This document shows positions 1-64,000 of a stretch of DNA of 64,000 nucleotides, one piece after another. The stretch lies in the NCBI GenBank assembly GCA_963734535.1, contig CAVTHS010000007.1, positions 64,001-128,000 of the forward strand, written 5' to 3'. Source of the stretch: an uncultured Chloroflexia bacterium. GTDB taxonomy: Bacteria; Chloroflexota; Limnocylindria; Limnocylindrales; CSP1-4. Under the pieces are notes generated by a model, which did no database searches, had not been told where the DNA came from, and saw only the letters and a list, made by a program, of their open reading frames with translations. The translations under genes were made by a program, and so were the position numbers. Within the stretch, counting starts at the first letter, position 1. Each line of letters starts with the position of its first letter.

Positions 1-312
1 GACTACGGCATCAAGGTCAATCTCGTGGGTGTGACGGCCGCCGGCGGTCTCGTGGACCTCCGGTTCACGGTCGTCGACCAGGCGAAGGCGCTCCACATTC
101 TCCACGACTCGACGGTCATGCCCGTGCTCCTTGTTGAGCCGAGCGGCGCCGTCATCCGCGCCCCGACGGGAATGCGCCACAAGGTGACGCTCCTCGACGG
201 GGGCAACTACTTCATCCTCTATTCGAACCCCGGCGGTGCCGTCCAGGCCGGCACACGCGTGTCGGTCGTCATCGGCGACGTCCGGCTCGAGCCGCTCGAC
301 GCGCAGAGCTGA
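1..312 (+). CDS. Conserved hypothetical protein (5' truncated), paralog of 18942-19430
   Basis: Frame 1 reads DYGIKVNLVGVTAAGGLVDLRFTVVD...YFILYSNPGGAVQAGTRVSVVIGD and aligns by eye with WGVRVSQVAVTADGGLVDFRFIVLD...YFLLYRDAGGAIKSGTSLSVLFGD. Confidence 0.8.
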   Translation, partial: DYGIKVNLVGVTAAGGLVDLRFTVVDQAKALHILHDSTVMPVLLVEPSGAVIRAPTGMRHKVTLLDGGNYFILYSNPGGAVQAGTRVSVVIGDVRLEPLDAQS

Positions 313-325
313 CAGGAGACCATCG

Positions 326-3300
326 ATGCGGCGGGTTATCGCCCTGGCCCTTGCGGCCACTCTCTCGGTCACGACCGTGCCTTTCGTGGCCGCGGGAACG
401 CTTCCCATGGGTCAGGGCAACAGCCTCGCCGCATTCGTTTCCGATGCCGTGCCCGGCGCGCCGGTGCCGGCGGGGATGCAGACGGTCATCGTCACGCTGC
501 GGACGAGGGCCGATCTGCGGGCCGTCCGAGGCGGCACTCGCGCCGCCCGGCAGGCAGCAATCATCGCGGCGCTCCGCGCCCACGCGTCGGCATCGCAGAC
601 TCCGCTCGTCGCCTTCCTGGGTGGCCAGCGGGCGCTCGGCCGGGTCGCCCGGCTGACCTCGTTCTGGCTCTTCAACGGGGTGTCGATCACCGCGACCCCG
701 GCCGTCATCGCCGCGATCGCGGCCCGGCCCGACGTCGCTAGCGTCACGCCCGACGAGATCGCGATCGTGCCCGCGGCGGTGCAGCCGACACGCCAGCCGG
801 CATCGGCGTCGATGGGGTCGTCGGCCCCAACCGAGCCGAACATCGCGCTCGTGAACGCCCCGGCCCTGTGGTCGCTCGGCTATACAGGCCAGGGAGTGGT
901 CGTCGCGAGCCTGGACTCGGGCGTGGACGTCACTCACCCGGACCTCGCGGCACGCTGGCGCGGGGGCTCGGACTCCTGGTTCGACCCGTATGGCCAGCAT
1001 CCCACGACGCCCACGGATCTGACCGGTCACGGGACGGCAACCATGGGAGTCATCGTCGGCGGTGACGCCGGCGGGACCTCCATCGGGATGGCGCCCGGGG
1101 CAACGTGGATCGCCGCCAAGATCTTCAACGACAGCGGCACTGCGACCGCCACGGCGATCCACGCCGCGTTCCAGTGGGTCCTCGACCCGGACGGCAACCC
1201 GGCCACGGCGGACGCGCCACAGGTCGTCAACAACTCGTGGGCCTTTGGCTTCCCGGGCTGCAACCTCGCCTTCCAGCCTGACCTCCAGGCGCTCCGTGCG
1301 GCCGAGATCGTGCCCGTCTTCGCCGCCGGCAACTACGGGCCTGGCGGCTCGACGAGCGTCAGCCCGGCGAACTACCCGGAAGCGCTCGCGGTTGGCGCGA
1401 CGAAAGCCACCGATGTGATCGACGCAACATCCGGCCGCGGCCCATCGGCCTGCGGCGAGGCATCGACCGCGTACCCCGAGGTCGTGGCCCCCGGCGTGGG
1501 CATCCGCACGGCGGACCTGTTCGGCTTGTACCAGTCGGCCACGGGGACGTCCCTTGCAGCCCCGCACGTCGCGGGAGCGTTGGCGCTGCTGCTGAGCGCC
1601 CACCCGGGCGTGAGCGCTGCGTCCCAGGTCTCCGCGCTCACGAGCTCCGCGCTGGACCTTGGGGCTCTCGGCCCGGACAACACCTACGGCTACGGCCGCC
1701 TCGATGCTCTCGGCGCCGACACGATGCTGGGTGGCGGCCCGTCGCCGAGCCCGAGCCCGTCGCAGAGCCCATCGCCGGATCCATCGCCGATCCCGAGCCC
1801 GATCCCGAGTCCATCGCCGGATCCATCGCCGATCCCGAGCCCGATCCCGAGTCCATCGCCGGATCCATCGCCGATCCCGAGCCCGTCGCAGAGCCCATCG
1901 CCGGATCCATCGCCGATCCCGAGCCCGTCCGAGCCCATCGCCGGATCCATCGCCGATCCCGAGCCCGTCCGAGCCCATCGCCGGATCCATCGCCGATCCG
2001 CCCGATCCCGAGTCCATCGCCGGATCCATCGCCGATCCCGAGCCCGATCCCGGCGCTTCCGCCGACCACCGGCGGGCTGGCCCTTGTCCCGAACCCCGCG
2101 AACGGATCGACGGCGGTCACCCTCGTGGGAAGCGTGACCTCGGCGGGGTCCACCGTGAGCGCGGCCGAGTACTTCCTTGACGGGATCGGCGCCGACGGGA
2201 GCGGGTGCACCCTCTCCGGCACGTTTGGCACGTCGGCCGCGAGCGTCGTGGCCACGCTCCCGATAGCGGGGGCGAGTGCCCCGTGCGTCGACCTCGCCAC
2301 GCTCGCCGAGGGCAGCCACACGGTCTCCGTCCACGGCCGGGATGCGTCCGGTGCCTGGGGCGCCACCGCAGCGGCGAGCCTCGTGCTCGACCGGACCGGG
2401 CCGGCGACGAGCGCCGTCACGCTCGCCCCGGGGGCGGCCAACACGCAGGCGGTGGAGATCAGCGCCACGGCCTCCGACACCGCCACGGGCAACAGCCCGG
2501 TCACCGGCGGCGAGTACTTCGTCGACAGCGCCGGCGCAGCCGGGACCGGCACCCCGATGACGGCGGGCGCAGCGCCCTCGACCACCCTCGCGGGCACGAT
2601 CGCCGCGGCCACCGTCGCCGCCCTCACTGCCGGCAACCACACGATCCGGGTCCACGCAAGAGATGCCGCGGGCAACTGGGGCGCGACCGCGACCGCGACG
2701 CTCCTCGTCGACCGTACGGCGCCCACGTTCAGCGCCATCACCCTGGCCCCGGGCTCGATCACGACCGGGACCGCGTCGGTGAGCCTGGCCGCCACCGGCG
2801 CGACCGACCGGCTCACAGGCGGCCTCGCGAGCGGTGTCGCCGGCGGCGAGTGGTGGATCGGGACGACCAACATCACGGCGGGCACCGGCACGGCCTTCAC
2901 CGGCCTCGCCGCGAGCGTGGCCACCGGCGCCCTCACCGCGGGCACGTACACCGTCCGCGCCCGGATCCGCGACGCGGCCGGAAACTGGAGCACCGCCCCG
3001 AGCGGCGGCGTCCGCACGGCGAAGCTGACGGTCACCGCACCGGTCCCCGATGCCATCTTCGCCGACGGCTTCGAGACCGGCACGCTGAGCCCGCTCACGG
3101 GCTGGACGAGCCGCTCGACGACCACGACGAGCCGCCTGGGCGTGACGGCCGGCGCGGCCCTCGCGGGGGCATACGGCCTGCAGGCCCAGGGCAACAACGT
3201 CAACTACGTGCAGAACTCGTTCGGGACGGCCGCCAATCCGGCGAGCCCGACCTACGATGCGCGCTTCCTGTTCAACCCCAACGGCGCCACCTCGTCGGGC

Positions 3301-3648
3301 AAGGACATCCTCGCCGCCGCGACGTCGAGCGGCTTCGGCACCGTGCTGTTCCACGTGCGTTACCGCCTCAATGCCGGCGTCCCGCAGGTCCAGATCGGGG
3401 TGGGCGCCACGGCCAACCCGGCGTGGATCACCCTTGCCGCCGGCAGCAACGCCATCGAGGTGGTCTGGCGGTCGGGGGTGAGCCTCGCGCTCTACGTGAA
3501 CGGGACGCTCGCGGGGAGCCTGGCCGCGGGCACGGGCTCGGTGGGCGCGGTCCGGCTGGGCTCGGTCACCTCGACCGGCAGCGCCACCGCCCTGTATTTC
3601 GACGCCTTCGCCTCCAAGCGCTCCGTGGCGCCGCTCCTGGGCCCGTAG
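326..3648 (+). CDS. Secreted S8 subtilisin-like serine peptidase with Pro/Ser linker and C-terminal Ig-like repeats (frameshifted in the linker)
   Basis: AGGAG RBS; signal peptide MRRVIALALAATL; I9-like prodomain; triad LDSG / HGT / GTSLAAPH; after the PS linker the frame continues in ORF 2125..3648 with repeated AAEYF...RDAAGNW modules. Confidence 0.85.
1739..2050 (+). repeat. Pro/Ser-rich coding tandem repeat (PSPDPSPIPS)n linker
   Basis: Repeated ccatcgccggatccatcgccgatcccgagccc units. Confidence 0.9.
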
Positions 3649-3763
3649 CGCGCATCGCGCCCGAGCCCACTCCGCACGACGCGGCCGACCATGCCGGTTG
3701 GCCGCGTCGCCGCGTCCGCCTGGAGGCGGTGGCGCGGGCGGCCTGACGCCCCGGTGAGGACGC

Positions 3764-4492
3764 TCAGCCGCCCTCCCGGACGATCCCATGCTCCACGGCG
3801 TAGCGAGTGAGGCCGGCGCTGCCGCGCACGTTCAGCTTGCCGAGGAGGTTCGCGCGATGACGCCGGACCGTGTGCGGGCTGATGCCGAGGATCTCGCCGA
3901 TCTCGACGGCCGAACGCCCGGCGGCGATCAGGCGCAGGATCTCGCGCTCCCGCGCGCTCATGGCGCCGCCGCTCTGGAGCCAGTGCATCGAATCCTCGAC
4001 GATCGCTCCGGCGACGCTGCTGTGAACGTATTGTTCGCCGCGCGTCAGCGCCCGGATCGCCGCGACCAGCTCGTCGGAGTGGGCACCCTTGACCATGTAC
4101 CCGGAGGCGCCTGCGAAGAACGCCTGGCGCACGGTCTCGGCCTCGCGATGCATCGACAGGACCAGGATCCGCATCGCTGGATGGCGCTCGAGGAGGCTCC
4201 CGATCAGCCGGACGCCATCCGAGTCCGGGAGCGAGAGGTCGAGCAGCAGGACGTCCGGCGCCACCGTGTCGAGCATCCGGGATGCACCCGCGGCGTCTGC
4301 CGCCTCGCCGATGACCTCGAGATCGGGCTGGCGGCCGAGCACCATGCGGAGCCCCTCGCGGACGAGGTGGTGGTCCTCGACCAGGGCAACCGTGATCCGT
4401 CGGACCTCGCTGGCCTCGAGCTTGCCGTCGAGATCGGCGCCGCCGCTCGGCGACGCAACGGCGGAGGGCCTCCCGTTCGGGGGGAGCGTCAT
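3764..4492 (-). CDS. NarL/LuxR-family response regulator
   Basis: LVEDHHLVREG receiver, DVLLLDLSLP, C-terminal HTH SAREREILRLIAAG...HRANLLGKL. Confidence 0.92.
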   Translation of the reverse strand: MTLPPNGRPSAVASPSGGADLDGKLEASEVRRITVALVEDHHLVREGLRMVLGRQPDLEVIGEAADAAGASRMLDTVAPDVLLLDLSLPDSDGVRLIGSLLERHPAMRILVLSMHREAETVRQAFFAGASGYMVKGAHSDELVAAIRALTRGEQYVHSSVAGAIVEDSMHWLQSGGAMSAREREILRLIAAGRSAVEIGEILGISPHTVRRHRANLLGKLNVRGSAGLTRYAVEHGIVREGG

Positions 4493-5575
4493 GGCCGTGG
4501 CGCCATGTCCGACCGGCGCTCGGCGCGTGCTCGTGGACGACGCAGCTCGAGGCGAATCGTGCTTCCGCGTCCGGGCTGCGACACCATCTCCAGGCTCCCG
4601 TCGATCGATGCCGCCCGCTCCATCATCCCGTGCACCCCGAGTCCCGCACCACCAGTCTCCGCGACATCGAAGCCGATCCCGTCATCTTCGACGGCGAGAA
4701 CGATCCGGTCGCCGTCGGACGACGTCATTCTGATCCAGCGGTGCTCGGCGCGGGAGTGACGGATCGAGTTGCCGAGCGCCTCCTGGACGATCCGCAGCGC
4801 CTCGACCTCGGTCGCCGGCGGCAGCAGGCCCGGGTCGCGAAGGTTCGGATCGATCTCCACGTCGATGGGCACCATGGAATCCGCAACCAGCTCCTCGATC
4901 GTCGCGGCCAGGCCCGTTTCCGACGAGCCGCAGCGGCCTGAGGCGCATGGCGACTTCCCGCGTTTCCTCGAGGGCGAGGTTGGCGGTCCTGCGGGCCCGC
5001 GTGGCGATCTCGAGCGCATCGCCCCGGGCGTCAGGCTGCTCCGTCGAGCCAAGGGACGTCACGAGGGCGTCGAGCGTGTAGGTGAGGGCCGCGAGCGTCT
5101 GCCCGACTCCGTCGTGAAGGTCGAGGGCGATCCGCCGTCGTTCTTCCTGCTGGCCGTTGAGGAGGCGTCGGTTTGATCGCTCGCCGAGCGAGATGGTCCG
5201 GTCCGCCATCACGGCGACCACGACGGCGATGATCATCATGAGCGGCCATTCGGCCAGGTCCAGGTCGGCGATCGGGACGCCGAGCGGGCCGTCCAGGGTG
5301 GCGAGGAACGCGTAGGAGACGACGACGCAGAAGGCGATCCCGAGCCGAATGACCGCGCTCCGGAACCCGAACGCAAATGCCTCGATCACCAGGACGATCC
5401 ACAGGCAGTGGAGCAGCAGGTCGGGTTCGGCGAGCTGGACGTAGGTCGCGACCCCGAAGGCCAGCGCCGGCGAGGTCGAGGACGACCTGGAGCGGCCGCA
5501 ACCTGCACGAACGGCCACGGACGACGAGGCTGCCGAGGCCACCGCTCGCGGTGCGGCCGCCTTGTCGGTGATCAA
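4489..5575 (-). CDS. Membrane sensor histidine kinase, HisKA_3 type (frameshifted near 4920; start approximate)
   Basis: TM helices; EERRRIALDLHDGVGQ H-box; RIVQEALGNSIRH and VEDDGIGFD...GLGVHGMMERA HATPase motifs in two frames. Confidence 0.85.
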
Positions 5576-5779
5576 CGCATCGACCTCTGTCTCACGGCGC
5601 CCGAGTATGGGAGCCCGATTCGGCTTCTGCAATGCCCCAGATGGCGCGTCCCAACGGTCGCCGCGCACGGCCCCGCTCCGGCCCGGGACACGATCCGCGC
5701 CGCCGCCGGCCGATGCCGCGCCACTCCGCGGATCACGCACCGACTGCTCCGGCGGACCCCCGGACTGCCCGTGACAAGC

Positions 5780-5818
5780 CGCCGGTCGTGGTCATGAGGG
5801 ATCGCCGGTCGTGGTCAT
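5780..5818. promoter_or_regulatory. 16-bp direct repeat, candidate response-regulator binding site
   Basis: cgccggtcgtggtcat at 5780-5795 and 5803-5818 (23-bp period), in the divergent intergenic region. Confidence 0.5.
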
Positions 5819-6159
5819 TTCTCAACCCTCCGGTAGAGGATGGCGGAGCCCCCGGTGCGCGGACATGCTGCGCCGACTGGCCGGAGTGGGCGCATAGGCG
5901 TTCGCCCAGGAAGCCAGCGGAGGTGGGTCAATGCGCATTCACGGTCCTGGAAGGTCCGGACGAGCCGAAGACGGGTCGAACCCCACGTCGCGGCCCCCGG
6001 CCTTGCTCACCGGTTTCGTCACCGCGTCGGCCCGGTCTTCCGCCTCTTCCGCGACGACTGGAATCCGCGCATCCCGGAGGCGACCGATGAGCACCCAGGA
6101 CAACCGCGCCTCCGCTGCAGGCAGTCAACGTTCCACGAGGAAAGAGGAGGGACCAGGGA

Positions 6160-9100
6160 ATGGGTCATTCGCGATTCGGCCGCCCGCGGAGGGCGCTCCG
6201 CAGGCTGGGGTCCCTGCTCGCGGCCGGCATGCTGGCTGGCTCGCAGCTCCTCGTGCCGGTGACGCAGGCCGCCGCGATCCCGACCGCCGCCCCGGCTGCG
6301 GCAACGGCTCCGGCAGCGCCCACGACGCCCGATCCTTCACCTGCGCGTGGAGAGCGCCCGCCAGTGGATCCCGTCCGGCCTCAACAAGGGCGACGCGATC
6401 CCGAAGTACCACTGGCTCGTGGTCCAGGACGACACCGGCGACCCGACGCACTACGGCACGCAAGCCTGGGCGCCGCCGACGATCACCAAGAACTCGAACT
6501 ACGCCTGGACGCCGCAGAGTCCCGGGCGGCGATCCGGCGTACCCGGCCAACTGCCAGTGGCCCGCGATCCACTCGGCCAAGGGCGGCACGAGCGCCGAGG
6601 TCGTCGCCCAGGGCGACGAGACCACGCTCAACGAGACGACCGGCATCGACACGACGAGCTGGCCGGCCAACGATCACAACCCGAACCGCAGCTACATGAT
6701 CTCGGTCATGGCCGACGGCTATGACGTGCCGGGCTGCACCGTCAGCTCCGACCGTCACCTGCCACGTCGACGGCTTCAAGATCGACGGCGCCTGGTTCAG
6801 CCTGCCCCGGTCGACAACGAACGGCACTCGGTGACCGTGGACATGCAGCCCTACCCGCTGCCGTTGACCACCGTGCGCATGCAGGTCTGGAACGACCTGC
6901 AGACGAACGGCGCCTACGACACCGGCGAGCCCGTCCTGCCGGGCTTCGAAGGCCACATCGACGACGTGCTCGCGCCGGTCACGACCGACTGGTACGGCAA
7001 CCCGATCTGCACCACCTACCAGCACGACGGCACCGGCCTGATGCTGTTTGGCACCGATGGCAAGCCGCTCATCCAGACCGGTCGGCGGCCACTGCCTGAG
7101 CGACGCCAACGGCGTGATCACGATCCCCTACCTCGGCCCCGACCGCTACGCGTCGACCGTCACCCCGCCGAACGGCCAGACCTGGTACCAGACCAGCACG
7201 CTCGAAGGCTGGCACGACTGGGACATCTGGTCGATCGAGGGCTGGAACGGCTACGACCCCGAGTTCGTCCAGGGCGCCGAGCCGTTCCCGTTCGCCGAGT
7301 TCGGCTTCGTCCAGACTCCAGACCGGCGCCAGCGCGACCGCCTGCTGCAACTACGCCTCGCCCGCGGCGACCGGCTCGATCAAGGGCACCGTGGTCGGCA
7401 TCGGCGAGTACGCGCCGCACGTCGGCGGGCTGACGCTTGGCGGCGGCCAGGGCAAGCACATCATCGAGAACATCAAGCAGCCGCTGATCTCGCTGATCGA
7501 CACCGGCCGCGACGACAACACGGTCTACGTGGGCCGCGGCAACGCCGACGGCACGTTCCAGATCACCAACATCCCCGACGGCGACTACGTCCTGACGTTC
7601 TGGGATGAGGACCAGGCGTACCTGCTCACCCAGGCGAACGTCAGCATCGTCAACGGCCAGGCGCTCGACATGGGCGTGCTCGACGTGGCCGCCTGGCACA
7701 GCCAGGTCTACGGCAAGGTCTGCAACGACACCAACCGCAACGGCAAGTGCGATCCGGGCGAGCCCGGCATCCCGGGCCTGCTCCTGAACCTGCTCGGCCG
7801 CGACAACTCCGTCGCAGTTCTACGGCGACAACACGGCCACCACCGACAGCAACGGCAACTACAGCTTCCCGCGCACCTACCCGCTCGGCCAGTGGGTGGT
7901 GACCCAGGGCTACTGGGAGCAGTTCTACACGGTCGGCGTCACCTACCAGACGGAGAACCAGCCGACCGAGACGACGGTCATGGCCAACGGCGGCTTCGTG
8001 GACGTCAGCTCCTACAACCTGATCGGGCACCAGACCCGCATGGACTGGGCGGTCCACACGTACGAGACCCCGGCGAACGCGAGCCTCGGCCCGACGAACG
8101 GCGGCATCGTGGGCGAGGTCGTGGCCACGACGACGCGCAACGAGCTCGACGCCCGCTTCCAGGCGATCGAGTCCTACGAGCCCGGCCTGCCCGGCGCCAC
8201 CGTGCACCTGTATGCGCCGGTCAAGTGCGTCCCGACCGACGCCGACGACGATCCCGGCCGGCACGAACTGCACGCAGGAGACGACGGCCTTCGGGTCGAC
8301 CTACTACCTGACCGACGCCGCCGACGGATCGATCAAGCGGCTGTCCGACGGCCCGGATAAGGTCAGCGGCAACCCGATCGACCTGTACGACGCCCTACAC
8401 CAGCGAGACCTGGCTGCGGCCGACCGACTGCGTCGCGCGCGGCGCCGATGGCACCCCGGTCGTCGAGCAGGTGCTGCCGCCCTCGACCGGCGGGCACGAC
8501 TGCCTCGAGGCGCCGCTCATGTCGAGCCAGGTGGGCGACAACAGCGTCGGCGACTTCATGCAGGTCAACGGCAACTACGGCTTCACCGCCATCGACCACG
8601 ACCCGACCACGGGCGCCGCTGATCGCCGAAGAGACGATCCCGCCGGGCGACTACCTGGTGCAGGTCGATGCGCCGGCCGATGCCAACGGCAGGCCGGCCT
8701 ACGAGGTGGTCGAAGGAAGAGGACATCAACATCTTCTCGGGCGACTCGTTCGTCGCCCCCGGCGAGACGCCGCTCAACCCGCCGCTGCCCAACCGCACGC
8801 CCGCCGGCGACGGTGGCTCCGGCGATCCCGCCCTTCCCGTGCGCGGGCCCGCTGCACACGGTCAACGTCGTCAACGACTGGTCGCTGGCGAACTTCAGCG
8901 CGCTGAATCCCGCGACCACGCAGGGCGTCTACAACCCGGACATGGTCGACGGCGGCGGCAGCCCGTACGAGGGCCATGAAGATGCCGCTGTGCGACACCC
9001 GGCTGGTGACCGTGCGCAACGGCCGCTCGGCCACGCCCAACTTCCACTTCAAGACCTTCAGCGGCTTCGACGCCGCGGGCAATGCGCTCCCGGCCGGCGC

Positions 9101-12100
9101 CGGCGTCCCGCTGCCGGGCCGCATCTTCGGCATCGCGGTCGACGACCTGAACCTGTCGATCAACCCGAAGGAGCTGTTCTACGGCGAGAAGTACGGCATC
9201 CCCAACCTGCCGATCGGCATCTACGACTTCTCGAACCGGCTGGTCAAGACCATCCAGACCGACCCGCAGGGCGCAGTACGAGGTCATCCTGCCCTCGACT
9301 TCCAGCTACAACTGCCCGCTGCCGGCCGGTCCGTGCCCGGGCATCTACCGCTTCCTGGCGAACGATCCCGGCCAGCCCGGGCATCTGAACCCGGGCTACA
9401 ACCCGGCCTACCGCACGATCGGCGGCTTCTTCGAGGTGTGGCCGGGCGTCAGCCTGCCCTCCGACCTGGCGCCGACGCCGGTCGCGTTCGGGATCGAGAA
9501 CCCGGCACGCAGCAGACGCATCCGGCGGCCTGCCTGCTGAACGATCCCGCGCAGCCGACGGCGCCCAAGGTGCCCGAGCTGTTCGCCATCAACAAGCCGT
9601 TCGTGCGCAACACGCGACACGGGCGCGGCGCGCAGCATCACCCTCAACGGCCAGTACTTCGGCGCCGCGCCGGGACGGTCACGCGTGACCAGCGTCGACG
9701 GCAGCCACGACACTGACCATCGCACTCGTGGAGCGACACGCCAGATCACGTTCACGGTGCCCCGACACGGTCCGGGAGCAGTCCCGGCCGGCCCGCACCA
9801 GCTGAAGATCACGGGCGGCCAACGGCCAGACCACCGTCAACGGCCTGACCTTCCACGTGCTGGGCGGCACGGCTCGAGCGCCTACAACCCGACCGTCTAC
9901 GAAGTCGGGCCCGGCCGACAGGACCTACGATCCAACTGCGGCCAACCGCAACACGCGGCGGCTACGAGCACGCCATCCAGGACGCGCTGGATGCCGCGGC
10001 GGCCAGCTCGACAGGCCCTGGTCGTCGTCTATCCGGGCCCGACCGACACCGTTCAACCCGTTCGGCTCGTACTTCGAGAACCTCGATCATCCACTCGCCG
10101 GTCAAGCTGCAGGGCGTGGGCCCGGGCGGCATCTACGCCGACGGCACGTACGTGCCCGGCACCGTGCTCGACGGCCTCGGCTACGGGACCGACGGCGCGC
10201 GCGAGACCGGCTGGCAGGCCACGCTGGCCTGCCAGTCGGGACGATCATCGGCCCGAACAACGCGCCCGCTCGATCCCGACGACGGTCGCGCCGCCCGAGG
10301 GCGAGGTCATCCTGGCCGTCGCCACCAGCACGACCCAGTATGGCGTCGTCCTACAAGGCCGCGATCGACGGCCTGCTGATCCAGAACGGCGACGTGATGG
10401 ACTTCGTGCCGAACGTCAACACCCTGGGCAACGGCGCGCAGGTCGGCGGCGGCAACAACACGCCGACCAACCCGAACCAGGGCGGCGGCATCGTGGCCTT
10501 CGCCTCGACGCGATACCTGCAGATCACCAACAACATCATCAAGAGCAACGCCGGCGCCTACGCCGGCGCCATCCGCCTGGGCACGCCGCTGGTGGGCGAC
10601 AACCACCTGGACGGCGCCCACATCGCCAACAACCGCATCCTCAACAACGGCGGCACCAACCTGGCCGGCGCGGTCGGGCATCTTCAACGGCGCCTACGGC
10701 TACGAGATCAACAACAACGACCTGTGCGGCAACTTCTCGTCCGAGTATGGCGGCGGCATCAGCCACTTCGGCCTGACCGGCAACCTGCGACTGCGAACGG
10801 CAACCGCTCGACGAGCGGCACGCCGTCCGAGCATCCACGACAACCGCATCTACTTCAACGGCTCGTACGACGAAGGCGGCGGCGTGATCATCGCCGGCGA
10901 ACCGCCGGCGACCTCGACCAGCCTTCGGCGCCGGCGCCGGCCCGGTCAACATCTACAACAACCTGATCGAGGCCAACCTGGCCAACGACGACGGCGGCGG
11001 CCTGCGCTTCCTGACGGCGGGCAACTTCCCGTACAACGTCTACAACAACATGATCGTGAACAACATCTCCACGCACGAAGGCGGCGGCGTGGCGATCGAC
11101 AACGCGCCCAACGTGCGCTTCTACAACAACACGGTCATGAAGAACCTGACCACGGCCACCGCGGCGACCAGCAACGGCCAGCCCGCGCCGGCCGGCCTGT
11201 CGACCGCGCGTCGAACAACGACTTCCTGCAGGCGACCCTGCCCGCCGGCTCGCCGCTCTACAGCAACCCGCTGATGTTCAACAACATCTTCTGGGACAAC
11301 CGGGCGGGCACCTGGGACGGCGCGCAACGTCGTCGGCATCGGCGGCCTGGTCTGGTCGAGCGGCGTGCAGGTCCCGACCCGACCCCGATCAATCACTGGG
11401 ACATGGGCGTGCCGGGCACGAGCTTCCAGCTCGCGCCGACCAACTCGATCCTGCAGACGCGAGACGACCAACCACAACGATGTCGTCGCCAGCCCGACCA
11501 ACAAGGTGCGATCAGGACCCGCTGATCAACGCGCCCTACGACACGTCGGTCACGGGCCTGCCCTGGCGCGGCAACCCGAACTTCGTGGCCAACGTGATCG
11601 TGGCGCAGGATGTGCCGGTGACGATCATGGGCGACTACCACCTGAGTGGCACGGGCTCGCCGGCCTTCAACGCTGGGCGCGGCTTCCAAGGCCGCGCCGC
11701 CTACCAGCAGCCGCCGCGACCATCGCCGCCCCGACGTTCGACATCGACAACCAGGCACGCCCGGCGCTCGGCGGCTTCGACAGCGGCGCGGACGAGTTCC
11801 CCGGCGCGCAGGCCGATCTCTCGATCACCAAGACCGATGGGCAGACCAGCGTCACGCCGGGCGCGGTCGTCAACTACACCATCGTCGTCGCCAATGCCGG
11901 CCCGAGCGCCGTCGCCCTGGCGCCCGTGACCGACAACGTTCCCGGCCGCGCTCACCGGCGTGACCTGGACCTGTACGGCCCCGGCCGGCTCGAGCTGCGG
12001 CGCAGCCAGCGGCACCGGCAACATCAACACGACGGTGACGCTGCCGGCCGGCGGCAGCGCCACCTTCACCGCTGAACGGCACGGTCGCCGCGAACGCGAG

Positions 12101-12784
12101 CGGCACGCTGGCCAACACGGCCACGGTGGCGGCACCGGCCGGCACGACCGACACGAACACGGCCAACAACAGCGCGACCGACACCGACCGATCGTCGCTC
12201 CCGCTGCCGGCGCTCGGCGGTGCTCGACAACTTCAACCGGGCCAACGCGAACACGCTCGGCGCAACTGGAGCCAGGGACGCTCCTCGGCTGGCGCGGCCG
12301 ATCCGGGTCAACAGCAACCAGGCCTTCGCACACGTTGCGTGCCGGCGGCCAGGCGATCTGGAACGTCCCGACCGGCGCGGCTTCGGCGCCCGGCAGGGCG
12401 CGGCCTTCACCTTCGCCAACACCGACCGGCTGAACGACGCCGGCCCTGATCCTGAAGGCGAGCGGCGGCTACGGCCACGACTCCGGCGAACTTCATCCGG
12501 GTGCGCTACAACGCGGGCCAGGTGACGGTCGCGACGACGACCAACAGCGGACTCACGCCTGACGACGCGGCGGCACGTTCGCGGCGACCTTCGCGTCCGG
12601 CGACACGTTGAGCGCGGTGGCGAACGCCGACGGGTCGGTGTCAGACGTCGCGGCAGAACGACCACCTATCGTCGGCCGGCGTCGACGCGGCACCGACGTT
12701 CTGGACCGGGCACGCGGCCGGATCGGCATGCAGCTCCCGACCGGCGCACGGGTCGACAACTTCAGCGGCGGGACGGTGCCCTGA
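6160..12784 (+). CDS. Giant (~2,200 aa) secreted multidomain protein: SdrD-B-like, IPT/TIG-like, parallel beta-helix and DUF11 domains; many frameshifts
   Basis: GAGGAGG RBS and signal peptide; stitched fragments [38 protein letters not shown], Asn/Gly-rich [18 protein letters not shown] / [47 protein letters not shown]; ends ...[11 protein letters not shown] at 12784. Confidence 0.75.
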
Positions 12785-12801
12785 TCGGTGCCGAGCCAAG
12801 C

Positions 12802-12820
12802 GGGGGCCGTCACGGCCCCC
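12802..12820 (+). terminator. GC-rich hairpin after the giant gene (terminator or mRNA stabiliser)
   Basis: gggggccgt-c-acggccccc inverted repeat; no U-tract. Confidence 0.35.
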
Positions 12821-12972
12821 AGGCCGCTCCACCCGAGCCAGCGCAGGCGCCGGGAGCGTCGACGCGGCGCTCCCCGGGCAGGCCTGACCGCAGTGAGACC
12901 AGGCAGCGCGGCGCCAGGCGCGACCGGCCACCAGCCCGGCAGTCGTCGGCAGGCCCGCTTCAGGAGAACACG

Positions 12973-14404
12973 ATGAGCAAACCACCCTTCTCCCGGAAGG
13001 TCTCCCGGCGGCAGTTCCTCAAGGTCGGCGGCACTGCGCTCGCCGCCGCGGCGGCGCGAGCCTCGGCTCCGCACTGGGCCGGCAAGGTGCTGCCAGCCGT
13101 CCTCGGCCGCCGAGGCCGCCGGCGCCGACGTCGCCCGCGCCGACCATCTACAAGCACCTGATCGGGTCCGACGGCTGGATCTCCATCCCATGGGGACCAT
13201 CACGAACGAGCTGGGAGCTGTCGTCGCCCCCGATGCGCTCGCGCCCGCGGGGCGAACCACCTACGTGTTCGGCTTCCGCGACGTGACGGTGCTGGACGCC
13301 CCCGGCCCCACGCCGGGCACGACGACCGAGCCCCGGATCCTGGCGCAGAAGGGCCACGTCCAGCACTCGGCGCCGCTGATCTTCTTCGACGAGAACGACG
13401 CCATCCAGATCACGCTGAGCAACCTGGGCCTGGCCGTGCGGCCCGACCTGACCGACCCGCACACCATCCACTGGCACGGCTTCCGCAACGCCCTGCCGAT
13501 CTTCGACGGCGTGCCGGAGATGTCGATCTCGGTGGCGCCCGGGAGCGACTTCCCGTACTACTATCACCCGACCGATCCCGGCACCTACATGTACCACTGC
13601 CACAACGAGGACGTCGAGCACGTGCAGATGGGCATGGACGGCATCGTCTTCGTGCGGCCGGCGCAGAACAAGACCGGCAACGGCGCCGGGGCTCCGGTCG
13701 CCCGCTACAACGGCGGGGCCGCCGGCGCCGCTGGGCTACGTCTACAACGACGGCGTGGCGCTCGGCGACCCGCGCTCGACGGCCTACGACCGCGAGTTCG
13801 CCATCTTCCTCAACGAGTTCTGGGCGCAGTCGCACTACGACGACGCCCACATCCAGGTGAGCGACTGGAGCGACTTCCACGCCGACTTCTACCTGATGAA
13901 CGGCCGCTCCTATCCCGACACGCTCGCGCCCAACGGCGGCGGCACCGACCTGACGCACCGGCGACCTGATCGCGCCGGCCGGCCGCCCGGACCTGGAGTC
14001 CCAGCCGATCTCGTCGCTGATCCAGTGCAACGCCGGCGACCGGGTGCTGCTGCGCTTCGTCAACCTGGGCTACACCCAGCCGGCCATGAAGCTGACCGGC
14101 ATCCCCATGCACGTGGTCGGCAAGGATGCCACGCCGCTGCGCGGCATCGGCACCGGCGGGCTGCGCAACGGCGCCGACACGAGCTACATCACCGACACGA
14201 TCTACCTGGGCGCGGGCGAGAGCTACGACGCGATCTTCACCGCGCCGCCCAAGACCGGCGCCGGCTACGACACCTACCTGCTCTTCAACAACGCGCTCGG
14301 CGCGCTCAACACAGCCGGGCGGCGCCGGGCTGGGCGGGCAGATGACCGAAGTGCGCGTTTACGCCGCCGGCACCCTGCCGGCCCAGACGGCGCCCAACAC
14401 GTGA
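12973..14404 (+). CDS. Tat-exported two-domain multicopper oxidase subunit A (type-1 Cu site in domain 1); frameshifted
   Basis: SRRQFLK twin-arginine signal; HTIHWHG (~13460) and YHCHNEDVEHVQMGM (~13592); domain 2 lacks the His motifs. Confidence 0.85.
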
Positions 14405-14417
14405 TCCATGAAAGGAG

Positions 14418-15779
14418 ATGACGGACATGCGCACCACTTCGTACGCAAGATGGGTTCGACTATCGGTCGGCGCTGGCGCGTGCTGCGCCATCCTGGTCGC
14501 TCGAGCTGCCGGCAGCGCGCCGCCAGTGGCCGCCGCGGCGACGGCCGTCTTCGGGCATCCTGTGCACCACCAGCAGCAGCCCGAACGCGAGCTTCTCGCT
14601 GACGGCGAGCGCCGACTACATCAGCATGCCGGACGGCAACTCGATCTACACCTGGAGCTACGGCCCCAGCGGCGGCGCTTTCCAGTTCCCCGGGCCGGTG
14701 CTGTGCGTCAACCAGGGCGACACGGTGACGGTGGTGCTGAACAACACGCCTGCCGGAAGCCACCTCGATCATGTTCCTGGGCATCGACAACGTCCAGGCC
14801 AACGGCGCCCCGGCCCAGCCGGAGTTCAGCGGCAGCGACGCCTGACCTCGCTGACCAACAGCGCCGCGGCGACCGGCGGCAGCGTCACCTACAGCTTCGT
14901 GGCCAGCAACCCGGGCACCTACCTGTACGAGAGCGGCACGGACGTCGGCAAGCAGGTGCAGATGGGCCTGTACGGCGCGCTGGTCGTGCGCCCGGCCGGC
15001 CACCCCGATTGGGCCTACAGCAACGACGGCCAGGCCTTCGGCCAGTTCGACCCGACCACCGAGTTCGTCATGCTGCTCTCCGAGATCGACCCGAACCTGC
15101 ACTCGGCGGTCGAGCTGGGGCAGCCCTACGACGTGACCACCCTGCACCCGCGCTACTGGCTGATCAACGGGCGCTCCTTCCCGGACACCATCGCGCCGAA
15201 CAACGCCGCCTGGCTGCCCAACCAGCCCTACAGCTCGCTGTTCCACATCAAGGTGACTGACCCGCCGGATCCGACCCACGGCGGCGTCCATGCACCCGGC
15301 GCTGATCCGCTACCTGGACGCCGGCTCGCGCAACCACCCGTTCCACCCGCACGGGCAGAACGGGCGGGTGATCGCGCGCGATGCCACCCCGCTGATCGAC
15401 GCGGCCGGCAACGACCTCTCCTACGAGACGTTCGCCTTCACCATCGGCTCGGGCCAGACCTGGGACCAGACCTACCACTACGACAACCAGGAGCACTTCG
15501 ACGCGACCACCAACCCGATCCCGGTGACGATGCCGCAACTGCAGAACCTGACCTTCAAGGACAACGCGACCTACTACAGCGGCAGCCCCTACCTGGGGCA
15601 GAAGGGCCAGCTGCCGGTCGGCACCACGTCGTACAACGAGTGCGGCGAGTACTACATGGTCATGCACAGCCACGCGCTGTACGAGGTGGCCAACTACGAC
15701 ACCGGCTTCGGCGGCATGTTGACCCTGGAACGGATCGACCCACTGACGCCGGCGCCCGGCACCACGTGCACGCCAGTAG
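14418..15779 (+). CDS. Two-domain multicopper oxidase-like subunit B (His motifs only in domain 2); frameshifted, ends approximate
   Basis: FPGPVLCVNQGDTV; GTYLYESGTDVGKQVQMGLYG; HPFHPHG (~15335); VMHSHALYE...GGM (~15665). Confidence 0.8.
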
Positions 15780-15788
15780 GAGACGACG

Positions 15789-18700
15789 ATGAGAACGCCC
15801 ATCCGACTACCGGGCCGCACACGGCTCCTCTCGCCGGTCATGGCGGCGGCGCTGGTCGCCGCCTGCTCGGCCGCTGGCGCAGCCGCGCCGGTGGCCGCTA
15901 GCCCGGCCCGCCTGGCTGCGGCGCCGGCACCGGCGGCCGCCGCGCCGCGGTCCCGTCACCGGGACGACCTGCTCGCCGGCCTGCGACCTCTACGCCACGA
16001 CCGGCACCGCTCACGCCTGCCGGACGGCGACCACGGCGCCGATCTGGGGCTACTCGCTGCCAGCACGCCCGGGTCGGCCAGCCTTGCCCGGCCCGCTCCT
16101 GATTGTCAACCAGGGCGATCCGGTTGCGATCACCCTGCACAACGTCGACCTGCCGAGCGCGACGTCGTTGATGATCGCGGGCCAGCCGGGCGCGCCGGAC
16201 ACGACCGGCGTCACCGCCGGCAACAGCAAGACCTACACCTTCGCGGCGGGGGTCCTGCAAGCCCGGCACCTACCTCTACGAAGCCGGGCTGACCGCCGAC
16301 GGGCCGCGCCAGGTGGCAATGGGCCTCTACGGCGCCCTGATCGTGCGCCCGACCGGCGCACCGCTCCAGGCGTACGCCGATCCCGAACACGACCTTCGCC
16401 GACGAGGCGGTGCTGGTGCTCAGCGAGGTCGACCCGGCCTTCAACGCCGCCCCGGCCACGCTTCGACATGACCGCGTTCGCCCCGAAGTACTGGCTGATC
16501 AACGGCAAGGGCTACCCCAACACCGATTCGATCGCCACGGCGGCGGGCAACACGGTCCTGCTGCGCTACGTCAACGCCGGCCTCGCAGCACCACTCGATG
16601 GGCCTGCTTGGCCTGCACCAGACGATCATCGCGACCGATGGCACAGCCGGCCACCAACCAGTCCAGGGTGGTGGCCCAGACCGTCCCGACCGGCGGCACG
16701 CTGGATACCATCGTCACCATGCCGGCCAGCTGCCCCGACGGGCACGCAGTACGCGGTGTTCGAGGCCGCGATGCACATGGACAACAACGGCGCCGCGACC
16801 GGCGGCGTCGATCAACTTCGGCGGCATGCTGACGTTCCTGACGGTCTGCGCGGGGACCACGCTCCACCGGCCGGCCCGGTCACCAGCGCGGTCAGCCTCG
16901 TCGCCCAACCCGAGCAACGGCTCGGCGGCAGTCGCCCTCACGCGCCGACGCACCTCGACCGGCGCACCTGACCGCGGCCGAGTACTTCGTCGACACGCTC
17001 GGCACGAGCGGCAGCTGGCTGCGCCGATCACCGGCTCGCTGACCAGCGTCAGCGTCACGATCCCAGTGTCCGGCGCGACGCGCTCGCCGTGCGCGGATCT
17101 GACGACGCTTTCCAGCGGCAACCACACCTTCTACGTCCATGGCCAGGACGCGAATGGCTGGGGCGCCGTTGCCTCGGCCGTGCTCAACCTGGACAAGGCC
17201 GGCCCGGCGATCAGCAACATGAGCCTGACGCCGAGCGCCGACAACGGCACCGTCGATGTCGTGCTGCAGGCGACTGCGAGCGACGTCGCGACGCGGCAAC
17301 CAGAACGTGACGGCGGCCGAGTACATTCATCGACGGCGGCACGCCAGCACGTGCGACGCTTCACGGTGGCGCCCGGCGACGACCGTGAGCCTGAACGCCA
17401 CGATCCTCGCCGCAACGGTGAACGGCCCTGAGCCGAGGGCAACCACACGGTTGCCGTCCGCGCTCAGGATGCCCTGGGCAACTGGGGTGCGCTTTGGCAC
17501 CACCACCCTGAAGGTTGACAAGACCGGGCCGGGAACCAGCGCCGTCACCGCGACCCCCAACCCGAACAACGGCACGCTCGGCGTGCAGATCGGCACGCGG
17601 CGGCGCGTTCTACGTGCGCATCGACGCGACGGTCAGCCGACCCGGTCTCACCGGTCTCGGTGGCGTCAACTCGAACATCGCCGCGGCTGAGTACTTCTTC
17701 GATTGCCCTGGCGGGACGTGTCCCGCCAACGGCACCGGCGGGGCGATGATCCCCACCGACGGCTCGTACAACAGCCCCAGCGAGGCGGCCTACGCGGCCG
17801 TCGACATGATCCACATCGCCTCCCTGTCCGTCGGCACCCACACGATCTACGTCCACGGCAAGGACGCGGCCGGCAACTGGGGCGCGACCAGCGACCATCT
17901 CGTTCCTGATCGACAAGACCCCGCCGACCTTCACGGGCATCTCGCTCGCGCCGAACCCGACCCTGGGCGCGCCACGCGTCACGCTGACGGTGAACGGAGC
18001 GGTCGACACGGGCGGCGCCGGCGTTGGTGGCGGCGAGTACTGGATCAATCCACCGACGACCACGACCCCGGCTGCGGGCAGCGGCACGCAATTCAGCGGC
18101 CTGACGGCGAGCATCCCGGTGGGCTCGCTCGCGACCGGCACGTACACCGTCAGCGCCCGGATCCGCGACGCTGCCGGCAACTGGAGCACCGGCACGGGCG
18201 GCATCCGTACCGCGACGCTTACCGTCCTTCCCGACACGATCTTCTCGAACGGCTTCGACACCGGCTTCGCCCCGTGGGGCTGGACCAGCCGGTCGACGAC
18301 CACGACGGCACGCCTCAATGCCACGGCGGCGGCCGCCCTGGTCGGCGCTCGGGGCCTCCAGGCGCAGGGCAACAGCGGCAACTACGTCCAGTTCAACTTC
18401 GGGACCGTCGCCCAACCGACGACGGCGACCTACGACGCGCGCTTCTACTTCAACCCACACAACAACGCGTCGACCGGGCAGGACATCCTGGCGGCCGCGA
18501 CGTCGAACGCCTTCACCACCCAGCTGTTCCACGTGCGCTACCGGCGCAGCGGCACCCAGCCGCAGGTGCAGGTACAGGTGGGCGCCACCGCCAACGCTGC
18601 GTGGGTGAACATCACCAACAACGCCAGCAACCGCATCGAGGTCGTCTGGCAGTCCGGCGCGAGCCTCCAGCTGACCGTCAACGGCACGCTGTCCCAGACC

Positions 18701-18829
18701 CTGACCGCCGGCACGGGCTCCGTGTCCGCCGTTCGCCTGGGCTCTGTGACTTCCGGCGGCAGCAACACCCTCATGTACTTCGACGCCTTCGCCTCCAAGC
18801 GATCGGTGTCGCCGCTCATCGGGCCGTAG
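15789..18829 (+). CDS. Multicopper oxidase-like subunit C (no canonical Cu motifs) fused to Ig-like repeats and a C-terminal beta-sandwich-like domain; frameshifted
   Basis: PGPLLIVNQGDPV, GTYLYEAG...QVAMGLYG, YWLINGKGYP, GGMLT; then AEYF / DAAGNW repeats; ends YFDAFASKRSVSPLIGP*. Confidence 0.75.
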
Positions 18830-18848
18830 TCCCAAGCACCTCGCACGC

Positions 18849-18884
18849 GGGGCCGGCCGGCCACCCGACACGCCGGCCGGCCCC
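18849..18884 (+). terminator. 13-bp GC hairpin after the MCO genes
   Basis: ggggccggccggc-N10-gccggccggcccc. Confidence 0.45.
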
Positions 18885-18941
18885 GCCACCCCGTTCACTC
18901 AACGCAATCGCCTTCCACGGCACCAACCGGAGGAGCTTTCC

Positions 18942-19430
18942 ATGGCCGAGTCGGCCGTCCTTCCAGCACTGCGGGGGCGCTTCGGAAGCGTCCCGGGCGC
19001 GATCGTCCCCTTCGCCGGCGCGCTTGCGCTGCTCGCCGCGGTGATCGCCCTGGGCCTCACCCTGCGCGCTCCCGCCGCACCCGCCGGGACACCGATCCCG
19101 CCGAATCCCGCCGTCGAGACCAAGTGGGGGGTCAGGGTCAGCCAGGTGGCGGTAACCGCGGACGGTGGTCTCGTCGACTTCCGCTTCATCGTCCTCGACC
19201 CGGACAAGGCGTCCGAGATGCTCTCGAACGTCGACAACCTGCCCGTGCTCCGCGTGGACGGCTCGGGCGTCGTCGTCAACTCCACCGCACAGATGGGCGG
19301 CCACCCGACCCTCCGGCCCGGTCAGACCTACTTCCTCCTCTACCGCGACGCGGGTGGCGCGATCAAGAGCGGCACCTCCCTCAGCGTCCTGTTCGGCGAT
19401 CTCGCGATCGACCACGTGATCGCCCGCTGA
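18942..19430 (+). CDS. Membrane-anchored conserved hypothetical protein (paralog of 1-312)
   Basis: GGAGGAG RBS, N-terminal TM helix, GGLVDFRF motif. Confidence 0.8.
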   Translation: MAESAVLPALRGRFGSVPGAIVPFAGALALLAAVIALGLTLRAPAAPAGTPIPPNPAVETKWGVRVSQVAVTADGGLVDFRFIVLDPDKASEMLSNVDNLPVLRVDGSGVVVNSTAQMGGHPTLRPGQTYFLLYRDAGGAIKSGTSLSVLFGDLAIDHVIAR

Positions 19431-19442
19431 CGGTGTGATCCG

Positions 19443-21371
19443 ATGACGCAGCGGCCAGCCGCGAGCTCGATCCGGGTGCGCCGCGCCCTGGCGGCGCTCG
19501 TGGCGCTGCCGATCTTCCTGTGGCTCGCGGCCGGTACCGCATCCGCGCACGCGATCCTCGAGTCCGTCGACCCGGCCGATGGGTCGACCCTCTCGAGCGC
19601 CCCCCCGATCGTGCGGCTGGTGTTCTCCGAGCCCGTGGACCCGTCCCTCGCGACGATCGGGCTGCTGGACGCGGCCGGCCGCGCGGTCTCCGGGGTCGTG
19701 GTCGGCGCCGATCCGTCCGACCCGGCTGCGCTCGACGTCTCGCTGCCGGCCCTCTCGCCGAGCGCCTACAGGCTCGCCTGGCGGGTGGTCGACGAGCAGG
19801 ACTTCCATGTCACGACAGGAACGGTCGTCTTCGGCATCGGGGCGCCCGCGCCCGCGCCGGCCGCCGAGCAGGTCGCGGGCGCGAACCTCCCCGAGGTGGG
19901 CCTGCGCTGGCTGGCCCTCGCCCTGCTCGCGGCCGCCTGCGGCGGCCTCCTGCTGCTGGTCGTCGTCCTCCGGCTGCCAGCCCGCTTCGACGGACCGGCG
20001 CTCGCGCTCCGGCGGCGGCTCGTGCGGGTCGCGACCGGCGCGAGCGGCGCGGCGATCCTCGCCAACGGCAGCCTGTTCCTCCTCCAGGCGAACGGGGCGG
20101 GCGGAACGGGCATCGACCCGGCAGCACTCCTGGGGACCACGTTCGGGACGGCCTGGGCGATCGAGGAGGCCGTGCTCACGGTCCTCTGCGTCGTCCTGGT
20201 CCGTGCCATGCGCCGCAGTCCGGCCGGCGCGCCGAGCCTCCGCGTCGCCCTCGTCGGCGGCCTGCTGTTCGGTCTCGCCGGAGTCCAGGCCCTGACCGGC
20301 CACGTCACCACGGGCCCGGCCCAGGAGACGCCGATCCGCTGGATCGCGCTGACCGTCCACCTCGTCGCCATGCTGGCGTGGGTCGGCGGGCTCGCCGCCC
20401 TGGCGATCGGCGTCGGGCCGCTGCTCCGGGGACCACGCGCCAACGTCGGGCTCGCCCGGGCAGTGCTGGGACGATTCTGGCTGATTGCGGCGCCCGCCCT
20501 CGCCGCCCTCGCCGTCACGGGGCTGTACCTCGGGGGGCAGCTCGTCGCATCGGCGGACGCGCTCCTCCTCACGGCCTATGGCCAGGCGCTCCTCGTCAAG
20601 ACCGGCCTCGCGCTCGTTGCCGTGATGCTCGGTGCGCTCAATGCGGCGGCGCTGCATCCGGGCCTCTTCGCCCGGGTGCGCCGGGTCGCACCCTTCGCGC
20701 TCCGACTCGTCCCATCGCGGGCCCGGCTTCGCGCCGTCGTCGCCGTGGAGGCCAGCGCCGCGCTCGCGGTCGTCCTGGCGGCGGCGTTCATGAGCGCCAG
20801 CCCACCCGCCCGCGGGCCCCGGTTCGATCCGGTGCCGGCTGTCGTCACCCAGGCGCCGGTCGCAGCCCGGGCCGACGATCTCCTGGTGACCCTGGCGATC
20901 CGGCCCGATCGCCCCGGACCGAACTTCGCCGACATCGGCGTGCTCGACACCCGCCGGCCGGCCCCGGCGCCGATCGACACCGTCAGCGTACGCCTGATTC
21001 CACCGACCGGCACCGGCGTGACCGCGCTCCAGGCGCGCGCAACCGCGCCCGGCCGCTACGAGATCGACAACTTGCCCATCGACCAGGGCGGGGCGTGGCG
21101 CCTGGCGATCGAGATCGGCCGAGCAGGACTGCCGCCGGCCTCGGTCGTGCTTCCCTGGGCCGTCGCGCCGGCGCTCGCCGCGCCCCATCCGGTGCTCGTC
21201 TCCGACGCGCCGCTCGCGCCACTCGCGACCCCGCTGGCGATCGCGCTGGCGGCCCTCTTCGGTGCCCTTGCCATCGCCGTCGTCGCCCGGCGCCGAGGGG
21301 TCCGCCCGGGGCGGACCGTCGCCGCACTCACCGCCAGCCCGCCGGCAGCCCCTTCAGGAAGTGAGATATGA
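19443..21371 (+). CDS. Copper resistance CopC/CopD fusion protein (YcnJ-like)
   Basis: ASA|HAILESVDPADG mature N-terminal His; DFHVTTG; multi-TM CopD region with HLVAMLAWVGGL and YGQALLVK. Confidence 0.88.
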   Translation: MTQRPAASSIRVRRALAALVALPIFLWLAAGTASAHAILESVDPADGSTLSSAPPIVRLVFSEPVDPSLATIGLLDAAGRAVSGVVVGADPSDPAALDVSLPALSPSAYRLAWRVVDEQDFHVTTGTVVFGIGAPAPAPAAEQVAGANLPEVGLRWLALALLAAACGGLLLLVVVLRLPARFDGPALALRRRLVRVATGASGAAILANGSLFLLQANGAGGTGIDPAALLGTTFGTAWAIEEAVLTVLCVVLVRAMRRSPAGAPSLRVALVGGLLFGLAGVQALTGHVTTGPAQETPIRWIALTVHLVAMLAWVGGLAALAIGVGPLLRGPRANVGLARAVLGRFWLIAAPALAALAVTGLYLGGQLVASADALLLTAYGQALLVKTGLALVAVMLGALNAAALHPGLFARVRRVAPFALRLVPSRARLRAVVAVEASAALAVVLAAAFMSASPPARGPRFDPVPAVVTQAPVAARADDLLVTLAIRPDRPGPNFADIGVLDTRRPAPAPIDTVSVRLIPPTGTGVTALQARATAPGRYEIDNLPIDQGGAWRLAIEIGRAGLPPASVVLPWAVAPALAAPHPVLVSDAPLAPLATPLAIALAALFGALAIAVVARRRGVRPGRTVAALTASPPAAPSGSEI

Positions 21372-23671
21372 ACGCCCCGCGTCGCCACAGTCGCCTGCTT
21401 CTCGTGCTCGCCATCTCCGCGCTGCTCAACGGGGCCGTCGGCGCGCCCACGATCGCCGCAGCACCGACTGCCGCGATCGATGCGGCGCTCGCGGCAACGC
21501 TGCGGACCGCCGCTCCCGGCGCGCTGATCCCGGTCATCGTGCGGCTGCGCGACCAGGTCGACATCCGCGCGATCGGCGGCGCCGGCCGTTCCGCCCGCCT
21601 CGCGGCCGTGGTCACCGCCCTCCAGCAGCGGGCCGCAGCGACCCAGGCCGGGCTCCTGGCTCTCCTGGCCGCGCGGCGGGTCGGGGGGCTTGCGGCCTCG
21701 GTGACGCCCCTGTGGATCATCAACGGCGTCGCCGTGCACCTGCGCCCCTTGGCCATCGCGGAGATTGCCGCCCGGCCAGAGGTCGCTTCGATCGCCCTCG
21801 ACCAGGTGGTCACCGCGCCGGCTGCCCCGAGCGCAGCCTCCTCGACCCCGGTCGAACCGAACGTGAGCCTGATCAACGCGCCGTCCGTGTGGAGCCTCGG
21901 GTTCGGCGGCCAGGGCGTGGTCATCGCCAGCATGGACACGGGTGTCGACGCGACCCATCCGGATCTCGCCGCCGAGTACCGCGGCGGGACCGACAGCTGG
22001 TACGACCCGTACGGCCAGCACCCGACCACCCCGATTGACTTCTCGGGCCACGGGACGTGGACGATGGGGCTGATGGTGGGGGGCACCGGCGGGGGAAGCG
22101 CCATCGGCGTCGCCCCCGGCGCGAAGTGGATCGCCGCCAAGATCTTCAACGACGCCGGCAGCGGGACGACCAGCGCGATCCACCTCGCCTACCAGTGGCT
22201 TCTCGACCCGGACCACAACCCGGCGACAGCTGATGCCCCGAACATCGTCAACAACTCGTGGACGCTCTCCAACCCGGGATGCTCGCTCGAGTTCGAGCCC
22301 GACCTCGCGGCGCTCGTGGCCGCCGACATCACGCCGGTGTTCGCGGCCGGCAACTTCGGCCCGACCGCCCCGTCTGATGCGAGCCCGGCCAACAACCCCG
22401 ATGCATTCGCGGTCGGGGCGACGGACAACTCCGACGCGATCGCCAGCTTCAGCAGCCGTGGCCCCACGAGCTGCGGGCGATCGGCGCCGGCCACCTTCCC
22501 GGACGTCGTCGCCCCTGGCGTGGGCGTGCTGACCACGGACCTCTTCGGCCTGTACACCAATGTGGCCGGGACCTCGTTCTCGGCGCCGGCCGTCTCGGGC
22601 GCCATGGCCCTCCTCCTGAGCGCCTTCCCCGCCGCCACGGTGGCCCAGCTCCGCGCCGCGCTCGCCGGCACGGCGGTCGACCTCGGCCCGGCCGGGCCGG
22701 ACGCTACCTTCGGCTCCGGCAGGATCGACGTCCTCGCCGCCTACAACGCCCTCGCGGGCGGGCCCTCGCCCTCCCCGAGCCCGTCGCCGAGCCCGAGCCC
22801 GAGTCGCCGAGCCCCGCCGCCCGTCGCCGAGCCCCAGCCCCTCGCCGTCGCCGAGCCCCGAGCCCGTCGCCGTCGCCGAGCCCCAGCCCGTCGCCGTCGC
22901 CGAGCCCCAGCCCGTCGCCGTCGCCGAGCCCCAGCCCGTCGCCGTCGCCGAGCCCCAGCCCCTCGCCGAGCCCGCCCGAGCCCCAGCCCGTCCCGTCGCC
23001 GAGCCCCAGCCCGCGACCCGTCGCCGAGCCCCAGCCCCTCGCCGAGCCCGAGCCCGTCGCCGACCCCAGCGCCCGCGGTGACCTCGCTCTCGCCGAGCTC
23101 GGGCCCGACCGCGGGCGGCACGACGGTCACGATCAGCGGCAGCGGCTTCAGCACCGCGGCCGGGGCGACCGCGGTCTCGTTCGGCGCGAGCCCCGCCGCG
23201 AGCGTCAGCTGCGGGAGCGTGACGAGCTGCCTCGCCGTCAGCCCGGCCGGCGTCGCCGGGGCGGTCGACGTCCGGGTGACGGTCGGCGGGCAGACGAGCC
23301 CGGTCACCCCGGGCGACCGGTTCAGCTATGTCGCGGCCGCGACCACCGTTCCCGTCGCGGTTCCCGCCCTCACGAGCGGGTACGGCTACTGGGTCACCGT
23401 CACGAGCGCAACGAGCGGGCCGATCAGCGCCGCCTGGACGACCCCCACGTCGGTTCAGGGCACCCTCGCGGTCTACGCCGGCAACCCGTTCGCCGGCCTG
23501 TCGGATCCCGCGCGGCGCAGCCCGCCATCGGGCGCGCTCGCGACGACGTCAGGCAGGCGGCGCTCCTTCAGCGTCACGACGGCCTCCCGGCCGGCCGGCG
23601 TCTACACCCTCTACTTCTACGCCGGCGGCAGCCTGAAGGCGAGCAGCGGCACGGTCACCTACTGGAGGTAG
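21368..23671 (+). CDS. Secreted S8 serine peptidase with Pro/Ser linker and IPT/TIG domain
   Basis: Signal peptide; MDTG / HGT / GTSFSAP triad; PAVTSLSPSSGPTAGGTTVTISGSGF IPT signature. Confidence 0.88.
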   Translation: MNAPRRHSRLLLVLAISALLNGAVGAPTIAAAPTAAIDAALAATLRTAAPGALIPVIVRLRDQVDIRAIGGAGRSARLAAVVTALQQRAAATQAGLLALLAARRVGGLAASVTPLWIINGVAVHLRPLAIAEIAARPEVASIALDQVVTAPAAPSAASSTPVEPNVSLINAPSVWSLGFGGQGVVIASMDTGVDATHPDLAAEYRGGTDSWYDPYGQHPTTPIDFSGHGTWTMGLMVGGTGGGSAIGVAPGAKWIAAKIFNDAGSGTTSAIHLAYQWLLDPDHNPATADAPNIVNNSWTLSNPGCSLEFEPDLAALVAADITPVFAAGNFGPTAPSDASPANNPDAFAVGATDNSDAIASFSSRGPTSCGRSAPATFPDVVAPGVGVLTTDLFGLYTNVAGTSFSAPAVSGAMALLLSAFPAATVAQLRAALAGTAVDLGPAGPDATFGSGRIDVLAAYNALAGGPSPSPSPSPSPSPSRRAPPPVAEPQPLAVAEPRARRRRRAPARRRRRAPARRRRRAPARRRRRAPAPRRARPSPSPSRRRAPARDPSPSPSPSPSPSPSPTPAPAVTSLSPSSGPTAGGTTVTISGSGFSTAAGATAVSFGASPAASVSCGSVTSCLAVSPAGVAGAVDVRVTVGGQTSPVTPGDRFSYVAAATTVPVAVPALTSGYGYWVTVTSATSGPISAAWTTPTSVQGTLAVYAGNPFAGLSDPARRSPPSGALATTSGRRRSFSVTTASRPAGVYTLYFYAGGSLKASSGTVTYWR
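22763..23071 (+). repeat. (Pro-Ser)n coding low-complexity repeat with internal indels
   Basis: Repeated ccgtcgccgagccccagc units. Confidence 0.88.
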
Positions 23672-23774
23672 CAGCCGGCCGGTTCCGCGCCGCGGGACCT
23701 GCCATCCATCCGGGGTAACGAGGCCGCTGCCCGGCGGCCTGGACTCATCGTTCGTCATCGAGGGGGGAAGGACC

Positions 23775-24209
23775 ATGTCCCATCGAAGGGGGCTCGCGGC
23801 GCTGTGCGCCGCCACCATCGTGCTCGCCGCCTGCGGAGGCGGGACGACGGCGCCCTCGCCGCACACCGCCACCGCCACGGTCGGGGAGTTCAAGATCGCG
23901 CTCGACACCGCCAAGCTCTCGGCCGGCCAGGACACCCTGACCGTCAAGAACGACGGCAAGATCACCCACGAGTTCGTGGTCGTGCGCACGGACCTCGCCC
24001 CCGATGCCCTGCCGACCGGCTCGGACGGCGGGGTCGACGAGGAGGCGACCGACGTGGCGCACGTCGACGAGGTCGAGGACATCGCCGCGGGCTCGAGCGG
24101 CTCGCTGACCGTCTCTCTGCCGGCCGGCAAGTACGTCGTCTTCTGCAACCTGCCCGGCCACTACAAGGGCGGCATGCACGCCGCGATCGAGGTCACCGCG
24201 GGCGCCTGA
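23775..24209 (+). CDS. Cupredoxin (blue copper) lipoprotein, sulfocyanin/auracyanin-like
   Basis: Lipobox LAAC; HEFVV and FCNLPGHYKGGM provide the type-1 Cu ligands His, Cys, His, Met. Confidence 0.88.
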   Translation: MSHRRGLAALCAATIVLAACGGGTTAPSPHTATATVGEFKIALDTAKLSAGQDTLTVKNDGKITHEFVVVRTDLAPDALPTGSDGGVDEEATDVAHVDEVEDIAAGSSGSLTVSLPAGKYVVFCNLPGHYKGGMHAAIEVTAGA

Positions 24210-24440
24210 GGCCCACCCCATCGAAGATCCCCGGGGGACGAGACGCGGCCGATCGCGAGGTCGGCCGCGTCTCCGCGTCCGCGTCCGGGCGTGGGCGGGG
24301 GCGAAGGAGCGGGGCGCTCGCTTCCGCCCGGCACCCCGCCAGACGCTCGATGTCCCGTACGGTACCCTTGCCGGACCGGCCTGCGTCCTGCCGATCACGC
24401 GGGCGCGCCGGCGTTGACAGGCAGGAGGACACGAGGTCCC

Positions 24441-26310
24441 GTGACGATCACGAAGGGCCACGAGGTGCCGGTCCAGGAGCTGGACCGCGTCACCATCCGG
24501 TTCGCCGGCGATTCCGGCGACGGGATGCAGCTGACCGGCACCCAGTTCTCCCGGACGGCGGCCGTGTTCGGCAACGACATCAGCACGCTGCCGGACTACC
24601 CGGCCGAGATCCGGGCCCCGGCCGGGTCGATCCCCGGCGTCTCGGGCTTCCAGATCTCGTTCAGCTCCAGCGAGATCCACACGCCGGGCGACGCCCCGGA
24701 CGTGCTCGTGGCCATGAACCCGGCCGCCCTCCGCGCCAACGTCCGCGACCTCGCGCCCGGCGGCGCGATCATCGTCAACAGCGACGCGTTCACGCCCCCG
24801 AACCTGGCCAAGGCGGGCTACGCGATGAACCCGCTCACCGACGATTCGCTGCGCTCCTACACGGTCTTCGACATCCCGGTCTCGACCCTCAACGCGCGGG
24901 CGCTCGATGGGCTCGACATGACCTCGAAGCAGATGGACCTGACGCAAGAACTTCTTCGCCCTCGGGATCATGTTCTGGCTCTACGGGCGGAGCATGGAGA
25001 CCACCCAGGCCTGGATCGAGGAGAAGTTCGGGGGCCGGCCGATCGTCGCGGAGGCCAATCGGCGGGCGCTCAACGCCGGCTATGCCTTCGGCGAGACCAC
25101 CGAGATCTTCCACACGACCTATCGCGTGGCGCCCGCGCACCTTGCGCCGGGCACCTACCGCAACATCACCGGCAACGAGGCGACCGCGCTCGGCCAGCTG
25201 ACGGCCTCGAAGCTCGCCGACCGCCAGCTCGTCTACGCCTCGTACCCGATCACGCCGGCCTCGGAGATCCTGCACCAGCTCTCCGGGTGGAAGAACTTCG
25301 GCCTCAAGACGTTCCAGGCGGAGGACGAGATCGCGGCGATCGGTGCTGCCCTCGGCGCCAGCTACGGCGGCGCCATGGGGCTCACCGGGACTTCGGGGCC
25401 AGGGATGGCCCTCAAGGCGGAGATGCTCGGTCTCGCCGTGATGGTGGAGCTGCCGCTCGTCGTGATCGACGTCCAGCGCGCCGGCCCGTCGACCGGGATG
25501 CCCACCAAGACGGAGCAGAGCGACCTGCTGCAGGCGCTCTTCGGCCGCAACGGCGACTCGCCGATCCCGGTGGTCGCGCCGGCGACGCCCGCCGAGTGCT
25601 TCGACTACGCCATCGAGGCGTGGCGGATCGCGCTCCGCCACATGACGCCGGTCGTCTATCTCTCCGATGCGTTCCTGGCCACCGGCTCGGAGCCGTGGCG
25701 GATCCCGGAGCTCGACGCGCTGCCCGACCTGCGCGTGCCCAACCGGACGGATCGCGCGGGCTTCTACCCGTACGAGCGGGACCCGGAGACGCTCGCCCGG
25801 CCGTGGGCGGTGCCGGGCACCCCGGGCCTGGAGCACCGGATCGGCGGCCTCGAGAAGCTCGACGTCCTGGGCACCATCAGCTACGACCCGGACAATCACC
25901 ATCGAATGCAGCAGCTGCGCGCGGAGAAGGTCGCCAGGATCGCTCGCGACATCCCGCCGCTGGACGTCTTCGGACCGCTCGAGGGCGAGCTCCTGATCCT
26001 GGGCTGGGGCAGCACCTACGGCGCCATCCGGAGCGCCGTCGAGCGACTCCAGGACACGGGCCGGAAGGTCGCTCATGCGCACCTGCGCCACCTGAACCCG
26101 TTCCCCACCAACACGGGCGACGTGGTCCGCGCGTACGACCGGGTCCTGATCCCCGAGATCAACATGGGCCAGCTCCGGATGCTGATCCGCTCGATGTTCC
26201 TGGTGGACGCGGAGGGCTTCAACCTCGTCCGGGGCAAGCCATTCACGATCAGCGAGATCCTGGCGAAGGCCGAGCAGGTGCTCGGAGACCCGGTGAGGCC
26301 CACGAGATGA
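24441..26310 (+). CDS. korA: 2-oxoacid:ferredoxin oxidoreductase alpha subunit (frameshift near 24945)
   Basis: FAGDSGDGMQLTG, YPITPAS, QAEDEIAA, QRAGPSTGMPTKTEQSD. Confidence 0.92.
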
Positions 26311-27353
26311 CCGACCAGCGCACGCCGTCCGCACCGGACGCGGCTCCCATCAAGCTCTCCCGCAAGGACTTCGCCAGCGACCAGGAGGTCCGCTGGTGCC
26401 CGGGCTGCGGCGACTACTCGATCCTTGCCCAGACCCAGAAGGTGATGCCCGACTTCGGCGTGCCGAAGGAGAACATCGTCTTCATCTCGGGGATCGGCTG
26501 CTCCGGGCGCCTGCCGTACTACATGAACACGTATGGCTTCCACTCGATCCACGGTCGCGCTCCGACGATCGCGACAGGGCTCAAGGAGGCTCGCCCCGAG
26601 CTGATGGTGTGGGTGGTCACCGGGGACGGGGATGCGCTCTCGATCGGCGGCAACCACATCCTCCACTCCATGCGCCGAAACGTCGACATCCGGGTCGTGA
26701 TGTTCAACAACCGCATCTACGGCCTCACGAAGGGCCAGGCGTCGCCGACCTCCGAGTTCGGGCAGAAGACGAAGTCGACCCCGTCCGGCTCGGCCGACTA
26801 CCCGATCCACCCGCTGGTCGTCGCCCTCGCGGCGGAGGCGAGCTTCGTCGCCCGGGCGGTCGATACGCAGACGGAGCATCTCCAGGGAGTCCTGGAGCGG
26901 GCCGGCTTCCATCGTGGGTCCGCCTTCGTCGAGGTCCTCCAGAACTGCAACATCTTCAACGACGGGGCGCACCGCGCATTCACCGAACGGGACGTCCGGG
27001 AGGACCGCCAGCTGGTGCTGGAGCACGGCAAGCCGATGCTCTTCGGCAAGAAGCACGACCTGGGTCTCCGGCTCAACGGCGTGCGCCCGGAGATCGTGCG
27101 GGTCGGCGAGGACGGGATCACCGAGGCGGACATCCTCGTTCACGACGAGACGAGCGAGGACCCGACGATCCACAACATGCTCGCCCGGATCTACTGGCCC
27201 GAGTTTCCCGTGCCGATCGGCGTCATCCGGAACGTGCCTCGTCCAACCCACGACGAGCTGGTGAGTGCGCAGGTCCGGGACGCGATCGCCCGGCAGGGGC
27301 CCGGCGACCTCGCCAAGGTCCTCCGCTCCGGCGAGACCTGGACGGTCCAGTGA
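26307..27353 (+). CDS. korB: 2-oxoacid:ferredoxin oxidoreductase beta subunit
   Basis: WCPGCGD, SGIGCS, TPP motif GDGDALSIGGNH...NNRIYGLTKGQ. Confidence 0.93.
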   Translation: MTDQRTPSAPDAAPIKLSRKDFASDQEVRWCPGCGDYSILAQTQKVMPDFGVPKENIVFISGIGCSGRLPYYMNTYGFHSIHGRAPTIATGLKEARPELMVWVVTGDGDALSIGGNHILHSMRRNVDIRVVMFNNRIYGLTKGQASPTSEFGQKTKSTPSGSADYPIHPLVVALAAEASFVARAVDTQTEHLQGVLERAGFHRGSAFVEVLQNCNIFNDGAHRAFTERDVREDRQLVLEHGKPMLFGKKHDLGLRLNGVRPEIVRVGEDGITEADILVHDETSEDPTIHNMLARIYWPEFPVPIGVIRNVPRPTHDELVSAQVRDAIARQGPGDLAKVLRSGETWTVQ

Positions 27354-27814
27354 CCCCTGCGGAGGGCAGGCCGGGAGCCGGCGTCCTTCGCGTGATCGTC
27401 CTCGCCGACGACCTGATCTGGGCCACCCGGCTGGTCGGCCAGCTCCGGACCGTGGGGGCTCATCCGGTCCGCGCCGGGTCTGCCGACGCGTTCGCGGTTG
27501 CGCTCGCCGACCGGCCAGCTGACGCGGCCGCCGGTCGACCCGGCCACGCCGTGGTGGACCTGACCGCCCGCTCCTACGACGGGCTGGCGGCGGTGCGCTC
27601 CGCCGTCGCAGCCGGCGTCCACGTCCTGTGCGTCGGGCAGCACGACGACCACGAAGTGCGCCGCGCCGCGCGCGCAGCAGGCGCGGACCAGGTGCTCGCC
27701 TACAGGAAGCTCTTCGAGAACGGCCACGCGGTCCTGGCCGCGTGGCTCGGCGTGCCGGCGCCAGCGGCCGGCTCTCTCAACATGCCAGCCAGTCCCGAGG
27801 TTGGGGCCAGGTGA
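27350..27814 (+). CDS. Stand-alone CheY-like (atypical receiver) protein
   Basis: VIVLADDLIW, AVVDLT, ARAAGADQV pattern; GTG overlaps the korB stop. Confidence 0.6.
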   Translation: MTPAEGRPGAGVLRVIVLADDLIWATRLVGQLRTVGAHPVRAGSADAFAVALADRPADAAAGRPGHAVVDLTARSYDGLAAVRSAVAAGVHVLCVGQHDDHEVRRAARAAGADQVLAYRKLFENGHAVLAAWLGVPAPAAGSLNMPASPEVGAR

Positions 27815-29019
27815 CGGGGCCCGTCGCGCCGGTCTCGGTCGCGCCCGCCGTCCGCCCGAGCATTCCGGCCGCGCGCTTCGGCGCGCGGCTCGCAAGGGCG
27901 CAGGCCGGCGTGGCCGAACGCGGCCTGCGGGCGATGCTCGTGAGCGTCGGCCCGGACCTCGTCTATCTCGCCGGCTACGAGGCGATGCCGCTGGAACGGC
28001 TGACGATGCTCGTGGTCCCGGCATCCGGCCGCTCGACGCTGCTCGTCCCCCGCCTGGAGACCGCACCCGCCCGGGCATGCCCGGGCGTGGCCGGAGGCCA
28101 TCTCGACCTCGAGACGTGGGAGGAGACCGAGGACCCGGTCGATCGGGTCGCGCATCTCGTCGGCGGGTTCGGTTCGGCCTTCGCTGGCCGCGCCACGCCG
28201 GATCGGGTCGCAGTCTCGGATCGACTCTGGGCGTTCCACCTCCTGCGCCTCCAGGCCGTGCTGCCGGGCGCCGTCTTCGTGTCGGCGTCGCTCGTGCTGC
28301 GCGACCTGCGGATCGTCAAGGACGCCGACGAGATCGCACTGCTGCGCCTCGCGGCGGAGGCCGCCGACCGCGTCGTCTGGGAGATCGCGCACGGGCGCCT
28401 GGTCGGGCGAAGCGAGGCCGATGTCGCGCGGGAGGTCCGCGACCGGCTCCTCGCCGAGGGCCACGATCGGGCGGACTTCGCGATCGTGGGCTCGGGCCCG
28501 AACTCGGCGTCGCCTCACCACGAGGCGTCGGACCGGATCATCGGGGCAGGCGAGCCGATCGTGCTCGACATCGGCGGGCCGTACGGCGGGTACGGGAGCG
28601 ACACGACGCGAACCATCTGGGTCACCGGGGGCGACGCGACGCGCGGGCCGGACGACGAGTTCCTGCGCCTCTACTCGGTGCTGCGGGCCGCGCAGGCCGA
28701 GGCCACCCACGCAGTCCGTCCTGGCGTCGCCTGCGAGCGGATCGACCTCGTCGCCCGGGAGCTGATCTCGGCATCGGGCCACGGCTCCCATTTCTTCCAC
28801 CGGACGGGCCACGGCATCGGCCTCGAGGGTCACGAGGACCCGTACCTCGTCGCGGGCAATGCCGAGGAGCTCCGACCGGGGATGGCCTTCTCGGTAGAGC
28901 CGGGGATCTACCTCGCGGGCCGGTATGGGGCCCGGATCGAGGACATCGTGATCTGCGGCGAGGACGGCCCGATCGTCCTGAACCAGCTGGACCGTGACCT
29001 CCTCGTCGTCACCGGATAG
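27811..29019 (+). CDS. M24 family Xaa-Pro peptidase
   Basis: SPHH, LDIGG...SDTTRT, HRTGHGIG, FSVEPGIY, RIED. Confidence 0.92.
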   Translation: MTGPVAPVSVAPAVRPSIPAARFGARLARAQAGVAERGLRAMLVSVGPDLVYLAGYEAMPLERLTMLVVPASGRSTLLVPRLETAPARACPGVAGGHLDLETWEETEDPVDRVAHLVGGFGSAFAGRATPDRVAVSDRLWAFHLLRLQAVLPGAVFVSASLVLRDLRIVKDADEIALLRLAAEAADRVVWEIAHGRLVGRSEADVAREVRDRLLAEGHDRADFAIVGSGPNSASPHHEASDRIIGAGEPIVLDIGGPYGGYGSDTTRTIWVTGGDATRGPDDEFLRLYSVLRAAQAEATHAVRPGVACERIDLVARELISASGHGSHFFHRTGHGIGLEGHEDPYLVAGNAEELRPGMAFSVEPGIYLAGRYGARIEDIVICGEDGPIVLNQLDRDLLVVTG

Positions 29020-29109
29020 CGCGACGGGCGGCCGGTCGCCGTCGCGTGGTCGCGGGACGCGGGCGGGGTCCCGTCCGCGTCGCATCGGGACCGGCGCTAT
29101 GATCCGGCC

Positions 29110-29499
29110 ATGATCGAGCCCACGCTCGGCGCGCCCGAGACGACCGCCGAACCCGTCGTGGTGGATGCCTTGGACGCGGCTGTGGCTGCGGCCGTGGATG
29201 TGGCTGCGGATGCGGCAATTGCCGTCTGCACCCAGGCCCAGCTCCGGCGCTTCATCAAGAGCCGTTCGTACGTGCCCATCCACGAGCTCCGGCGCCGGTT
29301 TGCGCTCCTCGGGGAGGACGACGACGTCACCGGTTTCACCGTCTCGGGTCGACGCGTCTTCGTGGGCCTCCCGGCCCGCGAGGCTCGCATGCTCGGCGAG
29401 CTTGTCTTCCAGGGCGACGTCGGGTACGAGCTCCTCCTCGATCCGACCTCTCCGCTCATCGTCGGCGTCTTCCCCGTCCGGCCGGTCCAGCGCTCCTGA
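29110..29499 (+). CDS. Hypothetical protein, possibly winged-helix-like
   Basis: Coding-like ORF QLRRFIKSRSYVPIHELRRRF... Confidence 0.6.
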   Translation: MIEPTLGAPETTAEPVVVDALDAAVAAAVDVAADAAIAVCTQAQLRRFIKSRSYVPIHELRRRFALLGEDDDVTGFTVSGRRVFVGLPAREARMLGELVFQGDVGYELLLDPTSPLIVGVFPVRPVQRS

Positions 29500-29638
29500 C
29501 GCACGGCAGCCTCCTGGGCTGTCATCGAGACGACACCGCGGCGGTCACAACGACCCTTTACCCGGTTCCCGAGCGGGTGCATCCTGCATGCCACAGGCAG
29601 CGGGCGACGACGCACACCCGGGCCAAGAGGGGACTCGA

Positions 29639-30162
29639 ATGAGCACCAAACGCAAGGCAATCGAGGGCGACGGCTTCATCGCCCGTCGAGCCACCGAGGC
29701 GACGACGTCGAGGGCCACGGCGTCTCGGCGCGCAAGGCTGTCGAGAGCGATGGCGCCATCCTCCGCAAGGCCACCGACGACGACGTCGAGGGCCACGGCG
29801 TCTCGGCGCGCAAGGCTGTCGAGAGCGATGGCGCCATCCTCCGCAAGGCCACCGACGACGACGTCGAGGGCCACGGCGTCTCGGCGCGCAAGGCTGTCGA
29901 GAGCGATGGCGCCATCCTCCGCAAGGCCACCGACGACGACGTCGAGGGCCACGGCGTCTCGGCGCGCAAGGCTGTCGAGAGCGATGGCGCCATCCTCCGC
30001 AAGGCCACCGACGACGACGATGTCGAGGGCCACAACATCGGGGTCATGAACCCGATCCTCGCGCGTGAGCTCTCCCGGGCCCGCGAGCGCGATGTCCAGC
30101 GGGAAGCCTCCCGCAACACGCTCATCGGCGAGGCCAAGCGGGCACTCGGGCGCAAGCGCTGA
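29639..30162 (+). CDS. DDVEGH-repeat peptide (~174 aa; one base missing near 29699)
   Basis: AAGAGGGG RBS, ATG at 29639; restored frame MSTKRKAIEGDGFIARRATEG(DDVEGHGVSARKAVESDGAILRKATD)x4 DDDVEGHNIGVMNPILARELSRARERDVQREASRNTLIGEAKRALGRKR*. Confidence 0.8.
29701..30033 (+). repeat. 78-bp perfect tandem repeat, four copies plus a partial fifth
   Basis: Units start at 29701, 29779, 29857, 29935 and (partial) 30013. Confidence 0.95.
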
Positions 30163-30188
30163 TCTGCTTCCAGGGTTCGTCGCCCCTG

Positions 30189-30222
30189 GACGGGCGGGGT
30201 CGCAGGACCCCGCCCGTCTTCC
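30189..30222 (+). terminator. Hairpin after the DDVEGH peptide gene
   Basis: gacgggcggggtc-gcag-gaccccgcccgtc, a 13-bp perfect stem followed by pyrimidines. Confidence 0.65.
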
Positions 30223-30383
30223 TGTCTGCCGCGGCCGCGACCTCCGACGGCCGACCCACCTGCCGCACCCGGCGCACGATCCCGGCACCAGCCAGACCGC
30301 ACGGGCCACATTGCGCTCGTGGTGGCGCGCCACTAGCATTCGGCGCGTCGACCGGGGAGCCGGGCGCAGGGAAGGGGCGGAGC

Positions 30384-31088
30384 GTGACAGGGACCGCACG
30401 GACGACCGCGGGTGATGCGCTCCGAAGCTGTGCGCTGTTCTCGCGCGTCGACGATGCCACGCTCGCGGTCTGCATCGACTCCCTGCGGACCCGCCGCTAC
30501 CGCAGAAACGAGACGATCTTCCACCAGGGCGACCCCGGCGACTCCCTGTACATCATCGAGTCGGGAGCCGTGAAGATCGTCCTGCCGTCGCCGGAGGGTG
30601 AGGACGAGGCGATCATCGCCACCCTGGGCCCGGGCGACTTCTTCGGCGAGCTCGCCCTGCTCGACGGCGCCGAGCGCTCGGCGACCGCGATCGCCCACGA
30701 GGCGACGACGTCCCTCGTGCTCCGCCGCGACGCGTTCGGCCACCTGATCGACACGGTGCCGGCGCTGCGCCACGAGCTCCTGGCGGGCCTCGTCGCCGAG
30801 CTGCGCCGCCTGACGCACCACGTGGAGGAGCTCCACTTCCTGGACCTGCCGGGCCGGCTGGCGCGCCGCATCGTGCGGCTTGCCCGCGATGTCGAGCCCG
30901 ACCCCAGCGGGGCAGTGACGCTCGACTGGAGCTTCTCCCAGTCGGAGCTGGCCGCGATGATCGGCGGAACGAGGCAGACGGTGAACCGGCTCCTCGGGGA
31001 CTTCACGGCGGAGGGCCTGATACGGATCGATCGCGACAGGCTGGTCGTGCCCGACCTGGAGCGCCTCGAGCGGGCGGCTTCGCGCTGA
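30384..31088 (+). CDS. Crp/Fnr family transcriptional regulator
   Basis: IFHQGDPGDSLYII, FFGELALLDGAERSATA cNMP-binding motif, SQSELAAMIGGTRQTVNR HTH. Confidence 0.93.
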   Translation: MTGTARTTAGDALRSCALFSRVDDATLAVCIDSLRTRRYRRNETIFHQGDPGDSLYIIESGAVKIVLPSPEGEDEAIIATLGPGDFFGELALLDGAERSATAIAHEATTSLVLRRDAFGHLIDTVPALRHELLAGLVAELRRLTHHVEELHFLDLPGRLARRIVRLARDVEPDPSGAVTLDWSFSQSELAAMIGGTRQTVNRLLGDFTAEGLIRIDRDRLVVPDLERLERAASR

Positions 31089-31107
31089 GCCGCGCCGGCG
31101 GGACTCT

Positions 31108-31935
31108 ATGACCGATCCGGGGGAAGGCGCGCGCCGTCGCGGTCCAGGCTTCGATCGTGACGCGCGTGCCGCGCTCGCCGCAATCGGCCGCCGCGCCGAG
31201 ATTGCGCGGCGTCTCGAGCTCGGGAGCGCCGAGGCGGTTCTCCGCTCGATCGTCGAGGCGGCCGCGGCCCTGTTCGAGGCCGAGGCTGCATCCATCGCCC
31301 TGTACGAGCCGGCGCGCAACGTCCTCGTCTTCCGTGTCGCGGCCGGCGAGCACGGCCAGGGCGTGATCGGGCTCGAGATCCCGCCGGACCGCGGCCTCGT
31401 CGGCTACGTCTTCTCGAGCGGGCAGGCGCTCGCCATCGCCGACGTGCGGGCGGACCCGCGCTTCGGTCGGAGCTTCGCCGAGCAGACCCAGTACGTGCCG
31501 CGCAGCATCGTGGCCGTCCCCCTTCTGGACGAGCGCGGCACGCTCGGCGTCCTCGAGGTGCTCGACAAGCGAAGCGAGACCAGCTTCTCTCTCCGCGACA
31601 TCGAGCTGGCCGGCGTCTTTGCGCGGCAAGCCACCGTCGCGATCCGCGCCAGCCGGGTGGAGCGTGACGCCGCGACGCTCCTTCGCTCGGTGATCGGCGC
31701 GCTGGCTGGCGGGGATGCGCCCGGTGGCGGCGTCGATGCGCTCGTGGCCGCCGCGCTCGTCGACGTCGGCGACCCGGATGACCCCCTGTGGCCCCTCGTC
31801 GAGCAGATCGCCGCCCTTCGCCGGGTCGGGCCCGAGCAGCGCGAGCTGCTGGGCGCCCTGCTCGACGTCCTCGTACGCCAGGCCGAGCGCGGCCGGAGTC
31901 GGCGCGCCGGTCGCCTCCGCGCGCCGGGCGGATGA
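31108..31935 (+). CDS. Stand-alone GAF domain protein
   Basis: AEAASIALY, GLVGYV, DVRADPRF, RSIVAVPL, LGVLEVLDK, FSLRDIELAGVFARQA. Confidence 0.88.
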   Translation: MTDPGEGARRRGPGFDRDARAALAAIGRRAEIARRLELGSAEAVLRSIVEAAAALFEAEAASIALYEPARNVLVFRVAAGEHGQGVIGLEIPPDRGLVGYVFSSGQALAIADVRADPRFGRSFAEQTQYVPRSIVAVPLLDERGTLGVLEVLDKRSETSFSLRDIELAGVFARQATVAIRASRVERDAATLLRSVIGALAGGDAPGGGVDALVAAALVDVGDPDDPLWPLVEQIAALRRVGPEQRELLGALLDVLVRQAERGRSRRAGRLRAPGG

Positions 31936-32762
31936 CCGATCCGCTCCTCCCGGCGTGGAGCGAGCCGTTCAGCGGCGCGCGGCGGGACGCGCTGCGCCAC
32001 CTCCCACCGTTCGGTGCGCTCGATCGCGCCTGGGCGATCGGCGGGAGCGACGGCAGCGGCGTCACCGTCGCGATCATCGACTCGGGGGTGGAGCGAGACC
32101 ATCCGGCTGTCGGCGGGAAGCTGGCCCGCAGCGTCCGGGTCGAGCTGGCCGCGGACCCGGAGGACGACCCCGTGATCCTCGACGACGAGGAAGGCACCGA
32201 CGTGGTGGGGCACGGGACCGCCTGCGCCGGGATCATCCACGCGATCGCGCCGGGCGCGGACCTCGTCTCGGTCCGGGTCCTCGGACCGGACAACCGCGGC
32301 AAGGGGATCGTGTTCGCGGCGGGCCTCGACTGGGCGATCGGCCAGGGCGCCGGCGTGATGAACCTGTCGCTCTCGTCGAAGAGCGATGCGCTGTTCGCGC
32401 TCTTTCACGATCTCGCCGACCGGGCCTACTTCGCGAACGCGCTCCTCGTGTGCGCGGCGAACAACGTGCCCGGGAACAGCTACCCATCCCTCTTCGCGTC
32501 GGTCATCTCCGTCGCGGCGCATGACCTCGCGGACCCGGCCGCGTGGTTCTACAACCCGAGCCCGCCGGTGGAGTTCGGGGCCCACGGGCTGGACGTCAAC
32601 GTCGCCTGGCGCGGCGGGAGCCGCATGATCGCGACGGGCAACAGCTTTGCCGCCCCCCACATCGCCGGGTACGCGGCGCTGATCCGGTCCAAGCACCCGG
32701 AGGCGACCCCGTTCGAGGTGAAGGCGATCCTGGCCGCGACCGCTTCGTCGCCGGCCGGCTGA
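31932..32762 (+). CDS. Minimal cytoplasmic S8 subtilase (no signal peptide)
   Basis: IIDSG, HGTACAG, AANN, GNSFAAPH; ATGA overlap with the GAF gene. Confidence 0.9.
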   Translation: MTDPLLPAWSEPFSGARRDALRHLPPFGALDRAWAIGGSDGSGVTVAIIDSGVERDHPAVGGKLARSVRVELAADPEDDPVILDDEEGTDVVGHGTACAGIIHAIAPGADLVSVRVLGPDNRGKGIVFAAGLDWAIGQGAGVMNLSLSSKSDALFALFHDLADRAYFANALLVCAANNVPGNSYPSLFASVISVAAHDLADPAAWFYNPSPPVEFGAHGLDVNVAWRGGSRMIATGNSFAAPHIAGYAALIRSKHPEATPFEVKAILAATASSPAG

Positions 32763-32767
32763 AGGGG

Positions 32768-32806
32768 GAAGACGGCCGTCCCCGGAGGAGCGGGGCGGCC
32801 GTCTTC
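32768..32806. terminator. Hairpin between convergent genes
   Basis: gaagacggccgtccc...ggggcggccgtcttc inverted repeat. Confidence 0.55.
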
Positions 32807-32871
32807 AGGGTCCGGGCGAGCCGGCGGGTCCAATCGCCGGCGGATTCCCCCGTGTGATTTCGACGGAGCGG

Positions 32872-33465
32872 TCAGGCGGGCGACGCCTCGGTTGCGAGCC
32901 GGCGCGCCCGCGCCGCGAGGGCCGGGTTCCCGTTGCGCTCGAACGCCTCCGCCGCCTGCGTCGCGATCGACGCGGCCTCGCGACCACGTCCGGCCAGCTG
33001 CAGCAGTCGCGCGACGTCCACCAGGGCGTCGGCCGCGAGCACGACCAGGTCAGATTCCTGGGCGAACCGAACCGCCTCGCGGGCGACGCTCCGGGCCCCG
33101 CTCGTGTCGCCGGCGCGCTCCAGGGCTCTGGCTCGCCGGGCGCGCCAGAGCACCTGGACGAACGTGTCGTCCTCCGCGGAGGCGTCGATCGACGCCGCGG
33201 ACGTGGCCCCCGGTCTCGCGGCGGCATCGAGCGCCTGCCCGAGGAAGGGCGACATGAAGCTGTGCCCCTCCACGTCGCCCTCGGTGCCAGCGGCCACGCG
33301 ATCGCGACCGGGGAGTCGCCGTTCGGCCGAGAAGCCGTCGCCGGCTCCGGGAATCTCGGGCATGCCGTGGCCGCTCACGTCGTCGTCGGCGAAGCCGTCG
33401 CCCGGACCCATCCGGCGGCGTGCGTTCACCAGGCCATCCGGCCCGGTCGCATCCCGGTCTCCCAT
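32872..33465 (-). CDS. DVxGH-motif protein fused to a TPR-like helical C-terminal domain
   Basis: AGGGGT RBS before ATG at 33465; DDDVSGH and TEGDVEGH motifs; C-terminal QVLWRARRAR...AREAVRFAQESDLVVLAADALVDVARLL...FERNGNPALAARAR. Confidence 0.75.
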   Translation of the reverse strand: MGDRDATGPDGLVNARRRMGPGDGFADDDVSGHGMPEIPGAGDGFSAERRLPGRDRVAAGTEGDVEGHSFMSPFLGQALDAAARPGATSAASIDASAEDDTFVQVLWRARRARALERAGDTSGARSVAREAVRFAQESDLVVLAADALVDVARLLQLAGRGREAASIATQAAEAFERNGNPALAARARRLATEASPA

Positions 33466-33931
33466 GATCCACCCCTGTCGGTTCGGTCCCCCAGCCGCGA
33501 GTGCGGCCCCCGGCGTCATTGCCCCGGGATCCCTGCATGGTGGCGGGTCGACGCCCGCGCGACAATCCCCGACCCGACAGCCGTCGTGTCGCGAGGGCGA
33601 CATCCGGCCGATGAATCCCGCCCAGCGGCCCGCGGCCTGCCGTCTGCCGGGATTCCCCGTGAAATCCTCGTCAATGGCGACCCTGGGAGCAGTATCCGAC
33701 GTGTGGTCTCGGCAGGACGGCCCAGATCGACGCGGGAGGCCGGACCGGCGCCACGGTCATCGGTATCGCTGCGTGCACGAAGCACACGCGAGGAAATCCA
33801 CGGCCGCAGCCGGCCTGCCCGCCTCCACGTGCCGCCCGGGGTTCGACCTTCCGGGTCAGTGATTGCAGGCGCCGCGTTAGCGAGGAAAGTGGGCCGGCGG
33901 CGCAACGCGCGGCGCCCGCCACGGCGTCCCC

Positions 33932-35678
33932 TCAGCCTGCCGCGCCCGGCGCCCCGCGGCGGAGGTCCAGCAGCCGCGGCGCCAGGCCGGGTCCCGCGTT
34001 GACCAGCTCAAGGAAGCTGGCCCCGTCGAGCGCGAGCAGCGTGCCGTCCGTCGTCGCCGTCACGGTCGCGGTCCTGGCCGTCGAGCGGAGCAGGCCGATC
34101 TCGCCGAACACCTCTCCGCTGGCCATCGAGCGGAGCCGGGCGGGCGGTGCGTCCGCGGGATCGCCCGGCTCGCGGCGTGTCACCCTGAACGTGCCGGCCT
34201 CGATGACGTAGAACCGATCCGCGGGATCGCCCTGCCGGATCACGACGTCGCCCGCGCGGGCCGACACCGGGACCAGCCGCGTCGCCACGGCCTCCAGCGT
34301 CGGCACCGGCACGCCGGAGAAGATCGTCAGCCGCGCCAGGCTCGCGAAGCGGGTCGCGGCGATGCTCTCCGGGGCGCGGCGGGCCGCGGGCGCAGCAAGT
34401 ACCGCCCCGATCAGCCCCGCGACGGCGACCGCAGCGCCGGTCGCCGCGAGGACCGTCCCGATCCCGAGGGCGTTCGCAAGCACCGGCAACGCGAACGAAC
34501 CGGCGGCGAACGCGAGCGTGGATGCAGTTGCCAGGACGCCCAGCGTCCGTCCGCGGATCTCGTCGGGGATGGCGCGCTGGAGGATCGTGGTGCTGGTGAC
34601 CTCCACGAGCAGCGCCCCGGCCGAGGCCACGGCGATCGTGCCGACCGCCAGCGGCATCGAGCCCGAGATCCCGAGGGCGGCGAGGCCCGCGGCGAGCACG
34701 AGCGATCCGCCCGCGAGGACGCCGACAAGGCTCGGCCGCAGGACGAAGACCCCGGCGAGGAGCGCGCCCACCAGCCCGCCGACACCGATCCCGGCGTTCA
34801 GGAAGCCGGTCCCCGCGTCGCCCGCTCCCAGGGACGACACGGCGATGACGACGGTCAGCACGCCAAGGCCACCGCCCGCGACGCTCCCGACGAGGTCGAT
34901 CAGGGCGAGGCCGAGCACGGGGACCACCACCGTACGACGGCGCTCGCGGCCTGTCAGGGTCGTCACCGGCGTCGCGGCCGTGGCCTGCGCGGGGGCCGTC
35001 GCGGGGGTCGCGGCGACATCGCCGTGCCCGACCGGGGTCCCGCCCGCAGCGGAGACGTTCCGGCTCTCGCCGGTCGCGGAGCGCCGCGGCGACGGAAGCC
35101 GCCACAGGACCGCGGCGATGACGGCGAACGTGACCGCGTTGAGGATGAACGCCAGGACCAGCCCGCCGGCGGCGATCAGGAGCCCCCCGATCGCCGGCCC
35201 GATCACGAAGGCAAGGTTGTCGAGCGTGGACCAGGCGCTGTTCGCGGGGCCGAGCTGCTCCTCGTTCGCGACGAGGGAGGGAAGGTATGCGCCGATCGCG
35301 GGCCCGAAGAACGTCGAGAAGCAGGTCGCGACGACGGCGAGGCCGACGATCGTGACGATCGGCGCGTTCGTGGCGACAAGGGCCGCCATGACCAGCATGA
35401 GCAGCCCGCGCGCGACATCGGTGACCAGGAGGATGAGCCGGCGATCGTACCGGTCCGCGATGATGCCCGCCGGGATCGACAGCGACCACGTAGGGCAGGA
35501 CGCGCGCCGCGCCCACGATCCCGAGGACCAGCGGGTCGTTCGAGACCTCGTAGACGAGGATCAGGATCGCCACGAGGTAGAGCCAGTCGCCGATCGACGA
35601 GACGAACTCCCCGGCGAGGAGCCGCGCCAGCGGGCGGTTCCCGAGCAGGAGGCGATAGGCCCGCAGGACCGCGATCAT
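33932..35678 (-). CDS. MFS transporter with C-terminal cyclic-nucleotide-binding domain (frameshift near 35487)
   Basis: GEFVSSIGDWLY, ADRYDRR MFS motif, many TM helices; VIRQGDPADRFYVI...FGEIGLLRSTARTATV. Confidence 0.88.
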
Positions 35679-35772
35679 CCGCGGAGGGTACGGCCCGGGC
35701 TGGCGATTCGCACGCCCGAAACGCGGCTGCCGAAACCGCGCGGCCCGAGGTCACGCTCGGGCCGCCTCGAAC

Positions 35773-36368
35773 TCAGCGCCCGCGGACGACCACGCCCTCC
35801 ACCGCGAGCAGCGCCCGTTTGAGCGCGAGGAGCTCGGTGCGGCTGCCGAACCAGCTGCCACCGTAGCCGCCGAGCGTCCCGTCGCCCGCGATCACGCGGT
35901 GGCAGGGGATCAGGAGGCCGACCGGGTTGCGGCCGACCGCCCCGCCGACGGCGCGGGCCGCGCCCGGTGAGCCGATCCGTCGGGCGACCTCGCCGTACGA
36001 GGCGGTGGCGCCGTGCGGAATCGTCGGACGCCCTCCAGCACGCGCCGATCCCAGTCGCTGATGCCCTCGAGGACGATCGGGACGGTGAAGGCCGTCCCCG
36101 AGCCGGCGAGATGCTCAGCCAGCTCGACCTCGAGCCGCCCGACCAGCGCCCGGGTGGCAGGGTCCGCGTCGGCGATACGCAACGTCGGCCGGCCCGTCCG
36201 CCGGGCGACCGAGGCGGCGAACGCCTCGAACGTGGTCCGGAGCTCCACGCCGTGGATTCCGTCAGGGCCTGCGGCCACGTGCACGGGCCCCAGCTTCGAC
36301 TCGAGGACGGCGATCGCGAGGGGCTCCGCGGCGCCGACGCCCCGAATCGCGCCCCTCCCTGGATTCAC
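35773..36368 (-). CDS. ogt: Methylated-DNA--protein-cysteine methyltransferase (frameshift near 36020)
   Basis: [27 protein letters not shown] active-site motif. Confidence 0.88.
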
Positions 36369-36484
36369 GGGCGGAGTGTACGGTGCTCGCGGGCCGGGCA
36401 TGTGCCCACGTCACCGTGCCACGGCGTTGGCGCGCCGGTGGTCTCCGGCCTCGGACAATGCCGTCGCCAGATCCCGAATCCCGG

Positions 36485-36505
36485 TGGTATACTCCCCGGG
36501 AGTAT
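36485..36505 (+). promoter_or_regulatory. CsoR/RicR-type operator overlapping the extended -10 of copA
   Basis: Palindrome ATACTCCC-C-GGGAGTAT at 36489-36505; TGgTATACT at 36485-36493; ATG at 36504. Confidence 0.7.
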
Positions 36506-39324
36506 GACGACCAGCGTCCCAGTCTCCGCTCCCGACCTACCCGCCGACGTCGCGCCGCCGCTCGAGGTCAGCTTCCCGGTGGTCGGGATGACCTGCGCGT
36601 CGTGCAGCAACCGGATCGAGCGTTTCCTGCGAAAGACGGACGGCGTGGTCGAGGCGAGCGTGAACCTCGCCACCGAGGTCGCCACGATCCGCTACCTGCC
36701 GCAGCAGGTGGGCCGTGCCGACCTGGTCGGCGCGATCGAGAAGGCAGGCTACGAGGTCCGGCCGGGTGCGCTCCAGGCCGCCGACGCCCGCGCCGCCGTG
36801 GCGAGCGGCACCTCGGCGACCGGCGCCACGCGCGGCGCGGTGGCCGCTGCCGGCGACGCGGTCGCCACCGAGATGGACGAGACCGAGCGCGCGCGCGCCG
36901 CCGAGACGCGCCAGCTCGGGATCCAGTCGGCGGTCTCGATCGCCGTTGCCGTCGGGATCATGGTCGTGATGTTCTGGCCGGCGATCCCGCTCGCGATGAC
37001 CGACGTCAACCGGCTGGTCCTGTGGCCGGCCACGTTCATCCAGCTCTGGGCCGGGCGGCGCTTCTACGAGGCAGCCTGGCGTGCGTTCCGCCACGGCTTC
37101 GGGACGAACATGAGCACGCTCGTGGCCGTCGGCACCAGCGCCGCCTGGGCCTACAGCGTCTTCGTGACCATGTACCCCGAGATCATCATGCGCGCCGGCC
37201 TGTCGGGCGAGACGTACTTCGACTCGTCGGCGATCATCATCGGCCTGATCCTCCTGGGGAAGTGGCTCGAGGCGCGGGCAAAGGGCCGCACGACCGGCGC
37301 GATCAAGCGCCTCATCGGGCTCCAGGCGAAGACCGCCCGGCTGCTGACCGATGCCGGCGAGGTGGACGTCCCGATCGACCAGGTCCTGCCCGGCGACCTC
37401 CTCCGGGTCCGGCCCGGCGAGAAGGTCCCGACCGACGGCGTGCTCATCGAGGGAAGCAGCGCGCTCGACGAGGCGATGCTGACCGGCGAGGCGATGCCCG
37501 TCACGAAGCGGCCCGGCGACGAGGTGATCGGCGCCACCCTCAACACGACCGGCAGCTTCGTGATGCGCGCGACGCGGGTCGGGAGCGAGACGGCGCTCGC
37601 CCAGATCGTGGAGCTCGTGCGCCGGGCGCAGGGCTCGAAAGCGCCGATCCAGCGCCTGGCCGACCAGATCAGCGCGATCTTCGTGCCCGCCGTTCTCGCG
37701 GTCGGTGCGCTCACGTTCGCGCTCTGGTGGCTGCTGGGCCCGGAGCCGAAGCTGACCCTGGCGCTCGCCGCGTTCATCACCGTCGTGGTCATCGCCTGCC
37801 CGTGCGCCATGGGGCTCGCGACGCCGACGGCGATCATGGTGGGCACCGGGCGCGGGGCCGAGGCCGGGATCCTGGTCCGCGGCGGTGAGGCCCTCGAGAC
37901 CGCCCAGCGGGTGACCACGGTCCTGTTCGACAAGACGGGCACCCTCACGCGCGGCACGCCCGCGGTGGCGGATCTCGTCCCGGTTCCCGGCGGCGACCCG
38001 GAGGCGCTCCTTCGGCTGGCAGCGGCCGTCGAAGCCGGCTCCGAGCATCCGCTCGCGAGCGCCATCCTCCTCGCGGCGCGCGAGCGCGGCCTCGCCTTCC
38101 CGGGCGCGGAGCAGTTCGCCGCGATCGTGGGCGGCGCGCGAGGCGAGCGTCGACGGTGTGCCGGTGCTCGTCGGGAGCGCGCGGCTGCTCGGCGAACGTG
38201 GCATCGACATCGGCCCGCTCGGCGTCATCGGCGACGCGCAGGCCGCTCAGGGCCGGACGCCGGTCTTCGTTGCCCGCGACGGCGTCGCCATCGGGCTCAT
38301 CACGATCGCGGACCCGGTCAAGCCGGAGGCCGCGGAGGCCGTCCGTGCGCTCGCCGCCCAGGGCGTCACGGCGTGGCTCGTCACCGGCGATCATCGGGCG
38401 ACTGCCGAGGCCGTCGCCCTGGCCGCCGGGATCCCGGCCGAGCGGATCCGCGCAGGCGTCCTGCCCGGGGACAAGGCCGCGCTCGTGGCAGAGCTGCAGG
38501 CGGCGGGCGCGGTCGTCGCGATGGTCGGCGACGGGATCAACGACGCTCCCGCGCTCGCGGCGGCGGATCTCGGCATCGCGATCGGGACCGGTGCCGACGT
38601 CGCCATCGAGGCCTCCGATGTGACGCTCGTCGGCGGCGACCCTCGCGGGGTGGTGTCCGCGCTCGCGCTCTCGCGCCGGACGATGGCGGTCATTCGCCAG
38701 AACCTCTTCTGGGCGTTCGCCTACAACGTGCTCCTCATCCCGGTTGCGATGGGCATCCTCTACCCGGCCTTCGGCATCACCCTGAATCCCGCGATGGCGG
38801 CCGGGGCGATGGCCCTCTCCTCGGTGAGCGTCATCTCGAACTCGCTGCGTCTTCGGGCCTACGATCCGCGCCCCGCGGCGGTGCTGGCTTCGAGCCGCCA
38901 CGCAGGCTGGACGCGGGTCCGAGATGCCGCCTACCTGGGCCTCGTGGCGTTCGCGGCGGTCGGAATTGCCGCCGGTGTCATCGGCTACGGGCGCTGGCTC
39001 GACGCGAACGCACGGCCGGTGGACCTGGTCGCGACCGGCCTCCGCGGCGACGCGCCGGTCGTCGCGATCGCTGCCGGCCAGGACGTCCTCGTCACGTTCC
39101 GCAACGACGACGTGGCCGTCCAGGTCTGCACGCTCCCCGGGGTGCCCCGCGTCGAGCTCAACCCGCGGCCCGGCGCGGCCCAGGCCGCCCGCTTCGCCAT
39201 CGCGACACCCGGCACCTATGAGCTGATGTGCGCCCCCGCGGACGGCGGGATGATGTCGGCGACGGACCCGGCGCCCGCTGCCGGCGCGGGACGGGTTGGC
39301 GCCCGATTCGTGGTCGGCCCCTGA
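36504..39324 (+). CDS. copA: Cu(I)-translocating P1B-type ATPase with C-terminal TM and cupredoxin-like extension (frameshift near 38140)
   Basis: GMTCASC metal-binding domain, TGE, ACPC, DKTGT, SEHP, GDGIND, YN, MALSS. Confidence 0.92.
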
Positions 39325-39364
39325 CCGACGGCCGACGCGGCACCCGGCGACGCTGGGCGCCTGG

Positions 39365-39880
39365 TCAGGCGAGCAGGGGCACCCCGATGAGCAGGATCGG
39401 GGTCGCCACCGCGACGGCGACGACGGCCCCGATGCGCCCGGCGCGCCTGCCGAACCCGTGCGGCGAGAAGAGCTGGCTCGCCGCGATCCCGCCGACCGCG
39501 CCGGGCGTCGCCAGGATCGCGGCAAGGAACCCGACCGGCAGGACGTTGGCGCCGCCGAGGATCGCCACGCGCTCGCCCGCCAGGACCGTGATCAGCGTCA
39601 GGAGATCGGCCGCCACGACTGCCCCCGTCGCGGCGCCCAGGATCGCGTCGAGCCGGGTCGCGGTCAGCCCGATCGGGTAGGCGATCGCGAAGACGCCAAC
39701 CGCGAGGACCGGCAGCGCGAGCACGATCGTCCCCGTGAGCCCGCCCGGCAGCGCGGCAACGCCCACCGCGGCGCCCCGGTCCCAGCGATACGCGACGACG
39801 GTGAGCAGCGAGAGCAGGCCGGCGAACAGCCCCGCCTCGAGGCCGCGGCGGAGCCACGCGGGGAGGCGAACGGCAGGCAT
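39365..39880 (-). CDS. Hypothetical integral membrane protein
   Basis: About five hydrophobic segments; downstream of the fab genes. Confidence 0.65.
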   Translation of the reverse strand: MPAVRLPAWLRRGLEAGLFAGLLSLLTVVAYRWDRGAAVGVAALPGGLTGTIVLALPVLAVGVFAIAYPIGLTATRLDAILGAATGAVVAADLLTLITVLAGERVAILGGANVLPVGFLAAILATPGAVGGIAASQLFSPHGFGRRAGRIGAVVAVAVATPILLIGVPLLA

Positions 39881-39936
39881 CGGTCGATCCTACTCGGCGC
39901 CGGCGGGGTGGTCGCCTCGTCGCCGCGCGACCGCGC

Positions 39937-41211
39937 CTACTCGCCCCGGTACTTCCGGAAGATCGCGACCGCGTTCTGGCCGCCGAACCCGAAGCCGTTG
40001 ACCATCACCGTGTCGAGCTTCGCCGGCCGGGCAGTCCCCGGGACGTAGTCGAGGTCGCAGTCGGGCAGGTCGGGGTTCTCGAGGTTTGCCGTCGGGGAGA
40101 TCACCTGGTCGCGGATGCCGCCGAGCGCGGCGAGCGCGCTCGCGATCCCCGCCGCCCCCACGAGGTGCCCGATCATCGACTTCGGCGAGCTGATCGCGCG
40201 GCCGTAGGCAGCCGGCCCGAAGGATGCCTTGATCGCGCGCGACTCCGTGGAGTCGTTGAGCGGCGTGGACGTCCCGTGCGCCACGATCCAGTCGATCTCG
40301 TCTGCCGTCACGCCGGCGTGCTCCCGGGCCATGGTCATCGCGCGCGACGCGCCGCGGCCGGTCGGCTCCGGCGCCGAGATGTGGAAGGCGTCCGCGGTCA
40401 GCGCGCCGCCGAGCACCTCCGCGATCGGCGTCGCCCCGCGCGCCAGGGCATGCGCGAGCGATTCCACCACCACGACGCCGCCGCCCTCGCCGAGGACGAA
40501 GCCGTCGCGGTCACGGTCGAACGGTCGCGAGGCATGCGTCGGGTCATCGTTCCGCTTGCTGAGCGCGCCCATGTTGCCGAGCGCGGCGATGCCGACCTCC
40601 AGGACGGGCGCCTCGGTGCCGCCGGTCAGGACCACGTCGCACTCGCCGGTCGCGATCAACCGGAGGGCGTCGTGGAACGCGATGACGGACGTGGCGCACG
40701 CGGCCACCTGGGTCATGACCGGACCCGTGATGCCGTACTCCATGCTCAGCATGCAGGCGGCCATCGAGCCGGAGAGCGCTGGGATCGCGAACGGTGAGAC
40801 GAACCGGGGCCCGCGCTCCCGCCGAACGTGCGTTCCCTCGACGATCTGCTCGATCCCGCCGCCGCCCGTATTGACGACCACGCCGAACCGGTCGCGGGCG
40901 TCCTGGTCGAACGTCGCCGGGTCCAGGCTCGCCGACGCGAGCGCTTCCTTCGCCGCCGCCATCGCGAAGTGGATGAAGCGGCTCATCCGGCGGGCCATCT
41001 TCGCGTCCATGTGATCCGCGGCGCGGAAGCCCTTGACCTCGGCCGCGATCTTGACCTCGAACTCGGCCGGGTCGAAGGCGGTGATCCGTGCCACCCCGGA
41101 GACGCCGTCGCGCAGGTTGCGCCAGTACGTCTCGAAGTCGTTGCCGATCGGCATGACGGCTCCCAGGCCGGTCACGACGGCGCGGCGGGCGGGGTCGGCG
41201 CTGGGTGGCAC
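39937..41211 (-). CDS. fabF: Beta-ketoacyl-ACP synthase II (copy 2)
   Basis: AACATS, HGTST, KSMIGH, GFGFGGQN. Confidence 0.9.
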   Translation of the reverse strand: MPPSADPARRAVVTGLGAVMPIGNDFETYWRNLRDGVSGVARITAFDPAEFEVKIAAEVKGFRAADHMDAKMARRMSRFIHFAMAAAKEALASASLDPATFDQDARDRFGVVVNTGGGGIEQIVEGTHVRRERGPRFVSPFAIPALSGSMAACMLSMEYGITGPVMTQVAACATSVIAFHDALRLIATGECDVVLTGGTEAPVLEVGIAALGNMGALSKRNDDPTHASRPFDRDRDGFVLGEGGGVVVVESLAHALARGATPIAEVLGGALTADAFHISAPEPTGRGASRAMTMAREHAGVTADEIDWIVAHGTSTPLNDSTESRAIKASFGPAAYGRAISSPKSMIGHLVGAAGIASALAALGGIRDQVISPTANLENPDLPDCDLDYVPGTARPAKLDTVMVNGFGFGGQNAVAIFRKYRGE

Positions 41212-41326
41212 GGGCGAGGTCCTCCGGGAGCGAGCTGAGGCGGTGCGAGTGCGTCGATGGGCGCGGCACTCGGGCGACGACGGGCGGTGTCCGACGGCGC
41301 CGCCTCGATTGTAGCCCCGGGCTCGG

Positions 41327-42589
41327 TCAGTCCCCTTCGTAGTGCTTGAAGATCAGCGCGCCGTTGTGCCCGCCGAGGCCGACGTTGTCGGAGACCGCGT
41401 AACGGATCTCGCGGCGGACCGTCTCCCGGGGGACGTTGAGGTTGATCGCCGGGTCGGGGTCGCGGAAGGTCGGCACGCCCGGCACGGCCTGGTTGTGGAC
41501 CGAGAGGACCGTGAAGATCGCCTCGACGGCGCCCGCGGCGCCCATCAGGTGGCCGGTCAGCGATTTCGTGGCGCTGATCGGGATCTCCGGCGTCCGCTCG
41601 CCGAAGACGGCCCAGAAGGCCTCGGCCTCGCGCAGGTCGCCGAGCGGCGTCGAGGTCCCGTGCGGGTTGATCATGTCGATCCACTCGGCCTTCACGTCGT
41701 GGCGCTCGAGCGCCTGCAGCAGCGCCCGCCGGACGCCATCGCCCTTCTCCACGGGCTGGATCAGGTCCCACGCGTCGGCTGCGGAGCCGAACCCGGTCAC
41801 CTCGGCGTAGATGGTCGCGCCGCGTGCCCGTGCGAGCTCCAGGTCCTCGAGGATCACGGCGCCGGCGCCCTCGCCGAGGACGAAGCCGTTGCGCGTGGCG
41901 TCGAAGGGTCGCGAGATGGTCTGCTCGGGCTCGCCGGGCCGCGGCGTCCCCATCCCGCGCATGTTCGAGAAGCCGATGTGGATCAGCTCGTGGAGCGGGC
42001 TCTCCGTGGAGCCGGCGAGGGCCGCGACCACGTCGCCGCGCCGGATCAGCTCGGCAGCCTCGCCGATGTTGTGCGTGCCCGTGGAGCAGGCTGTCACGAT
42101 GCACATGTTCGGGCCGCGAATCCCGGTCTCGATCGCGATCTGGCCCGACGCCGTGTCGGGCAGCATGTTCGCGATGTAGAAGGGGCTGACGGCGCGGGCG
42201 CCCTTCGATTCCCAGACCTGCCGGTTCTCCATCAGGAGGCGGGAGCCGCCGCCGCCCGACCCGAACAGGACCCCGATCTCGTCGCGGTTGGCGTCGGTGA
42301 CCTCGAGGCCGCTGTGGGCGAGCGCCTTCTTGGCCGCCGCGACGCCGAGGACCACGTTCCGATCCGTCCGGCGGACCTCCTTGAAGTTCATCCAGGCGGC
42401 CGGGTCGAAGTCGTGGACCTCGCCGGCGACCTGGCATTCGTACGGCGACGGATCCCAGTAGGTGATGTGGCCGAGGCCGCTGACGCCGTCGACGAGATGC
42501 TCCCAGACGGTGTCGACCTCCGATCCGATGGGGCTGACGATGCCGAGGCCGGTGACGGCGACGCGGCGTGTGTAATCGGGCTTTCGCAC
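41327..42589 (-). CDS. fabF: Beta-ketoacyl-ACP synthase II (copy 1)
   Basis: TACSTG, HGTST, KSLTGH, GLGGHN. Confidence 0.9.
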   Translation of the reverse strand: MRKPDYTRRVAVTGLGIVSPIGSEVDTVWEHLVDGVSGLGHITYWDPSPYECQVAGEVHDFDPAAWMNFKEVRRTDRNVVLGVAAAKKALAHSGLEVTDANRDEIGVLFGSGGGGSRLLMENRQVWESKGARAVSPFYIANMLPDTASGQIAIETGIRGPNMCIVTACSTGTHNIGEAAELIRRGDVVAALAGSTESPLHELIHIGFSNMRGMGTPRPGEPEQTISRPFDATRNGFVLGEGAGAVILEDLELARARGATIYAEVTGFGSAADAWDLIQPVEKGDGVRRALLQALERHDVKAEWIDMINPHGTSTPLGDLREAEAFWAVFGERTPEIPISATKSLTGHLMGAAGAVEAIFTVLSVHNQAVPGVPTFRDPDPAINLNVPRETVRREIRYAVSDNVGLGGHNGALIFKHYEGD

Positions 42590-42664
42590 GGTGCTGGGAG
42601 GTCCTCCGGGTGGATCGAGTGCGGGTGTCAGGTCCGGTGATGATGGATGGATGGATGGGGCGGG

Positions 42665-43630
42665 TCAGGCCGCCGGGGTGGCGTCGGGATCGGCCAGGCC
42701 GCCGGGGGCGCCCGGGTCGTCGAGCGGGATGGTCTCCGCCTCCGGCGCGATCCGGCGAATGAGCCCGGAGAGCACTCGGCCCGGGCCGACCTCCACGAAC
42801 CGCTCGACGCCGGCGGACCGCATGGCCGTGACGGCAGCGATCCAGTCGACGCCGGTCGTGAGGTGGTCGACGAGCTCCGTGCGGCAGGCGTCAGCCGTGG
42901 TCAGCGGCCGGGCGTCGGCATTCGCGAGGAGCGGCACAGCCGGGGCGTGGAACTCGACGCCGGCCAGGGCGGCACGCATGCCGGCGGCTGCCTCGACCAT
43001 GAGCGGCGAATGGGCCGCGACGCTGACCGGCAGTACGACCGCACGCTTGGCTCCGAGGCCCCTTGCTGCGGCCGCAGCGGCCTCGACCGCAGGGCGGACG
43101 CCGGACACGACGACCTGGCCGGGCGAGTTCCGGTTCGCCACGCCGAATGTCCCGTGGGCGGCGCCGACCGCCACCAGCTCGGGCAGGCGCTCGTCGGGAA
43201 GGCCGATGATCGCGGCCATCGCGCCCGGGTTGCCCTCGCCGGATGCCTGCATGAGCCGCCCACGCTCGCGGACCAGGCGCATCCCGTCGCGCAACGACAC
43301 GACGCCGGACGCGACGAGGGCGCTGTACTGGCCCATGGAGTGGCCGGCGGCGAACGCAGGCGCGAGCGGGTGGCGGCCGCCTGCCTCGCGCCGCTCCTCG
43401 AGGGCGCGGAGGAACGCGATCGAGGCGGCCAGGAGCGCCGGCTGGGCATGGACGGTCAGGTCGAGCTCATCCGCCGGGCCGGTCCAGGCGAGGCGGCTCA
43501 GCGGCTCACCGAGGGCCGCATCCGCCTCCGCGAACACGGCGGCGGCGGCAGGAGACGCCTGGGCAAGCGCACGGCCCATGCCGACGGCCTGCGACCCCTG
43601 GCCGGGGAAGACGAACGCAAGCGAGGACAT
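42665..43630 (-). CDS. fabD: Malonyl-CoA:ACP transacylase
   Basis: GAGGAGG RBS; FVFPGQGSQ, GHSMGQY, AHSPLM, EVGPG. Confidence 0.92.
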   Translation of the reverse strand: MSSLAFVFPGQGSQAVGMGRALAQASPAAAAVFAEADAALGEPLSRLAWTGPADELDLTVHAQPALLAASIAFLRALEERREAGGRHPLAPAFAAGHSMGQYSALVASGVVSLRDGMRLVRERGRLMQASGEGNPGAMAAIIGLPDERLPELVAVGAAHGTFGVANRNSPGQVVVSGVRPAVEAAAAAARGLGAKRAVVLPVSVAAHSPLMVEAAAGMRAALAGVEFHAPAVPLLANADARPLTTADACRTELVDHLTTGVDWIAAVTAMRSAGVERFVEVGPGRVLSGLIRRIAPEAETIPLDDPGAPGGLADPDATPAA

Positions 43631-43747
43631 CGACCTCCTCGAGCATGTCGGCGGGCGCCGGCAGCGGGAATTGCGGGCATGGGCGGCTCGCCGGAAAGAG
43701 ATTGAGCACGAGCGTACTCCCGCTTGCGCGCGACGCGGGCAAATCGC

Positions 43748-43761
43748 GTGCAACCTTGCAC
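43748..43761. promoter_or_regulatory. Palindrome, candidate MarR operator between divergent fabD and marR
   Basis: GTGCAA-CC-TTGCAC. Confidence 0.45.
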
Positions 43762-43793
43762 CCATCGGCTCGTTCGGGCTAGGCTCGCACCCG

Positions 43794-44375
43794 ATGCCGA
43801 ACACGCCGCGACCCCGCCGCCCGGGCGGCCACGCCCGCGTCACGACCGCGAGCCTGGAGGCCATGGCCGACGACGTCCTGCTCGCCCCGGTCGCGGCCGC
43901 GCGGAACCGTATCCAGAACCCGCGCGAGCTGTCCGACCGGGTGGCCTTCGGCAAGGCGCTCTGGCGCGAGCTCGTGATCGGGTTCGCGGCGCAGCTTGGC
44001 GAGGTGCGCCTCGGCTTCACGCAGCTCGCCGCGCTCTACGCGCTCGCGGACGGCGGCACCACGACGATCGTCGACCTGGCTGACACGCTCAACCGATCGC
44101 CGTCGGCGACGTCGCGCCTGGTCGACGGCCTGGAGCGCCGGCGCCTCCTCGAACGCCGCGCCGAGATCGACGACCGGCGGATGCGCTCCGTCTGGCTCAC
44201 GGAGCGCGGACGCGCGCTCCTCGCCGTCATCGACCGATCGCGTGCGGACCAGTTCCTCGCGGTGGTCCGGCCACTGCCCGCCAACGAGCGGGCGATCGTG
44301 GCCATGGGCGTGGCCGCGCTCGCGACTCGCGCGGTCTCCCGCCGCGGGCGGCTCATCAAGCAGCGGCCGGAGTAG
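43794..44375 (+). CDS. MarR family transcriptional regulator
   Basis: DLADTLNRSPSATSRLVDGLERRRLL...DDRRMRSVWLTERG. Confidence 0.88.
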   Translation: MPNTPRPRRPGGHARVTTASLEAMADDVLLAPVAAARNRIQNPRELSDRVAFGKALWRELVIGFAAQLGEVRLGFTQLAALYALADGGTTTIVDLADTLNRSPSATSRLVDGLERRRLLERRAEIDDRRMRSVWLTERGRALLAVIDRSRADQFLAVVRPLPANERAIVAMGVAALATRAVSRRGRLIKQRPE

Positions 44376-44422
44376 GCGCCAGGGCCAGCCGCCTTCAGCC
44401 CCCGGAGTCGGTGGTCACCCGC

Positions 44423-44734
44423 TCAGCCGCCGCGGCGGGTGACCAGCTCCTGTGCCAGGGCGGCGATCGTCAGAAGCGTCGGGATCAGGACGAGGGCGGC
44501 GACCATCAGGAAGAGGAGCCGGAGGTTGCGTCGCTCGTCGGCCCGACGTTCGTCGGTCGCCTCATCCTCGCCACCCGGCGCGAAGTAGGCGTCCAGGCCG
44601 CGGGGTCGGTCCGGCGCCGTGTAGATCGCTCCCGGTTCGGCGGCGGCTGAGGCGGCGGGGCCGGCGGCTGGCGCGGCGGCTGGGGCGGCCGCGGGCACGA
44701 TCTCGGGGCCAGGCAGGTGGTTCTCGTTGGTCAC
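44423..44734 (-). CDS. Small hypothetical protein with C-terminal TM helix
   Basis: 103-aa ORF with hydrophobic C-terminus. Confidence 0.55.
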   Translation of the reverse strand: MTNENHLPGPEIVPAAAPAAAPAAGPAASAAAEPGAIYTAPDRPRGLDAYFAPGGEDEATDERRADERRNLRLLFLMVAALVLIPTLLTIAALAQELVTRRGG

Positions 44735-44783
44735 GATGCCATCATGCGCCGCCGCGGTCCTGGCCGCTGCCGGCGTGGCGGGA

Positions 44784-45713
44784 TCAGCCGAGTCGCTCGC
44801 GGAGCGGTACGGCGACCTCGCCGGCGACGGCGGCCAGCCCGCCGGGAGCCACGGTCGCAGGGAGGCCGAGGATCACGTGGTTGGCCCCGGCCCGGACGAA
44901 CCGGCGGCCGACGCCGAGTGCCGCCGCGCGGTCGGCCGGCGTTGCGCCGCAGCTGAGCTGGGCCGCGAAGGCGAAGTCGTCGGGGTCGCGCCCGGCCGAC
45001 GCGAGGGCGCGCCGGATCTCGTCGCGCTTCTCGACGAAGTAGGCGACATCGCCGGGCCGGTTGCCGGGCATCGGCCAGCCATCCGCATACCGCACGGCGA
45101 GGGCGATCCCGCGCCGCCGCTGGCCGCCGAGCCAGATCGGCGGGCCGCCGGGCCGCAGGGGAGGCGGCTCGTTCGTGGCGCCGTGCAGCGGGTAGGACGG
45201 ATCGTCGACGTGCACGCCGGGGGCGGTCCGTGCCGCGTCCGAGAACAGCGCGGCGATCGTCCGGACGGCACTCTCGTATCGGTCGAAGCGCTCCGCGATC
45301 GGCGGCAGCGGGATGCCGAACGCGTCGTGCTCGCCCTCGTGCCAGCCGGCGCCGATTCCGAGGATGAATCGCCCGCCCGTCACGTGATCGAGCACCGTCG
45401 CGGCCTTCGCCACGATCGCGGGGTGGCGGAACGTGTTGGCGAGCACCGCGATGCCGATCCACTTGCCAGGCACGCGGTGGGCGAGCGCGGCCGCCATGGT
45501 CAGGGACTCCAGCGCGGGACCGCCGTGCGGCTGGTTCGCGTCCGAGAGGTGGTCGCTCATCCAGCCCGCGTCGAGGGCGTCGATCTCGCCGGCGAGCGCC
45601 CACGTCTCGTCGAGCCGTGTCCAGTCGGTGCCCGCCGCGCCGGTCGCGGCGATCCGGAAGCCGACCAGGCCAGGGCGTCGCGACGAGGGCGCCTCGAGGG
45701 ACGGATGCGTCAC
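44784..45713 (-). CDS. LLM-class flavin (possibly F420)-dependent oxidoreductase
   Basis: WMSDH, NTFRHPAIVAKAATVLDHVTGGRFILGIGAGW, PPIWLGG. Confidence 0.88.
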   Translation of the reverse strand: MTHPSLEAPSSRRPGLVGFRIAATGAAGTDWTRLDETWALAGEIDALDAGWMSDHLSDANQPHGGPALESLTMAAALAHRVPGKWIGIAVLANTFRHPAIVAKAATVLDHVTGGRFILGIGAGWHEGEHDAFGIPLPPIAERFDRYESAVRTIAALFSDAARTAPGVHVDDPSYPLHGATNEPPPLRPGGPPIWLGGQRRRGIALAVRYADGWPMPGNRPGDVAYFVEKRDEIRRALASAGRDPDDFAFAAQLSCGATPADRAAALGVGRRFVRAGANHVILGLPATVAPGGLAAVAGEVAVPLRERLG

Positions 45714-45735
45714 GGCGGTTCCCCTCGGCCCCGGA

Positions 45736-47475
45736 TCACGCGTTCGGAAGGCTCGCCCGGAGCCGCGCGCCGGTGGTGATCGCCCCGTCCGACGCCGAGG
45801 AGACCAGCGCCGCGTACTTCGCCATCACGCCCCCACGGTAGGGTGGGGGAGGTGGCGACCACGCCGCGCGCCGGGCAGCCAGCTCGGCCGCGTCCACCAG
45901 CAGGTCCATCGCCTTGCGATCGACGTCGATCTCGATCTCGTCTCCCTCCCGGACGAGGGCGATCGGCCCGCCGAGCGCGGCCTCGGGCGCGACGTGGCCC
46001 ACCATCAGGCCGTGCGTGCCGCCGGAGAACCTGCCATCGGTGAGGAGCGCGACCTGGTCGCCCAGGCCCTCACCGACGAGAGCGGCCGTGACGCTGAGCA
46101 TCTCCTGCATCCCCGGCCCGCCGACCGGACCCTCGTAGCGGATCACGATCACGTCGCCGGGCCGGATCGTGCCGGCCTTGACCGCCGCGAAGCAGGCCGT
46201 CTCCGAGTCGAAGACGCGGGCCGGGCCGCGCTGGAAACGCCGCTCGTGACCGGCCAGCTTGATGACACAGCCGTCCGGGGCAAGCGAGCCGTGGAGGATC
46301 GTGAGCCCACCGATCGGCTTGATCGGCGTTGCGATCGGCACCACGACCTGCTGCCCGGGGGTCTCGCTCGCCGCGGCGCCGATCTCGGCGATCGTCCGGC
46401 CGTCGAGCGTGGGAGCGTCGCCGTGGAGCAGGTCGCGCGACAGCAGCTCGCGCATGACCAGGGACACGCCACCGGCGTCGTACATCTCGGAGGCGGAGAA
46501 GCGCCCGCCGGGCTTCAGGTCGGCCACGATGGGCGTCCGGTCGGCGATCGTCCCGAAGTCGTCGATCTCGAGCGGGATTCCGGCCTCGCGCGCGATCGCG
46601 AGCAGGTGCAGCACGCCGTTCGTGGAGCCACCCGTGGCCGCCACGGCCGCGATGCCGTTCTCGAGGGCGTGCCGGTCGACGATGGCGGAGGGCCGGACGT
46701 CGCGGCGGACCAGGTCCATGACCAGCTCACCGCACCGGCGGGCAGCCGCGTCCTTCGCGGGATCCTCGGCGGGGATGCCGTTGAGGCCGGCCGGCGAGAG
46801 CCCGATGAACTCCATCACCATGCTCATCGTGTTGGCCGTGTACTGGCCACCGCATGCCCCGGCGCCCGGGCATGCGGCGCTCTCGATCCCATAGAGCTCG
46901 TCGAGGGTGATCGTGCCGGCGCGATAGGCGCCGACGGCCTCGAACACCGTCACGATATCGGCGTTCCTGCCCTTGTAGGTGCCCGGGTAGATCGTGCCGT
47001 TGTAGAGGACCAGGCCCGGCCGGTCGAGCCGGACGAGCGCCATCGCGGCCCCGGGGATCGTCTTGTCGCACCCGACCAGGCAGACCATTCCGTCGAAGAG
47101 GTGGCCGCGAGCCACCAGCTCGATCGAGTCGGCGATCACCTCGCGGCTGACCAGCGACGCCTTCATCCCGTCCGTGCCCATCGAGACGCCGTCGCTGACG
47201 GAGATCGTGTTGAACTCCATCGGCGTGCCGCCGGCCGCGCGGACCCCCTCCTTGACGGACTCCGCCAGCCGGCGCTGGTTGAAGTTGCAGGGCATCGTCT
47301 CGATCCAGGTGGTCGCCACGCCGATCAGCGGGCGGGCCAGGTCCTCGTCGGTGAATCCGATCGCCTTGAGCATGGCGCGTGCCGCCGCGCGGTCCGGCCC
47401 GTCGGTCAGCGCCGCGCTGTAGCGCTTGGCCGGATCGCTCGGCAGGTTGTATGGATGAGTCGCACGGTCGGTCAT
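45736..47475 (-). CDS. ilvD: Dihydroxy-acid dehydratase
   Basis: [36 protein letters not shown]. Confidence 0.95.
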
Positions 47476-47592
47476 CGAGCGGGTCCTCGCGGCTGGCGGT
47501 TGGTGATCGGGTCACGGAGCGACGAAGGTGCGGTGGCGTCGCGAAGTGTACGGCGCCGCCGCCCGGGGCCGGGGTGCCCGAGCTCGCGCGCG

Positions 47593-48786
47593 TCAGTGCA
47601 GGCAGGCCCCGGTGTCCGCGGCGGCAGTCCGGCCGAGCATCGGGTTGACTCGGTCGGCCACGGCGAGCGGGTCGAGCGCGTAGCCGACCCCCGCGTCGGT
47701 CCGCGATTCGGCGAAGACCACGCCGCCCACCGTCCCGTCCGCCAGCACGAGCGGGCCGCCGCTGTCGCCGGGCTCGACCGGCGCGCGCAGCTCCAGGATG
47801 TCGCGGATCACGATGTGGGTGGCATACAGGTCCCGGCCCCGGGCGCGGATCTCGGCCGACACGGCCGCCGGGATCACGGTCAGGGCGCCGCCGTTCGGAT
47901 GCCCGAGCGCCGCCCCGACCGTTCCACGCCCGGGGGCGGAACCGGCGAGCACGAGGGGCCGGAAGACCAGGTCGGGCGTCCTGACGAGCGCGAGGTCGAG
48001 CTCGGGATCGAAGAGCACGACGACCCCGCGACTGCGATGACCCGTCACGTCCGAGGTCACCGCCACGCTCGAGGCCCCCGCAACGACGTGGGCGTTGGTG
48101 ACCACGAAGCTCGGGGCAACGGCGAACCCGGTGCCGGTCAGGATCTGGCCGCATGCCTGCGCGTCCACCCGGACGACGCTCTCGCGGGCCGGCGCCGCGA
48201 TCTGCTCGGCGGTCGCCCGGCCAGGCACGGGGACGGCTGGCGCCGGCTGGGGCTCCAGGCCGCTGAACACCTGCGGCAGGCCGGAGGCGTCGATGAGGCC
48301 CCCCAGCTCGCCGGCCACCTCGGACGGCGGGGGTAGAACGCCCAGGAGCGCCCGCACGGCGGCGCTCCGCTGGGACTCGCGGGCGAGCGACGGGAACGGG
48401 CCGGTCGCGAGGAGGCCCCCGATGAGCCACGCGAGCACGAGCGCCTGGGCGACGCCGAAGGCGGCGCCGAGCACGGCGTCGAGCCGATTGGCGACCCCGC
48501 GCCCGAGCCGGTCACGAAGCCCGGCACCGAGCGTCGACCCGATCGCCTCGGCAGTCGCGACGACGAGGAACGCCCCCCCGAAGGCGAGGAACGCACGGAT
48601 TGGGGCGTCGAAGCGGTCGATGGCGCCCGCGACAGCCGGCGCCAGGAGCACGACGGCCGCGATCCCCACGGCCGCGCCCGCCAGGCCGAGGACCTGTGGG
48701 ATTGCGCCGGAGCGCCAGCCGAGCACCGCGGCGACGACGACGATCGAGATGACCGCGAGATCGACGAGGTTGACGGGAAGGTCCAC
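47593..48786 (-). CDS. MarP-family membrane serine protease (CvpA plus trypsin-like domain)
   Basis: Four N-terminal TM helices; TNAHVV, DLAL, GDSGGP. Confidence 0.88.
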   Translation of the reverse strand: MDLPVNLVDLAVISIVVVAAVLGWRSGAIPQVLGLAGAAVGIAAVVLLAPAVAGAIDRFDAPIRAFLAFGGAFLVVATAEAIGSTLGAGLRDRLGRGVANRLDAVLGAAFGVAQALVLAWLIGGLLATGPFPSLARESQRSAAVRALLGVLPPPSEVAGELGGLIDASGLPQVFSGLEPQPAPAVPVPGRATAEQIAAPARESVVRVDAQACGQILTGTGFAVAPSFVVTNAHVVAGASSVAVTSDVTGHRSRGVVVLFDPELDLALVRTPDLVFRPLVLAGSAPGRGTVGAALGHPNGGALTVIPAAVSAEIRARGRDLYATHIVIRDILELRAPVEPGDSGGPLVLADGTVGGVVFAESRTDAGVGYALDPLAVADRVNPMLGRTAAADTGACLH

Positions 48787-48916
48787 GCGCAGATTGTGGC
48801 GCCCGCGACCTCGCCGCGCGATGATTGCGCCGCGACCAGGTCTCGACGACGCGCGGATTCGGCGTGCAGGCTCCGGTCCAACGGACCGGCCATCCAGCGA
48901 AGGAGTGCCCGATCAC

Positions 48917-49588
48917 ATGCCCTGGCATCACCGGCTCGACGTGCTCCGGACGATCCTGGACGTCGGCGCCGTCCCCACCTTCGTCGCACCCGACCCGGAC
49001 TCCGCCTTCGCGTTCGTGGCGGGCTGTCGCGACGGCGGGGCACGCGTCGTCGAGTTCACGAACCGGGGAGAGTTCGCGTACGCGACGTTCGCGGACCTGG
49101 CACGCCGCGTCAGCCGGGAGCTGCCCGACGTGATCCTGGGTGCCGGCACGATCATCGATGCGCCGACCGCGGCACTCTTCATCGCGGCGGGTGCGAGCTT
49201 CATCGTCGGACAGTCGCTCAGCGCCGAGGTCGCGCGGCTCTGCAACCGGCGGCGGATCGCCTACATACCAGGCGCCGGGTCGGCCACCGAGATCGCGATG
49301 GCCGAGGAGCTGGGCTGCGAGATCGTGAAGCTCTTCCCGGCGGCCGCGTTCGACGGGCCGGCGTTCGTGCGCAACTTCCTGGCGCCCAGCCCGGCGTCCC
49401 GGGTCATGCCCACGAACGTCGAGGCGACCGAGGAGGCAACACGGGCGTGGTTCGCGGCGGGCGCCGCCTGTGTCGGCGTCGGCGGGCACCTCTACCCGGG
49501 CGAGCTGATGCGCGGCGGGGATCGGGCGGCCATCGCGGAGCGGACGCGGACGTTCCTCGGCTGGGTTGGGGCGGCGCGGACCGGGTAG
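48917..49588 (+). CDS. eda: KDPG/KHG aldolase family protein
   Basis: VEFTNR, LGAGTI, IVKLFP. Confidence 0.8.
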   Translation: MPWHHRLDVLRTILDVGAVPTFVAPDPDSAFAFVAGCRDGGARVVEFTNRGEFAYATFADLARRVSRELPDVILGAGTIIDAPTAALFIAAGASFIVGQSLSAEVARLCNRRRIAYIPGAGSATEIAMAEELGCEIVKLFPAAAFDGPAFVRNFLAPSPASRVMPTNVEATEEATRAWFAAGAACVGVGGHLYPGELMRGGDRAAIAERTRTFLGWVGAARTG

Positions 49589-49748
49589 CCCGCCAGCACG
49601 CGACGCGTCTGCGACCGGGTACGCAGGACCGACGCGCCGCGGCGCAGGCGCCGAGCCGTGCCGGATCGCGAATCGGCGGCCGGCCTCGTCGGTCCCGTCC
49701 TGCGCCGCCCGCCCTCACCCGGCCGCTCGCGGGTGCCATGATGCGGAC

Positions 49749-51788
49749 ATGAGCGATCCATTCGATTTCGACCGCATGCTGGCCCTCCCGCGCCTGTCGT
49801 CACTCCGGCTCAGCCCGGATGGCCGGCGTCTCGTGGTCGCCGTGGGGCGACCCGATGCCGAGGGGAAGAAGATGACCACCTCCCTCTGGCAGGTGGACCC
49901 TGCCGATGCGGTCGCGGCGCGGCGGCTCACCCGCTCCGTCGCCGGGGAGACGGGCGGGGCTGCGTTCGCGCCCGACGGCTCGCTCCTCTTCACGTCCAGC
50001 CGGCCCGATCCCGACGCGAAGCCCGACCCGGAGAAGCCGATCCAGGCGCTCTGGCTGCTTCCCCCGGACGGCGGGGAGGCGCGCATGCTCGTCGCGCCCG
50101 AGGGTGGCGTCGACGGCCTCGTGGTGGCGCGCCAGGCGCCGGTCGTCGTGTTCGGGAGCGGTGTCCACGTTGGGGCGACGACGTTTGCCGAGGATGCCGA
50201 GCGCGCCAAGGCACGCAAGGACGCCGGGGTGACGGCCCTCCTCTTCGAGAACGACTACCCGGTCCGCCACTGGGACCACTGGCTGGCCCCGCGGCGCCGG
50301 CACCTGTTCGCGGCCGACCTGCCGCCTGGGCCGGAGTCGCGGCTGGCCGCACCCCGCGATCTCGAGCGCGACCCGTCCACGTTCGCCTTCGAGGACACGG
50401 GCGCCGACATCACCCCCGATGGGCGGACCGTCATCGCCTCGCGGAACGACCCGAGCGCGATGCCCGAGATGCGCGAGGACCTGGTCGCCTATGACGTCGC
50501 AACGGGTGAGGCGCGCGTGCTTACGTCCGGCGACGCGTGGTACGACGCGCCCGCCTGTTCACCGGACGGTCGGAGCGTGGCTGCGCTCCGCGTGACCCGC
50601 GGGGCCCCGGACACGGCCCAGCGTGTCGGGCTCGTGGTCATCGACCTCGCGACAGGCGCGCAGCGGCCGATCGCCGCGGGCTTGGACCGCTGGCCTGACG
50701 GACCCGTCTGGTCGCCCGACAGCCGGGCCATCTTCTTCACCGCCGACGACGACGGGCACGCTGCCGTCTACCGCGTCGAGATCGGCGGCGACGACGACGG
50801 GCGCGTCTCTCGCCTGGCGTGCGACGGCGCCTGCTCCGACCTGTGTCCGACGCCGGACGGAACCGCGCTCTACGCGCTCCGCTCGACGATGGCCTCCCCT
50901 CCGCGGGTCGTGCGGCTGGACGCGCACGCGATCGACCAGGCACCCGTCGAGCTCGCGAACTCGATCGACGAGGCCGGCATCGTGGCGCCCGGGATCGTGG
51001 AGCGGCTCACCGCGACCGCGGCCGACGGGACGACGATCGGGTCGTGGCTGATCCGGCCCGCCGATGCCTCTGCCGAGGCGCCTGCGCCGCTCGTCGCCTT
51101 CGTCCACGGCGGCCCGCTCGGCTCGTGGAACTCGTGGCACTGGCGATGGAACGCGCACATCCTCGTCTCCCGAGGCTACGCGGTCATCGGGCCGGACCCG
51201 GCGATCTCGCTCGGATACGGCCAGGCGATGATCCAGCGCGGCTGGGTGGACTGGGGCGCGGCGCCCTTCACGGACGTGATGACCGCGATCGACGGCGCGC
51301 TCGAGCGCCCCGACCTCGACGCCTCGCGGACGGCGCTCATGGGCGGCTCGTTCGGCGGCTACATGGCGAACTGGGTGGCCGGGCACACGGACCGCTTCCG
51401 GGCGATCGTGACGCACGCCAGCCTCTGGGAGCTGCGCGGATTCCACGGCACGACGGACACCGGCGCCCTCTGGGAGTTCGAGATGGGCGACCCGTATCGC
51501 GACCCGTCGCGCTACATCCGCGAATCGCCCAGCGAGCACATCGGCACGATCGCGACGCCGATGCTGGTCATCCATGGCGAGCAGGACTTCCGGGTCCCCG
51601 TGAGCGAGGCGCTGCGCCTCTGGACGGACCTGCGGCGCCACGGGGTGGCCGCGAAGCTCCTCTACTTCCCGGACGAGAATCACTGGATCCTCAAGCCCGC
51701 GAACGCGCGCCTCTGGTATGCGACGGTCCTCGCGTTCCTCGACGAGCACGTTCTCGGGAAGCCCTTCGAGCGGCCGCCGCTGCTCTGA
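49749..51788 (+). CDS. S9 family peptidase (acylaminoacyl/dipeptidyl peptidase)
   Basis: Beta-propeller repeats; VHGGP, GGSFGG, DFRV, ENHW. Confidence 0.92.
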   Translation: MSDPFDFDRMLALPRLSSLRLSPDGRRLVVAVGRPDAEGKKMTTSLWQVDPADAVAARRLTRSVAGETGGAAFAPDGSLLFTSSRPDPDAKPDPEKPIQALWLLPPDGGEARMLVAPEGGVDGLVVARQAPVVVFGSGVHVGATTFAEDAERAKARKDAGVTALLFENDYPVRHWDHWLAPRRRHLFAADLPPGPESRLAAPRDLERDPSTFAFEDTGADITPDGRTVIASRNDPSAMPEMREDLVAYDVATGEARVLTSGDAWYDAPACSPDGRSVAALRVTRGAPDTAQRVGLVVIDLATGAQRPIAAGLDRWPDGPVWSPDSRAIFFTADDDGHAAVYRVEIGGDDDGRVSRLACDGACSDLCPTPDGTALYALRSTMASPPRVVRLDAHAIDQAPVELANSIDEAGIVAPGIVERLTATAADGTTIGSWLIRPADASAEAPAPLVAFVHGGPLGSWNSWHWRWNAHILVSRGYAVIGPDPAISLGYGQAMIQRGWVDWGAAPFTDVMTAIDGALERPDLDASRTALMGGSFGGYMANWVAGHTDRFRAIVTHASLWELRGFHGTTDTGALWEFEMGDPYRDPSRYIRESPSEHIGTIATPMLVIHGEQDFRVPVSEALRLWTDLRRHGVAAKLLYFPDENHWILKPANARLWYATVLAFLDEHVLGKPFERPPLL

Positions 51789-51807
51789 CACCACCCGGGG
51801 GATATCG

Positions 51808-52185
51808 ATGACCGGCGACGACGCGCCCGCAGGCTCGGCACGCGCGCGCTCGACTGCCACGTCGCCGCCCGGACCGGCCGGGCCTGCTCTTCCTGCGCCT
51901 GCGCCTGACCTCGTCGCGCAGGCACCTGGCGACCCGTTCGAGGCGAAGGTGCTGCGAAGCTTCTTCCGTGATGGTCGGCTGGTCTCGATCCCCGCGCAGG
52001 ATCGGAAGAAGCTCGTCGTGCTCCGGCACCTGCTCGAGCGCTGCTTCCCCGAGGATCGGGCCTATCCGGAGAAGGAGGTCAACCAGCGGCTCGCGCTCTT
52101 CCACCCGGACGTGGCCGCGCTGCGACGATACCTCGTGGACTTCGGGCTGATGACCCGCGCATCCGGCGAGTATCGGCGCTCCTGA
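51808..52185 (+). CDS. DUF2087-like protein
   Basis: GRLVSIPAQDRKKLVVL...YPEKEVNQRL...DVAALRRYLVDFGLMTR. Confidence 0.8.
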   Translation: MTGDDAPAGSARARSTATSPPGPAGPALPAPAPDLVAQAPGDPFEAKVLRSFFRDGRLVSIPAQDRKKLVVLRHLLERCFPEDRAYPEKEVNQRLALFHPDVAALRRYLVDFGLMTRASGEYRRS

Positions 52186-52211
52186 GGGCAGCCCGGGGCC
52201 CCGCCGCCCCG

Positions 52212-52865
52212 TCAGGATGCGACAGGCAGCGGCGAACCTTCGAGCGGCGTCTCGAGCCGCGTGTCGACACGGCCCGGGTGCGTGGCCTCCCACGCCCGGA
52301 TCTCCGGCAGCTTCGCCACCACGTAGCCGATCTCGTCGGTGCCGGCGAGCAGCATGCGCTTCGCGAATGGGTCGATCGTGAAGTCGATGGTGGTGCCGTC
52401 CGGCAGGAGGATCCCCTCCTCGGACAGATCCACCGTGAGCTGCGCGTCCGGGTCGGCGGCGACCAGCTCGAAGAGTCGCGCGTGCGTGGTCGCGTCCACC
52501 GCCACCGGCAGGACGCCGTTCTTGAGCGCGTTGTTGCGGAAGATGTCGGCGAACGAGGTGGAGATGATCGTCCGGATCCCCCATGCCGCCAGCGCCCATG
52601 GCGCGTGCTCGCGCGACGAGCCCGCCCCGAAGTTGTCGCCGACGAGCAGGATCGCCCGGCCGGCCATGCCGGGCTGGTCCAGCACGAATCGGGGCTCGCG
52701 GAGCGTCCCGTCCTCGTTGAAGCGCCAGTCGCGGAAGAGGGCGTCGGCGAGGCCGGCCTTGTCGGTGACCTTGAGGTAGCGGGCCGGGACCACCTGGTCC
52801 GTGTCGACGTTCTCCGCGCCGAGCGGGACGACCCGGCTGGTGAACTGGCGGAACGGCTCGCCCAT
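52212..52865 (-). CDS. leuD: 3-isopropylmalate dehydratase small subunit
   Basis: NVDTDQ, NFGAGSSREHA, SFADIFRNN. Confidence 0.95.
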   Translation of the reverse strand: MGEPFRQFTSRVVPLGAENVDTDQVVPARYLKVTDKAGLADALFRDWRFNEDGTLREPRFVLDQPGMAGRAILLVGDNFGAGSSREHAPWALAAWGIRTIISTSFADIFRNNALKNGVLPVAVDATTHARLFELVAADPDAQLTVDLSEEGILLPDGTTIDFTIDPFAKRMLLAGTDEIGYVVAKLPEIRAWEATHPGRVDTRLETPLEGSPLPVAS

Positions 52866-52867
52866 GT

Positions 52868-54316
52868 TCAGCGACCCCCGCCGACCGTCGCCGGCCGCTC
52901 GATTCCCGGGAGCGTCCGCGGATCCGTCACCACGCCGCTGATCGCGCTTGCCGCCGCGGTCATCGGCGAGGCGAGGAACGTTCGCCCACCCTTGCCCTGG
53001 CGACCCTCGAAGTTGCGGTTGCTCGTGCTGATCGCGTACTGGCCGGGCCGCAGCTGGTCGCCGTTCATCGCGATGCACATGGAGCAGCCGGCCTCGCGCC
53101 ACTCCGCACCGGCGGCGCGGAAGACCTCGTGCAGCCCTTCGCGCTCGGCCTGCGCCTTCACCTGCTGGGATCCGGGGACCACCATGAGCCGGACGCCGTC
53201 GGCGACGTGCCGGTCGCGCAGGACGCTCGCGGCGAGCCGGAGGTCGCTGATCCGGCTGTTCGTGCAGCTGCCGATGAACACGACGTCGACCGGCTGGCCG
53301 GCGATGGCCTGACCCGGCTGGAGGTCCATGTATTCGAGCGCATGCTCCAGCGCGCGGCGGGCACCCGGGTCCGCCGCGTCAGCGGGATCGGGAACGCGGC
53401 CGCTCACCGGGATCCCCATCCCCGGGTTCGTCCCGTAGGTCACCATCGGCTCGAGCGCGTCCGCGTCGAGGACGATCGAGCGGTCGAAGACCGCGCCGTC
53501 ATCGGTGGGGAGCGTTCGCCAGCGCGCGACGGCATCGTCCCAGGCGTCGCCCTGCGGGGCGTGGCGGCGACCGCGGAGGTACTCGAAGGTCGTGTCGTCC
53601 GGTGCGATCAGCCCGGCCCGCGCGCCGCCCTCGATGCTCATGTTGCAGATCGTCATCCGCTCCTCCATCGAGAGGGCGCGGATCGCGTCGCCGCGATACT
53701 CGAACACGTGGCCCGTGCCGCCGCCGATCCCGATCCGGGCGATGAGCGCGAGGATCACGTCCTTCGCCCCGACTCCGGGCCGGAGGCGGCCGTCGACCCG
53801 GACCTCGTATGTCTTCGGGTCGCGCTGGAGGAGGGTCTGGGTGGCGAGGACCATCTCGACCTCGCTCGTCCCGATCCCGAAGGCGAGCGCGCCGAACGCG
53901 CCGTGGGTCGCGGTGTGGCTGTCGCCGCAGACGATGGTCATGCCGGGCTGCGTCAGGCCCAGCTCCGGCCCGATCACGTGGACGATCCCCTGCGTGTCCG
54001 ACCCGAGGGCGTGGAGCGGGATCCCGAACTCGCGACAGTTGTCGGTGAGCTGCTGGATCTGGGCGGCGGCCATCTGGTCGACGATCGGGAGGCCCCGCGG
54101 CGTCGTCGGCGTCGAGTGGTCCGCGGTCGCCACGGTCCGATCGGGTCGGCGCACCGCCAGGCCGCGCTCGCGCAGGCCGGTGAACGCCTGCGGGCTGGTC
54201 ACCTCGTGCACGAGGTGGAGGTCGACCGCGAGGACGGCCGGCGATCCTTCATCCTGGGCGATGACGTGGTCGTCCCAGATCTTCTCGACGAGGGTGCGAG
54301 GACGGGGGTCGGACAC
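52868..54316 (-). CDS. leuC: 3-isopropylmalate dehydratase large subunit
   Basis: [37 protein letters not shown]. Confidence 0.95.
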
Positions 54317-54388
54317 GGGGCTCCATCGGCTGCGGGTGCGGGGCAGAAGCGTAGCAAAGCCGCGGGGGTCGGTCCGTCGGACCATGGA

Positions 54389-55858
54389 TCAGCGCCCGCT
54401 GAGGCGGCCCGGATCGTCGGCCAGCGCGAGCGCCACGAGGCAGAGCGCGCGGGCGAGCGTCGTCGCGCGATCGACGTCCACGTTCGCCGGACCGTCGCAG
54501 GCCAGGTGGTAGCACGGGTCAGGCGGGAGCCCGAACGTCGACCCGGAGGCCGCGGCCTGGGGAGCGGTGACGGGCTCGAGCGCCCCGGAGAAGACACCGC
54601 CGACGGGGATGCCGCCCTGCATGAACGGGGCATGGTCCGATCCGCTTCCCAGCTCCACCGCGACGCTGGCTGATCCCAGGTCCGCCAGGGCGGCTTGCAG
54701 GTCAGCGGTCAGTGCTGCTGACCCGGGTGGCGCGTTGGGCTCCGCGTAGACGCCGGGGAACCCGTTCGGCGAGCCGAGCATGTCGGCATTGAGGTACGCC
54801 AGGATCCGGCTCCGCTCGGTGGCGTCGAGACCCGCGACGTACCGGCTGGACCCGAGGAGCCCGACCTCCTCGCCGCTCCAGAACGCGAGTCGAAGCGTCG
54901 CGCGGGCGCGCGGGCCGGCAGCCGCTGCCCGTGCGAGCGCAAGGAGCGCGGCGATGCCACTCGCGTCGTCGTCGATCCCAGGCCCGTCGAGCACGGAATC
55001 CAGGTGCGCCCCGAGCATCACGACGCGGCCGGGCTCCGTTCCCGGGAGCTCGGCGAGGATGGATCGCGTCGGCCGGATCCCGGTCGTCCCTGTTGTCACC
55101 AGCGTGACCATCGCCGGGCCGCCATCTGTGCCGGCCGGTTGCCCAGCGGCCGCGATCGCGGCCAGCGCATTGCCGACCGTGCGCGCGCCGGCGAGCGCCG
55201 GGATCCGCAGTCCGTCCGGCCGGATGAGCGTCGATCGCCGGACCTCGCCCGGGCGAAACGCGGCGTTGAGCGCGACGAATCCGACGGCGCCGGCCTCCTG
55301 CGCGGCCATCACCTGGTCCCGCCGATAGCAGAGCCCGTTCCGAACCGCGACGATCGCCCCGGCGCTCTCGGGCGGGTAGTCGCGGGCGCTGCAGCCCAGT
55401 CGGGTCGGGCTCGGATCGTCCGGATCCCAGTCGAGCACGACGATCCGCGCGGTGATCTGGCCTGCCGGCGCGTAGACCAGCGACGCCACGTCGCCGCGGC
55501 CGAAGCTGGGCCCGGCGGGAATCTCGAGCCGGCTGCCTCCCGGGTCCAGGAACACCGGCGCGTCGAAGGTGTCCGCGGAGACCGTCCAGCCGACGGCCCG
55601 GAGCGCCGCTTCGAGGTAGGCGGCAGAGGCCGCGTATCCATCCGTCCCGAGGGCCCGCGTTCCCGCGTTGGCGGTGGCGATGGACGCGAGCGCCTCGAGG
55701 TCGGTCCGCATCCCGCTCGCCGTGATCCGCTCCGCGTCCCCGATGCGGGACTGGCCAGACGGGGGTCGGAGCACGCCGACCGCCGCGCCGGCGATCACGA
55801 CCCCGACGACCAGCAGCCCGATGAGCCTGGACCTGCCCGACCGCTGAAGGTTCGTCAC
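54389..55858 (-). CDS. M28 family aminopeptidase with PA domain
   Basis: N-terminal TM; GAHLDSV, GIDDDASG, WSGEEVG, NADM, SDH, YH. Confidence 0.88.
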   Translation of the reverse strand: MTNLQRSGRSRLIGLLVVGVVIAGAAVGVLRPPSGQSRIGDAERITASGMRTDLEALASIATANAGTRALGTDGYAASAAYLEAALRAVGWTVSADTFDAPVFLDPGGSRLEIPAGPSFGRGDVASLVYAPAGQITARIVVLDWDPDDPSPTRLGCSARDYPPESAGAIVAVRNGLCYRRDQVMAAQEAGAVGFVALNAAFRPGEVRRSTLIRPDGLRIPALAGARTVGNALAAIAAAGQPAGTDGGPAMVTLVTTGTTGIRPTRSILAELPGTEPGRVVMLGAHLDSVLDGPGIDDDASGIAALLALARAAAAGPRARATLRLAFWSGEEVGLLGSSRYVAGLDATERSRILAYLNADMLGSPNGFPGVYAEPNAPPGSAALTADLQAALADLGSASVAVELGSGSDHAPFMQGGIPVGGVFSGALEPVTAPQAAASGSTFGLPPDPCYHLACDGPANVDVDRATTLARALCLVALALADDPGRLSGR

Positions 55859-55968
55859 GTCCCCGAGGAGGCTGTGCCGCGCTGACGAGGGCAGCGGCGG
55901 TCTGGCGGAACAGTCTGACCTGTCCGCAACGCGCCCGTACCGGCCGTTCACACCCCCCAGATGGTGCG

Positions 55969-55996
55969 TTGACGATCGTTCGAACCCTGCTATCCT
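55969..55996 (+). promoter_or_regulatory. Sigma70-type promoter of the ilv-leu operon
   Basis: TTGACG-N16-TATCCT with extended -10 TG. Confidence 0.6.
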
Positions 55997-56108
55997 TCGC
56001 GAACCGTCGCAGGCGCGGCGGACACAGCCTGGAGCTGGCCAGTTGGGCTTCCTCGATCGGCAGGATCGCCGCCCCGTCGCCGTCCTCGTGACGAGCGACG
56101 GCCGCCGC

Positions 56109-56246
56109 GTGAACGTACCGCTCGAGGAGCTCGAAGCTGCTTCCGGCCGGGTATCGCTTCGCTCTCTTCTCCTCTCCCTTCTTGGCCTTCTGGGCCTTAT
56201 TACCGGCTCCCGGCAGGAGCCTGGAGGGCGAAGGACGGAGCGCTGA
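56109..56246 (+). CDS. Leu-rich leader peptide of the ilvB attenuator (start uncertain)
   Basis: ...SLRSLLLSLLGLLGLIT...: 9 Leu in 14 codons, 6 of them CTT. Confidence 0.7.
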   Translation: MNVPLEELEAASGRVSLRSLLLSLLGLLGLITGSRQEPGGRRTER

Positions 56247-56271
56247 GGCGCAACGCCAACGAACCAACAGG

Positions 56272-56302
56272 ACCCTCGCCGGGAGACCGGCGGGGGTTTT
56301 TT
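56272..56302 (+). terminator. Intrinsic attenuator terminator upstream of ilvB
   Basis: accctcgccgg-GAGA-ccggcgggggt followed by a T-run. Confidence 0.85.
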
Positions 56303-56359
56303 GATGCAGGCCGGACTGCACTCGACCGGCGGGCGGGAACGACGGAGGACGCAACGATC

Positions 56360-58309
56360 ATGGCGATGACGAAGGGCGACGGCGCCACCGGGCCAACGGC
56401 CGGCGGTGCAACGGGTGCGCCGGATGCAGCTGGACGGGCGCGATCCGCGGACAGGGCGCCGGCCAGCCGGCGGAGCCACGTCCCGGGAGCCGGCACTCCC
56501 GGGGCGGATGCGGTGGAACGCGCTCGACGGGAGATGCTTCACGAAGGCAACCAGGCCCACCAGGATGCCGCCGATCGGCGCGAGCGCCGCGCCCGGATCG
56601 GGGCCGATGTCGTCTGCGAGGCGATCCTTCGGCAGGACGTGAACGTCCTGTTCGGGTATCCCGGCGGAGTCATCCTCCCGCTCTACGACGTGCTCGGTGA
56701 TCACCCGGCCCTCCGTCACGTGTTGGTCCGCCACGAGCAGGGGGCGGCGCACGCCGCCGACGGCTACGCGCGCGCGACCGGGAGAGTCGGTGTCTGCCTG
56801 GGCACCTCCGGCCCGGCGGCCACGAACCTCGTGACGGGGATCGCGACCGCCCAGCTGGACTCCATCCCGATGGTCGCGATCACCGGCAACGTGCCGGGCG
56901 CGCTGATCGGCAAGGACGCCTTCCAGGAGATCGACATCACCGGGATCACGCTCCCGATGACGAAGCACAACTACCTGGTCCGGGATGCCAACAACCTGCC
57001 GCGCGTGCTCGCGGAGGCGTTCTACATCGCCCGGACGGGGCGTCCGGGACCCGTCCACGTCGATATCACGAAGGACGCCCTCCAGCAGGAGACGAGCGCT
57101 CCGCATCCCTCCGACGAGGAGATCGCGGCCGGCCTGCCCGGCTTCCGCCCGACGTTCGACGGCCACCCGCGCCAGGTCCGGCTGGTCGCCGAAGAGATCG
57201 CGCGTGCGAAGCGGCCGATCATCTTCGCCGGCCACGGCGTGCTGATCGCGGACGCGATGGACGAGCTCCGCGAGCTCGCGGAGCGCACCCAGATCCCCGT
57301 GGCGTGGACGCTGCTGGGCATCGGTGCCCTCGATGAGACGCACCCGCTCGCCTACGGCTACATGGGCATGCACGGCTGGAAGCACGTGAACCGGGCGATC
57401 CAGTCCGCCGACCTGATCCTCGCCTTCGGGATGCGCTTCGACGACCGGGTGACCGGCAGCGTCAAGACGTACGCCCCGTATGCCCGGATCGTCCACGTCG
57501 ACGTCGACCCCGCCGAGATCGGAAAGAACGTGGCCGTGGAGGTGCCGGTGGTGGGGGACGCCAAGCGCGTCATGGCCGCACTCCTCGCGATGCTCCCCGT
57601 CACGGACCCCGCCGAGCGGGCCGAGTACCACGCACAGCTCGCGGAGTGGCGTCGCGAGTCGGTCGCCGGCAGCTGGCACGGCTCGGGCGCGTCGCGGTCG
57701 GGCTACCTGACGGCCGACTTCGTGATCGAGCAGATCGGCGACGTCACGAACCACGACGCGACGATGGTCGCCGACGTCGGTCAGAACCAGATGTGGATGG
57801 CGCGCTACGCCGGGTACCGGCGACCCCACAGCCACCTCTCGTCGGGCGGTCTCGGGACGATGGGGTACGCGGTTCCGACCGCGATGGGCGCGGCGCTCGG
57901 CCGGCCCGACAAGTCGACCTGGGCCGTCTGCGGTGATGGCGGCTTCCAGATGACGATCCAGGAGCTGGCCACCCTGGTCCAGGACCGGATCCCGGTCCGG
58001 ATCGCGCTCCTCGACAACAAGAAGCTGGGCATGATCCGGCAGTGGCAGGAGATCTTCTACGCCGGCAACTACCACTCGTCCAACCTGTTCGGGCCGGACT
58101 TCCTCAAGCTCTGTGAGGCGTATGGGATCCCCGCCTGGAAGGCGACCTCGCCCGAGGAGGTCCGGCCCGCGATCGAGGCTGCCGAGGCGGTCGACGGCCC
58201 GTCCTTCGTCTGGTTCGAGATCGCGGAGGAGCAGAACGTCTTCCCGATCATGCCGGCCGGCAAGGGCCTCTCCGACCTGATCGAGAAGTGGGGAGGGGCC
58301 GACGAATGA
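56360..58309 (+). CDS. ilvB: Acetolactate synthase large subunit (start may lie further downstream)
   Basis: FGYPGG, RHEQGA, GMHG, SGGLGTMG, GDGGFQM. Confidence 0.95.
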   Translation: MAMTKGDGATGPTAGGATGAPDAAGRARSADRAPASRRSHVPGAGTPGADAVERARREMLHEGNQAHQDAADRRERRARIGADVVCEAILRQDVNVLFGYPGGVILPLYDVLGDHPALRHVLVRHEQGAAHAADGYARATGRVGVCLGTSGPAATNLVTGIATAQLDSIPMVAITGNVPGALIGKDAFQEIDITGITLPMTKHNYLVRDANNLPRVLAEAFYIARTGRPGPVHVDITKDALQQETSAPHPSDEEIAAGLPGFRPTFDGHPRQVRLVAEEIARAKRPIIFAGHGVLIADAMDELRELAERTQIPVAWTLLGIGALDETHPLAYGYMGMHGWKHVNRAIQSADLILAFGMRFDDRVTGSVKTYAPYARIVHVDVDPAEIGKNVAVEVPVVGDAKRVMAALLAMLPVTDPAERAEYHAQLAEWRRESVAGSWHGSGASRSGYLTADFVIEQIGDVTNHDATMVADVGQNQMWMARYAGYRRPHSHLSSGGLGTMGYAVPTAMGAALGRPDKSTWAVCGDGGFQMTIQELATLVQDRIPVRIALLDNKKLGMIRQWQEIFYAGNYHSSNLFGPDFLKLCEAYGIPAWKATSPEEVRPAIEAAEAVDGPSFVWFEIAEEQNVFPIMPAGKGLSDLIEKWGGADE

Positions 58310-58881
58310 GCGATACGCAGCAGCCCGCGGCCCACGCGGCACCACCCCCGCGCACGGTCCCGGGGACCGGCGCCCAGCGGCGTCACGTCCTCGTGGCCAT
58401 CGTCAACAACCGCCCGGGCGTCCTCAACCGCGTTGCCAGCCTGATGCGGGCTCGCAACTTCAACATCGAGTCGCTCGCGGTCAGCCATCTCGACGACCCC
58501 GAGATCTCGCGCATGACCATCACCCTGCGCGGTGACGACGTGAACGTCGAGCAGGCGGCCAAGCAGCTCTACAAGCTGATCGACGTGCTGAAGGTGCAGG
58601 ACGTCACCGACGATCCCACGGTCCAGCACGAGCTGGTGCTCGTGAAGGTTCGCGCCACGGATCGCAACCGCGGAGAGCTGATCTCGATCGTGGAGATGTA
58701 CAAGGCCCGGATCGTGGACATGGCGCCGGACTCGGTGATCGTGGAATCGACTGGCACCGAATCCGAGGTGGACGCGCTCGTCGCGCTCCTCCGCGGCTAC
58801 GGGATCAAGGAGATGGTTCGGACCGGGACCGTCGTGATGTCACGCGGCTCGCAGTCGATCGAGGAGGCGACGAAACGATGA
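58306..58881 (+). CDS. ilvN: Acetolactate synthase small subunit
   Basis: [38 protein letters not shown]. Confidence 0.94.
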
Positions 58882-59933
58882 CGGCGCGGATGTACTACGA
58901 CGCGGACGCGGATCCATCGGCGCTCGCGGGCCAGACGGTCGCGATCATCGGGTTCGGAAGCCAGGGCCACGCCCACGCGCTCAACCTCGTCGAATCCGGC
59001 GTGGACGTGGTGGTCGGGTTGCCGGCCGCCTCGAAGAGCCGGCGGATCGCCGAGGATGCCGGGCTCCGGGTCGCGGACGTCGCCGACGCGGTCCGCGGCG
59101 CGGACGTCGTCATGATCCTCGTCCCCGACACGGCCCAGAAGGCCGTCTTCGAGGCGGAGATCGCGGCGAACCTCAAGCCGGGCGCGCTCCTCATGTTCGC
59201 CCACGGCTTCAACATCCGGTTCGCCCGGATCAGCCCGCCGGAGGGGATCGACGTCGGGATGGTTGCCCCGAAGGGCCCGGGCCACCTGGTCCGCTCCGTC
59301 TACCGGGCCGGCGGCGGGGTCCCGGCACTGTTCGCCGTGGAGCAGGACGCGACCGGCACGGCCCGCGCCCGCACGCTCGCCTACGCGCGGGCGATCGGCG
59401 CGACGCGCGCCGGCGTTCTCGAGACGACGTTCAAGGAAGAAACGGAGACCGACCTCTTCGGCGAGCAGTCCGTCCTGTGCGGCGGCACGGCCGCCCTCGT
59501 GAAGATGGCCTTCGAGACGCTCGTGAAGGCGGGCTATCAGCCCGAGCTGGCCTACTTCGAGACGCTCCACGAGCTCAAGCTGATCGTGGACCTGATGTAC
59601 CGCGGCGGCCTGAACTTCATGCGGTTCAGCGTCAGCGATACGGCCGAGTACGGCGACTACGTGAGCGGCCCGCGGATCATCGACGAGCGCACCCGGGCCA
59701 CCATGGAGAAGGTCCTGCTCGAGATCCAGGACGGGACGTTCGCGGCCCGCTGGATCGCCGAGAACGAGGCGGGCCGATCGGAGTTCGAGCGGCTTCGCGC
59801 CGTGGACCGCGACCACCAGATCGAGCAGGTCGGGGCGCGCCTCCGGGCCGCCATGCCGTTCCTCGATCCGGTCACCGTCCAGGCCGGCCAGGCACAGGCG
59901 GCGGCGACCGGCGCCGCGCGGGACGGCCGCTGA
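58878..59933 (+). CDS. ilvC: Ketol-acid reductoisomerase
   Basis: [35 protein letters not shown]. Confidence 0.95.
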
Positions 59934-61558
59934 TGCCCGTCCCCGTACCGTCCGGGCCGTTCGTGCCCGCGGGCACCGTCCGGGTCTTCGACACGACCCT
60001 CCGCGACGGCGAGCAGGCGCCGGGCGCCGGCCTCACCGCCGCCGAGAAGCTGGAGGTCGCGCGCCAGCTCGTCCGCCTCAACGTCGACGTGATCGAGGCC
60101 GGCTTCCCGGCCGCCTCGCCCGGCGACTGGGAGGCGGTCAACCGGATCGCCAAGGAGGTCCGCGGGGTCGCCGTCGCCGCGCTTGCCCGATGCCGCGACG
60201 GCGACCCGCAGAAGGCGATCGAGGCGATCCGGATCGCCGAGCGGCCCCACCTCCACGTCTTCATCGCGACCTCGGACATCCACCTCAAGCACAAGCTCAA
60301 GATCACCCGCGACCAGGCGCTCGCCGAGGCGGTCCGCTGGGTCCGCTTCGGCCGCGAGCAGCTGGGCCGCGACGCGGAGATCGAGTTTTCCGCCGAGGAC
60401 GCGTCCCGGACCGACCCGGCCTTCCTCCTGGCCATCTACGAGGCGGTCGTCGGTGCCGGGGCCACCACGGTGAACATCCCCGACACGGTCGGCTACGCGA
60501 TCCCCGCCGAGTTCGGCGCGCTCGTCGGCCGGGTGGTGGACCTCGTCGGGCGCGATGCCACGATCTCCATCCACTGCCACAACGACCTTGGGCTCGCGAC
60601 GGCGAACACGCTGGCGGCCGTCCAGGCCGGCGCGCGCCAGGTCGAGGTGACGATCAACGGGCTCGGCGAACGGGCCGGGAATGCCTCCCTCGAGGAGGTC
60701 GTCATGGCGCTTCGGACGCGCCCGACGCAGTTCCCCGAGCTGCTCAGCCGGGTCCAGACCGAGCACATCACGACCGCCAGCCGGCTGGTGAGCCACCTGA
60801 CCGGCTTCGCGATCCAGCCGAACAAGGCCGTGGTCGGCGCGAACGCGTTCGCCCACGAGTCGGGGATCCACCAGGACGGCGTGATCAAGAACCCGCTCAC
60901 CTACGAGATCATGACGCCGCAGTCGGTGGGCCTGTCCGGCAGCCAGCTGACCATCGGAAAGCTGTCCGGGCGCAAGGGGCTCCAGAAGAAGCTCCACGAT
61001 CTCGGGCACGACGTCTCCGGCGACGCGCTCGACATCGTCTACCGCGAGGCGATCGCGCTGGCCGACGTCAAGAAGGAGGTCACCGACGCCGATCTCCTGG
61101 CGCTCCTCCAGCAGCGTTCCGGTGACGTCCCGGCATCCATCGTCATGGAGGGCTGGAGCGTGACCTCCTCGCACGGTGGGCGCTCGACGGGGAGCGTTCG
61201 GCTGACGTTCGACGGCGACGAGCGCGCCGGCGAGTCGACCGGAAACGGCCCGGTCAACGCGCTCTACCGCGCGGTCGACGAGGCGATCCGGCCCGTCCTG
61301 GGCTGGGAGCCGACGCTCGTCGAATACGAGATCAAGGCGGTGACCGAGGGCGAGGACGCCCAGGGCCGCGTCTTCCTGCGGTGCCGCCGTTCGACGGACA
61401 CGGGCTCCGACGCGATCATCGTCACGGGCCACGGCCTGTCGACGAACATCATCGAGGCGTCCCTCGAGGCGTACGTCGTGGCTGCAAACAAGCTCTGGAC
61501 GGCCGAGCAGGACGAGGCGTCGCTGCCCGCGCTCGGTTCCACGGAGCGCTTGCCGTGA
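59933..61558 (+). CDS. leuA: 2-isopropylmalate synthase
   Basis: DTTLRDGEQ, HCHNDLG, GERAGN, HESGIHQDG, GNGPVNA. Confidence 0.95.
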   Translation: MPVPVPSGPFVPAGTVRVFDTTLRDGEQAPGAGLTAAEKLEVARQLVRLNVDVIEAGFPAASPGDWEAVNRIAKEVRGVAVAALARCRDGDPQKAIEAIRIAERPHLHVFIATSDIHLKHKLKITRDQALAEAVRWVRFGREQLGRDAEIEFSAEDASRTDPAFLLAIYEAVVGAGATTVNIPDTVGYAIPAEFGALVGRVVDLVGRDATISIHCHNDLGLATANTLAAVQAGARQVEVTINGLGERAGNASLEEVVMALRTRPTQFPELLSRVQTEHITTASRLVSHLTGFAIQPNKAVVGANAFAHESGIHQDGVIKNPLTYEIMTPQSVGLSGSQLTIGKLSGRKGLQKKLHDLGHDVSGDALDIVYREAIALADVKKEVTDADLLALLQQRSGDVPASIVMEGWSVTSSHGGRSTGSVRLTFDGDERAGESTGNGPVNALYRAVDEAIRPVLGWEPTLVEYEIKAVTEGEDAQGRVFLRCRRSTDTGSDAIIVTGHGLSTNIIEASLEAYVVAANKLWTAEQDEASLPALGSTERLP

Positions 61559-62799
61559 CCGCGGACGGCGATCTCGTGCAGTACCGGCTCGTTGCGATCC
61601 CCGGCGATGGCGTCGGGCCGGACGTCGTCGCGGCCGCGAAGCGTGTCATGGCGGCCGCGGGCGCGCGGTTCGGGTTCGGCGTCGAGTGGCACGACATCGT
61701 CGTCGGCGGGGCCGGGATCGACGCCTACGGCATGCCGATCCGGCCCGATGACCTGGCCGCGTGCGCCGTGAGCGACGCGGTCGTGCTCGGTGCGGTCGGC
61801 GGCCCGAAGTGGGACGACCCGACGGCGCCCGTCCGTCCCGAGCAGGCGCTCTTCGCCATACGCGGCGGTCTCGGGTTGTTCGCCAACCTGCGCCCGGTGA
61901 GCGTCCACCCGGCGCTCGTGCCGGCGTCGCCGCTCCGGCCGGAGCTGCTCGACGGGGTCGACATGCTGATCGTTCGCGAGCTGACCGGCGGCCTCTACTT
62001 CGGCGCCCGGGGCGAGGCGGCCGGTCCCGCCGGCGCCCGCGCGGCGCACGACGTGCTGCCGTACTCGGAGCCCGAGATCGCTCGCGTGGCGCGTCTCGCG
62101 TTCGAGCTGGCGCGCGGCCGTCGCAAGCGGCTCACCAGCGTGGACAAGGCGAACGTGCTGGCCACGTCGCGCCTCTGGCGGACGGTCGTTCACGAGATCG
62201 CGGTGGAGTACCCGGACATCGCGCTCGACGACCGGCTCGTGGACGCGTGCGCCATGCAGATCGTCCGCTCGCCGGCATCGTTCGACGTGCTCGTCACCGA
62301 GAACCTGTTCGGCGACATCCTCTCGGACGAGGCTTCTGTTCTTGCCGGCTCGCTCGGCATGCTCCCCTCGGCCTCGGTCGGGTCGCGCCGCACGGCCCAC
62401 GGGCTGCACGGCCTCTACGAGCCGATCCACGGCTCCGCCCCGGACATCGCCGGGCAGGATCTCGCGAACCCGATCGGCACGATCCTGTCGGTCGCGATGC
62501 TCCTGCGCTGGTCGCTGGGCCGGGCGGACGCAGCCGACGCGGTGGAGCTCGCGGTGAGCGCCGCGCTCGATGCCGGCTACCGCACGGGCGACATCTGGCC
62601 GCGGAGCGCCGCGGCCGCCGACGCATGCACGCGGGTCGGGACCGTCGAGATGACCGACGCAATTGTTGCCAGGGTCGGGGCGGTTGCAGGGAGCGCCGCC
62701 GCGCCGCCCAATTCGGGGACGCCCACGGCGGACCCCCCCGGCGACGACCTCGACGTCGGGACAACCGTGGCGACGGCCCAGCTCCTGGGGCTGCTCTGA
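61555..62799 (+). CDS. leuB: 3-isopropylmalate dehydrogenase
   Basis: GDGVGP, RELTGGLYFG, DKANV, NLFGDILSD, EPIHGSAPDIAG. Confidence 0.95.
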   Translation: MTADGDLVQYRLVAIPGDGVGPDVVAAAKRVMAAAGARFGFGVEWHDIVVGGAGIDAYGMPIRPDDLAACAVSDAVVLGAVGGPKWDDPTAPVRPEQALFAIRGGLGLFANLRPVSVHPALVPASPLRPELLDGVDMLIVRELTGGLYFGARGEAAGPAGARAAHDVLPYSEPEIARVARLAFELARGRRKRLTSVDKANVLATSRLWRTVVHEIAVEYPDIALDDRLVDACAMQIVRSPASFDVLVTENLFGDILSDEASVLAGSLGMLPSASVGSRRTAHGLHGLYEPIHGSAPDIAGQDLANPIGTILSVAMLLRWSLGRADAADAVELAVSAALDAGYRTGDIWPRSAAAADACTRVGTVEMTDAIVARVGAVAGSAAAPPNSGTPTADPPGDDLDVGTTVATAQLLGLL

Positions 62800-62904
62800 T
62801 GGCCGGCGCGAGGGTCCTCCGGATCGGGATTACCGGGGCGACCGCCTGACGGCGGTCGCCAGAGCCACCGCTTCCGACCCGCCCGACACCGAAGGAACCA
62901 ACCC

Positions 62905-64000
62905 GTGACTGCACCAGAGCCAACCCCCCGCGACGCGAGTCCCGTCGCGCCGCCGGTCGTCCTCTACGACACGACCCTCCGTGATGGGACCCAGGGCGAG
63001 AACATCATCCTCTCGCTCGCCGACAAGCTCCGGATCGCCCGGATGCTCGACGAGTATGGGATGCCGTACATCGAGGGCGGCTGGCCCGGCTCCAACCCGA
63101 AGGACGTGGACTTCTTCGGCGCCGCGAAGTCGATCCGCTGGGAGCGGGCGAAGCTCGCCGCGTTCGGCTCCACGCGGCACCGGTCCAACCGGCCCGAAGC
63201 CGACCCGAACCTGCGCGAGCTGGTGGCGGCCGAGACCCCGGTCGTGACGATCTTCGGGAAGAGCTGGCTCCTCCACGTGACGGAGGTCCTCGGCGCGACT
63301 GCCGCCGAGAACCTGGACATGGTCGCGGAGTCGATCGGCTTCCTCGTGGAGCGCGGCCGGGAGGCGATCTACGACGCGGAGCACTTCTTCGACGGGTATC
63401 GCGCGGACCCGGCGTACGCCCTGGCCACGTTGCGGGCCGCCCGCGAGGCCGGCGCGCGGACCCTGGTCCTGTGCGACACGAACGGCGGCACGCTGACCGA
63501 CGACCTGCTGCGAATCGTGGGCGAGACACGCGCTGCGCTCGCGGCCGACCCGGACAGCCACCCTGTCACCTGGGGGATTCACACCCACAACGACGCGGAG
63601 CTCGCGGTGGCGAACTCCATCGCCGCGGTCCAGGCCGGGATCCGCCACGTCCAGGCCACGATCAACGGCTACGGCGAGCGCTGCGGAAACGCCAACATGG
63701 TGAGCGTCCTCGCGAACCTCGCGCTCAAGACCGACCTGGCGCTGCTGCCCCGCGGCGGTGGCGAGATCGCCAACCTGACCGAGCTGAGCCGCTCGGTCGC
63801 CGAGATCGCGAATGTCGCGCCCAACGACTACCAGCCGTTCGTCGGGCGGAGCGCCTTCGCCCACAAGGGTGGCGTCCACGGCGCCGCCGTCGCGAAGGTC
63901 GAGCGCAGCTACCAGCACGTGGACCCGACCCTGATCGGCAACCGCGGCAGGCTCGTGGTCTCCGAGCTGGGCGGCAAGGCCAACACGCAGCTCCGCGCCG
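62905..64000 (+). CDS. cimA: Citramalate synthase (3' truncated by the window)
   Basis: YDTTLRDGTQGE, EGGWPGSNPKD, DAEHFFDG, HTHND, AFAHKGGVH. Confidence 0.9.
   Translation, partial: MTAPEPTPRDASPVAPPVVLYDTTLRDGTQGENIILSLADKLRIARMLDEYGMPYIEGGWPGSNPKDVDFFGAAKSIRWERAKLAAFGSTRHRSNRPEADPNLRELVAAETPVVTIFGKSWLLHVTEVLGATAAENLDMVAESIGFLVERGREAIYDAEHFFDGYRADPAYALATLRAAREAGARTLVLCDTNGGTLTDDLLRIVGETRAALAADPDSHPVTWGIHTHNDAELAVANSIAAVQAGIRHVQATINGYGERCGNANMVSVLANLALKTDLALLPRGGGEIANLTELSRSVAEIANVAPNDYQPFVGRSAFAHKGGVHGAAVAKVERSYQHVDPTLIGNRGRLVVSELGGKANTQLRA

Follow-up and report, generated by a model that had tools for sequence, protein, structure and literature searches.

We propose that three consecutive genes, here named A, B and C, probably encode a heterotrimeric oxidase with a single trinuclear copper cluster, derived from the type-C two-domain multicopper oxidases (2dMCOs). 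The enzyme would be an A1B1C1 ring with its cluster lying across A and B, and the three genes form part of a larger operon unit. The DNA analysed, called the window, is a stretch of 64,000 nucleotides from an uncultured Chloroflexia bacterium. An earlier note on this DNA had described complementary copper ligands in three chains, none of them self-sufficient; every motif that it quoted for A, B and C lies on the + strand where it had placed it, and its reading is supported by the same split in 80 related loci and in a distant lineage.

Genes of the operon in the window

All the genes described here are on the + strand. The gene of a giant secreted protein, BIG (5931..12650, ends approximate), is broken across several frames, its pieces matching the orthologue of a relative, G004, in frames 2, 3, 2, 2 and 1. 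According to Pfam, BIG of intact relatives contains SdrD-B-like, carboxypeptidase-regulatory-like, TIG and DUF11 repeats domains; it is also a right-handed beta-helix protein, with a weak likeness to NosD. Gene A (12973..14404, 6 frameshifts) encodes a two-domain multicopper oxidase (MCO) with a twin-arginine signal (13003-13023). Its domain 1 has a full type-1 copper site and four cluster histidines in the pattern HxxHxH plus HCH..H..M.M (HTIHWHG at 13460-13480 and the second block at 13595-13636), and its domain 2 has no ligands, with PAMKLTG at 14080-14100 and LLFNN at 14278-14292. Gene B (14418..15779, at least 4 frameshifts and one more near the stop codon) starts with a signal peptide without a clear twin-arginine motif. 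Here domain 1 lacks ligands (TSIMF at 14762-14776, YESG at 14926-14937) and domain 2 carries an HxH within HPFHPHG (15335-15355) and an HSH inside 15662-15679. Gene C (15789..18829) encodes a ligand-less two-domain MCO core (about 15789-16950), then Ig-like repeats and a C-terminal beta-sandwich domain; the window copy has no HxH or HCH at the places equivalent to the A and B motifs (TSLMIAG 16162-16182, YLYEAG 16271-16288, HHSMGLLG 16589-16612 and AMHMDNNG 16768-16791). The motifs fall into different reading frames because the window genes are broken. Downstream, three genes are intact or in a single frame: D (18942..19430, intact), for a small membrane-anchored beta-sandwich protein with a conserved Met/His pair; CopCD (19443..21371, intact), for a CopC-CopD fusion protein of copper handling (Pfam CopC 6.2e-17, CopD 4.1e-11, matched also by NCBIfam CopD and CopC); and an occasional neighbour, a subtilisin-like S8 protease with a TIG domain (21368..23671, Pfam Peptidase_S8 6.9e-47).

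Conservation of the ligand partition

The 80 loci compared come from Chloroflexota and Actinomycetota. In A, the residues H159, H162, H164, H204, C205, H206, H212, M215 and M217 are invariant (80/80), and the type-1 ligands (His, Cys, His, Met) are found in domain 1 of A only, throughout the set; B and C have Ser/Thr/Gly-type residues in the type-1 columns. In domain 2 of B, H319 and H321 are conserved in all 77 sequences, and H426 and H428 in 76, the remaining row being gapped. The residue between H426 and H428 is Ser (59), Asn (16) or Thr (1), never Cys, and the position of the type-1 His is not conserved in B (Y46/H18/F10/V2/T1). No conserved HxH was found in domain 1 of B, domain 2 of A or either domain of C, and no His or Cys is invariant among 54 homologues of C. 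The four plus four cluster histidines are not united in any one chain: A has the domain-1 set, B the domain-2 set and C neither, and it takes A plus B to make up the full eight. This partition argues against a functional homotrimer.

The split is not a product of the broken frames, as full motifs are not restored by correcting the frameshifts and intact orthologues and paralogues show the same partition. A paralogous operon divides the ligands as the A, B and C genes of the window do. The homologous clusters keep the partition too, both in the 80 loci and in a distant lineage of different gene architecture, locus L101, a metagenome contig of 58.6% GC in which BIG is fused to A. The C protein of L101 has 338 residues only and lacks the Ig-like repeats. 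The proposal that C is an anchoring subunit is consequently to be restricted to certain lineages.

Kinship and fold of the three chains

A, B and C are 2dMCO paralogues, best read as descendants of one type-C enzyme with a complementary loss of copper ligands among them. Comparison of profiles with hhalign gave an E value of 7.7e-41 for A versus B and 1e-61 for B versus C, and the alignments put ligand-bearing and ligand-less motifs into the same columns, so that the ligand pattern is not due to chance. In a tree of 162 sequences the three chains form separate clades with supports of 1.0, 0.997 and 1.0. The two-domain MCO fold is recognisable in A and B from sequence and in C from its model. 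A and B belong to the Pfam Cu-oxidase families and match 3g5w and 2zwn in the PDB, these being the closest entries to A by sequence; NirK proteins are also among the PDB sequence matches of A and B. A single-sequence PDB search with domain 2 of B alone returned nothing relevant and a profile search was required, which aligned the domain-2 HxH of B with that of 3g5w. The core of C was modelled with a pLDDT of 93, and its best Foldseek matches are 2zwn (E 5e-21, TM 0.74) and 3g5w (E 1.9e-20). Its mean column identity is 48%. None of A, B, C, D and BIG has a family of its own in NCBIfam, whose copper_res_A model scored 35.2 bits for A and 38.1 bits for B, far below the cut-off of 478.95, and an assignment of A and B to CopA/PcoA was rejected.

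Gene order and partners

The order A-B-C is kept across the 80 loci, with A and B in all of them and C in 73, the other 7 stopping within or shortly after B. A BIG homologue precedes A in 78/80 loci, a D homologue follows C in 67/80, a CopCD homologue occurs in the flanks of 55/80 and the S8 protease in 23/80. The conserved operon comprises BIG, A, B, C and D, often with CopCD. The six cupredoxin domains are not joined in one polypeptide, as in intact relatives they are encoded by three genes, each with its own stop and signal peptide. Among 12 longer A homologues, 5 were inspected; three of these are BIG-A fusions (P0002, P0010 and P0011), and no A-B or A-B-C fusion is among the five. D was modelled with a pLDDT of 80. 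Foldseek gave no PDB match for it at E <= 0.001, and a wide structural search yielded generic beta-sandwich matches only (Z <= 6.0); a PCuAC domain (6p17, Z 5.7) was discarded as a candidate, its score being tied among unrelated folds and giving no function.

As to export, the earlier note had assigned a clear twin-arginine signal to A alone. Judged by eye in 12 of the 80 loci, the signal is present in all 12 A proteins, but an RR pair also occurs in B of locus L070 and in at least three C proteins.

A modelled contact between A and B

The two histidine sets were expected to meet at an interface between domain 1 of A and domain 2 of B, and the model of the A+B complex juxtaposes these domains. 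Its ipSAE was 0.87, 0.88 and 0.86 in three runs, compared with 0.02 for the best of 3 controls. Of 157 solved complexes, 116 reach the mark of A+B, as do 2 of 215 mismatched pairs, counts that hold only roughly here because our own alignments were supplied for the model. At least 96% of the contacts agree between runs and the partner pLDDT is at least 90. On the side of A the predicted interface comprises residues 114, 118, 120-121 and 163-170, which lie in or flank the His motifs, and on the side of B residues 266-275 and 372-382, containing H270, H272 and H379. With high confidence, the model thus places domain 1 of A against domain 2 of B with the histidine-bearing regions in contact. The high score may come from likeness to the solved homotrimeric 2dMCOs.

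Proposed enzyme and its alternatives

In the enzyme that we favour, one A, one B and one C would form a ring of six cupredoxin domains acting as a single catalytic unit. The type-1 copper site would lie in domain 1 of A, and the one trinuclear cluster would receive four histidines each from A domain 1 and B domain 2. The substrate would be oxidised at the type-1 copper, from which the His-Cys-His triad of A would carry electrons to the cluster, where O2 would be reduced to water. C would close the ring, a place suggested by homology, by synteny and by the fact that a ring of three needs a third member, and its Ig-like repeats, present in most lineages, probably keep the enzyme on the cell surface. 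For an ABC ring, the ligand partition would imply a single trinuclear cluster per six domains. A carries a twin-arginine signal that B lacks, so copper probably enters the cluster between them outside the cytoplasm, with D and CopCD as candidate suppliers. The linkage to CopCD leads us to guess at a metal ion as substrate, with Cu(I) foremost. Somewhat more tentatively than the ring itself, though still leaning in its favour, we picture an obligate heterotrimeric MCO assembled extracellularly from differently exported subunits and tethered to BIG, as part of an undescribed surface system in soil Chloroflexota and Actinomycetota.

The composite copper centre could also form from A and B without C in the ring, as an A-B pair or a mixed trimer (A2B or AB2), C then being a surface protein or adhesin in its own right that has simply retained the cupredoxin fold. 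The A-B contact is the only one modelled, C has no conserved ligand, and Ig-like repeats dominate C in most lineages. We consider this arrangement unlikely, as the two-domain core of C is present in all loci that extend far enough to reveal it (73/80), is well conserved with a confident 2dMCO fold, and is all that one lineage has kept of the protein; moreover, A2B or AB2 would leave some histidine sets unpaired. A slightly less probable idea still is that the three proteins work separately with no trinuclear cluster, A being a type-1 copper electron carrier or a NirK-like enzyme and B and C non-catalytic cupredoxin-fold proteins. This would agree with the dispersal of the eight histidines and with the NirK matches mentioned above. 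However, B, which has neither a type-1 site nor partner histidines of its own, keeps its four domain-2 histidines invariant in two phyla, A retains a full HCH triad and HxH pair that are useful only to a trinuclear cluster, and the model brings the two sets together.

A different matter is the state of the window copy. As written, its A, B and C genes cannot yield full-length proteins: frameshift-aware alignment with the intact G004 orthologues, whose chains have 463-1054 residues, requires at least 22 frameshifts over about 3.9 kb (A 6, B 4 and C 12, the last within the first 430 codons). The indels were placed by this protein-guided alignment, DNA alignment to G004 (about 80% identity) being too noisy. 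Intact copies exist in G004 and in the paralogous operon of the same genome, which lies immediately upstream, and the window operon (5.9-18.9 kb) might be a decaying pseudogene cluster made redundant by that paralogue, a reading that we regard as a serious but minority one. Further frameshifts occur in BIG, the adjacent paralogous operon and the downstream D, CopCD and S8 genes are in single frames, and the extra bases sit outside homopolymer runs, of which the operon has fewer than its flanks, so that such runs were rejected as the source. On the other hand, a single extra base accounts for 18 of the 22 events, no internal in-frame stop was found in the three genes by the alignment to G004, identity to G004 is ordinary (A 357/473, B 329/455), and the orthologue in another few-contig genome, G012, is broken at other positions. 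An error rate of one in about 180 bases would also be compatible with poor polishing of this stretch in a long-read assembly. No public sequencing run with this strain was found, the best run holding 7% of the sampled words of 12900-18900. Single window bases at 13726, 14835, 14841, 16809 and 17293 are absent from contigs of public runs, which derive from relatives at 85-99% identity and, not being the same strain, cannot separate assembly error from mutation.

Relation to known oxidases

The type-C 2dMCOs, such as the blue copper oxidase of Nitrosomonas europaea (3G5W) and the metagenomic mgLAC (2ZWN), have two cupredoxin domains per chain, as do A, B and C. Their domain 1 holds the type-1 site and HxxHxH/HCH motifs with a spacing identical to that of A, their domain-2 HxH aligns with the HxH of B, and they are the best fold matches of C. 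Their cluster sits where domain 1 of one chain meets domain 2 of its neighbour. However, a single gene product makes up each of these homotrimers, which have three type-1 sites and three clusters, whereas the division of ligands over three paralogous genes would allow at most one of each per ring. The A, B and C chains are also larger, and belong to an operon with a giant beta-helix protein. The SLAC-type (type-B) small laccases of Streptomyces, weaker PDB matches of B, are likewise two-domain, trimeric, extracytoplasmic actinobacterial MCOs, but theirs are homotrimers in which every chain has a full ligand set and the type-1 site lies in domain 2.

Ceruloplasmin and hephaestin have six cupredoxin domains in a pseudo-threefold ring with one trinuclear cluster at one interface. 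The likeness to ceruloplasmin that had been suggested holds for the single cluster in a six-domain ring only. These eukaryotic proteins are one polypeptide with three mononuclear sites; A, B and C are three polypeptides with one type-1 site, and their nearest relatives by sequence and fold are bacterial type-C 2dMCOs, ceruloplasmin being absent from the PDB sequence or fold matches listed for them. The Mnx complex of Bacillus (MnxG with MnxE and MnxF) is a hetero-oligomeric MCO from one operon; MnxG holds all ligands itself and, unlike A, B and C, MnxE and MnxF are not known to be cupredoxin paralogues. In the copABCD/pco copper-resistance operons an MCO stands beside CopC and CopD functions, as CopCD does here in most loci, but CopA/PcoA is a single three-domain chain.

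MCOs are textbook enzymes, and arguments for their evolution from trimers of two-domain chains to six-domain single chains have had only sequence and structure to draw on. If our proposal is true, the ABC enzyme would be a living example of the stage that lies between homotrimeric two-domain oxidases and six-domain enzymes with a single cluster, ceruloplasmin among them, and, being widespread and encoded by three genes with a shared O2-reducing centre, would give a concrete, testable intermediate architecture. It would also be a clean case of paralogues made mutually dependent through complementary loss, and a natural system whose trinuclear copper cluster has to be put together between two different subunits, probably extracellularly. 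BIG, A, B, C, D and CopCD would together be a conserved, uncharacterised cell-surface system of soil bacteria. No description of a three-gene or heteromeric two-domain MCO was found in the full-text literature searched, which mostly excludes subscription journals; the 'heterotrimer' of PMC11761707 is one gene product with and without its C-terminal domain. The operon occurs in cultured actinomycetes of the genera Micromonospora, Kribbella, Nocardioides, Nonomuraea and Kineosporia, which makes experiments feasible.

Copper ligands are divided between two adjacent oxidase genes

The three adjacent two-domain multicopper oxidase paralogues A, B and C lie on the + strand of the window (12973-18829), where no single frame spans them; the source genome measures 3.2 Mb in 14 contigs, with about 72% G+C, and the window lies on its contig C7. 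The earlier note had described a split of the copper ligands among these genes, and this observation is real, since every motif that it quoted for A, B and C was found at the place named. A carries a twin-arginine signal (sequence motif, 13003-13023, + strand) and, in domain 1, HTIHWHG (13460-13480, +) and the HCH..H..M.M block (13595-13636, +); the counterparts in its domain 2, PAMKLTG and LLFNN, are without ligands. In B, it is domain 1 that lacks ligands (TSIMF, YESG), and domain 2 contains HPFHPHG (15335-15355, +) and HSH (within 15662-15679, +). Neither HxH nor HCH was present at the equivalent places of C in the window copy.

Both A and B gave matches to the multicopper oxidase domains of Pfam. 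Among solved structures, A and B are closest to the type-C two-domain oxidases 3G5W and 2ZWN, with copper nitrite reductases next. The domain 1 motifs of A align with those of 3G5W with identical spacing, letter for letter, and a profile search lined up the domain 2 HxH of B with that of 3G5W. Profile comparison related A to B (E 7.7e-41) and B to C (E 1e-61), and it placed in the same columns HTIHWHG of A, TSIMFPG of B and TSLAVSQ of C; the YHCH block of A, YESG of B and YEAG of C; and FHPHG of B, MRLTG of A and MSVLG of C. The predicted core of C (pLDDT 93, pTM 0.90) gave 2ZWN (E 5e-21, TM 0.74) and 3G5W (E 1.9e-20) as best structural matches, with an rmsd of 3.0 over 307 columns for the latter.

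The partition is conserved in homologous loci

We then asked how general this arrangement is. Scanning a single genome for each species yielded 403 stretches with relatives of A, of which the best 80 were fetched; by their record titles, 34 are Chloroflexota-type, 45 Actinomycetota and 1 Sphingomonadaceae. Cultured bacteria are among the carriers, for example Micromonospora, Kribbella pratensis and Nocardioides panacihumi (loci L051, L058 and L061). Among these best 80 of 403, B follows A in all 80 loci and C follows B in 73, the sequence stopping within or shortly past B in the other seven. The nine ligand residues of A are invariant in 80/80 loci. Among the B homologues of the same set, H319 and H321 are kept in 77/77 and H426 and H428 in 76/77, a single row with a gap accounting for the difference. 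Between H426 and H428 stands Ser (59), Asn (16) or Thr (1), never Cys, and the type-1 His position is occupied by Tyr (46), His (18), Phe (10), Val (2) or Thr (1). No conserved HxH was found in domain 1 of B, domain 2 of A or either domain of C in the homologue alignments. The partition is thus a conserved property of homologous clusters, as the earlier note required.

Three separate groups, one each for A, B and C (support 1.0, 0.997 and 1.0, respectively), emerged from a tree of 162 sequences, indicating that the triplication is older than the spread of the operon. The distribution of the system in the phylum is patchy: a B-family match at E <= 1e-60 occurred in 11 of 301 genomes drawn evenly from the phylum, the source genome included, and in 9 of 171 genera. 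A genome of the same family contains a B-family match with three in-frame TGA codons (G322:C2:401507-402658).

Broken and intact copies of the operon

The operon copy in the window is broken. Protein-guided alignment to G004, a genome of the same genus, required the reading frame to change 6 times in A, 4 times in B and 12 times in C (covered for its first 430 codons), 18 of the 22 changes being one extra base, and an additional extra base lies immediately 5' of the B stop codon. Identity to G004 was 357/473 for A, 329/455 for B and 252/383 for C. G004 itself encodes an unbroken trio (A 477 aa, B 463 aa, C 1054 aa), in which full motifs are not restored to each chain. Because intact proteins show it too, the ligand partition is not a product of the frameshifts in the window. 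G004 also encodes a second, paralogous trio, and so does the source genome, where an operon of BIG', A', B' and C' adjoins the window on its upstream side (G000:C7:54259-63000, locus L018); each of its genes aligns to G004 in one frame, the identity being 59% for C' and 67-87% for the other three. Inside the window, this paralogous operon is followed by an S8 protease (326-1735) and then by a protein (2062-3645) whose match to C' covers no more than the Ig repeats and the C-terminal part of that protein.

The origin of the frameshifts was considered in two ways. One possible origin is insufficient polishing of this part of a long-read assembly; the insertion bias and the lack of internal stop codons in window A, B and C in the protein-guided alignment lean that way. 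Short-read contigs of relatives are without the extra bases at five sites; the extra bases, when checked, were not located in homopolymer runs, and no sequencing run containing the strain was found in the public runs searched. The other reading is that the operon copy, being redundant, may truly have decayed. The frameshifts are restricted to one operon (5931-18829), at a density of about 1 per 180 bases; the giant gene upstream of A is likewise broken, the flanking genes are intact, and the three genes further downstream, for D, CopCD and the S8 protease, have open reading frames. Such sharp boundaries lean towards something local. The orthologue in another genome, G012, is broken too, but at different positions.

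A putative composite oxidase

In three runs, the modelled A+B complex scored 0.87, 0.88 and 0.86, whereas the highest score of three controls was 0.02. In the calibration, 116 of 157 solved complexes and 2 of 215 mismatched pairs score this high, counts that are a rough guide here, as author-made alignments were used. The runs share at least 96% of contacts, with a partner pLDDT of at least 90. The confident interface includes residues 114, 118, 120-121 and 163-170 of A, whose ligands in model numbering are H115, H118, H120, H160, C161, H162 and H168, and residues 266-275 and 372-382 of B, whose ligands are H270, H272, H377 and H379. The model therefore picks the orientation that joins the two histidine sets. 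This prediction supports binding of A to B but does not show it, and the score may reflect likeness to the solved homotrimers.

Two-domain oxidases are classed as types A, B and C, and an evolutionary route from them to ceruloplasmin has been proposed. By analogy, the A-B-C system would work like the ring of the type-C enzymes; however, a type-C chain has the full ligand set, which none of A, B and C reaches. As for the suggestion of a ceruloplasmin-like enzyme, the likeness is limited to a single cluster per six domains and does not extend further. None of the curated NCBIfam models covers the system, and a full-text literature search returned no account of two-domain oxidases that are heteromeric, and no paper in which a multicopper oxidase or laccase is called heterotrimeric or heteromeric in the exact phrases used. 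Taking conservation and the model together, the interpretation of A, B and C as a composite enzyme appears well supported, although not proven.

A twin-arginine signal had been ascribed to A only. In 12 of the 80 loci, examined by eye, every A carries the S/T-R-R-x-x-L motif (12/12) and B has no RR pair in 11/12, which agrees with that claim, but C is mixed with respect to the RR pair. If B is exported unfolded, the cluster shared by A and B would need metallation outside the cytoplasm, for which D, with its conserved Met and His, and CopCD would be candidate copper suppliers.

The wider operon

Among the best 80 of 403 loci, a giant secreted protein (BIG) is encoded upstream of A in 78, the small membrane-anchored D downstream of C in 67, a CopC-CopD homologue within the flanks in 55 and an S8 protease in 23. 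BIG combines SdrD-B-like, carboxypeptidase-regulatory-like and TIG domains with a right-handed beta-helix of weak NosD likeness. D (window 18942-19430) combines a membrane helix at its N-terminus with a beta-sandwich in which Met-x(1-3)-His is conserved; neither Pfam nor NCBIfam has a family for it, and structure searches with its model gave no informative fold match. D may be a copper-handling partner.

Five of 12 longer A homologues were inspected. Two resemble read-through of neighbouring genes, and three (P0002, P0010 and P0011; 2251-2311 residues) are the giant protein fused to an A-type oxidase with ligands in domain 1 only, as in unfused A. The fusion records carry the label Deferrisomatales or Bathyarchaeia, or no label. 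One fusion contig (L101, fusion at 8950-15753) has the order BIG-A, B, C, D; its B has HxH and HSH confined to domain 2, and its C is a 338-residue core without ligands or Ig repeats. In this short-C lineage, the cores of all three subunits add up to about 1170 residues. Partition and gene order are therefore kept in a third lineage as well, one of different base composition (58.6% GC). A physical link between the giant protein and the oxidase is likely.

At least two actinobacterial loci (L051:812-2044 and L058:14211-15344) have a histidine kinase gene beside the operon, which hints at two-component regulation. Finally, in the S8 protease of the window (21368-23671), the Pro-Ser repeats of the linker (22750-23100) give way to an Arg/Ala-rich repeat and then resume, a switch that could be a compensated frameshift pair within a repeat.

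Follow-up and report, generated by a model that had tools for sequence, protein, structure and literature searches.

A GAF protein, a cytoplasmic subtilase and small EGH-repeat peptides in a conserved gene set with a possible link to cyclic nucleotides

Background

In yeast, the S8 kexin Kex2 processes the tandem-repeat alpha-factor precursor, and fungal ustiloxin-type repeat precursors are similar. In the cyanobactin pathway (PatE, PatA/PatG), which is bacterial and cytoplasmic, S8 proteases act on precursors with several cores, in which the recognition sequences are conserved and the cores hypervariable. The small cytoplasmic subtilase QhpE removes the leader of a dedicated peptide, QhpC. 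In the Rap-Phr and RNPP systems of Firmicutes, subtilases release short peptides from precursors and TPR proteins are the peptide receptors; Phr precursors are exported by Sec, cut outside the cell and re-imported by Opp. Defence systems have proteases that are activated by second messengers, such as cA4-activated CalpL and SAVED-CHAT. We know of no pairing of intracellular subtilisins (ISPs) with GAF proteins or repeat peptides. One study places LIPY/F at residues 6-9 of ISPs and the catalytic Asp at position 49 (PMC6220982).

Here we describe six adjacent genes, the module, within a 64-kb stretch of DNA that we call the window. The module appears to be a signalling or peptide-processing system not described before, and neither it nor its peptides are described by any Pfam or NCBIfam model or by any paper. 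It shares with Kex2 and alpha-factor a subtilase and a tandem-unit precursor with a short fixed signal at the unit boundaries and a variable repeat number. Kex2, however, is a membrane-bound enzyme of the secretory pathway that cleaves after dibasic sites, whereas the module protease is cytoplasmic, has a GAF partner and is proposed to be under cyclic-nucleotide control, with a putative cleavage signal that is acidic and ends in VEGH. The module resembles the cyanobactin pathway in being bacterial and cytoplasmic, and the original prediction drew that parallel, which holds as an analogy only. The module S8 scores 26 bits against the PatA/PatG model TIGR03895 (cut-off 421), a domain profile scan of the locus found no heterocyclase, oxidase or prenyltransferase, and peptide A, unlike PatE, lacks an N-terminal leader and has a conserved C-terminal tail instead.

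Like Bacillus-type ISPs, the module S8 lacks both a signal peptide and an I9 prodomain but has a short N-terminal extension, in which a conserved L-[IL]-P lies about 40 residues ahead of the catalytic Asp (LLPAW at residues 5-9, Asp50). The fourth position of this motif is Ala and not Tyr, Phe or His as in ISPs, and the best 50 Foldseek matches of the module S8 were extracellular subtilisins with no ISPs among them. QhpE is likewise a minimal cytoplasmic S8 and its model is the second-best NCBIfam match of the module S8 (100 bits, cut-off 165), but qhp genes are absent near the module. The combination of a subtilase, short peptides and a TPR theme recalls Rap-Phr and RNPP; the module nevertheless has no signal peptide, Opp or Rap-like receptor, and its TPR-like domain sits on a peptide itself, in one subclade only. 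As for CalpL and SAVED-CHAT, a nucleotide messenger is proposed to make a cytoplasmic protease cleave its dedicated small partner protein, although the systems differ in protease fold, sensor domain and messenger and the module has no CRISPR or CBASS context.

Results

All six predicted genes are present, and domain profile matches bear out their domain calls. The peptide A gene (29639..30162, + strand; ATG at 29639, stop at 30160-30162) encodes an N-terminal MSTKRKAIEGDGF..., then four to five units that end in DDVEGH, and a 42-aa basic tail. A 78-bp tandem repeat at 29690..30033 (+ strand; 4.3 copies, 98% identity, score 643) encodes one 26-aa unit, GVSARKAVESDGAILRKATDDDVEGH, per copy, and third-position GC identifies the DDVEGH frame as the coding frame. 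The assembly puts the first 20 codons out of frame, with one base missing near 29699, while the frame is unbroken in the orthologues at L001, L002, L006, L009 and L010. In a contig from X1, the read run containing 80% of sampled words of the stretch, an additional A after 29699 mends the frame, so the frameshift is an assembly error or a strain variant. Downstream of peptide A, 28 nt past its stop codon, lies a GC-rich hairpin with a perfect 12-bp stem (30190..30217, + strand; minimum free energy of the region -55.2 kcal/mol over 106 nt, z -2.87). It is a possible terminator or attenuator between peptide A and crp; a consensus terminator scan passed over it for lack of a T-run.

The Crp/Fnr-family regulator (30384..31088, + strand; cNMP_binding 2.9e-27, HTH_Crp_2 2e-17) is 66-99% identical among Limnocylindrales-type loci and 48% identical in L023. 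It is followed by the GAF protein (31108..31935, + strand; GAF 1.5e-20, residues 41-179), which has a conserved helical C-terminal extension (PLWxLVEQIAxLRR..PEQxEL); in the predicted structure pLDDT exceeds 90 in the core and stays below 55 in the extension. Its nearest relatives of solved structure include the cNMP-binding GAF domains of PDE2A (GAF-B, 1e-11) and CyaB2 (2e-11). The S8 subtilase (31932..32762, + strand; 276 aa, Peptidase_S8 9.3e-32) starts within an ATGA overlap with the GAF stop codon, which couples its translation to that of the GAF gene. Across 43 orthologues neither the catalytic triad D50/H94/S238 nor N178 varies, a conserved LPAWS..F motif marks the N-terminus, and direct reading of the sequence shows no hydrophobic leader in the first 40 residues.

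Two genes lie on the opposite strand. Peptide B (32872..33465, - strand) combines DDDVSGH and GDVEGH with a helical domain of about 130 aa that resembles TPR. Its longest ORF extends to 33603, but the true start is probably M47 at 33465, which is preceded by a Shine-Dalgarno sequence and agrees with the 192-199 aa of 12 relatives. The prediction of a second DVxGH protein with TPR is borne out for the motifs. The TPR call stays under the Pfam cut-off (TPR_14, 17.5 versus 23.5 bits), yet the C-terminal domain matches proteins annotated as TPR_12 or MalT-type TPR (E 8e-12). This domain, added at the C-terminus, is complete only in the window, L001 and L010, and elsewhere among its relatives peptide B is about 95 aa long and lacks it; sensing of the products by TPR receptors, as had been proposed, is thus not general. 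The sixth gene encodes an MFS_3/MFS_1 permease with a C-terminal cNMP_binding domain (33932..35678, - strand; domain profile matches) and has a one-base frameshift near 35475. Two of the six genes, for peptide A and MFS-cNMP, therefore carry one-base assembly frameshifts, that of peptide A being alternatively a strain variant.

The motif common to peptides A and B is not a chance occurrence. Six-frame translation of the 3.2-Mb genome gives 36 occurrences of D[VIT][EDS][GA]H but only 10 of DVEGH, six of them at the module locus, where the sole DVSGH is also found. Across the peptides DVEGH is invariant (with variants DTEGH, DETEGH and DD[SA]EGH), while the spacers of 13 to about 40 aa are unrelated from lineage to lineage. 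The family consists of small proteins only, with 1 to about 12 repeats and in most cases a basic C-terminal tail; peptide B and most actinobacterial peptides are tail-less. The tail is the best-conserved part of peptide A, and minimal forms with one motif and a tail exist. Net charge in the window peptide is -11 for the repeat region and +6 for the tail, and the corresponding medians, taken from 200 family members with a tail, are -6 and +5. In a sample of 201 genomes of the class, 12 matched the peptide A profile, and the distribution of the module is patchy.

Upstream of both peptide genes we found a palindrome, TGTCR-N6-YGACA. The centre of operator A (TGTCATCGAGACGACA, 29520..29535) precedes the ATG of peptide A by about 112 bp, and that of operator B (TGTCGCGAGGGCGACA, 33587..33602) precedes the start codon of peptide B by about 130 bp. 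These are the only perfect matches in the window, compared to 0.29 expected, and none of 100 shuffles reached two. Operator A is kept in the upstream alignment of six loci. The 77 module loci (953 kb) hold 66 sites compared to a single one in 34 control loci (403 kb), and for 51 of the 66 an EGH ORF has its first motif 40-400 nt downstream (median 193 nt). Paired sites precede the GAF gene in the peptide-less L057 and L059, as does a single site in L061, whose peptide genes are located elsewhere. Genome-wide the palindrome is not enriched, with 9 sites in 3.2 Mb versus about 14 expected from window shuffles, and its case rests on position and conservation. Its form suggests a Crp/Fnr-type operator to which Crp would bind.

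To define linkage, loci were anchored on either the peptide or the protease. In the peptide-anchored scan GAF and S8 adjoin the peptide in 29 of 31 loci, and MFS-cNMP of at least 50% identity is present in 21 of 31. The S8-anchored scan compared 45 loci (S8 at least 44% identical) with 35 control loci around more distant S8s. The former have an adjacent GAF in 43, a full Crp in 32, MFS-cNMP in 24, at least one [DE]xEGH motif in 29 and an ORF with two or more motifs in 18; the corresponding numbers in the controls are 1, 2, 0, 1 and 0. MFS-cNMP is absent from about half of the loci. In 16 of the 45 there is no motif within about 6 kb, some of these contigs being short, so GAF-S8 can do without a neighbouring peptide, and substrates other than the peptides are possible.

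The original prediction depended on linkage of DVEGH ORFs to S8, GAF and Crp, and this linkage is conserved across phyla with the order shuffled among Chloroflexota, Actinomycetota and Dormibacterota. The order is MFS-Crp-peptide-GAF-S8 in L028; L049, a Nocardioides MAG, has Crp-peptide-MFS/cNMP-GAF-S8-cNMP protein-peptide on a single strand; S8 precedes GAF in L054; and MFS-GAF-S8 is convergent with the peptide in L030. A STAND cyclase adjoins the module in L052, and TldD/PmbA genes follow the peptide gene in L083. Judged from runs containing part of the stretch, the carriers are soil, peat and permafrost organisms. The window neighbourhood is rich in copper genes (CopC/CopD, multicopper oxidase fragments, cupredoxin, CopA).

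Members of the S8 clade are also found fused to GAF, STAND adenylate cyclases, cNMP/Crp domains, Ser/Thr kinases and ABC and MFS transporters. There are about 20 GAF-S8 fusions, some of which may have arisen artificially where long-read assemblies carry indel errors at the ATGA overlap. P0345 and P0351 are cyclase-AAA_16-TPR-S8 fusions and P0257 is S8-cNMP-HTH_Crp; S8 is fused to an ABC exporter in P0343 and to MFS_3 in P0261, P0337 and P0358. A small leader-type ORF containing Cys comes after the ABC-S8 gene. Ser/Thr kinases account for about 70 of the 120 fusions listed, which shows that the clade serves other inputs as well.

Discussion

There is good support for joint action of the six genes: the set is coherent as predicted, its linkage conserved and its members functionally linked. 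The cyclic-nucleotide theme is strengthened by the operators 5' of both peptide genes, the cNMP-binding GAF relatives, the S8 fusions and the STAND cyclase in L052. We propose a conserved cyclic-nucleotide-linked module with a GAF-subtilase core whose EGH-repeat peptides are cut and exported, a reading that we hold tentatively and at slightly less than even confidence. Class III cyclases, often STAND-type (the genome has six cyclase domains), would make a cyclic nucleotide that loads the Crp-family regulator. Crp on TGTCR-N6-YGACA, some 110-130 bp upstream, would then set transcription of both peptide genes. The GAF subunit, presumably also binding nucleotide, would gate the subtilase, which has neither signal peptide nor prodomain. 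Its dedicated partners would be small tandem-repeat peptides with an invariant [D/E][D/E]-V-E-G-H. Subtilase substrate binding reads a P4-P1 register, and the four fixed residues VEGH match it; the enzyme may thus read V-E-G-H as P4-P1 and cut after His. Such cuts would split the acidic repeat array into units and release the basic C-terminal helix of peptide A, and the MFS_3 permease, with a putative nucleotide-binding tail of its own, would export the products.

Alternatively the peptides may be regulators or effectors and not substrates, which is possible but unlikely. The EGH motifs would be multivalent docking or pseudo-substrate sites that hold or inhibit GAF-S8, or the acidic repeats would mask a basic helix that acts intact on DNA, RNA, ribosomes or the membrane, the real substrates of the protease being other cellular proteins. 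The conservation of the tail and the one-motif forms agree with this, and 1 to about 12 repeats with unconserved spacers are what a valency element would show. The 16 of 45 loci where GAF-S8 has no peptide nearby and kinase fusions without a known peptide partner point the same way, as does the short peptide across the active site that keeps Bacillus intracellular subtilisins inactive (PMC6220982). However, the tail is missing from peptide B and most actinobacterial peptides and the common element is therefore the motif, and an inhibitor is expected in fixed stoichiometry and order with its protease, while here order and strand vary.

It is also conceivable, if improbable, that the peptides are stress or metal proteins, acidic His-bearing disordered repeats serving as metal buffers or hydrophilin-like protectants in the same Crp regulon with no direct enzyme-substrate tie. 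Each unit has Asp, Glu and His in a hydrophilic, low-complexity sequence, the window neighbourhood is rich in copper genes, the carriers come from soil, peat and permafrost, and a common operator shows co-regulation without requiring physical interaction. Against this, a Pfam scan of nine other-lineage loci found that copper genes do not accompany the module, and a simple metal or hydration role explains neither the absolute invariance of V-E-G-H, Val and Gly included, nor the near-obligate pairing with GAF-S8 (43 of 45 loci). Inherited synteny, with the motif a curiosity of repeat expansion and no joint function, is close to refuted: the unrelated flanks (M24 peptidase, 129-aa ORF) are syntenic too among Limnocylindrales-type loci, but the components are kept across phyla although flanks and gene order change, the control loci nearly lack them, the operator is conserved and natural domain fusions exist.

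Against peptide processing and export under cyclic-nucleotide control, the conserved basic tail and the one-motif-plus-tail forms suggest a role for intact peptide A and not just for its fragments; the loci that lack MFS-cNMP and the patchy distribution also count against it. In favour of an export and processing theme we count the fusions to an ABC exporter and MFS_3, the Cys-containing small ORF and TldD/PmbA in L083, which would fit such a function.

Conservation of the module

The six adjacent genes at 29639-35678 (peptide A, Crp, GAF protein and S8 subtilase on the plus strand, peptide B and the MFS-cNMP permease on the minus strand) very probably form one functional module. The original prediction had singled them out as a coherent set and we confirm this observation, with four of the genes (Crp, GAF, S8 and MFS-cNMP) identified by Pfam and NCBIfam. 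Using the peptide alignment, we searched 185,579 species, each represented by a single genome, and obtained 31 loci, whose components were called by tblastn with the window proteins as queries. GAF and S8 are both present in 29 of the 31 loci, a Crp in 28 of those 29 and also in locus L027, an MFS-cNMP permease of at least 50% identity in 21 of the 31 and peptide B in 12. The two loci without GAF and S8 are L027, where the contig stops just past the peptides, and L031, a Streptomyces match at E 1e-3 that is probably due to chance. The expected linkage of DVEGH ORFs with S8, GAF and Crp genes is therefore found in other genomes, with a gene order that is shuffled across taxa.

In the opposite direction, a search that used the S8 alignment retained 80 loci, two of which (L033 and L046) lie on the contigs of L014 and L004 respectively. 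We compared the 45 loci having an S8 of at least 44% identity with the 35 loci having a more distant S8, which serve as controls. A GAF gene is found within 1.5 kb in 43/45 close-S8 loci versus 1/35 controls, a full Crp in 32/45 versus 2/35 and an MFS-cNMP permease in 24/45 versus none. At least one [DE][VTASI]EGH motif occurs in 29/45 close-S8 loci compared to 1/35 controls, and an ORF with at least two motifs in 18/45 compared to 0/35.

The carriers are labelled as Limnocylindrales-type Chloroflexota and many Actinomycetota (Nocardioides, Phycicoccus flavus, Geodermatophilus, Gaiella, Solirubrobacterales, Acidimicrobiales, Mycobacteriales, Pseudonocardiaceae), together with Dormibacterota, one Methylomirabilota bin and two Acidobacteriota bins with GAF and S8 only. 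The distribution is patchy: the peptide A profile is found in 12 of 201 class genomes sampled, including 5 of 7 from the same genus. Gene order varies from MFS-Crp-peptide-GAF-S8 (L028) to Crp-peptide-MFS/cNMP-GAF-S8-cNMP protein-peptide on a single strand (L049). S8 precedes GAF in L054, MFS-GAF-S8 converge on the peptide in L030, and a STAND adenylate cyclase (Guanylate_cyc, AAA_16, TPR_12) adjoins Crp in L052. Geodermatophilus sp. CPCC 205761 (L083:2232-5463) has an EGH peptide followed on the same strand by genes for TldD-/PmbA-type metalloproteases, divergent from GAF-S8; TldD/PmbA process peptide precursors such as that of microcin B17. A Pfam scan of nine loci from other lineages found unrelated housekeeping genes flanking the module. 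Two actinobacterial modules contain stand-alone cNMP-binding-domain proteins of about 150 aa (L049:6758-7261 and L061:7926-8372), which are a fourth type of cyclic-nucleotide sensor.

Peptides A and B share a repeated motif

The peptide A gene (29639 (ATG)-30162, plus strand) is composed of 4.3 copies of a 78-bp tandem unit with 98% identity, each encoding GVSARKAVESDGAILRKATDDDVEGH, and after the last unit a C-terminal basic tail of 42 residues, NIGVMNPILARELSRARERDVQREASRNTLIGEAKRALGRKR. Third-position G+C identifies the DDVEGH frame as the coding frame, and codons 1-20, MSTKRKAIEGDGFIARRATE, sit in a different frame in the present assembly. Orthologues in five relatives are unbroken and read ...ATEDDVEGH. 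Of the sampled words of the stretch, 80% occur in the public sequencing run X1, and one of its contigs restores the frame by an extra A behind 29699. Mid-gene frame changes are also found in 2-oxoacid:ferredoxin oxidoreductase alpha (korA, 24291-27353), in the MFS gene (one base, at about 35475) and in the CopA-type P-type ATPase gene (about 38150). Since several genes are shifted and a public contig repairs peptide A, the evidence suggests assembly indels rather than pseudogenes.

Past the end of the peptide A gene there is a perfect 12-bp GC hairpin (30190-30217), which may set off a short and abundant transcript of the peptide from crp-GAF-S8. RNA contigs of run X19 cover the peptide A start as well as the peptide A tail into crp; being 88-95% alike, they derive from a relative of the window genome. 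They are a weak hint of peptide A/crp expression, as such contigs give no strand or level and RNA libraries may contain DNA.

Peptide B, on the minus strand, carries the motifs DDDVSGH and GDVEGH. The most likely start codon is at 33465 (197 aa), as it is preceded by a Shine-Dalgarno sequence and 12 close relatives measure 192-199 aa. It belongs to a second family of about 95 aa, convergent on S8, with the pattern M.DRDE.RPDGL..ARRRMGPGDGYADDDVSGHGMPEIPGAGDGF...EDDVEGH.., which is continued by a TPR-like domain only in the window and in loci L001 and L010. The C-terminal 130 residues score 17.5 bits with Pfam TPR_14, below its cut-off of 23.5, and the same residues match proteins annotated as TPR_12 (E 8e-12) and TPR_MalT (1.6e-8).

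Translated in six frames, the whole genome contains DVEGH 10 times, of which six are at the module locus, and its single DVSGH is found there too. A word-seeded search retrieved 206 proteins at E <=0.01, their length of 85-273 aa being set by the search design, and an exhaustive profile search of 1.84 billion representatives returned 131 peptides at E <=1e-3, all of 38-178 aa. Members of the peptide A family have a Lys-rich N-terminus, at least one unit ending in [D/E][D/E]VEGH and usually a basic tail. The stored proteins have 1-6 units and loci L012, L024 and L025 up to 11-12, while minimal forms consist of one motif and the tail (e.g. P0128, a stored relative of 66 aa). The tail is at least 30 aa long in 200 of 236 stored family peptides; in these 200, tails have a median net charge of +5 and the repeat regions preceding them one of -6. 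Spacers such as NIRTKLE, GGVRRATE, MRKAPGATPDE or units of 26-40 aa are unrelated between lineages and DVEGH is unchanged, with the variants DDTEGH, DETEGH and DD[SA]EGH in other lineages. For both peptides Pfam gave sub-threshold chance matches only and NCBIfam none, and the ESM Atlas returned only unnamed Chloroflexota clusters (score <=0.84).

A candidate operator upstream of both peptide genes

The 140 bp 5' of peptide A are strongly conserved across six loci, including a palindrome, TGTCR-N6-YGACA. Perfect copies lie at 29520-29535, about 112 bp 5' of the peptide A start codon, and at 33587-33602, about 130 bp 5' of the peptide B start codon. These are the only two perfect matches in the 64-kb window, where 0.29 are expected, and none of 100 shuffles reaches two. 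We counted 66 perfect sites over 77 module loci (953 kb, taking in the window and two duplicated contigs), compared to a single site in 34 control loci (403 kb). Of these 66 sites, 51 are positioned 40-400 nt 5' of the first motif of an EGH ORF, with a median of 193 nt and an interquartile range of 173-220, and sites are also present in Actinomycetota and Dormibacterota loci. Two loci without a peptide, L057 and L059, have paired sites 5' of the GAF gene, and L061, whose peptide genes are located at another place in the locus, has one site 5' of GAF. The palindrome has no genome-wide enrichment (9 sites in 3.2 Mb, not above chance); the case for an operator is built on where the sites lie and on their conservation.

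With its 5-6-5 geometry the palindrome is built like a Crp/Fnr site, and we infer that the module's own Crp would bind this candidate site. The Crp gene (30384-31088, plus strand) encodes a cNMP-binding domain (PF00027, 94.9 bits) followed by a Crp-type HTH (PF13545, HTH_Crp_2, 63.3 bits), an architecture that assigns the predicted protein to the Crp/Fnr family. It is not an equivalog of E. coli CRP (94 bits versus a cut-off of 266), and the E. coli-type site TGTGA-N6-TCACA gave 3 matches with up to 2 mismatches versus 9.6 expected, none of them at the locus. No consensus promoter or terminator was found in a scan of 29300-35900, and an Rfam scan of 28500-36500 gave just two matches at chance level.

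Another conserved palindrome of this kind, with the sequence TGTCGGGCCGGCGACA or a close variant of it, is found 3' of the M24 peptidase gene, about 1-2 kb 5' of the peptide A site (L013:5729, L014:6531, L016:6687, L019:6615, L032:2375 and L033:2368), and may mark another member of the same regulon. Between the M24 gene and the peptide A operator, most Limnocylindrales-type loci have a conserved ORF of 129 aa with no family (29110-29499 in the window). It probably goes with the M24 gene and not with the module, because in L043 it is located elsewhere, adjoining M24.

The permease (33932-35678, minus strand) has PF07690 at 85.5, PF05977 at 68 and a C-terminal PF00027 at 66.9 bits. By domain content it is an MFS_3 transporter of the EntS-like exporter type with a C-terminal cNMP-binding domain, an arrangement also known from the mycobacterial proteins Rv3239c and Rv3728. 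It scores 69 bits against the EntS equivalog, with a cut-off of 324, and was rejected as such.

The subtilase and its GAF partner

The S8 subtilase (31932-32762, plus strand, 276 aa, PF00082 9.3e-32) has neither a hydrophobic leader nor a prodomain by direct reading, and the Pfam catalytic domain begins at residue 41. The triad D50/H94/S238 and the oxyanion N178 are invariant in 43 orthologues, and with the fold they point to a catalytically competent Peptidase S8. The AF2 model (pLDDT 93.2) has an ordinary subtilisin fold that matches subtilisin BPN' in Foldseek with a TM of about 0.7 and E 4e-19.

The start of S8 overlaps the stop codon of the GAF gene (31108-31935, plus strand; Pfam GAF and NCBIfam scan) via ATGA. 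The best solved relative of the GAF domain is the GAF of an HD-GYP protein (4mcw, 1.5e-19), followed by the cNMP-binding domains of PDE2A GAF-B (1e-11), CyaB2 (2e-11) and PDE10A (1.9e-9), with a cGMP-specific PDE and PDE5/6 as further solved relatives. By sequence the domain is related to the cNMP-binding GAFs of the PDE2A GAF-B and CyaB2 type; GAF domains have numerous ligands besides cAMP and cGMP. C-terminal to the domain, the protein continues into a conserved helical extension, which AF2 models with low confidence on its own. A co-fold of S8, GAF and a two-repeat peptide A, run without controls, gave ipSAE values of 0.00 and 0.00 and speaks neither for nor against an interaction.

Like the Bacillus intracellular subtilisins (ISPs), the module S8 lacks a leader and a prodomain. 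Its N-terminus reads L-L-P-A-W at residues 5-9, with P7 and W9 at least 90% conserved. According to PMC6220982, the N-terminal pro-peptide motif of ISPs is [LVI]-[IFLV]-P-[YFH]; the L-L-P of the module S8 has the same spacing to the catalytic Asp and fits the first three positions, whereas the fourth (Ala) differs. The PDB relatives listed are headed by BPN', Savinase, Carlsberg and thermitase. No ISP is named among the best 60 of 137 matches by sequence or at ranks 1-50 by fold, nearly all of which are extracellular subtilisins.

Fusions and cyclases

Longer relatives of the subtilase comprise 161 proteins at E <=1e-20, of which we inspected the best 120 and scanned eleven with Pfam. Among the matches listed at least about 20 are GAF-S8 fusions, some of which may be indel artefacts at the ATGA overlap. 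At least about 70 are S8-Ser/Thr-kinase proteins (P0258-P0338 range, e.g. P0292) of about 600-650 aa with a C-terminal kinase domain and an S8 part 47-55% identical to the window S8; where named, their sources are Acidimicrobiales or Actinomycetota. The matches listed also include at least three MFS_3 fusions, an S8-cNMP-HTH_Crp protein (P0257) and one fusion of an ABC exporter with S8 (P0343). In two proteins of about 1310 aa, P0345 and P0351, a single chain carries a class III adenylate cyclase, a STAND ATPase (AAA_16), TPR repeats and, at the C-terminus, an S8 of the same clade as the window S8.

At L112:3-1342 the ABC-S8 fusion is followed by a small ORF, MSREALASAYTIFLTDERFREEV...AACCPWGHG..., which has the look of a RiPP precursor of the leader type whose core contains Cys. 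This setting resembles a peptidase-containing exporter in which the usual C39 domain is exchanged for S8. No EGH peptide lies beside the fusion within the 1.5-kb fragment, the sole return of the metagenome scan.

The STAND cyclase of the original prediction is absent from the window. The genome has six class III cyclase domains, all on other contigs and several in open frames of 950-1400 aa.

Comparison with known systems

As far as our libraries and searches reach, the system is undescribed: among the papers listed in literature searches for the motif or the domain combination, none gives an account of it. The S8 is well below the cut-offs for the cyanobactin proteases PatA/PatG (TIGR03895, 26.2 bits versus 421, with no tailoring genes among the neighbours), the type VII secretion mycosins (TIGR03921, 117.5 versus 278.75) and QhpE (NF049966, 100.1 versus 165). 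The module is not a RiPP cluster, because a modifying enzyme is absent from the window locus and from the nine other-lineage loci scanned. The exceptions in this check are a radical SAM gene near L048 and the TldD/PmbA genes in L083.

In its proposed mode of action the module resembles Kex2/alpha-factor and cyanobactin PatE with PatA/PatG, where tandem precursors are processed by subtilases, as well as messenger-activated proteases.

Proposed mechanism and alternatives

We hypothesize that the GAF-S8 pair would be the core of the module and the peptides its dedicated partners, with Crp, the operator and the MFS-cNMP pump as frequent accessories. Crp loaded by cyclic nucleotide would act at the shared operator and set the transcription of both peptide genes, while the subtilase would be gated by its GAF subunit. 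In the S4-S1 register established for subtilases, V-E-G-H would fill these subsites and the chain would be cut after His. Such cleavage would detach the acidic repeats from the basic tail and the fragments may leave via the MFS_3 pump. The original interpretation, a cyclic-nucleotide-controlled peptide processing or signalling circuit, is supported in part: the module and its cyclic-nucleotide link stand, and the processing mechanism is a proposal.

That the peptides are substrates of S8 is a plausible, tentative reading. Against it, 16 of the 45 S8 loci have no peptide nearby, and no peptide partner is known for the S8s fused to kinases. The tail is strongly conserved, which suggests that peptide A has a role as an intact protein. 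It is conceivable, if somewhat unlikely, that the peptides are docking or inhibitory partners or intact effectors. It is clearly unlikely that they are co-regulated metal or stress proteins. Adjacency as the result of inherited synteny only is highly improbable; across taxa the gene order changes and the flanks are unrelated.

Export of the fragments is rather doubtful. The full joint reading is of a cyclic-nucleotide-gated peptide factory common to soil Terrabacteria (Chloroflexota, Actinomycetota, Dormibacterota), in which a GAF-regulated S8 would cut a Crp-controlled tandem-repeat precursor at the invariant VEGH in the cytoplasm, the cNMP-gated MFS would export the lineage-specific spacers as signals (pherotypes) or Asp/Glu/His metallophores, and the freed basic helix would act inside the cell. 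We consider it unlikely as a whole; if true, prokaryotes would have in this module their own counterpart to Kex2 and alpha-factor.

Actinomycetota and Chloroflexota are rich in cyclic-nucleotide signalling, with many class III/STAND cyclases and cNMP-binding proteins. The module represents a concrete and widely distributed output of it, in which a regulator and its candidate operator are combined with a protease and its sensor partner, dedicated repeat peptides and a gated transporter. Should the peptides be processed, slow-growing soil bacteria would have a class of ribosomal peptide products, or of proteolytic switches inside the cell, that is new, as well as a natural pair of protease and recognition tag. 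As two carriers are cultured, Phycicoccus flavus CMS6Z-2 (L056) and Geodermatophilus sp. CPCC 205761, the module is directly testable.

Genome and neighbourhood

The window genome has 3.2 Mb in 14 contigs with about 72% G+C, the window being G000:C7:64001-128000, and its nearest public relatives are MAGs labelled Chloroflexota or Candidatus Limnocylindrales. A copper-handling neighbourhood extends over 5900-24200 and 35967-39324; a Pfam scan of the nine other-lineage loci found no copper genes accompanying the module. It includes a 12-kb run of plus-strand ORFs with shifting frames and a strong A>T skew (0.15-0.20), in which multicopper-oxidase fragments are found at 12977-13966 and 14422-15789. 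After this run come CopC/CopD (19431-21368), an S8+TIG protease (21365-23668, open frame of 768 aa) and a sulfocyanin-like cupredoxin (23637-24206), with the CopA ATPase downstream of the module. Another larger S8 protease is encoded at 188-2134 (open frame of 649 aa), and the architecture of these two larger S8s is unrelated to that of the 276-aa cytoplasmic S8 of the module.

What the first reader, a model, noticed from the sequence alone, without database searches (positions are those of the whole stretch)
32872..33465. DVEGH peptide module fused to an orphan TPR-like cap
Seen: the N-terminal half is homologous to the repeat peptide. Compare GDGF...DDDVSGH, GDGF...TEGDVEGH-SFMSPFLGQALDAAAR with EGDGF...TEGDDVEGH and DVEGH-NIGVMNPILARELSRAR; the MxPxLxxxL..AR tail is shared. 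The C-terminal ~100 aa (QVLWR...AREAV...D...ADAL.D.A..L..AGR..EA...FERNGN) resembles, from my recollection, the terminal TPR segment of large cyclase/AAA(STAND)-TPR proteins. Inference: a ligand-receptor fusion suggesting DVEGH peptides bind these TPR caps, or a decoy or inhibitor released by the neighbouring protease.
Basis: partly seen in the sequence, partly recalled or inferred. Interest (0 to 1): 0.75.

Follow-up and report, generated by a model that had tools for sequence, protein, structure and literature searches.

The report
Repeat-peptide gene that captured a TPR tip
A small gene of an uncultured soil bacterium joins a disordered peptide carrying the motif Asp-Val-Glu-Gly-His to the last three helical repeats of a large cyclic-nucleotide-making sensor protein, which hints that such peptides and such sensors work together.

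Summary
The 197-aa ORF (32872-33465, minus strand) is a real gene under purifying selection, not an assembly chimera. Residues 1-69 are a disordered module with two GDGF...DDV(S/E)GH units. It is homologous to the neighbouring tandem-repeat "DVEGH" peptide.

Residues ~75-192 are a 118-aa cassette. It is homologous to the extreme C-terminal TPR end of Zn-ribbon/cyclase (or SARP)-AAA_16-TPR "STAND" giants, and AlphaFold folds it confidently as TPR-like helices.

The gene is the second DVEGH gene of a conserved Ca. Limnocylindria cluster: M24 peptidase, small ORF, DVEGH1, Crp, GAF, leaderless S8 protease, DVEGH2, MFS-cNMP exporter.

- **Long form is rare.** Most relatives carry a short DVEGH2 without the cap. 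Long and short alleles differ by one clean indel and co-occur in one permafrost metagenome.
- **Cap-bearing cyclase giants neighbour the cluster.** This holds in 11 of 79 other loci. In 5 of 5 genomes checked, that neighbour is the only strong cap-type giant.
- **The cap is an orphan here.** All three long-form genomes lack such a giant.

The fusion plus the neighbourhood link DVEGH peptides to these TPR tips. Binding itself is not shown. The claimed shared "MxPxL..AR" tail is a chance composite.

The parts
32872..33465 (-). DVEGH2-long gene, 197 aa plus stop (stop at 32872-32874)
   Evidence: ORF. 12 full-length homologues at 80-94% identity. dN/dS over the whole gene is 0.11-0.21 in 6 pairs.
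33259..33465 (-). Disordered N-terminal DVEGH module, residues 1-69. It has two GDGF...DDV(S/E)GH units, with DVSGH at 33367-33381 and DVEGH at 33262-33276.
   Evidence: pLDDT 38-45. Homology to DVEGH1 at z 3.8-11.6. No TPR signal: -2.9 bits against the giants' HMM, where 300 shuffles reach up to 7.4.
32890..33243 (-). Captured cassette, residues 75-192: the C-terminal TPR end-piece of a STAND cyclase/SARP giant
   Evidence: Clean indel against the short allele L026, with ~97% identical flanks. Contigs of run X2 join 32890->33259 and 32894->33256. 109.5 bits against the giants' HMM.
32884..33177 (-). Confidently folded TPR-like helices, residues 97-194 (H93-117, 121-137, 141-157, 161-177, 181-194)
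   Evidence: AF2 pLDDT 88-95. VIA-align Z 13-16.6 to TPR domains. dN/dS 0.09-0.17.
32875..32889 (-). Ancestral C-terminal tail 'EASPA', shared with short forms
   Evidence: Short forms P0013, P0014 and P0016 end in the same motif. The DNA is identical to L026 from here on.
32768..32806 (.). Perfect 11-bp inverted repeat between the convergent S8 and DVEGH2 genes (terminator-like hairpin without a T-run)
   Evidence: Read from the sequence and conserved in L003 and L026. The consensus scan did not call it.
31932..32762 (+). Leaderless S8 (subtilisin-family) peptidase. Its ATG overlaps the GAF gene's stop.
   Evidence: Pfam Peptidase_S8 at 1.6e-31. The mycosin, QhpE and PatA models all score below their cut-offs. 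Conserved in 520 tblastn relatives.
31108..31935 (+). GAF-domain protein
   Evidence: Pfam GAF at 1.5e-20.
30384..31088 (+). Crp-family regulator (cNMP-binding domain plus HTH)
   Evidence: Pfam cNMP_binding at 2.9e-27 and HTH_Crp_2 at 2e-17.
29639..30162 (+). DVEGH1 tandem-repeat peptide gene. It has 78-nt units x4.3 and a conserved basic C-terminal tail. In the window the frame breaks near 29697-29700.
   Evidence: TRF, frames, in-frame homologues. A contig of run X1 carries one extra base behind 29699.
29110..29499 (+). Conserved small ORF of unknown family
   Evidence: No Pfam or NCBIfam hit. Present in most of the 80 loci. Alignment A4.
33932..35678 (-). MFS transporter fused to a cNMP-binding domain. 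In the window it is split over two frames near 35466-35494.
   Evidence: Pfam MFS_1, MFS_3 and cNMP_binding. tblastn with the intact L003 protein gives two frames.

Best explanation
SHOWN. The ORF is the second 'DVEGH' peptide gene (DVEGH2) of a conserved Ca. Limnocylindria cluster. In one small lineage, a 118-residue cassette was inserted in frame between the last DVEGH motif and the old C-terminal tail. The cassette is copied from the very end of a Zn-ribbon-cyclase/SARP-AAA_16(STAND)-TPR protein and holds its last three TPR-like hairpins. The capture happened once. The cassette then diverged fast and has since been held under strong purifying selection. It still segregates against the cap-less allele among close relatives.

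INFERRED (mechanism).
1. The disordered N-terminal 70 residues are a substrate-like module. The neighbouring cytoplasmic, GAF-coupled S8 protease cuts it at or beside the DVEGH motif. That cut would create acidic ...DDVEGH C-termini and would free the TPR module.
2. The TPR end-piece is the peptide-binding tip of the cyclase sensors that other genomes encode next to this same cluster.
3. This lineage has no such cyclase. Here the tip survives as a tethered, stand-alone receptor that holds or captures DVEGH-ended peptides. In that way it would buffer or time the peptide signal of a cluster wired to cyclic nucleotides through Crp, GAF and MFS-cNMP.

I put the anatomy and evolutionary history at about 0.9. 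The binding mechanism is much less certain. The figure given is for the whole statement.
For: REAL AND SELECTED.
- 12 full-length homologues; also present in L003, L004 and L030.
- dN/dS of the cap is 0.09-0.17, of the N-module 0.10-0.23 and of the linker 0.18-1.06, across 6 pairs.
- RNA-library contigs at 94-95% identity cover 32656-33501.

CASSETTE.
- Long and short alleles have ~97% identical flanks and differ by one indel.
- Two contigs of run X2 skip 361-368 nt exactly there, while another X2 contig carries the cap.
- In the S8 tree, short-form loci L026 and L005 nest among the three long-form loci (supports 99/92, 97/89 and 98/90).

ORIGIN.
- HMM of 45 giants' ends scores 109.5 bits.
- 23 of 28 positions that are >=80% conserved in giants are kept.
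- The long-form caps form one clade (100/100) on a stem of 1.29 changes per site.

LINK TO THE DVEGH SYSTEM.
- 11 of 79 other S8 loci have a cap-bearing giant adjacent, in two different arrangements.
- 9 of the 13 giant ORFs carry Guanylate_cyc + AAA_16 + TPR.
- In 5 of 5 such genomes the neighbour is the single strong match.
- All three cNMP-sensor genes are in the cluster.

CONSISTENT WITH CUTTING AFTER HIS.
- Everything after the last DVEGH varies freely: 5-aa tails, 20-27-aa tails, or the 125-aa cap.
- One DVEGH2 (L111) ends exactly at ...DVEGH.

FOLD. TPR, like peptide-binding TPR domains.
Against: - No cleavage and no binding has been shown by anything here.
- The AF2 monomer gives no confident docked pose for residues 1-95 (pLDDT ~40).
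- Caps of this type are common without DVEGH. 0 of 55 Actinomycetota loci with the closest caps have a DVEGH ORF, S8 or GAF within 6 kb. DVEGH therefore cannot be their general ligand.
- The cap is dispensable. Most relatives, including one whose S8 is 99.3% identical, carry short alleles.
- Two positions that giants conserve strongly are changed in all four long forms: K178N (K in 45 of 45 giants) and A116E. The ancestral specificity may therefore be lost.
- The closest sampled cap is only 48% identical, and cluster-adjacent giants are 34-39% identical. The donor is unknown.
- The giant-adjacent loci fall into few clades, so they count as few independent events.
Confidence: 0.35

Rival explanations
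1. The cap has been re-used for another job in the same cluster and does not bind DVEGH peptides. It could be a docking or oligomerisation handle that brings DVEGH2 to the S8/GAF pair, Crp or the MFS-cNMP exporter. It could instead be a folded plug that changes how fast the disordered module is degraded.
For: - The cap sits on a long stem branch (1.29 changes per site). It also carries fixed non-conservative changes at giant-conserved positions (K178N, A116E), which fits a new function.
- Purifying selection is strong.
- No cap-type giant exists in 3 of 3 long-form genomes.
- No docked DVEGH pose appears in the AF2 monomer.
Against: - 23 of 28 giant-conserved positions are kept, which suggests the old interaction surface is largely preserved.
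- This reading does not explain why giants with this end-piece sit beside the cluster elsewhere.
Confidence: 0.25
2. Released decoy. The S8 protease frees the TPR end-piece. The free piece then acts as a dominant-negative competitor or inhibitor of STAND cyclase/SARP giants, either by mimicking their tip or by capping their TPR arrays.
For: - The cap is homologous to the giants' tip.
- It sits right after a probable cleavage motif.
- The genome has 6 cyclase-domain ORFs, several in frames of 950-1400 aa that also carry TPRs.
Against: - None of the own genome's giants has this end-piece.
- 3 of 3 long-form genomes lack a cap-type giant, so the like-for-like target is missing. G000 is 89.9% complete, so one could still be unassembled.
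Confidence: 0.12
3. DVEGH proteins are not protease substrates. They would instead be acidic, His-bearing, disordered metal-binding or stress proteins, and the cap would be an unrelated add-on.
For: - The motif holds Asp, Glu and His.
- A CopA-type P-type ATPase lies near the cluster in the window and in several relatives.
- The repeats are hydrophilic and disordered.
Against: - The peptide genes keep their place on both sides of Crp-GAF-S8 across the class: 77 of 80 loci have a DVEGH-type ORF.
- The ATPase is further away and not always present.
- This reading does not explain the adjacent cyclases.
Confidence: 0.1
4. Assembly chimera, or a decaying pseudogene fragment of a giant.
For: The window carries two single-base frame breaks in neighbouring genes: DVEGH1 and MFS-cNMP.
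Against: - The same fusion occurs in independent assemblies: L003, L004, L030, 12 protein clusters, and Logan contigs of 4 runs.
- The frame is intact and dN/dS is ~0.1.
Confidence: 0.02

Closest known systems
Zn-ribbon / class III cyclase (or SARP) - AAA_16 STAND NTPase - TPR proteins. Mycobacterial Rv0386, Rv0890c and Rv2488c are named as cyclase/ATPase/TPR LuxR proteins in bioRxiv 10.1101/2024.03.06.583649 (passages read).
   Same: Residues 75-192 are homologous to their extreme C-terminal TPR end-piece (109.5 bits). 23 of 28 conserved positions are kept. Such proteins neighbour the same cluster in 11 of 79 loci.
   Different: The target has no cyclase, no NTPase and no further TPRs. It is a 118-aa fragment fused to a disordered peptide. 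It is at most 48% identical to any sampled cap. The giants' invariant Lys is replaced (K178N).
RRNPP peptide-receptor pairs of Bacillota (Rap-Phr, NprR-NprX, PlcR-PapR). My recollection: Phr pro-peptides are matured by subtilisin-family proteases.
   Same: The ingredients match: a TPR module, a small pro-peptide and an S8 protease. PlcR, RapH, NprR and a phage Rap appear among the structural matches at Z 12-13.3.
   Different: No HTH or phosphatase effector is joined to the TPR. I saw no signal peptide and the protease is leaderless, so everything looks cytoplasmic. Peptide and TPR are one polypeptide. A Z of 12-13 is ordinary for helical repeats.
TPR 'carboxylate clamp' domains that bind acidic C-terminal EEVD peptides (Hop/Sti1, PP5, Tah1, FKBP38). 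The mechanism is recalled from my own knowledge.
   Same: These are three-TPR modules of ~115 aa. Hop TPR1, Tah1, Sti1 TPR2B, FKBP38 and Sgt2 peptide complexes are among the fold matches at Z 11.7-13.5. An acidic ...DDVEGH end would resemble ...EEVD.
   Different: I did not test for clamp residues. No sequence similarity was found. That a free DVEGH C-terminus exists is inference, apart from L111, which ends there.
Cyanobactin precursors with several cores (PatE) cut by S8 proteases (PatA/PatG)
   Same: A repeat precursor with an invariant flank motif and variable spacers sits next to an S8 protease.
   Different: The S8 scores 25.6 bits against a cut-off of 421 for the PatA/PatG model. No heterocyclase or macrocyclase genes are present. 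The cluster instead has Crp, GAF and MFS-cNMP.
MalT sensor domain (domain III, 1hz4)
   Same: It is the TPR-like sensor arm of a STAND regulator. It matches the cap at Z 13.4, rmsd 3.3, 103 aligned residues. The precomputed Pfam lists put TPR_MalT (PF17874) on P0021 and P0022; no protein carries it. In the scan the giants of L099, L111 and L109 also hit TPR_MalT, at 32.6-36.6 bits, below its cut-off of 45.
   Different: The ligand there is maltotriose, not a peptide. The target has only the tip of such an arm.

Membership tests
Cyclase-AAA_16(STAND)-TPR signalling proteins | Class III cyclase catalytic domain (PF00211) | tested here: not met
   Pfam scan of the 243-aa ORF finds only a weak TPR_14 hit. 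The protein is 197 aa.
Cyclase-AAA_16(STAND)-TPR signalling proteins | STAND P-loop NTPase (AAA_16 / AAA_22) | tested here: not met
   No hit.
Cyclase-AAA_16(STAND)-TPR signalling proteins | Conserved C-terminal TPR end-piece (DD..Q..WR..RA ... E.KGN..A.RAR) | tested here: met
   109.5 bits against the HMM of 45 giants' ends. 23 of 28 conserved positions are kept, but K178N. Matches map to the last ~10-17 residues of the giants.
TPR / TPR-like helical repeat fold | Three or more antiparallel helix pairs forming a right-handed superhelix | tested here: met
   AF2 gives five confident helices in 93-194 plus a weak helix at 73-83. VIA-align Z 13-16.6 to LGN, Pins, FLU, MalT and others. Foldseek found no match at E<=1e-3.
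TPR / TPR-like helical repeat fold | Pfam TPR model above its gathering score | tested here: not met
   TPR_14 scores 17.5 bits against a cut-off of 23.5.
DVEGH-motif peptide genes of the Crp-GAF-S8 cluster (not in print as far as I searched; known only from this scan) | Invariant D-V-(E/S)-G-H after an acidic run, in repeated units with a G-D/E-G-F part | tested here: met
   Two units are invariant in 13 sequences. Similarity to DVEGH1 is z 3.8-11.6.
DVEGH-motif peptide genes of the Crp-GAF-S8 cluster (not in print as far as I searched; known only from this scan) | Position: convergent with, and directly downstream of, Crp-GAF-S8, before MFS-cNMP | tested here: met
   Window map. The same order is seen in the loci.
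RRNPP peptide-receptor systems | TPR receptor joined to an HTH or phosphatase output domain | tested here: not met
   There is no further domain.
RRNPP peptide-receptor systems | Secreted pro-peptide with a signal sequence, re-imported after processing | not tested
   I ran no signal-peptide predictor. By eye the N-terminus is charged and the S8 has no leader.
Cyanobactin PatE/PatA-type maturation | PatA/PatG-family protease above the model cut-off | tested here: not met
   TIGR03895 scores 25.6 bits against a cut-off of 421.

The most novel reading that the evidence does not exclude
Peptides ending in ...DDVEGH, cut from the repeat proteins by the GAF-gated cytoplasmic S8 protease, are the natural ligands of the terminal three-TPR module of cyclase-STAND-TPR sensors. 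This would give a peptide -> cAMP -> Crp/GAF/MFS circuit. On this reading the window's protein is a natural 'Rosetta stone': ligand and receptor tip in one chain, kept as a self-contained pro-form in a lineage that lost the cyclase.
Probability: 0.2. Interest if true: 0.85.

Novelty: new variant of a known kind. Interest (0 to 1): 0.62.

Why it matters
Cyclase-STAND-TPR and SARP-STAND-TPR proteins are abundant in soil Actinomycetota and Chloroflexota. This one end-piece alone has 2695 representative hits. From my own knowledge, what their TPR arms sense is generally unknown.

A natural in-frame fusion of their tip to a motif-bearing peptide nominates a concrete candidate ligand and a minimal 118-aa receptor fragment. 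The nomination is strengthened by the same kind of cyclase sitting beside the same peptide/protease cluster in other genomes. Both the ligand and the fragment can be made and tested in vitro.

The locus also shows a clean, still-segregating case of domain capture into the variable tail of a small protein.

I found no description of the DVEGH cluster or of this fusion in the searchable literature.

Tried and rejected
(1) COMPLEX PREDICTION. I ran complex prediction with the cap (A1 residues 96-197) against the N-module (A1 residues 1-75). The verdict was 'no answer', score 0.00 in two runs, and the controls were not run. This is neither for nor against binding.

(2) IS THE DVEGH MODULE A DEGENERATE TPR UNIT? 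BLAST and HMMER alignments to giants often start at residue 40-41, which raised this idea. I rejected it for these reasons:
- Residues 1-69 score -2.9 bits and residues 1-96 score 2.6 bits against the giants' HMM, while 300 shuffles reach 7.4.
- Short-form modules score z ~0.
- The z 2-3 for residues 28-69 rests on hand-picked best hits and on the window-specific 'SAERRL'.

(3) SEARCHES THAT FOUND NOTHING USEFUL.
- 'Longer' proteins carrying the N-module: none among 424 candidates (weak evidence).
- Foldseek against PDB: 0 matches at E<=1e-3.
- PDB sequence search: only designed repeat proteins.
- Promoter/terminator consensus scan of 32600-33950: 0 sites.
- Earlier findings of this scan, by place and by sequence: nothing.

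(4) DONOR OF THE CASSETTE. It stays unresolved: the cap tree is a polytomy. The closest representative, P0038 (48% identical), has relatives in Gaiellaceae and other Actinomycetota.

(5) RNA RUN X20. It has next to no cover over GAF and S8. These are contigs, so this is not evidence of low expression.

(6) SMALL ORF. The Atlas lists only 'hypothetical' Chloroflexota clusters.

(7) PAPER SEARCHES. 'DVEGH' anywhere gave 11 unrelated papers. Subtilisin/GAF/repeat/precursor/cNMP terms gave 0. Limnocylindria plus subtilisin gave 0. Cyclase/STAND/TPR/AAA_16/peptide terms gave 163 papers, of which 12 were listed and none was on this system. I opened no supplements.
Full report
WHAT IS THERE. The window is high-GC (0.69-0.75). 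Titles of related loci place it in Ca. Limnocylindria, phylum Chloroflexota. The finding's ORF (32872-33465, minus strand, 197 aa) is intact. The longest ORF reaches 33603. The ATG at 33465 follows an AGGGG(TGG) stretch. All 12 full-length database homologues are 192-199 aa long and align from residue 1. An RNA-library contig ends in adapter sequence at 33501, 36 nt upstream of that ATG. That is only a hint of a 5' end.

ITS SURROUNDINGS. The neighbours, in order, are:
- an M24 peptidase;
- a conserved small ORF;
- a tandem-repeat peptide gene, DVEGH1, with 78-nt units x4.3 at 98% matches;
- Crp;
- a GAF protein;
- a leaderless S8 peptidase whose ATG overlaps the GAF stop;
- the target, which is convergent;
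- an MFS transporter fused to a cNMP-binding domain.

A scan of the whole genome for D[VT]EGH found 10 hits. Only the six in these two genes lie in plausible genes.

THE TWO HALVES.
- Residues 1-69 carry two units, [basic]-GDGF-...-DDV(S/E)GH. AF2 leaves them disordered at pLDDT 38-45. They are significantly similar to DVEGH1 proteins of 8 loci (z 3.8-11.6; 0/2000 shuffles in 6 of 8).
- Residues ~97-194 fold as five helices at pLDDT 88-95, with a TPR-type fold. VIA-align gives Z 13-16.6 to TSK, LGN, Pins, DdvA, FLU and MalT domain III. PlcR and RapH score 12.7-13.3. The tool notes that such values are ordinary for helical repeats. Foldseek found nothing at E<=1e-3.
- By sequence, the C-terminal part matches the extreme C-termini of large proteins. 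7 of 7 'longer' hits are annotated cyclase, ATPase, SARP or TPR. 2695 representatives reach E<=1e-3, mostly aligned to query positions 40/70/90-195 at the ends of proteins of up to ~1300 aa.
- An HMM of the last 230 residues of 45 such giants scores residues 70-197 at 109.5 bits. It scores residues 1-69 at -2.9 bits, and 300 shuffles reach at most 7.4. The N-module is therefore not TPR-derived, and short-form relatives show z ~0.

A CLEAN CASSETTE THAT IS STILL POLYMORPHIC.
- Most relatives encode a short DVEGH2. It has the same N-module followed by 5 or 20-27 residues, often ending '...EASPA' like the long form.
- I aligned the DNA of the window and L003 (both long) with L026 (short). The flanks are ~97% identical. 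A ~354-nt stretch (residues 75-192) stands in place of ~60 nt.
- The left border falls after 'SFMSPF', where the short allele has 'SLVSRF'.
- In the permafrost run X2, two contigs join 32890->33259 and 32894->33256, while another contig carries the cap. Both alleles therefore occur in one sample.
- The S8 of short-form L026 is 99.3% identical to the window's. Long-form L003 is 98.5% and L004 92.7%. In the S8 tree, L026 and L005 nest among the three long-form loci with supports 99/92, 97/89 and 98/90. My pattern labelled L005 'none' there, but one search shows it is a short form.
- The short tails are homologous to one another, so the pattern needs allele exchange rather than simple deletion.
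- None of the 4 same-genus genomes with a DVEGH2 match has the cap, out of 7 same-genus genomes searched. Only 1 of the 80 S8-anchored loci has it, and that locus is the L003 contig.

SELECTION AND ORIGIN.
- Across 6 pairs of 4 long forms, dN/dS is 0.09-0.17 for the cap, 0.10-0.23 for the N-module and 0.18-1.06 for the linker at 70-96.
- The three long-form caps form one clade (100/100) on a long stem of 1.29 changes per site, inside an unresolved polytomy. This fits one capture, then fast change, then conservation.
- 23 of 28 positions that are >=80% conserved in giants are kept. K178N (Lys in 45 of 45 giants) and A116E are fixed in all four long forms.
- The best sampled cap is 48% identical (P0038). 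Its relatives are in Gaiellaceae and other Actinomycetota.

LINK TO STAND CYCLASES.
- I anchored on the S8 gene and fetched 80 loci totalling 1.35 Mb, the best 80 of 520 relatives. 77 of them hold a DVEGH-type ORF.
- 12 of the 80 hold a match to the end-piece HMM. One is the long form itself. The other 11 are giants directly beside the cluster.
- The arrangements are: seven divergent from Crp or GAF, in the place where DVEGH1 usually sits (L099, L101, L106, L107, L108, L111, L112); one downstream (L109); three co-directional just upstream of DVEGH1 (L048, L050, L054).
- Of the 13 giant ORFs or pieces scanned, 9 have Guanylate_cyc + AAA_16 + TPR, mostly with an N-terminal Zn-ribbon. The rest are split or partial.
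- In 5 of 5 such genomes (2.6-3.8 Mb), the neighbour is the only strong match to a giant's end. Two of these genomes have a second match, at E ~1e-4.
- These loci fall into few clades, so they are few independent events.

THE REVERSE PATTERN, AND A LIMIT ON THE LINK.
- In all 3 long-form genomes (G000 and the genomes of L003 and L004), the only match is DVEGH2-long itself.
- The own genome has 6 cyclase-domain ORFs, but none has this end-piece.
- The link is not general. 0 of 55 Actinomycetota loci with the closest caps have a DVEGH ORF, S8 or GAF within 6 kb, and 2 have a Crp-like gene.
- In the class sample, 86 of 201 genomes match the query, mostly at the ends of frames of 1000-1400 aa. That tally includes four genomes flagged unpublished: G087, G112, G123 and G159.

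HOW IT PROBABLY WORKS (INFERENCE).
- Everything after the last DVEGH varies freely, and one DVEGH2 (L111) ends exactly at ...DVEGH. This fits cutting right after the motif by the adjacent S8, which would free the TPR module.
- A three-TPR module of ~118 aa is the size of classical peptide-binding TPR domains. An acidic ...DDVEGH end recalls the EEVD ligands of Hop-type TPRs (recalled, not tested).
- The fusion, taken as 'Rosetta stone' logic, together with the neighbourhood evidence, makes the peptide-to-tip interaction the best single hypothesis.
- No tool result shows binding. The AF2 monomer gives no docked pose.

RIVALS. These are a re-purposed handle within the cluster, a released decoy, and a metal-binding reading of the repeats. 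They are weighed in the fields above.

EARLIER NOTES OF THIS SCAN. Notes e1-1499901, e1-1258302 and e1-1248157 describe the same cluster in other genomes. I used them as leads and re-derived the neighbourhood from my own loci.

NOVELTY. Four literature searches found no description of the motif, the cluster or the fusion. In one preprint, bioRxiv 10.1101/2024.03.06.583649, I read passages that only list mycobacterial cyclase-ATPase-TPR LuxR proteins.

VERDICT.

Noticed in passing
window 29639-30162 (+), break near 29697-29700: The ATG-led start of DVEGH1 (MSTKRKAIEGDGF...ATE) is in a different frame from the DDVEGH repeats. One base seems to be missing in a G-run. Close relatives are in frame (L003). 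A contig of run X1 has A>G at 29697 and one base put in behind 29699, which restores the frame. This is probably an assembly error or a strain variant.
   Followed up: partly
window 33932-35678 (-), break near 35466-35494: The MFS-cNMP gene is split over two frames. tblastn with the intact 585-aa L003 protein places its residues 1-71 in frame -3 and residues 62-578 in frame -1. This is a second single-base frame break in the same cluster.
   Followed up: partly
window 29690-30033; loci: DVEGH1 repeat number and spacer sequence change freely between relatives: 1 to 14 motifs and units of 13-26 aa. Both '(A/R)TEDDVEGH' and the basic C-terminal tail (...ARERDVQREASRN...) stay fixed. The four units in the window are 98% identical at the DNA level.
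   Followed up: partly
window 29110-29499 (+): A conserved small ORF always precedes DVEGH1. Its invariant core is CT..QLRRF.KSR.Y.P.HELRRRFA...VGLP.RE...GDVG.EL..DP..P.I.GV.P.RPV.R. It has no Pfam or NCBIfam family. The Atlas lists only 'hypothetical' Chloroflexota clusters.
   Followed up: partly
L111:10878-11099 (-); also L012, L032, L035 and L036: One DVEGH2 ends exactly at ...DVEGH. Several others end five residues later (...DVEGHSSAKD). This fits a functional C-terminus at the His.
   Followed up: no
window 33501 and 29601: Contigs of the RNA library X20 end in Illumina adapter at 33501 (36 nt upstream of the DVEGH2 ATG) and at 29601 (38 nt upstream of the DVEGH1 ATG). These are possible transcript 5' ends. 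They come from contigs only.
   Followed up: no
window 32768-32806: A perfect 11-bp inverted repeat (GAAGACGGCCG ... CGGCCGTCTTC) lies between the convergent S8 and DVEGH2 genes. It is conserved in L003 and L026.
   Followed up: no
L143:2900-3595 and L144:2892-3695 (-): In two Solirubrobacteraceae loci, a Crp-like gene (35% identity) lies upstream of, and divergent from, a cap-type giant. No S8, GAF or DVEGH gene is in view.
   Followed up: no
L048:7450-8210 and L050:7458-8224 (+): In loci where a giant lies upstream, the DVEGH1 region reads as two consecutive ORFs. The second carries the conserved tail. This could be two genes or a frame break.
   Followed up: no
L099, L101, L106, L107 and L111: the gene next to the giant's 3' end: A 349-399-aa ORF of unknown function sits tail-to-tail with the cluster-adjacent giants. 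Of the three scanned with Pfam, L111 has a DUF11 hit, and L107 and L099 have none at E<=1e-5.
   Followed up: no
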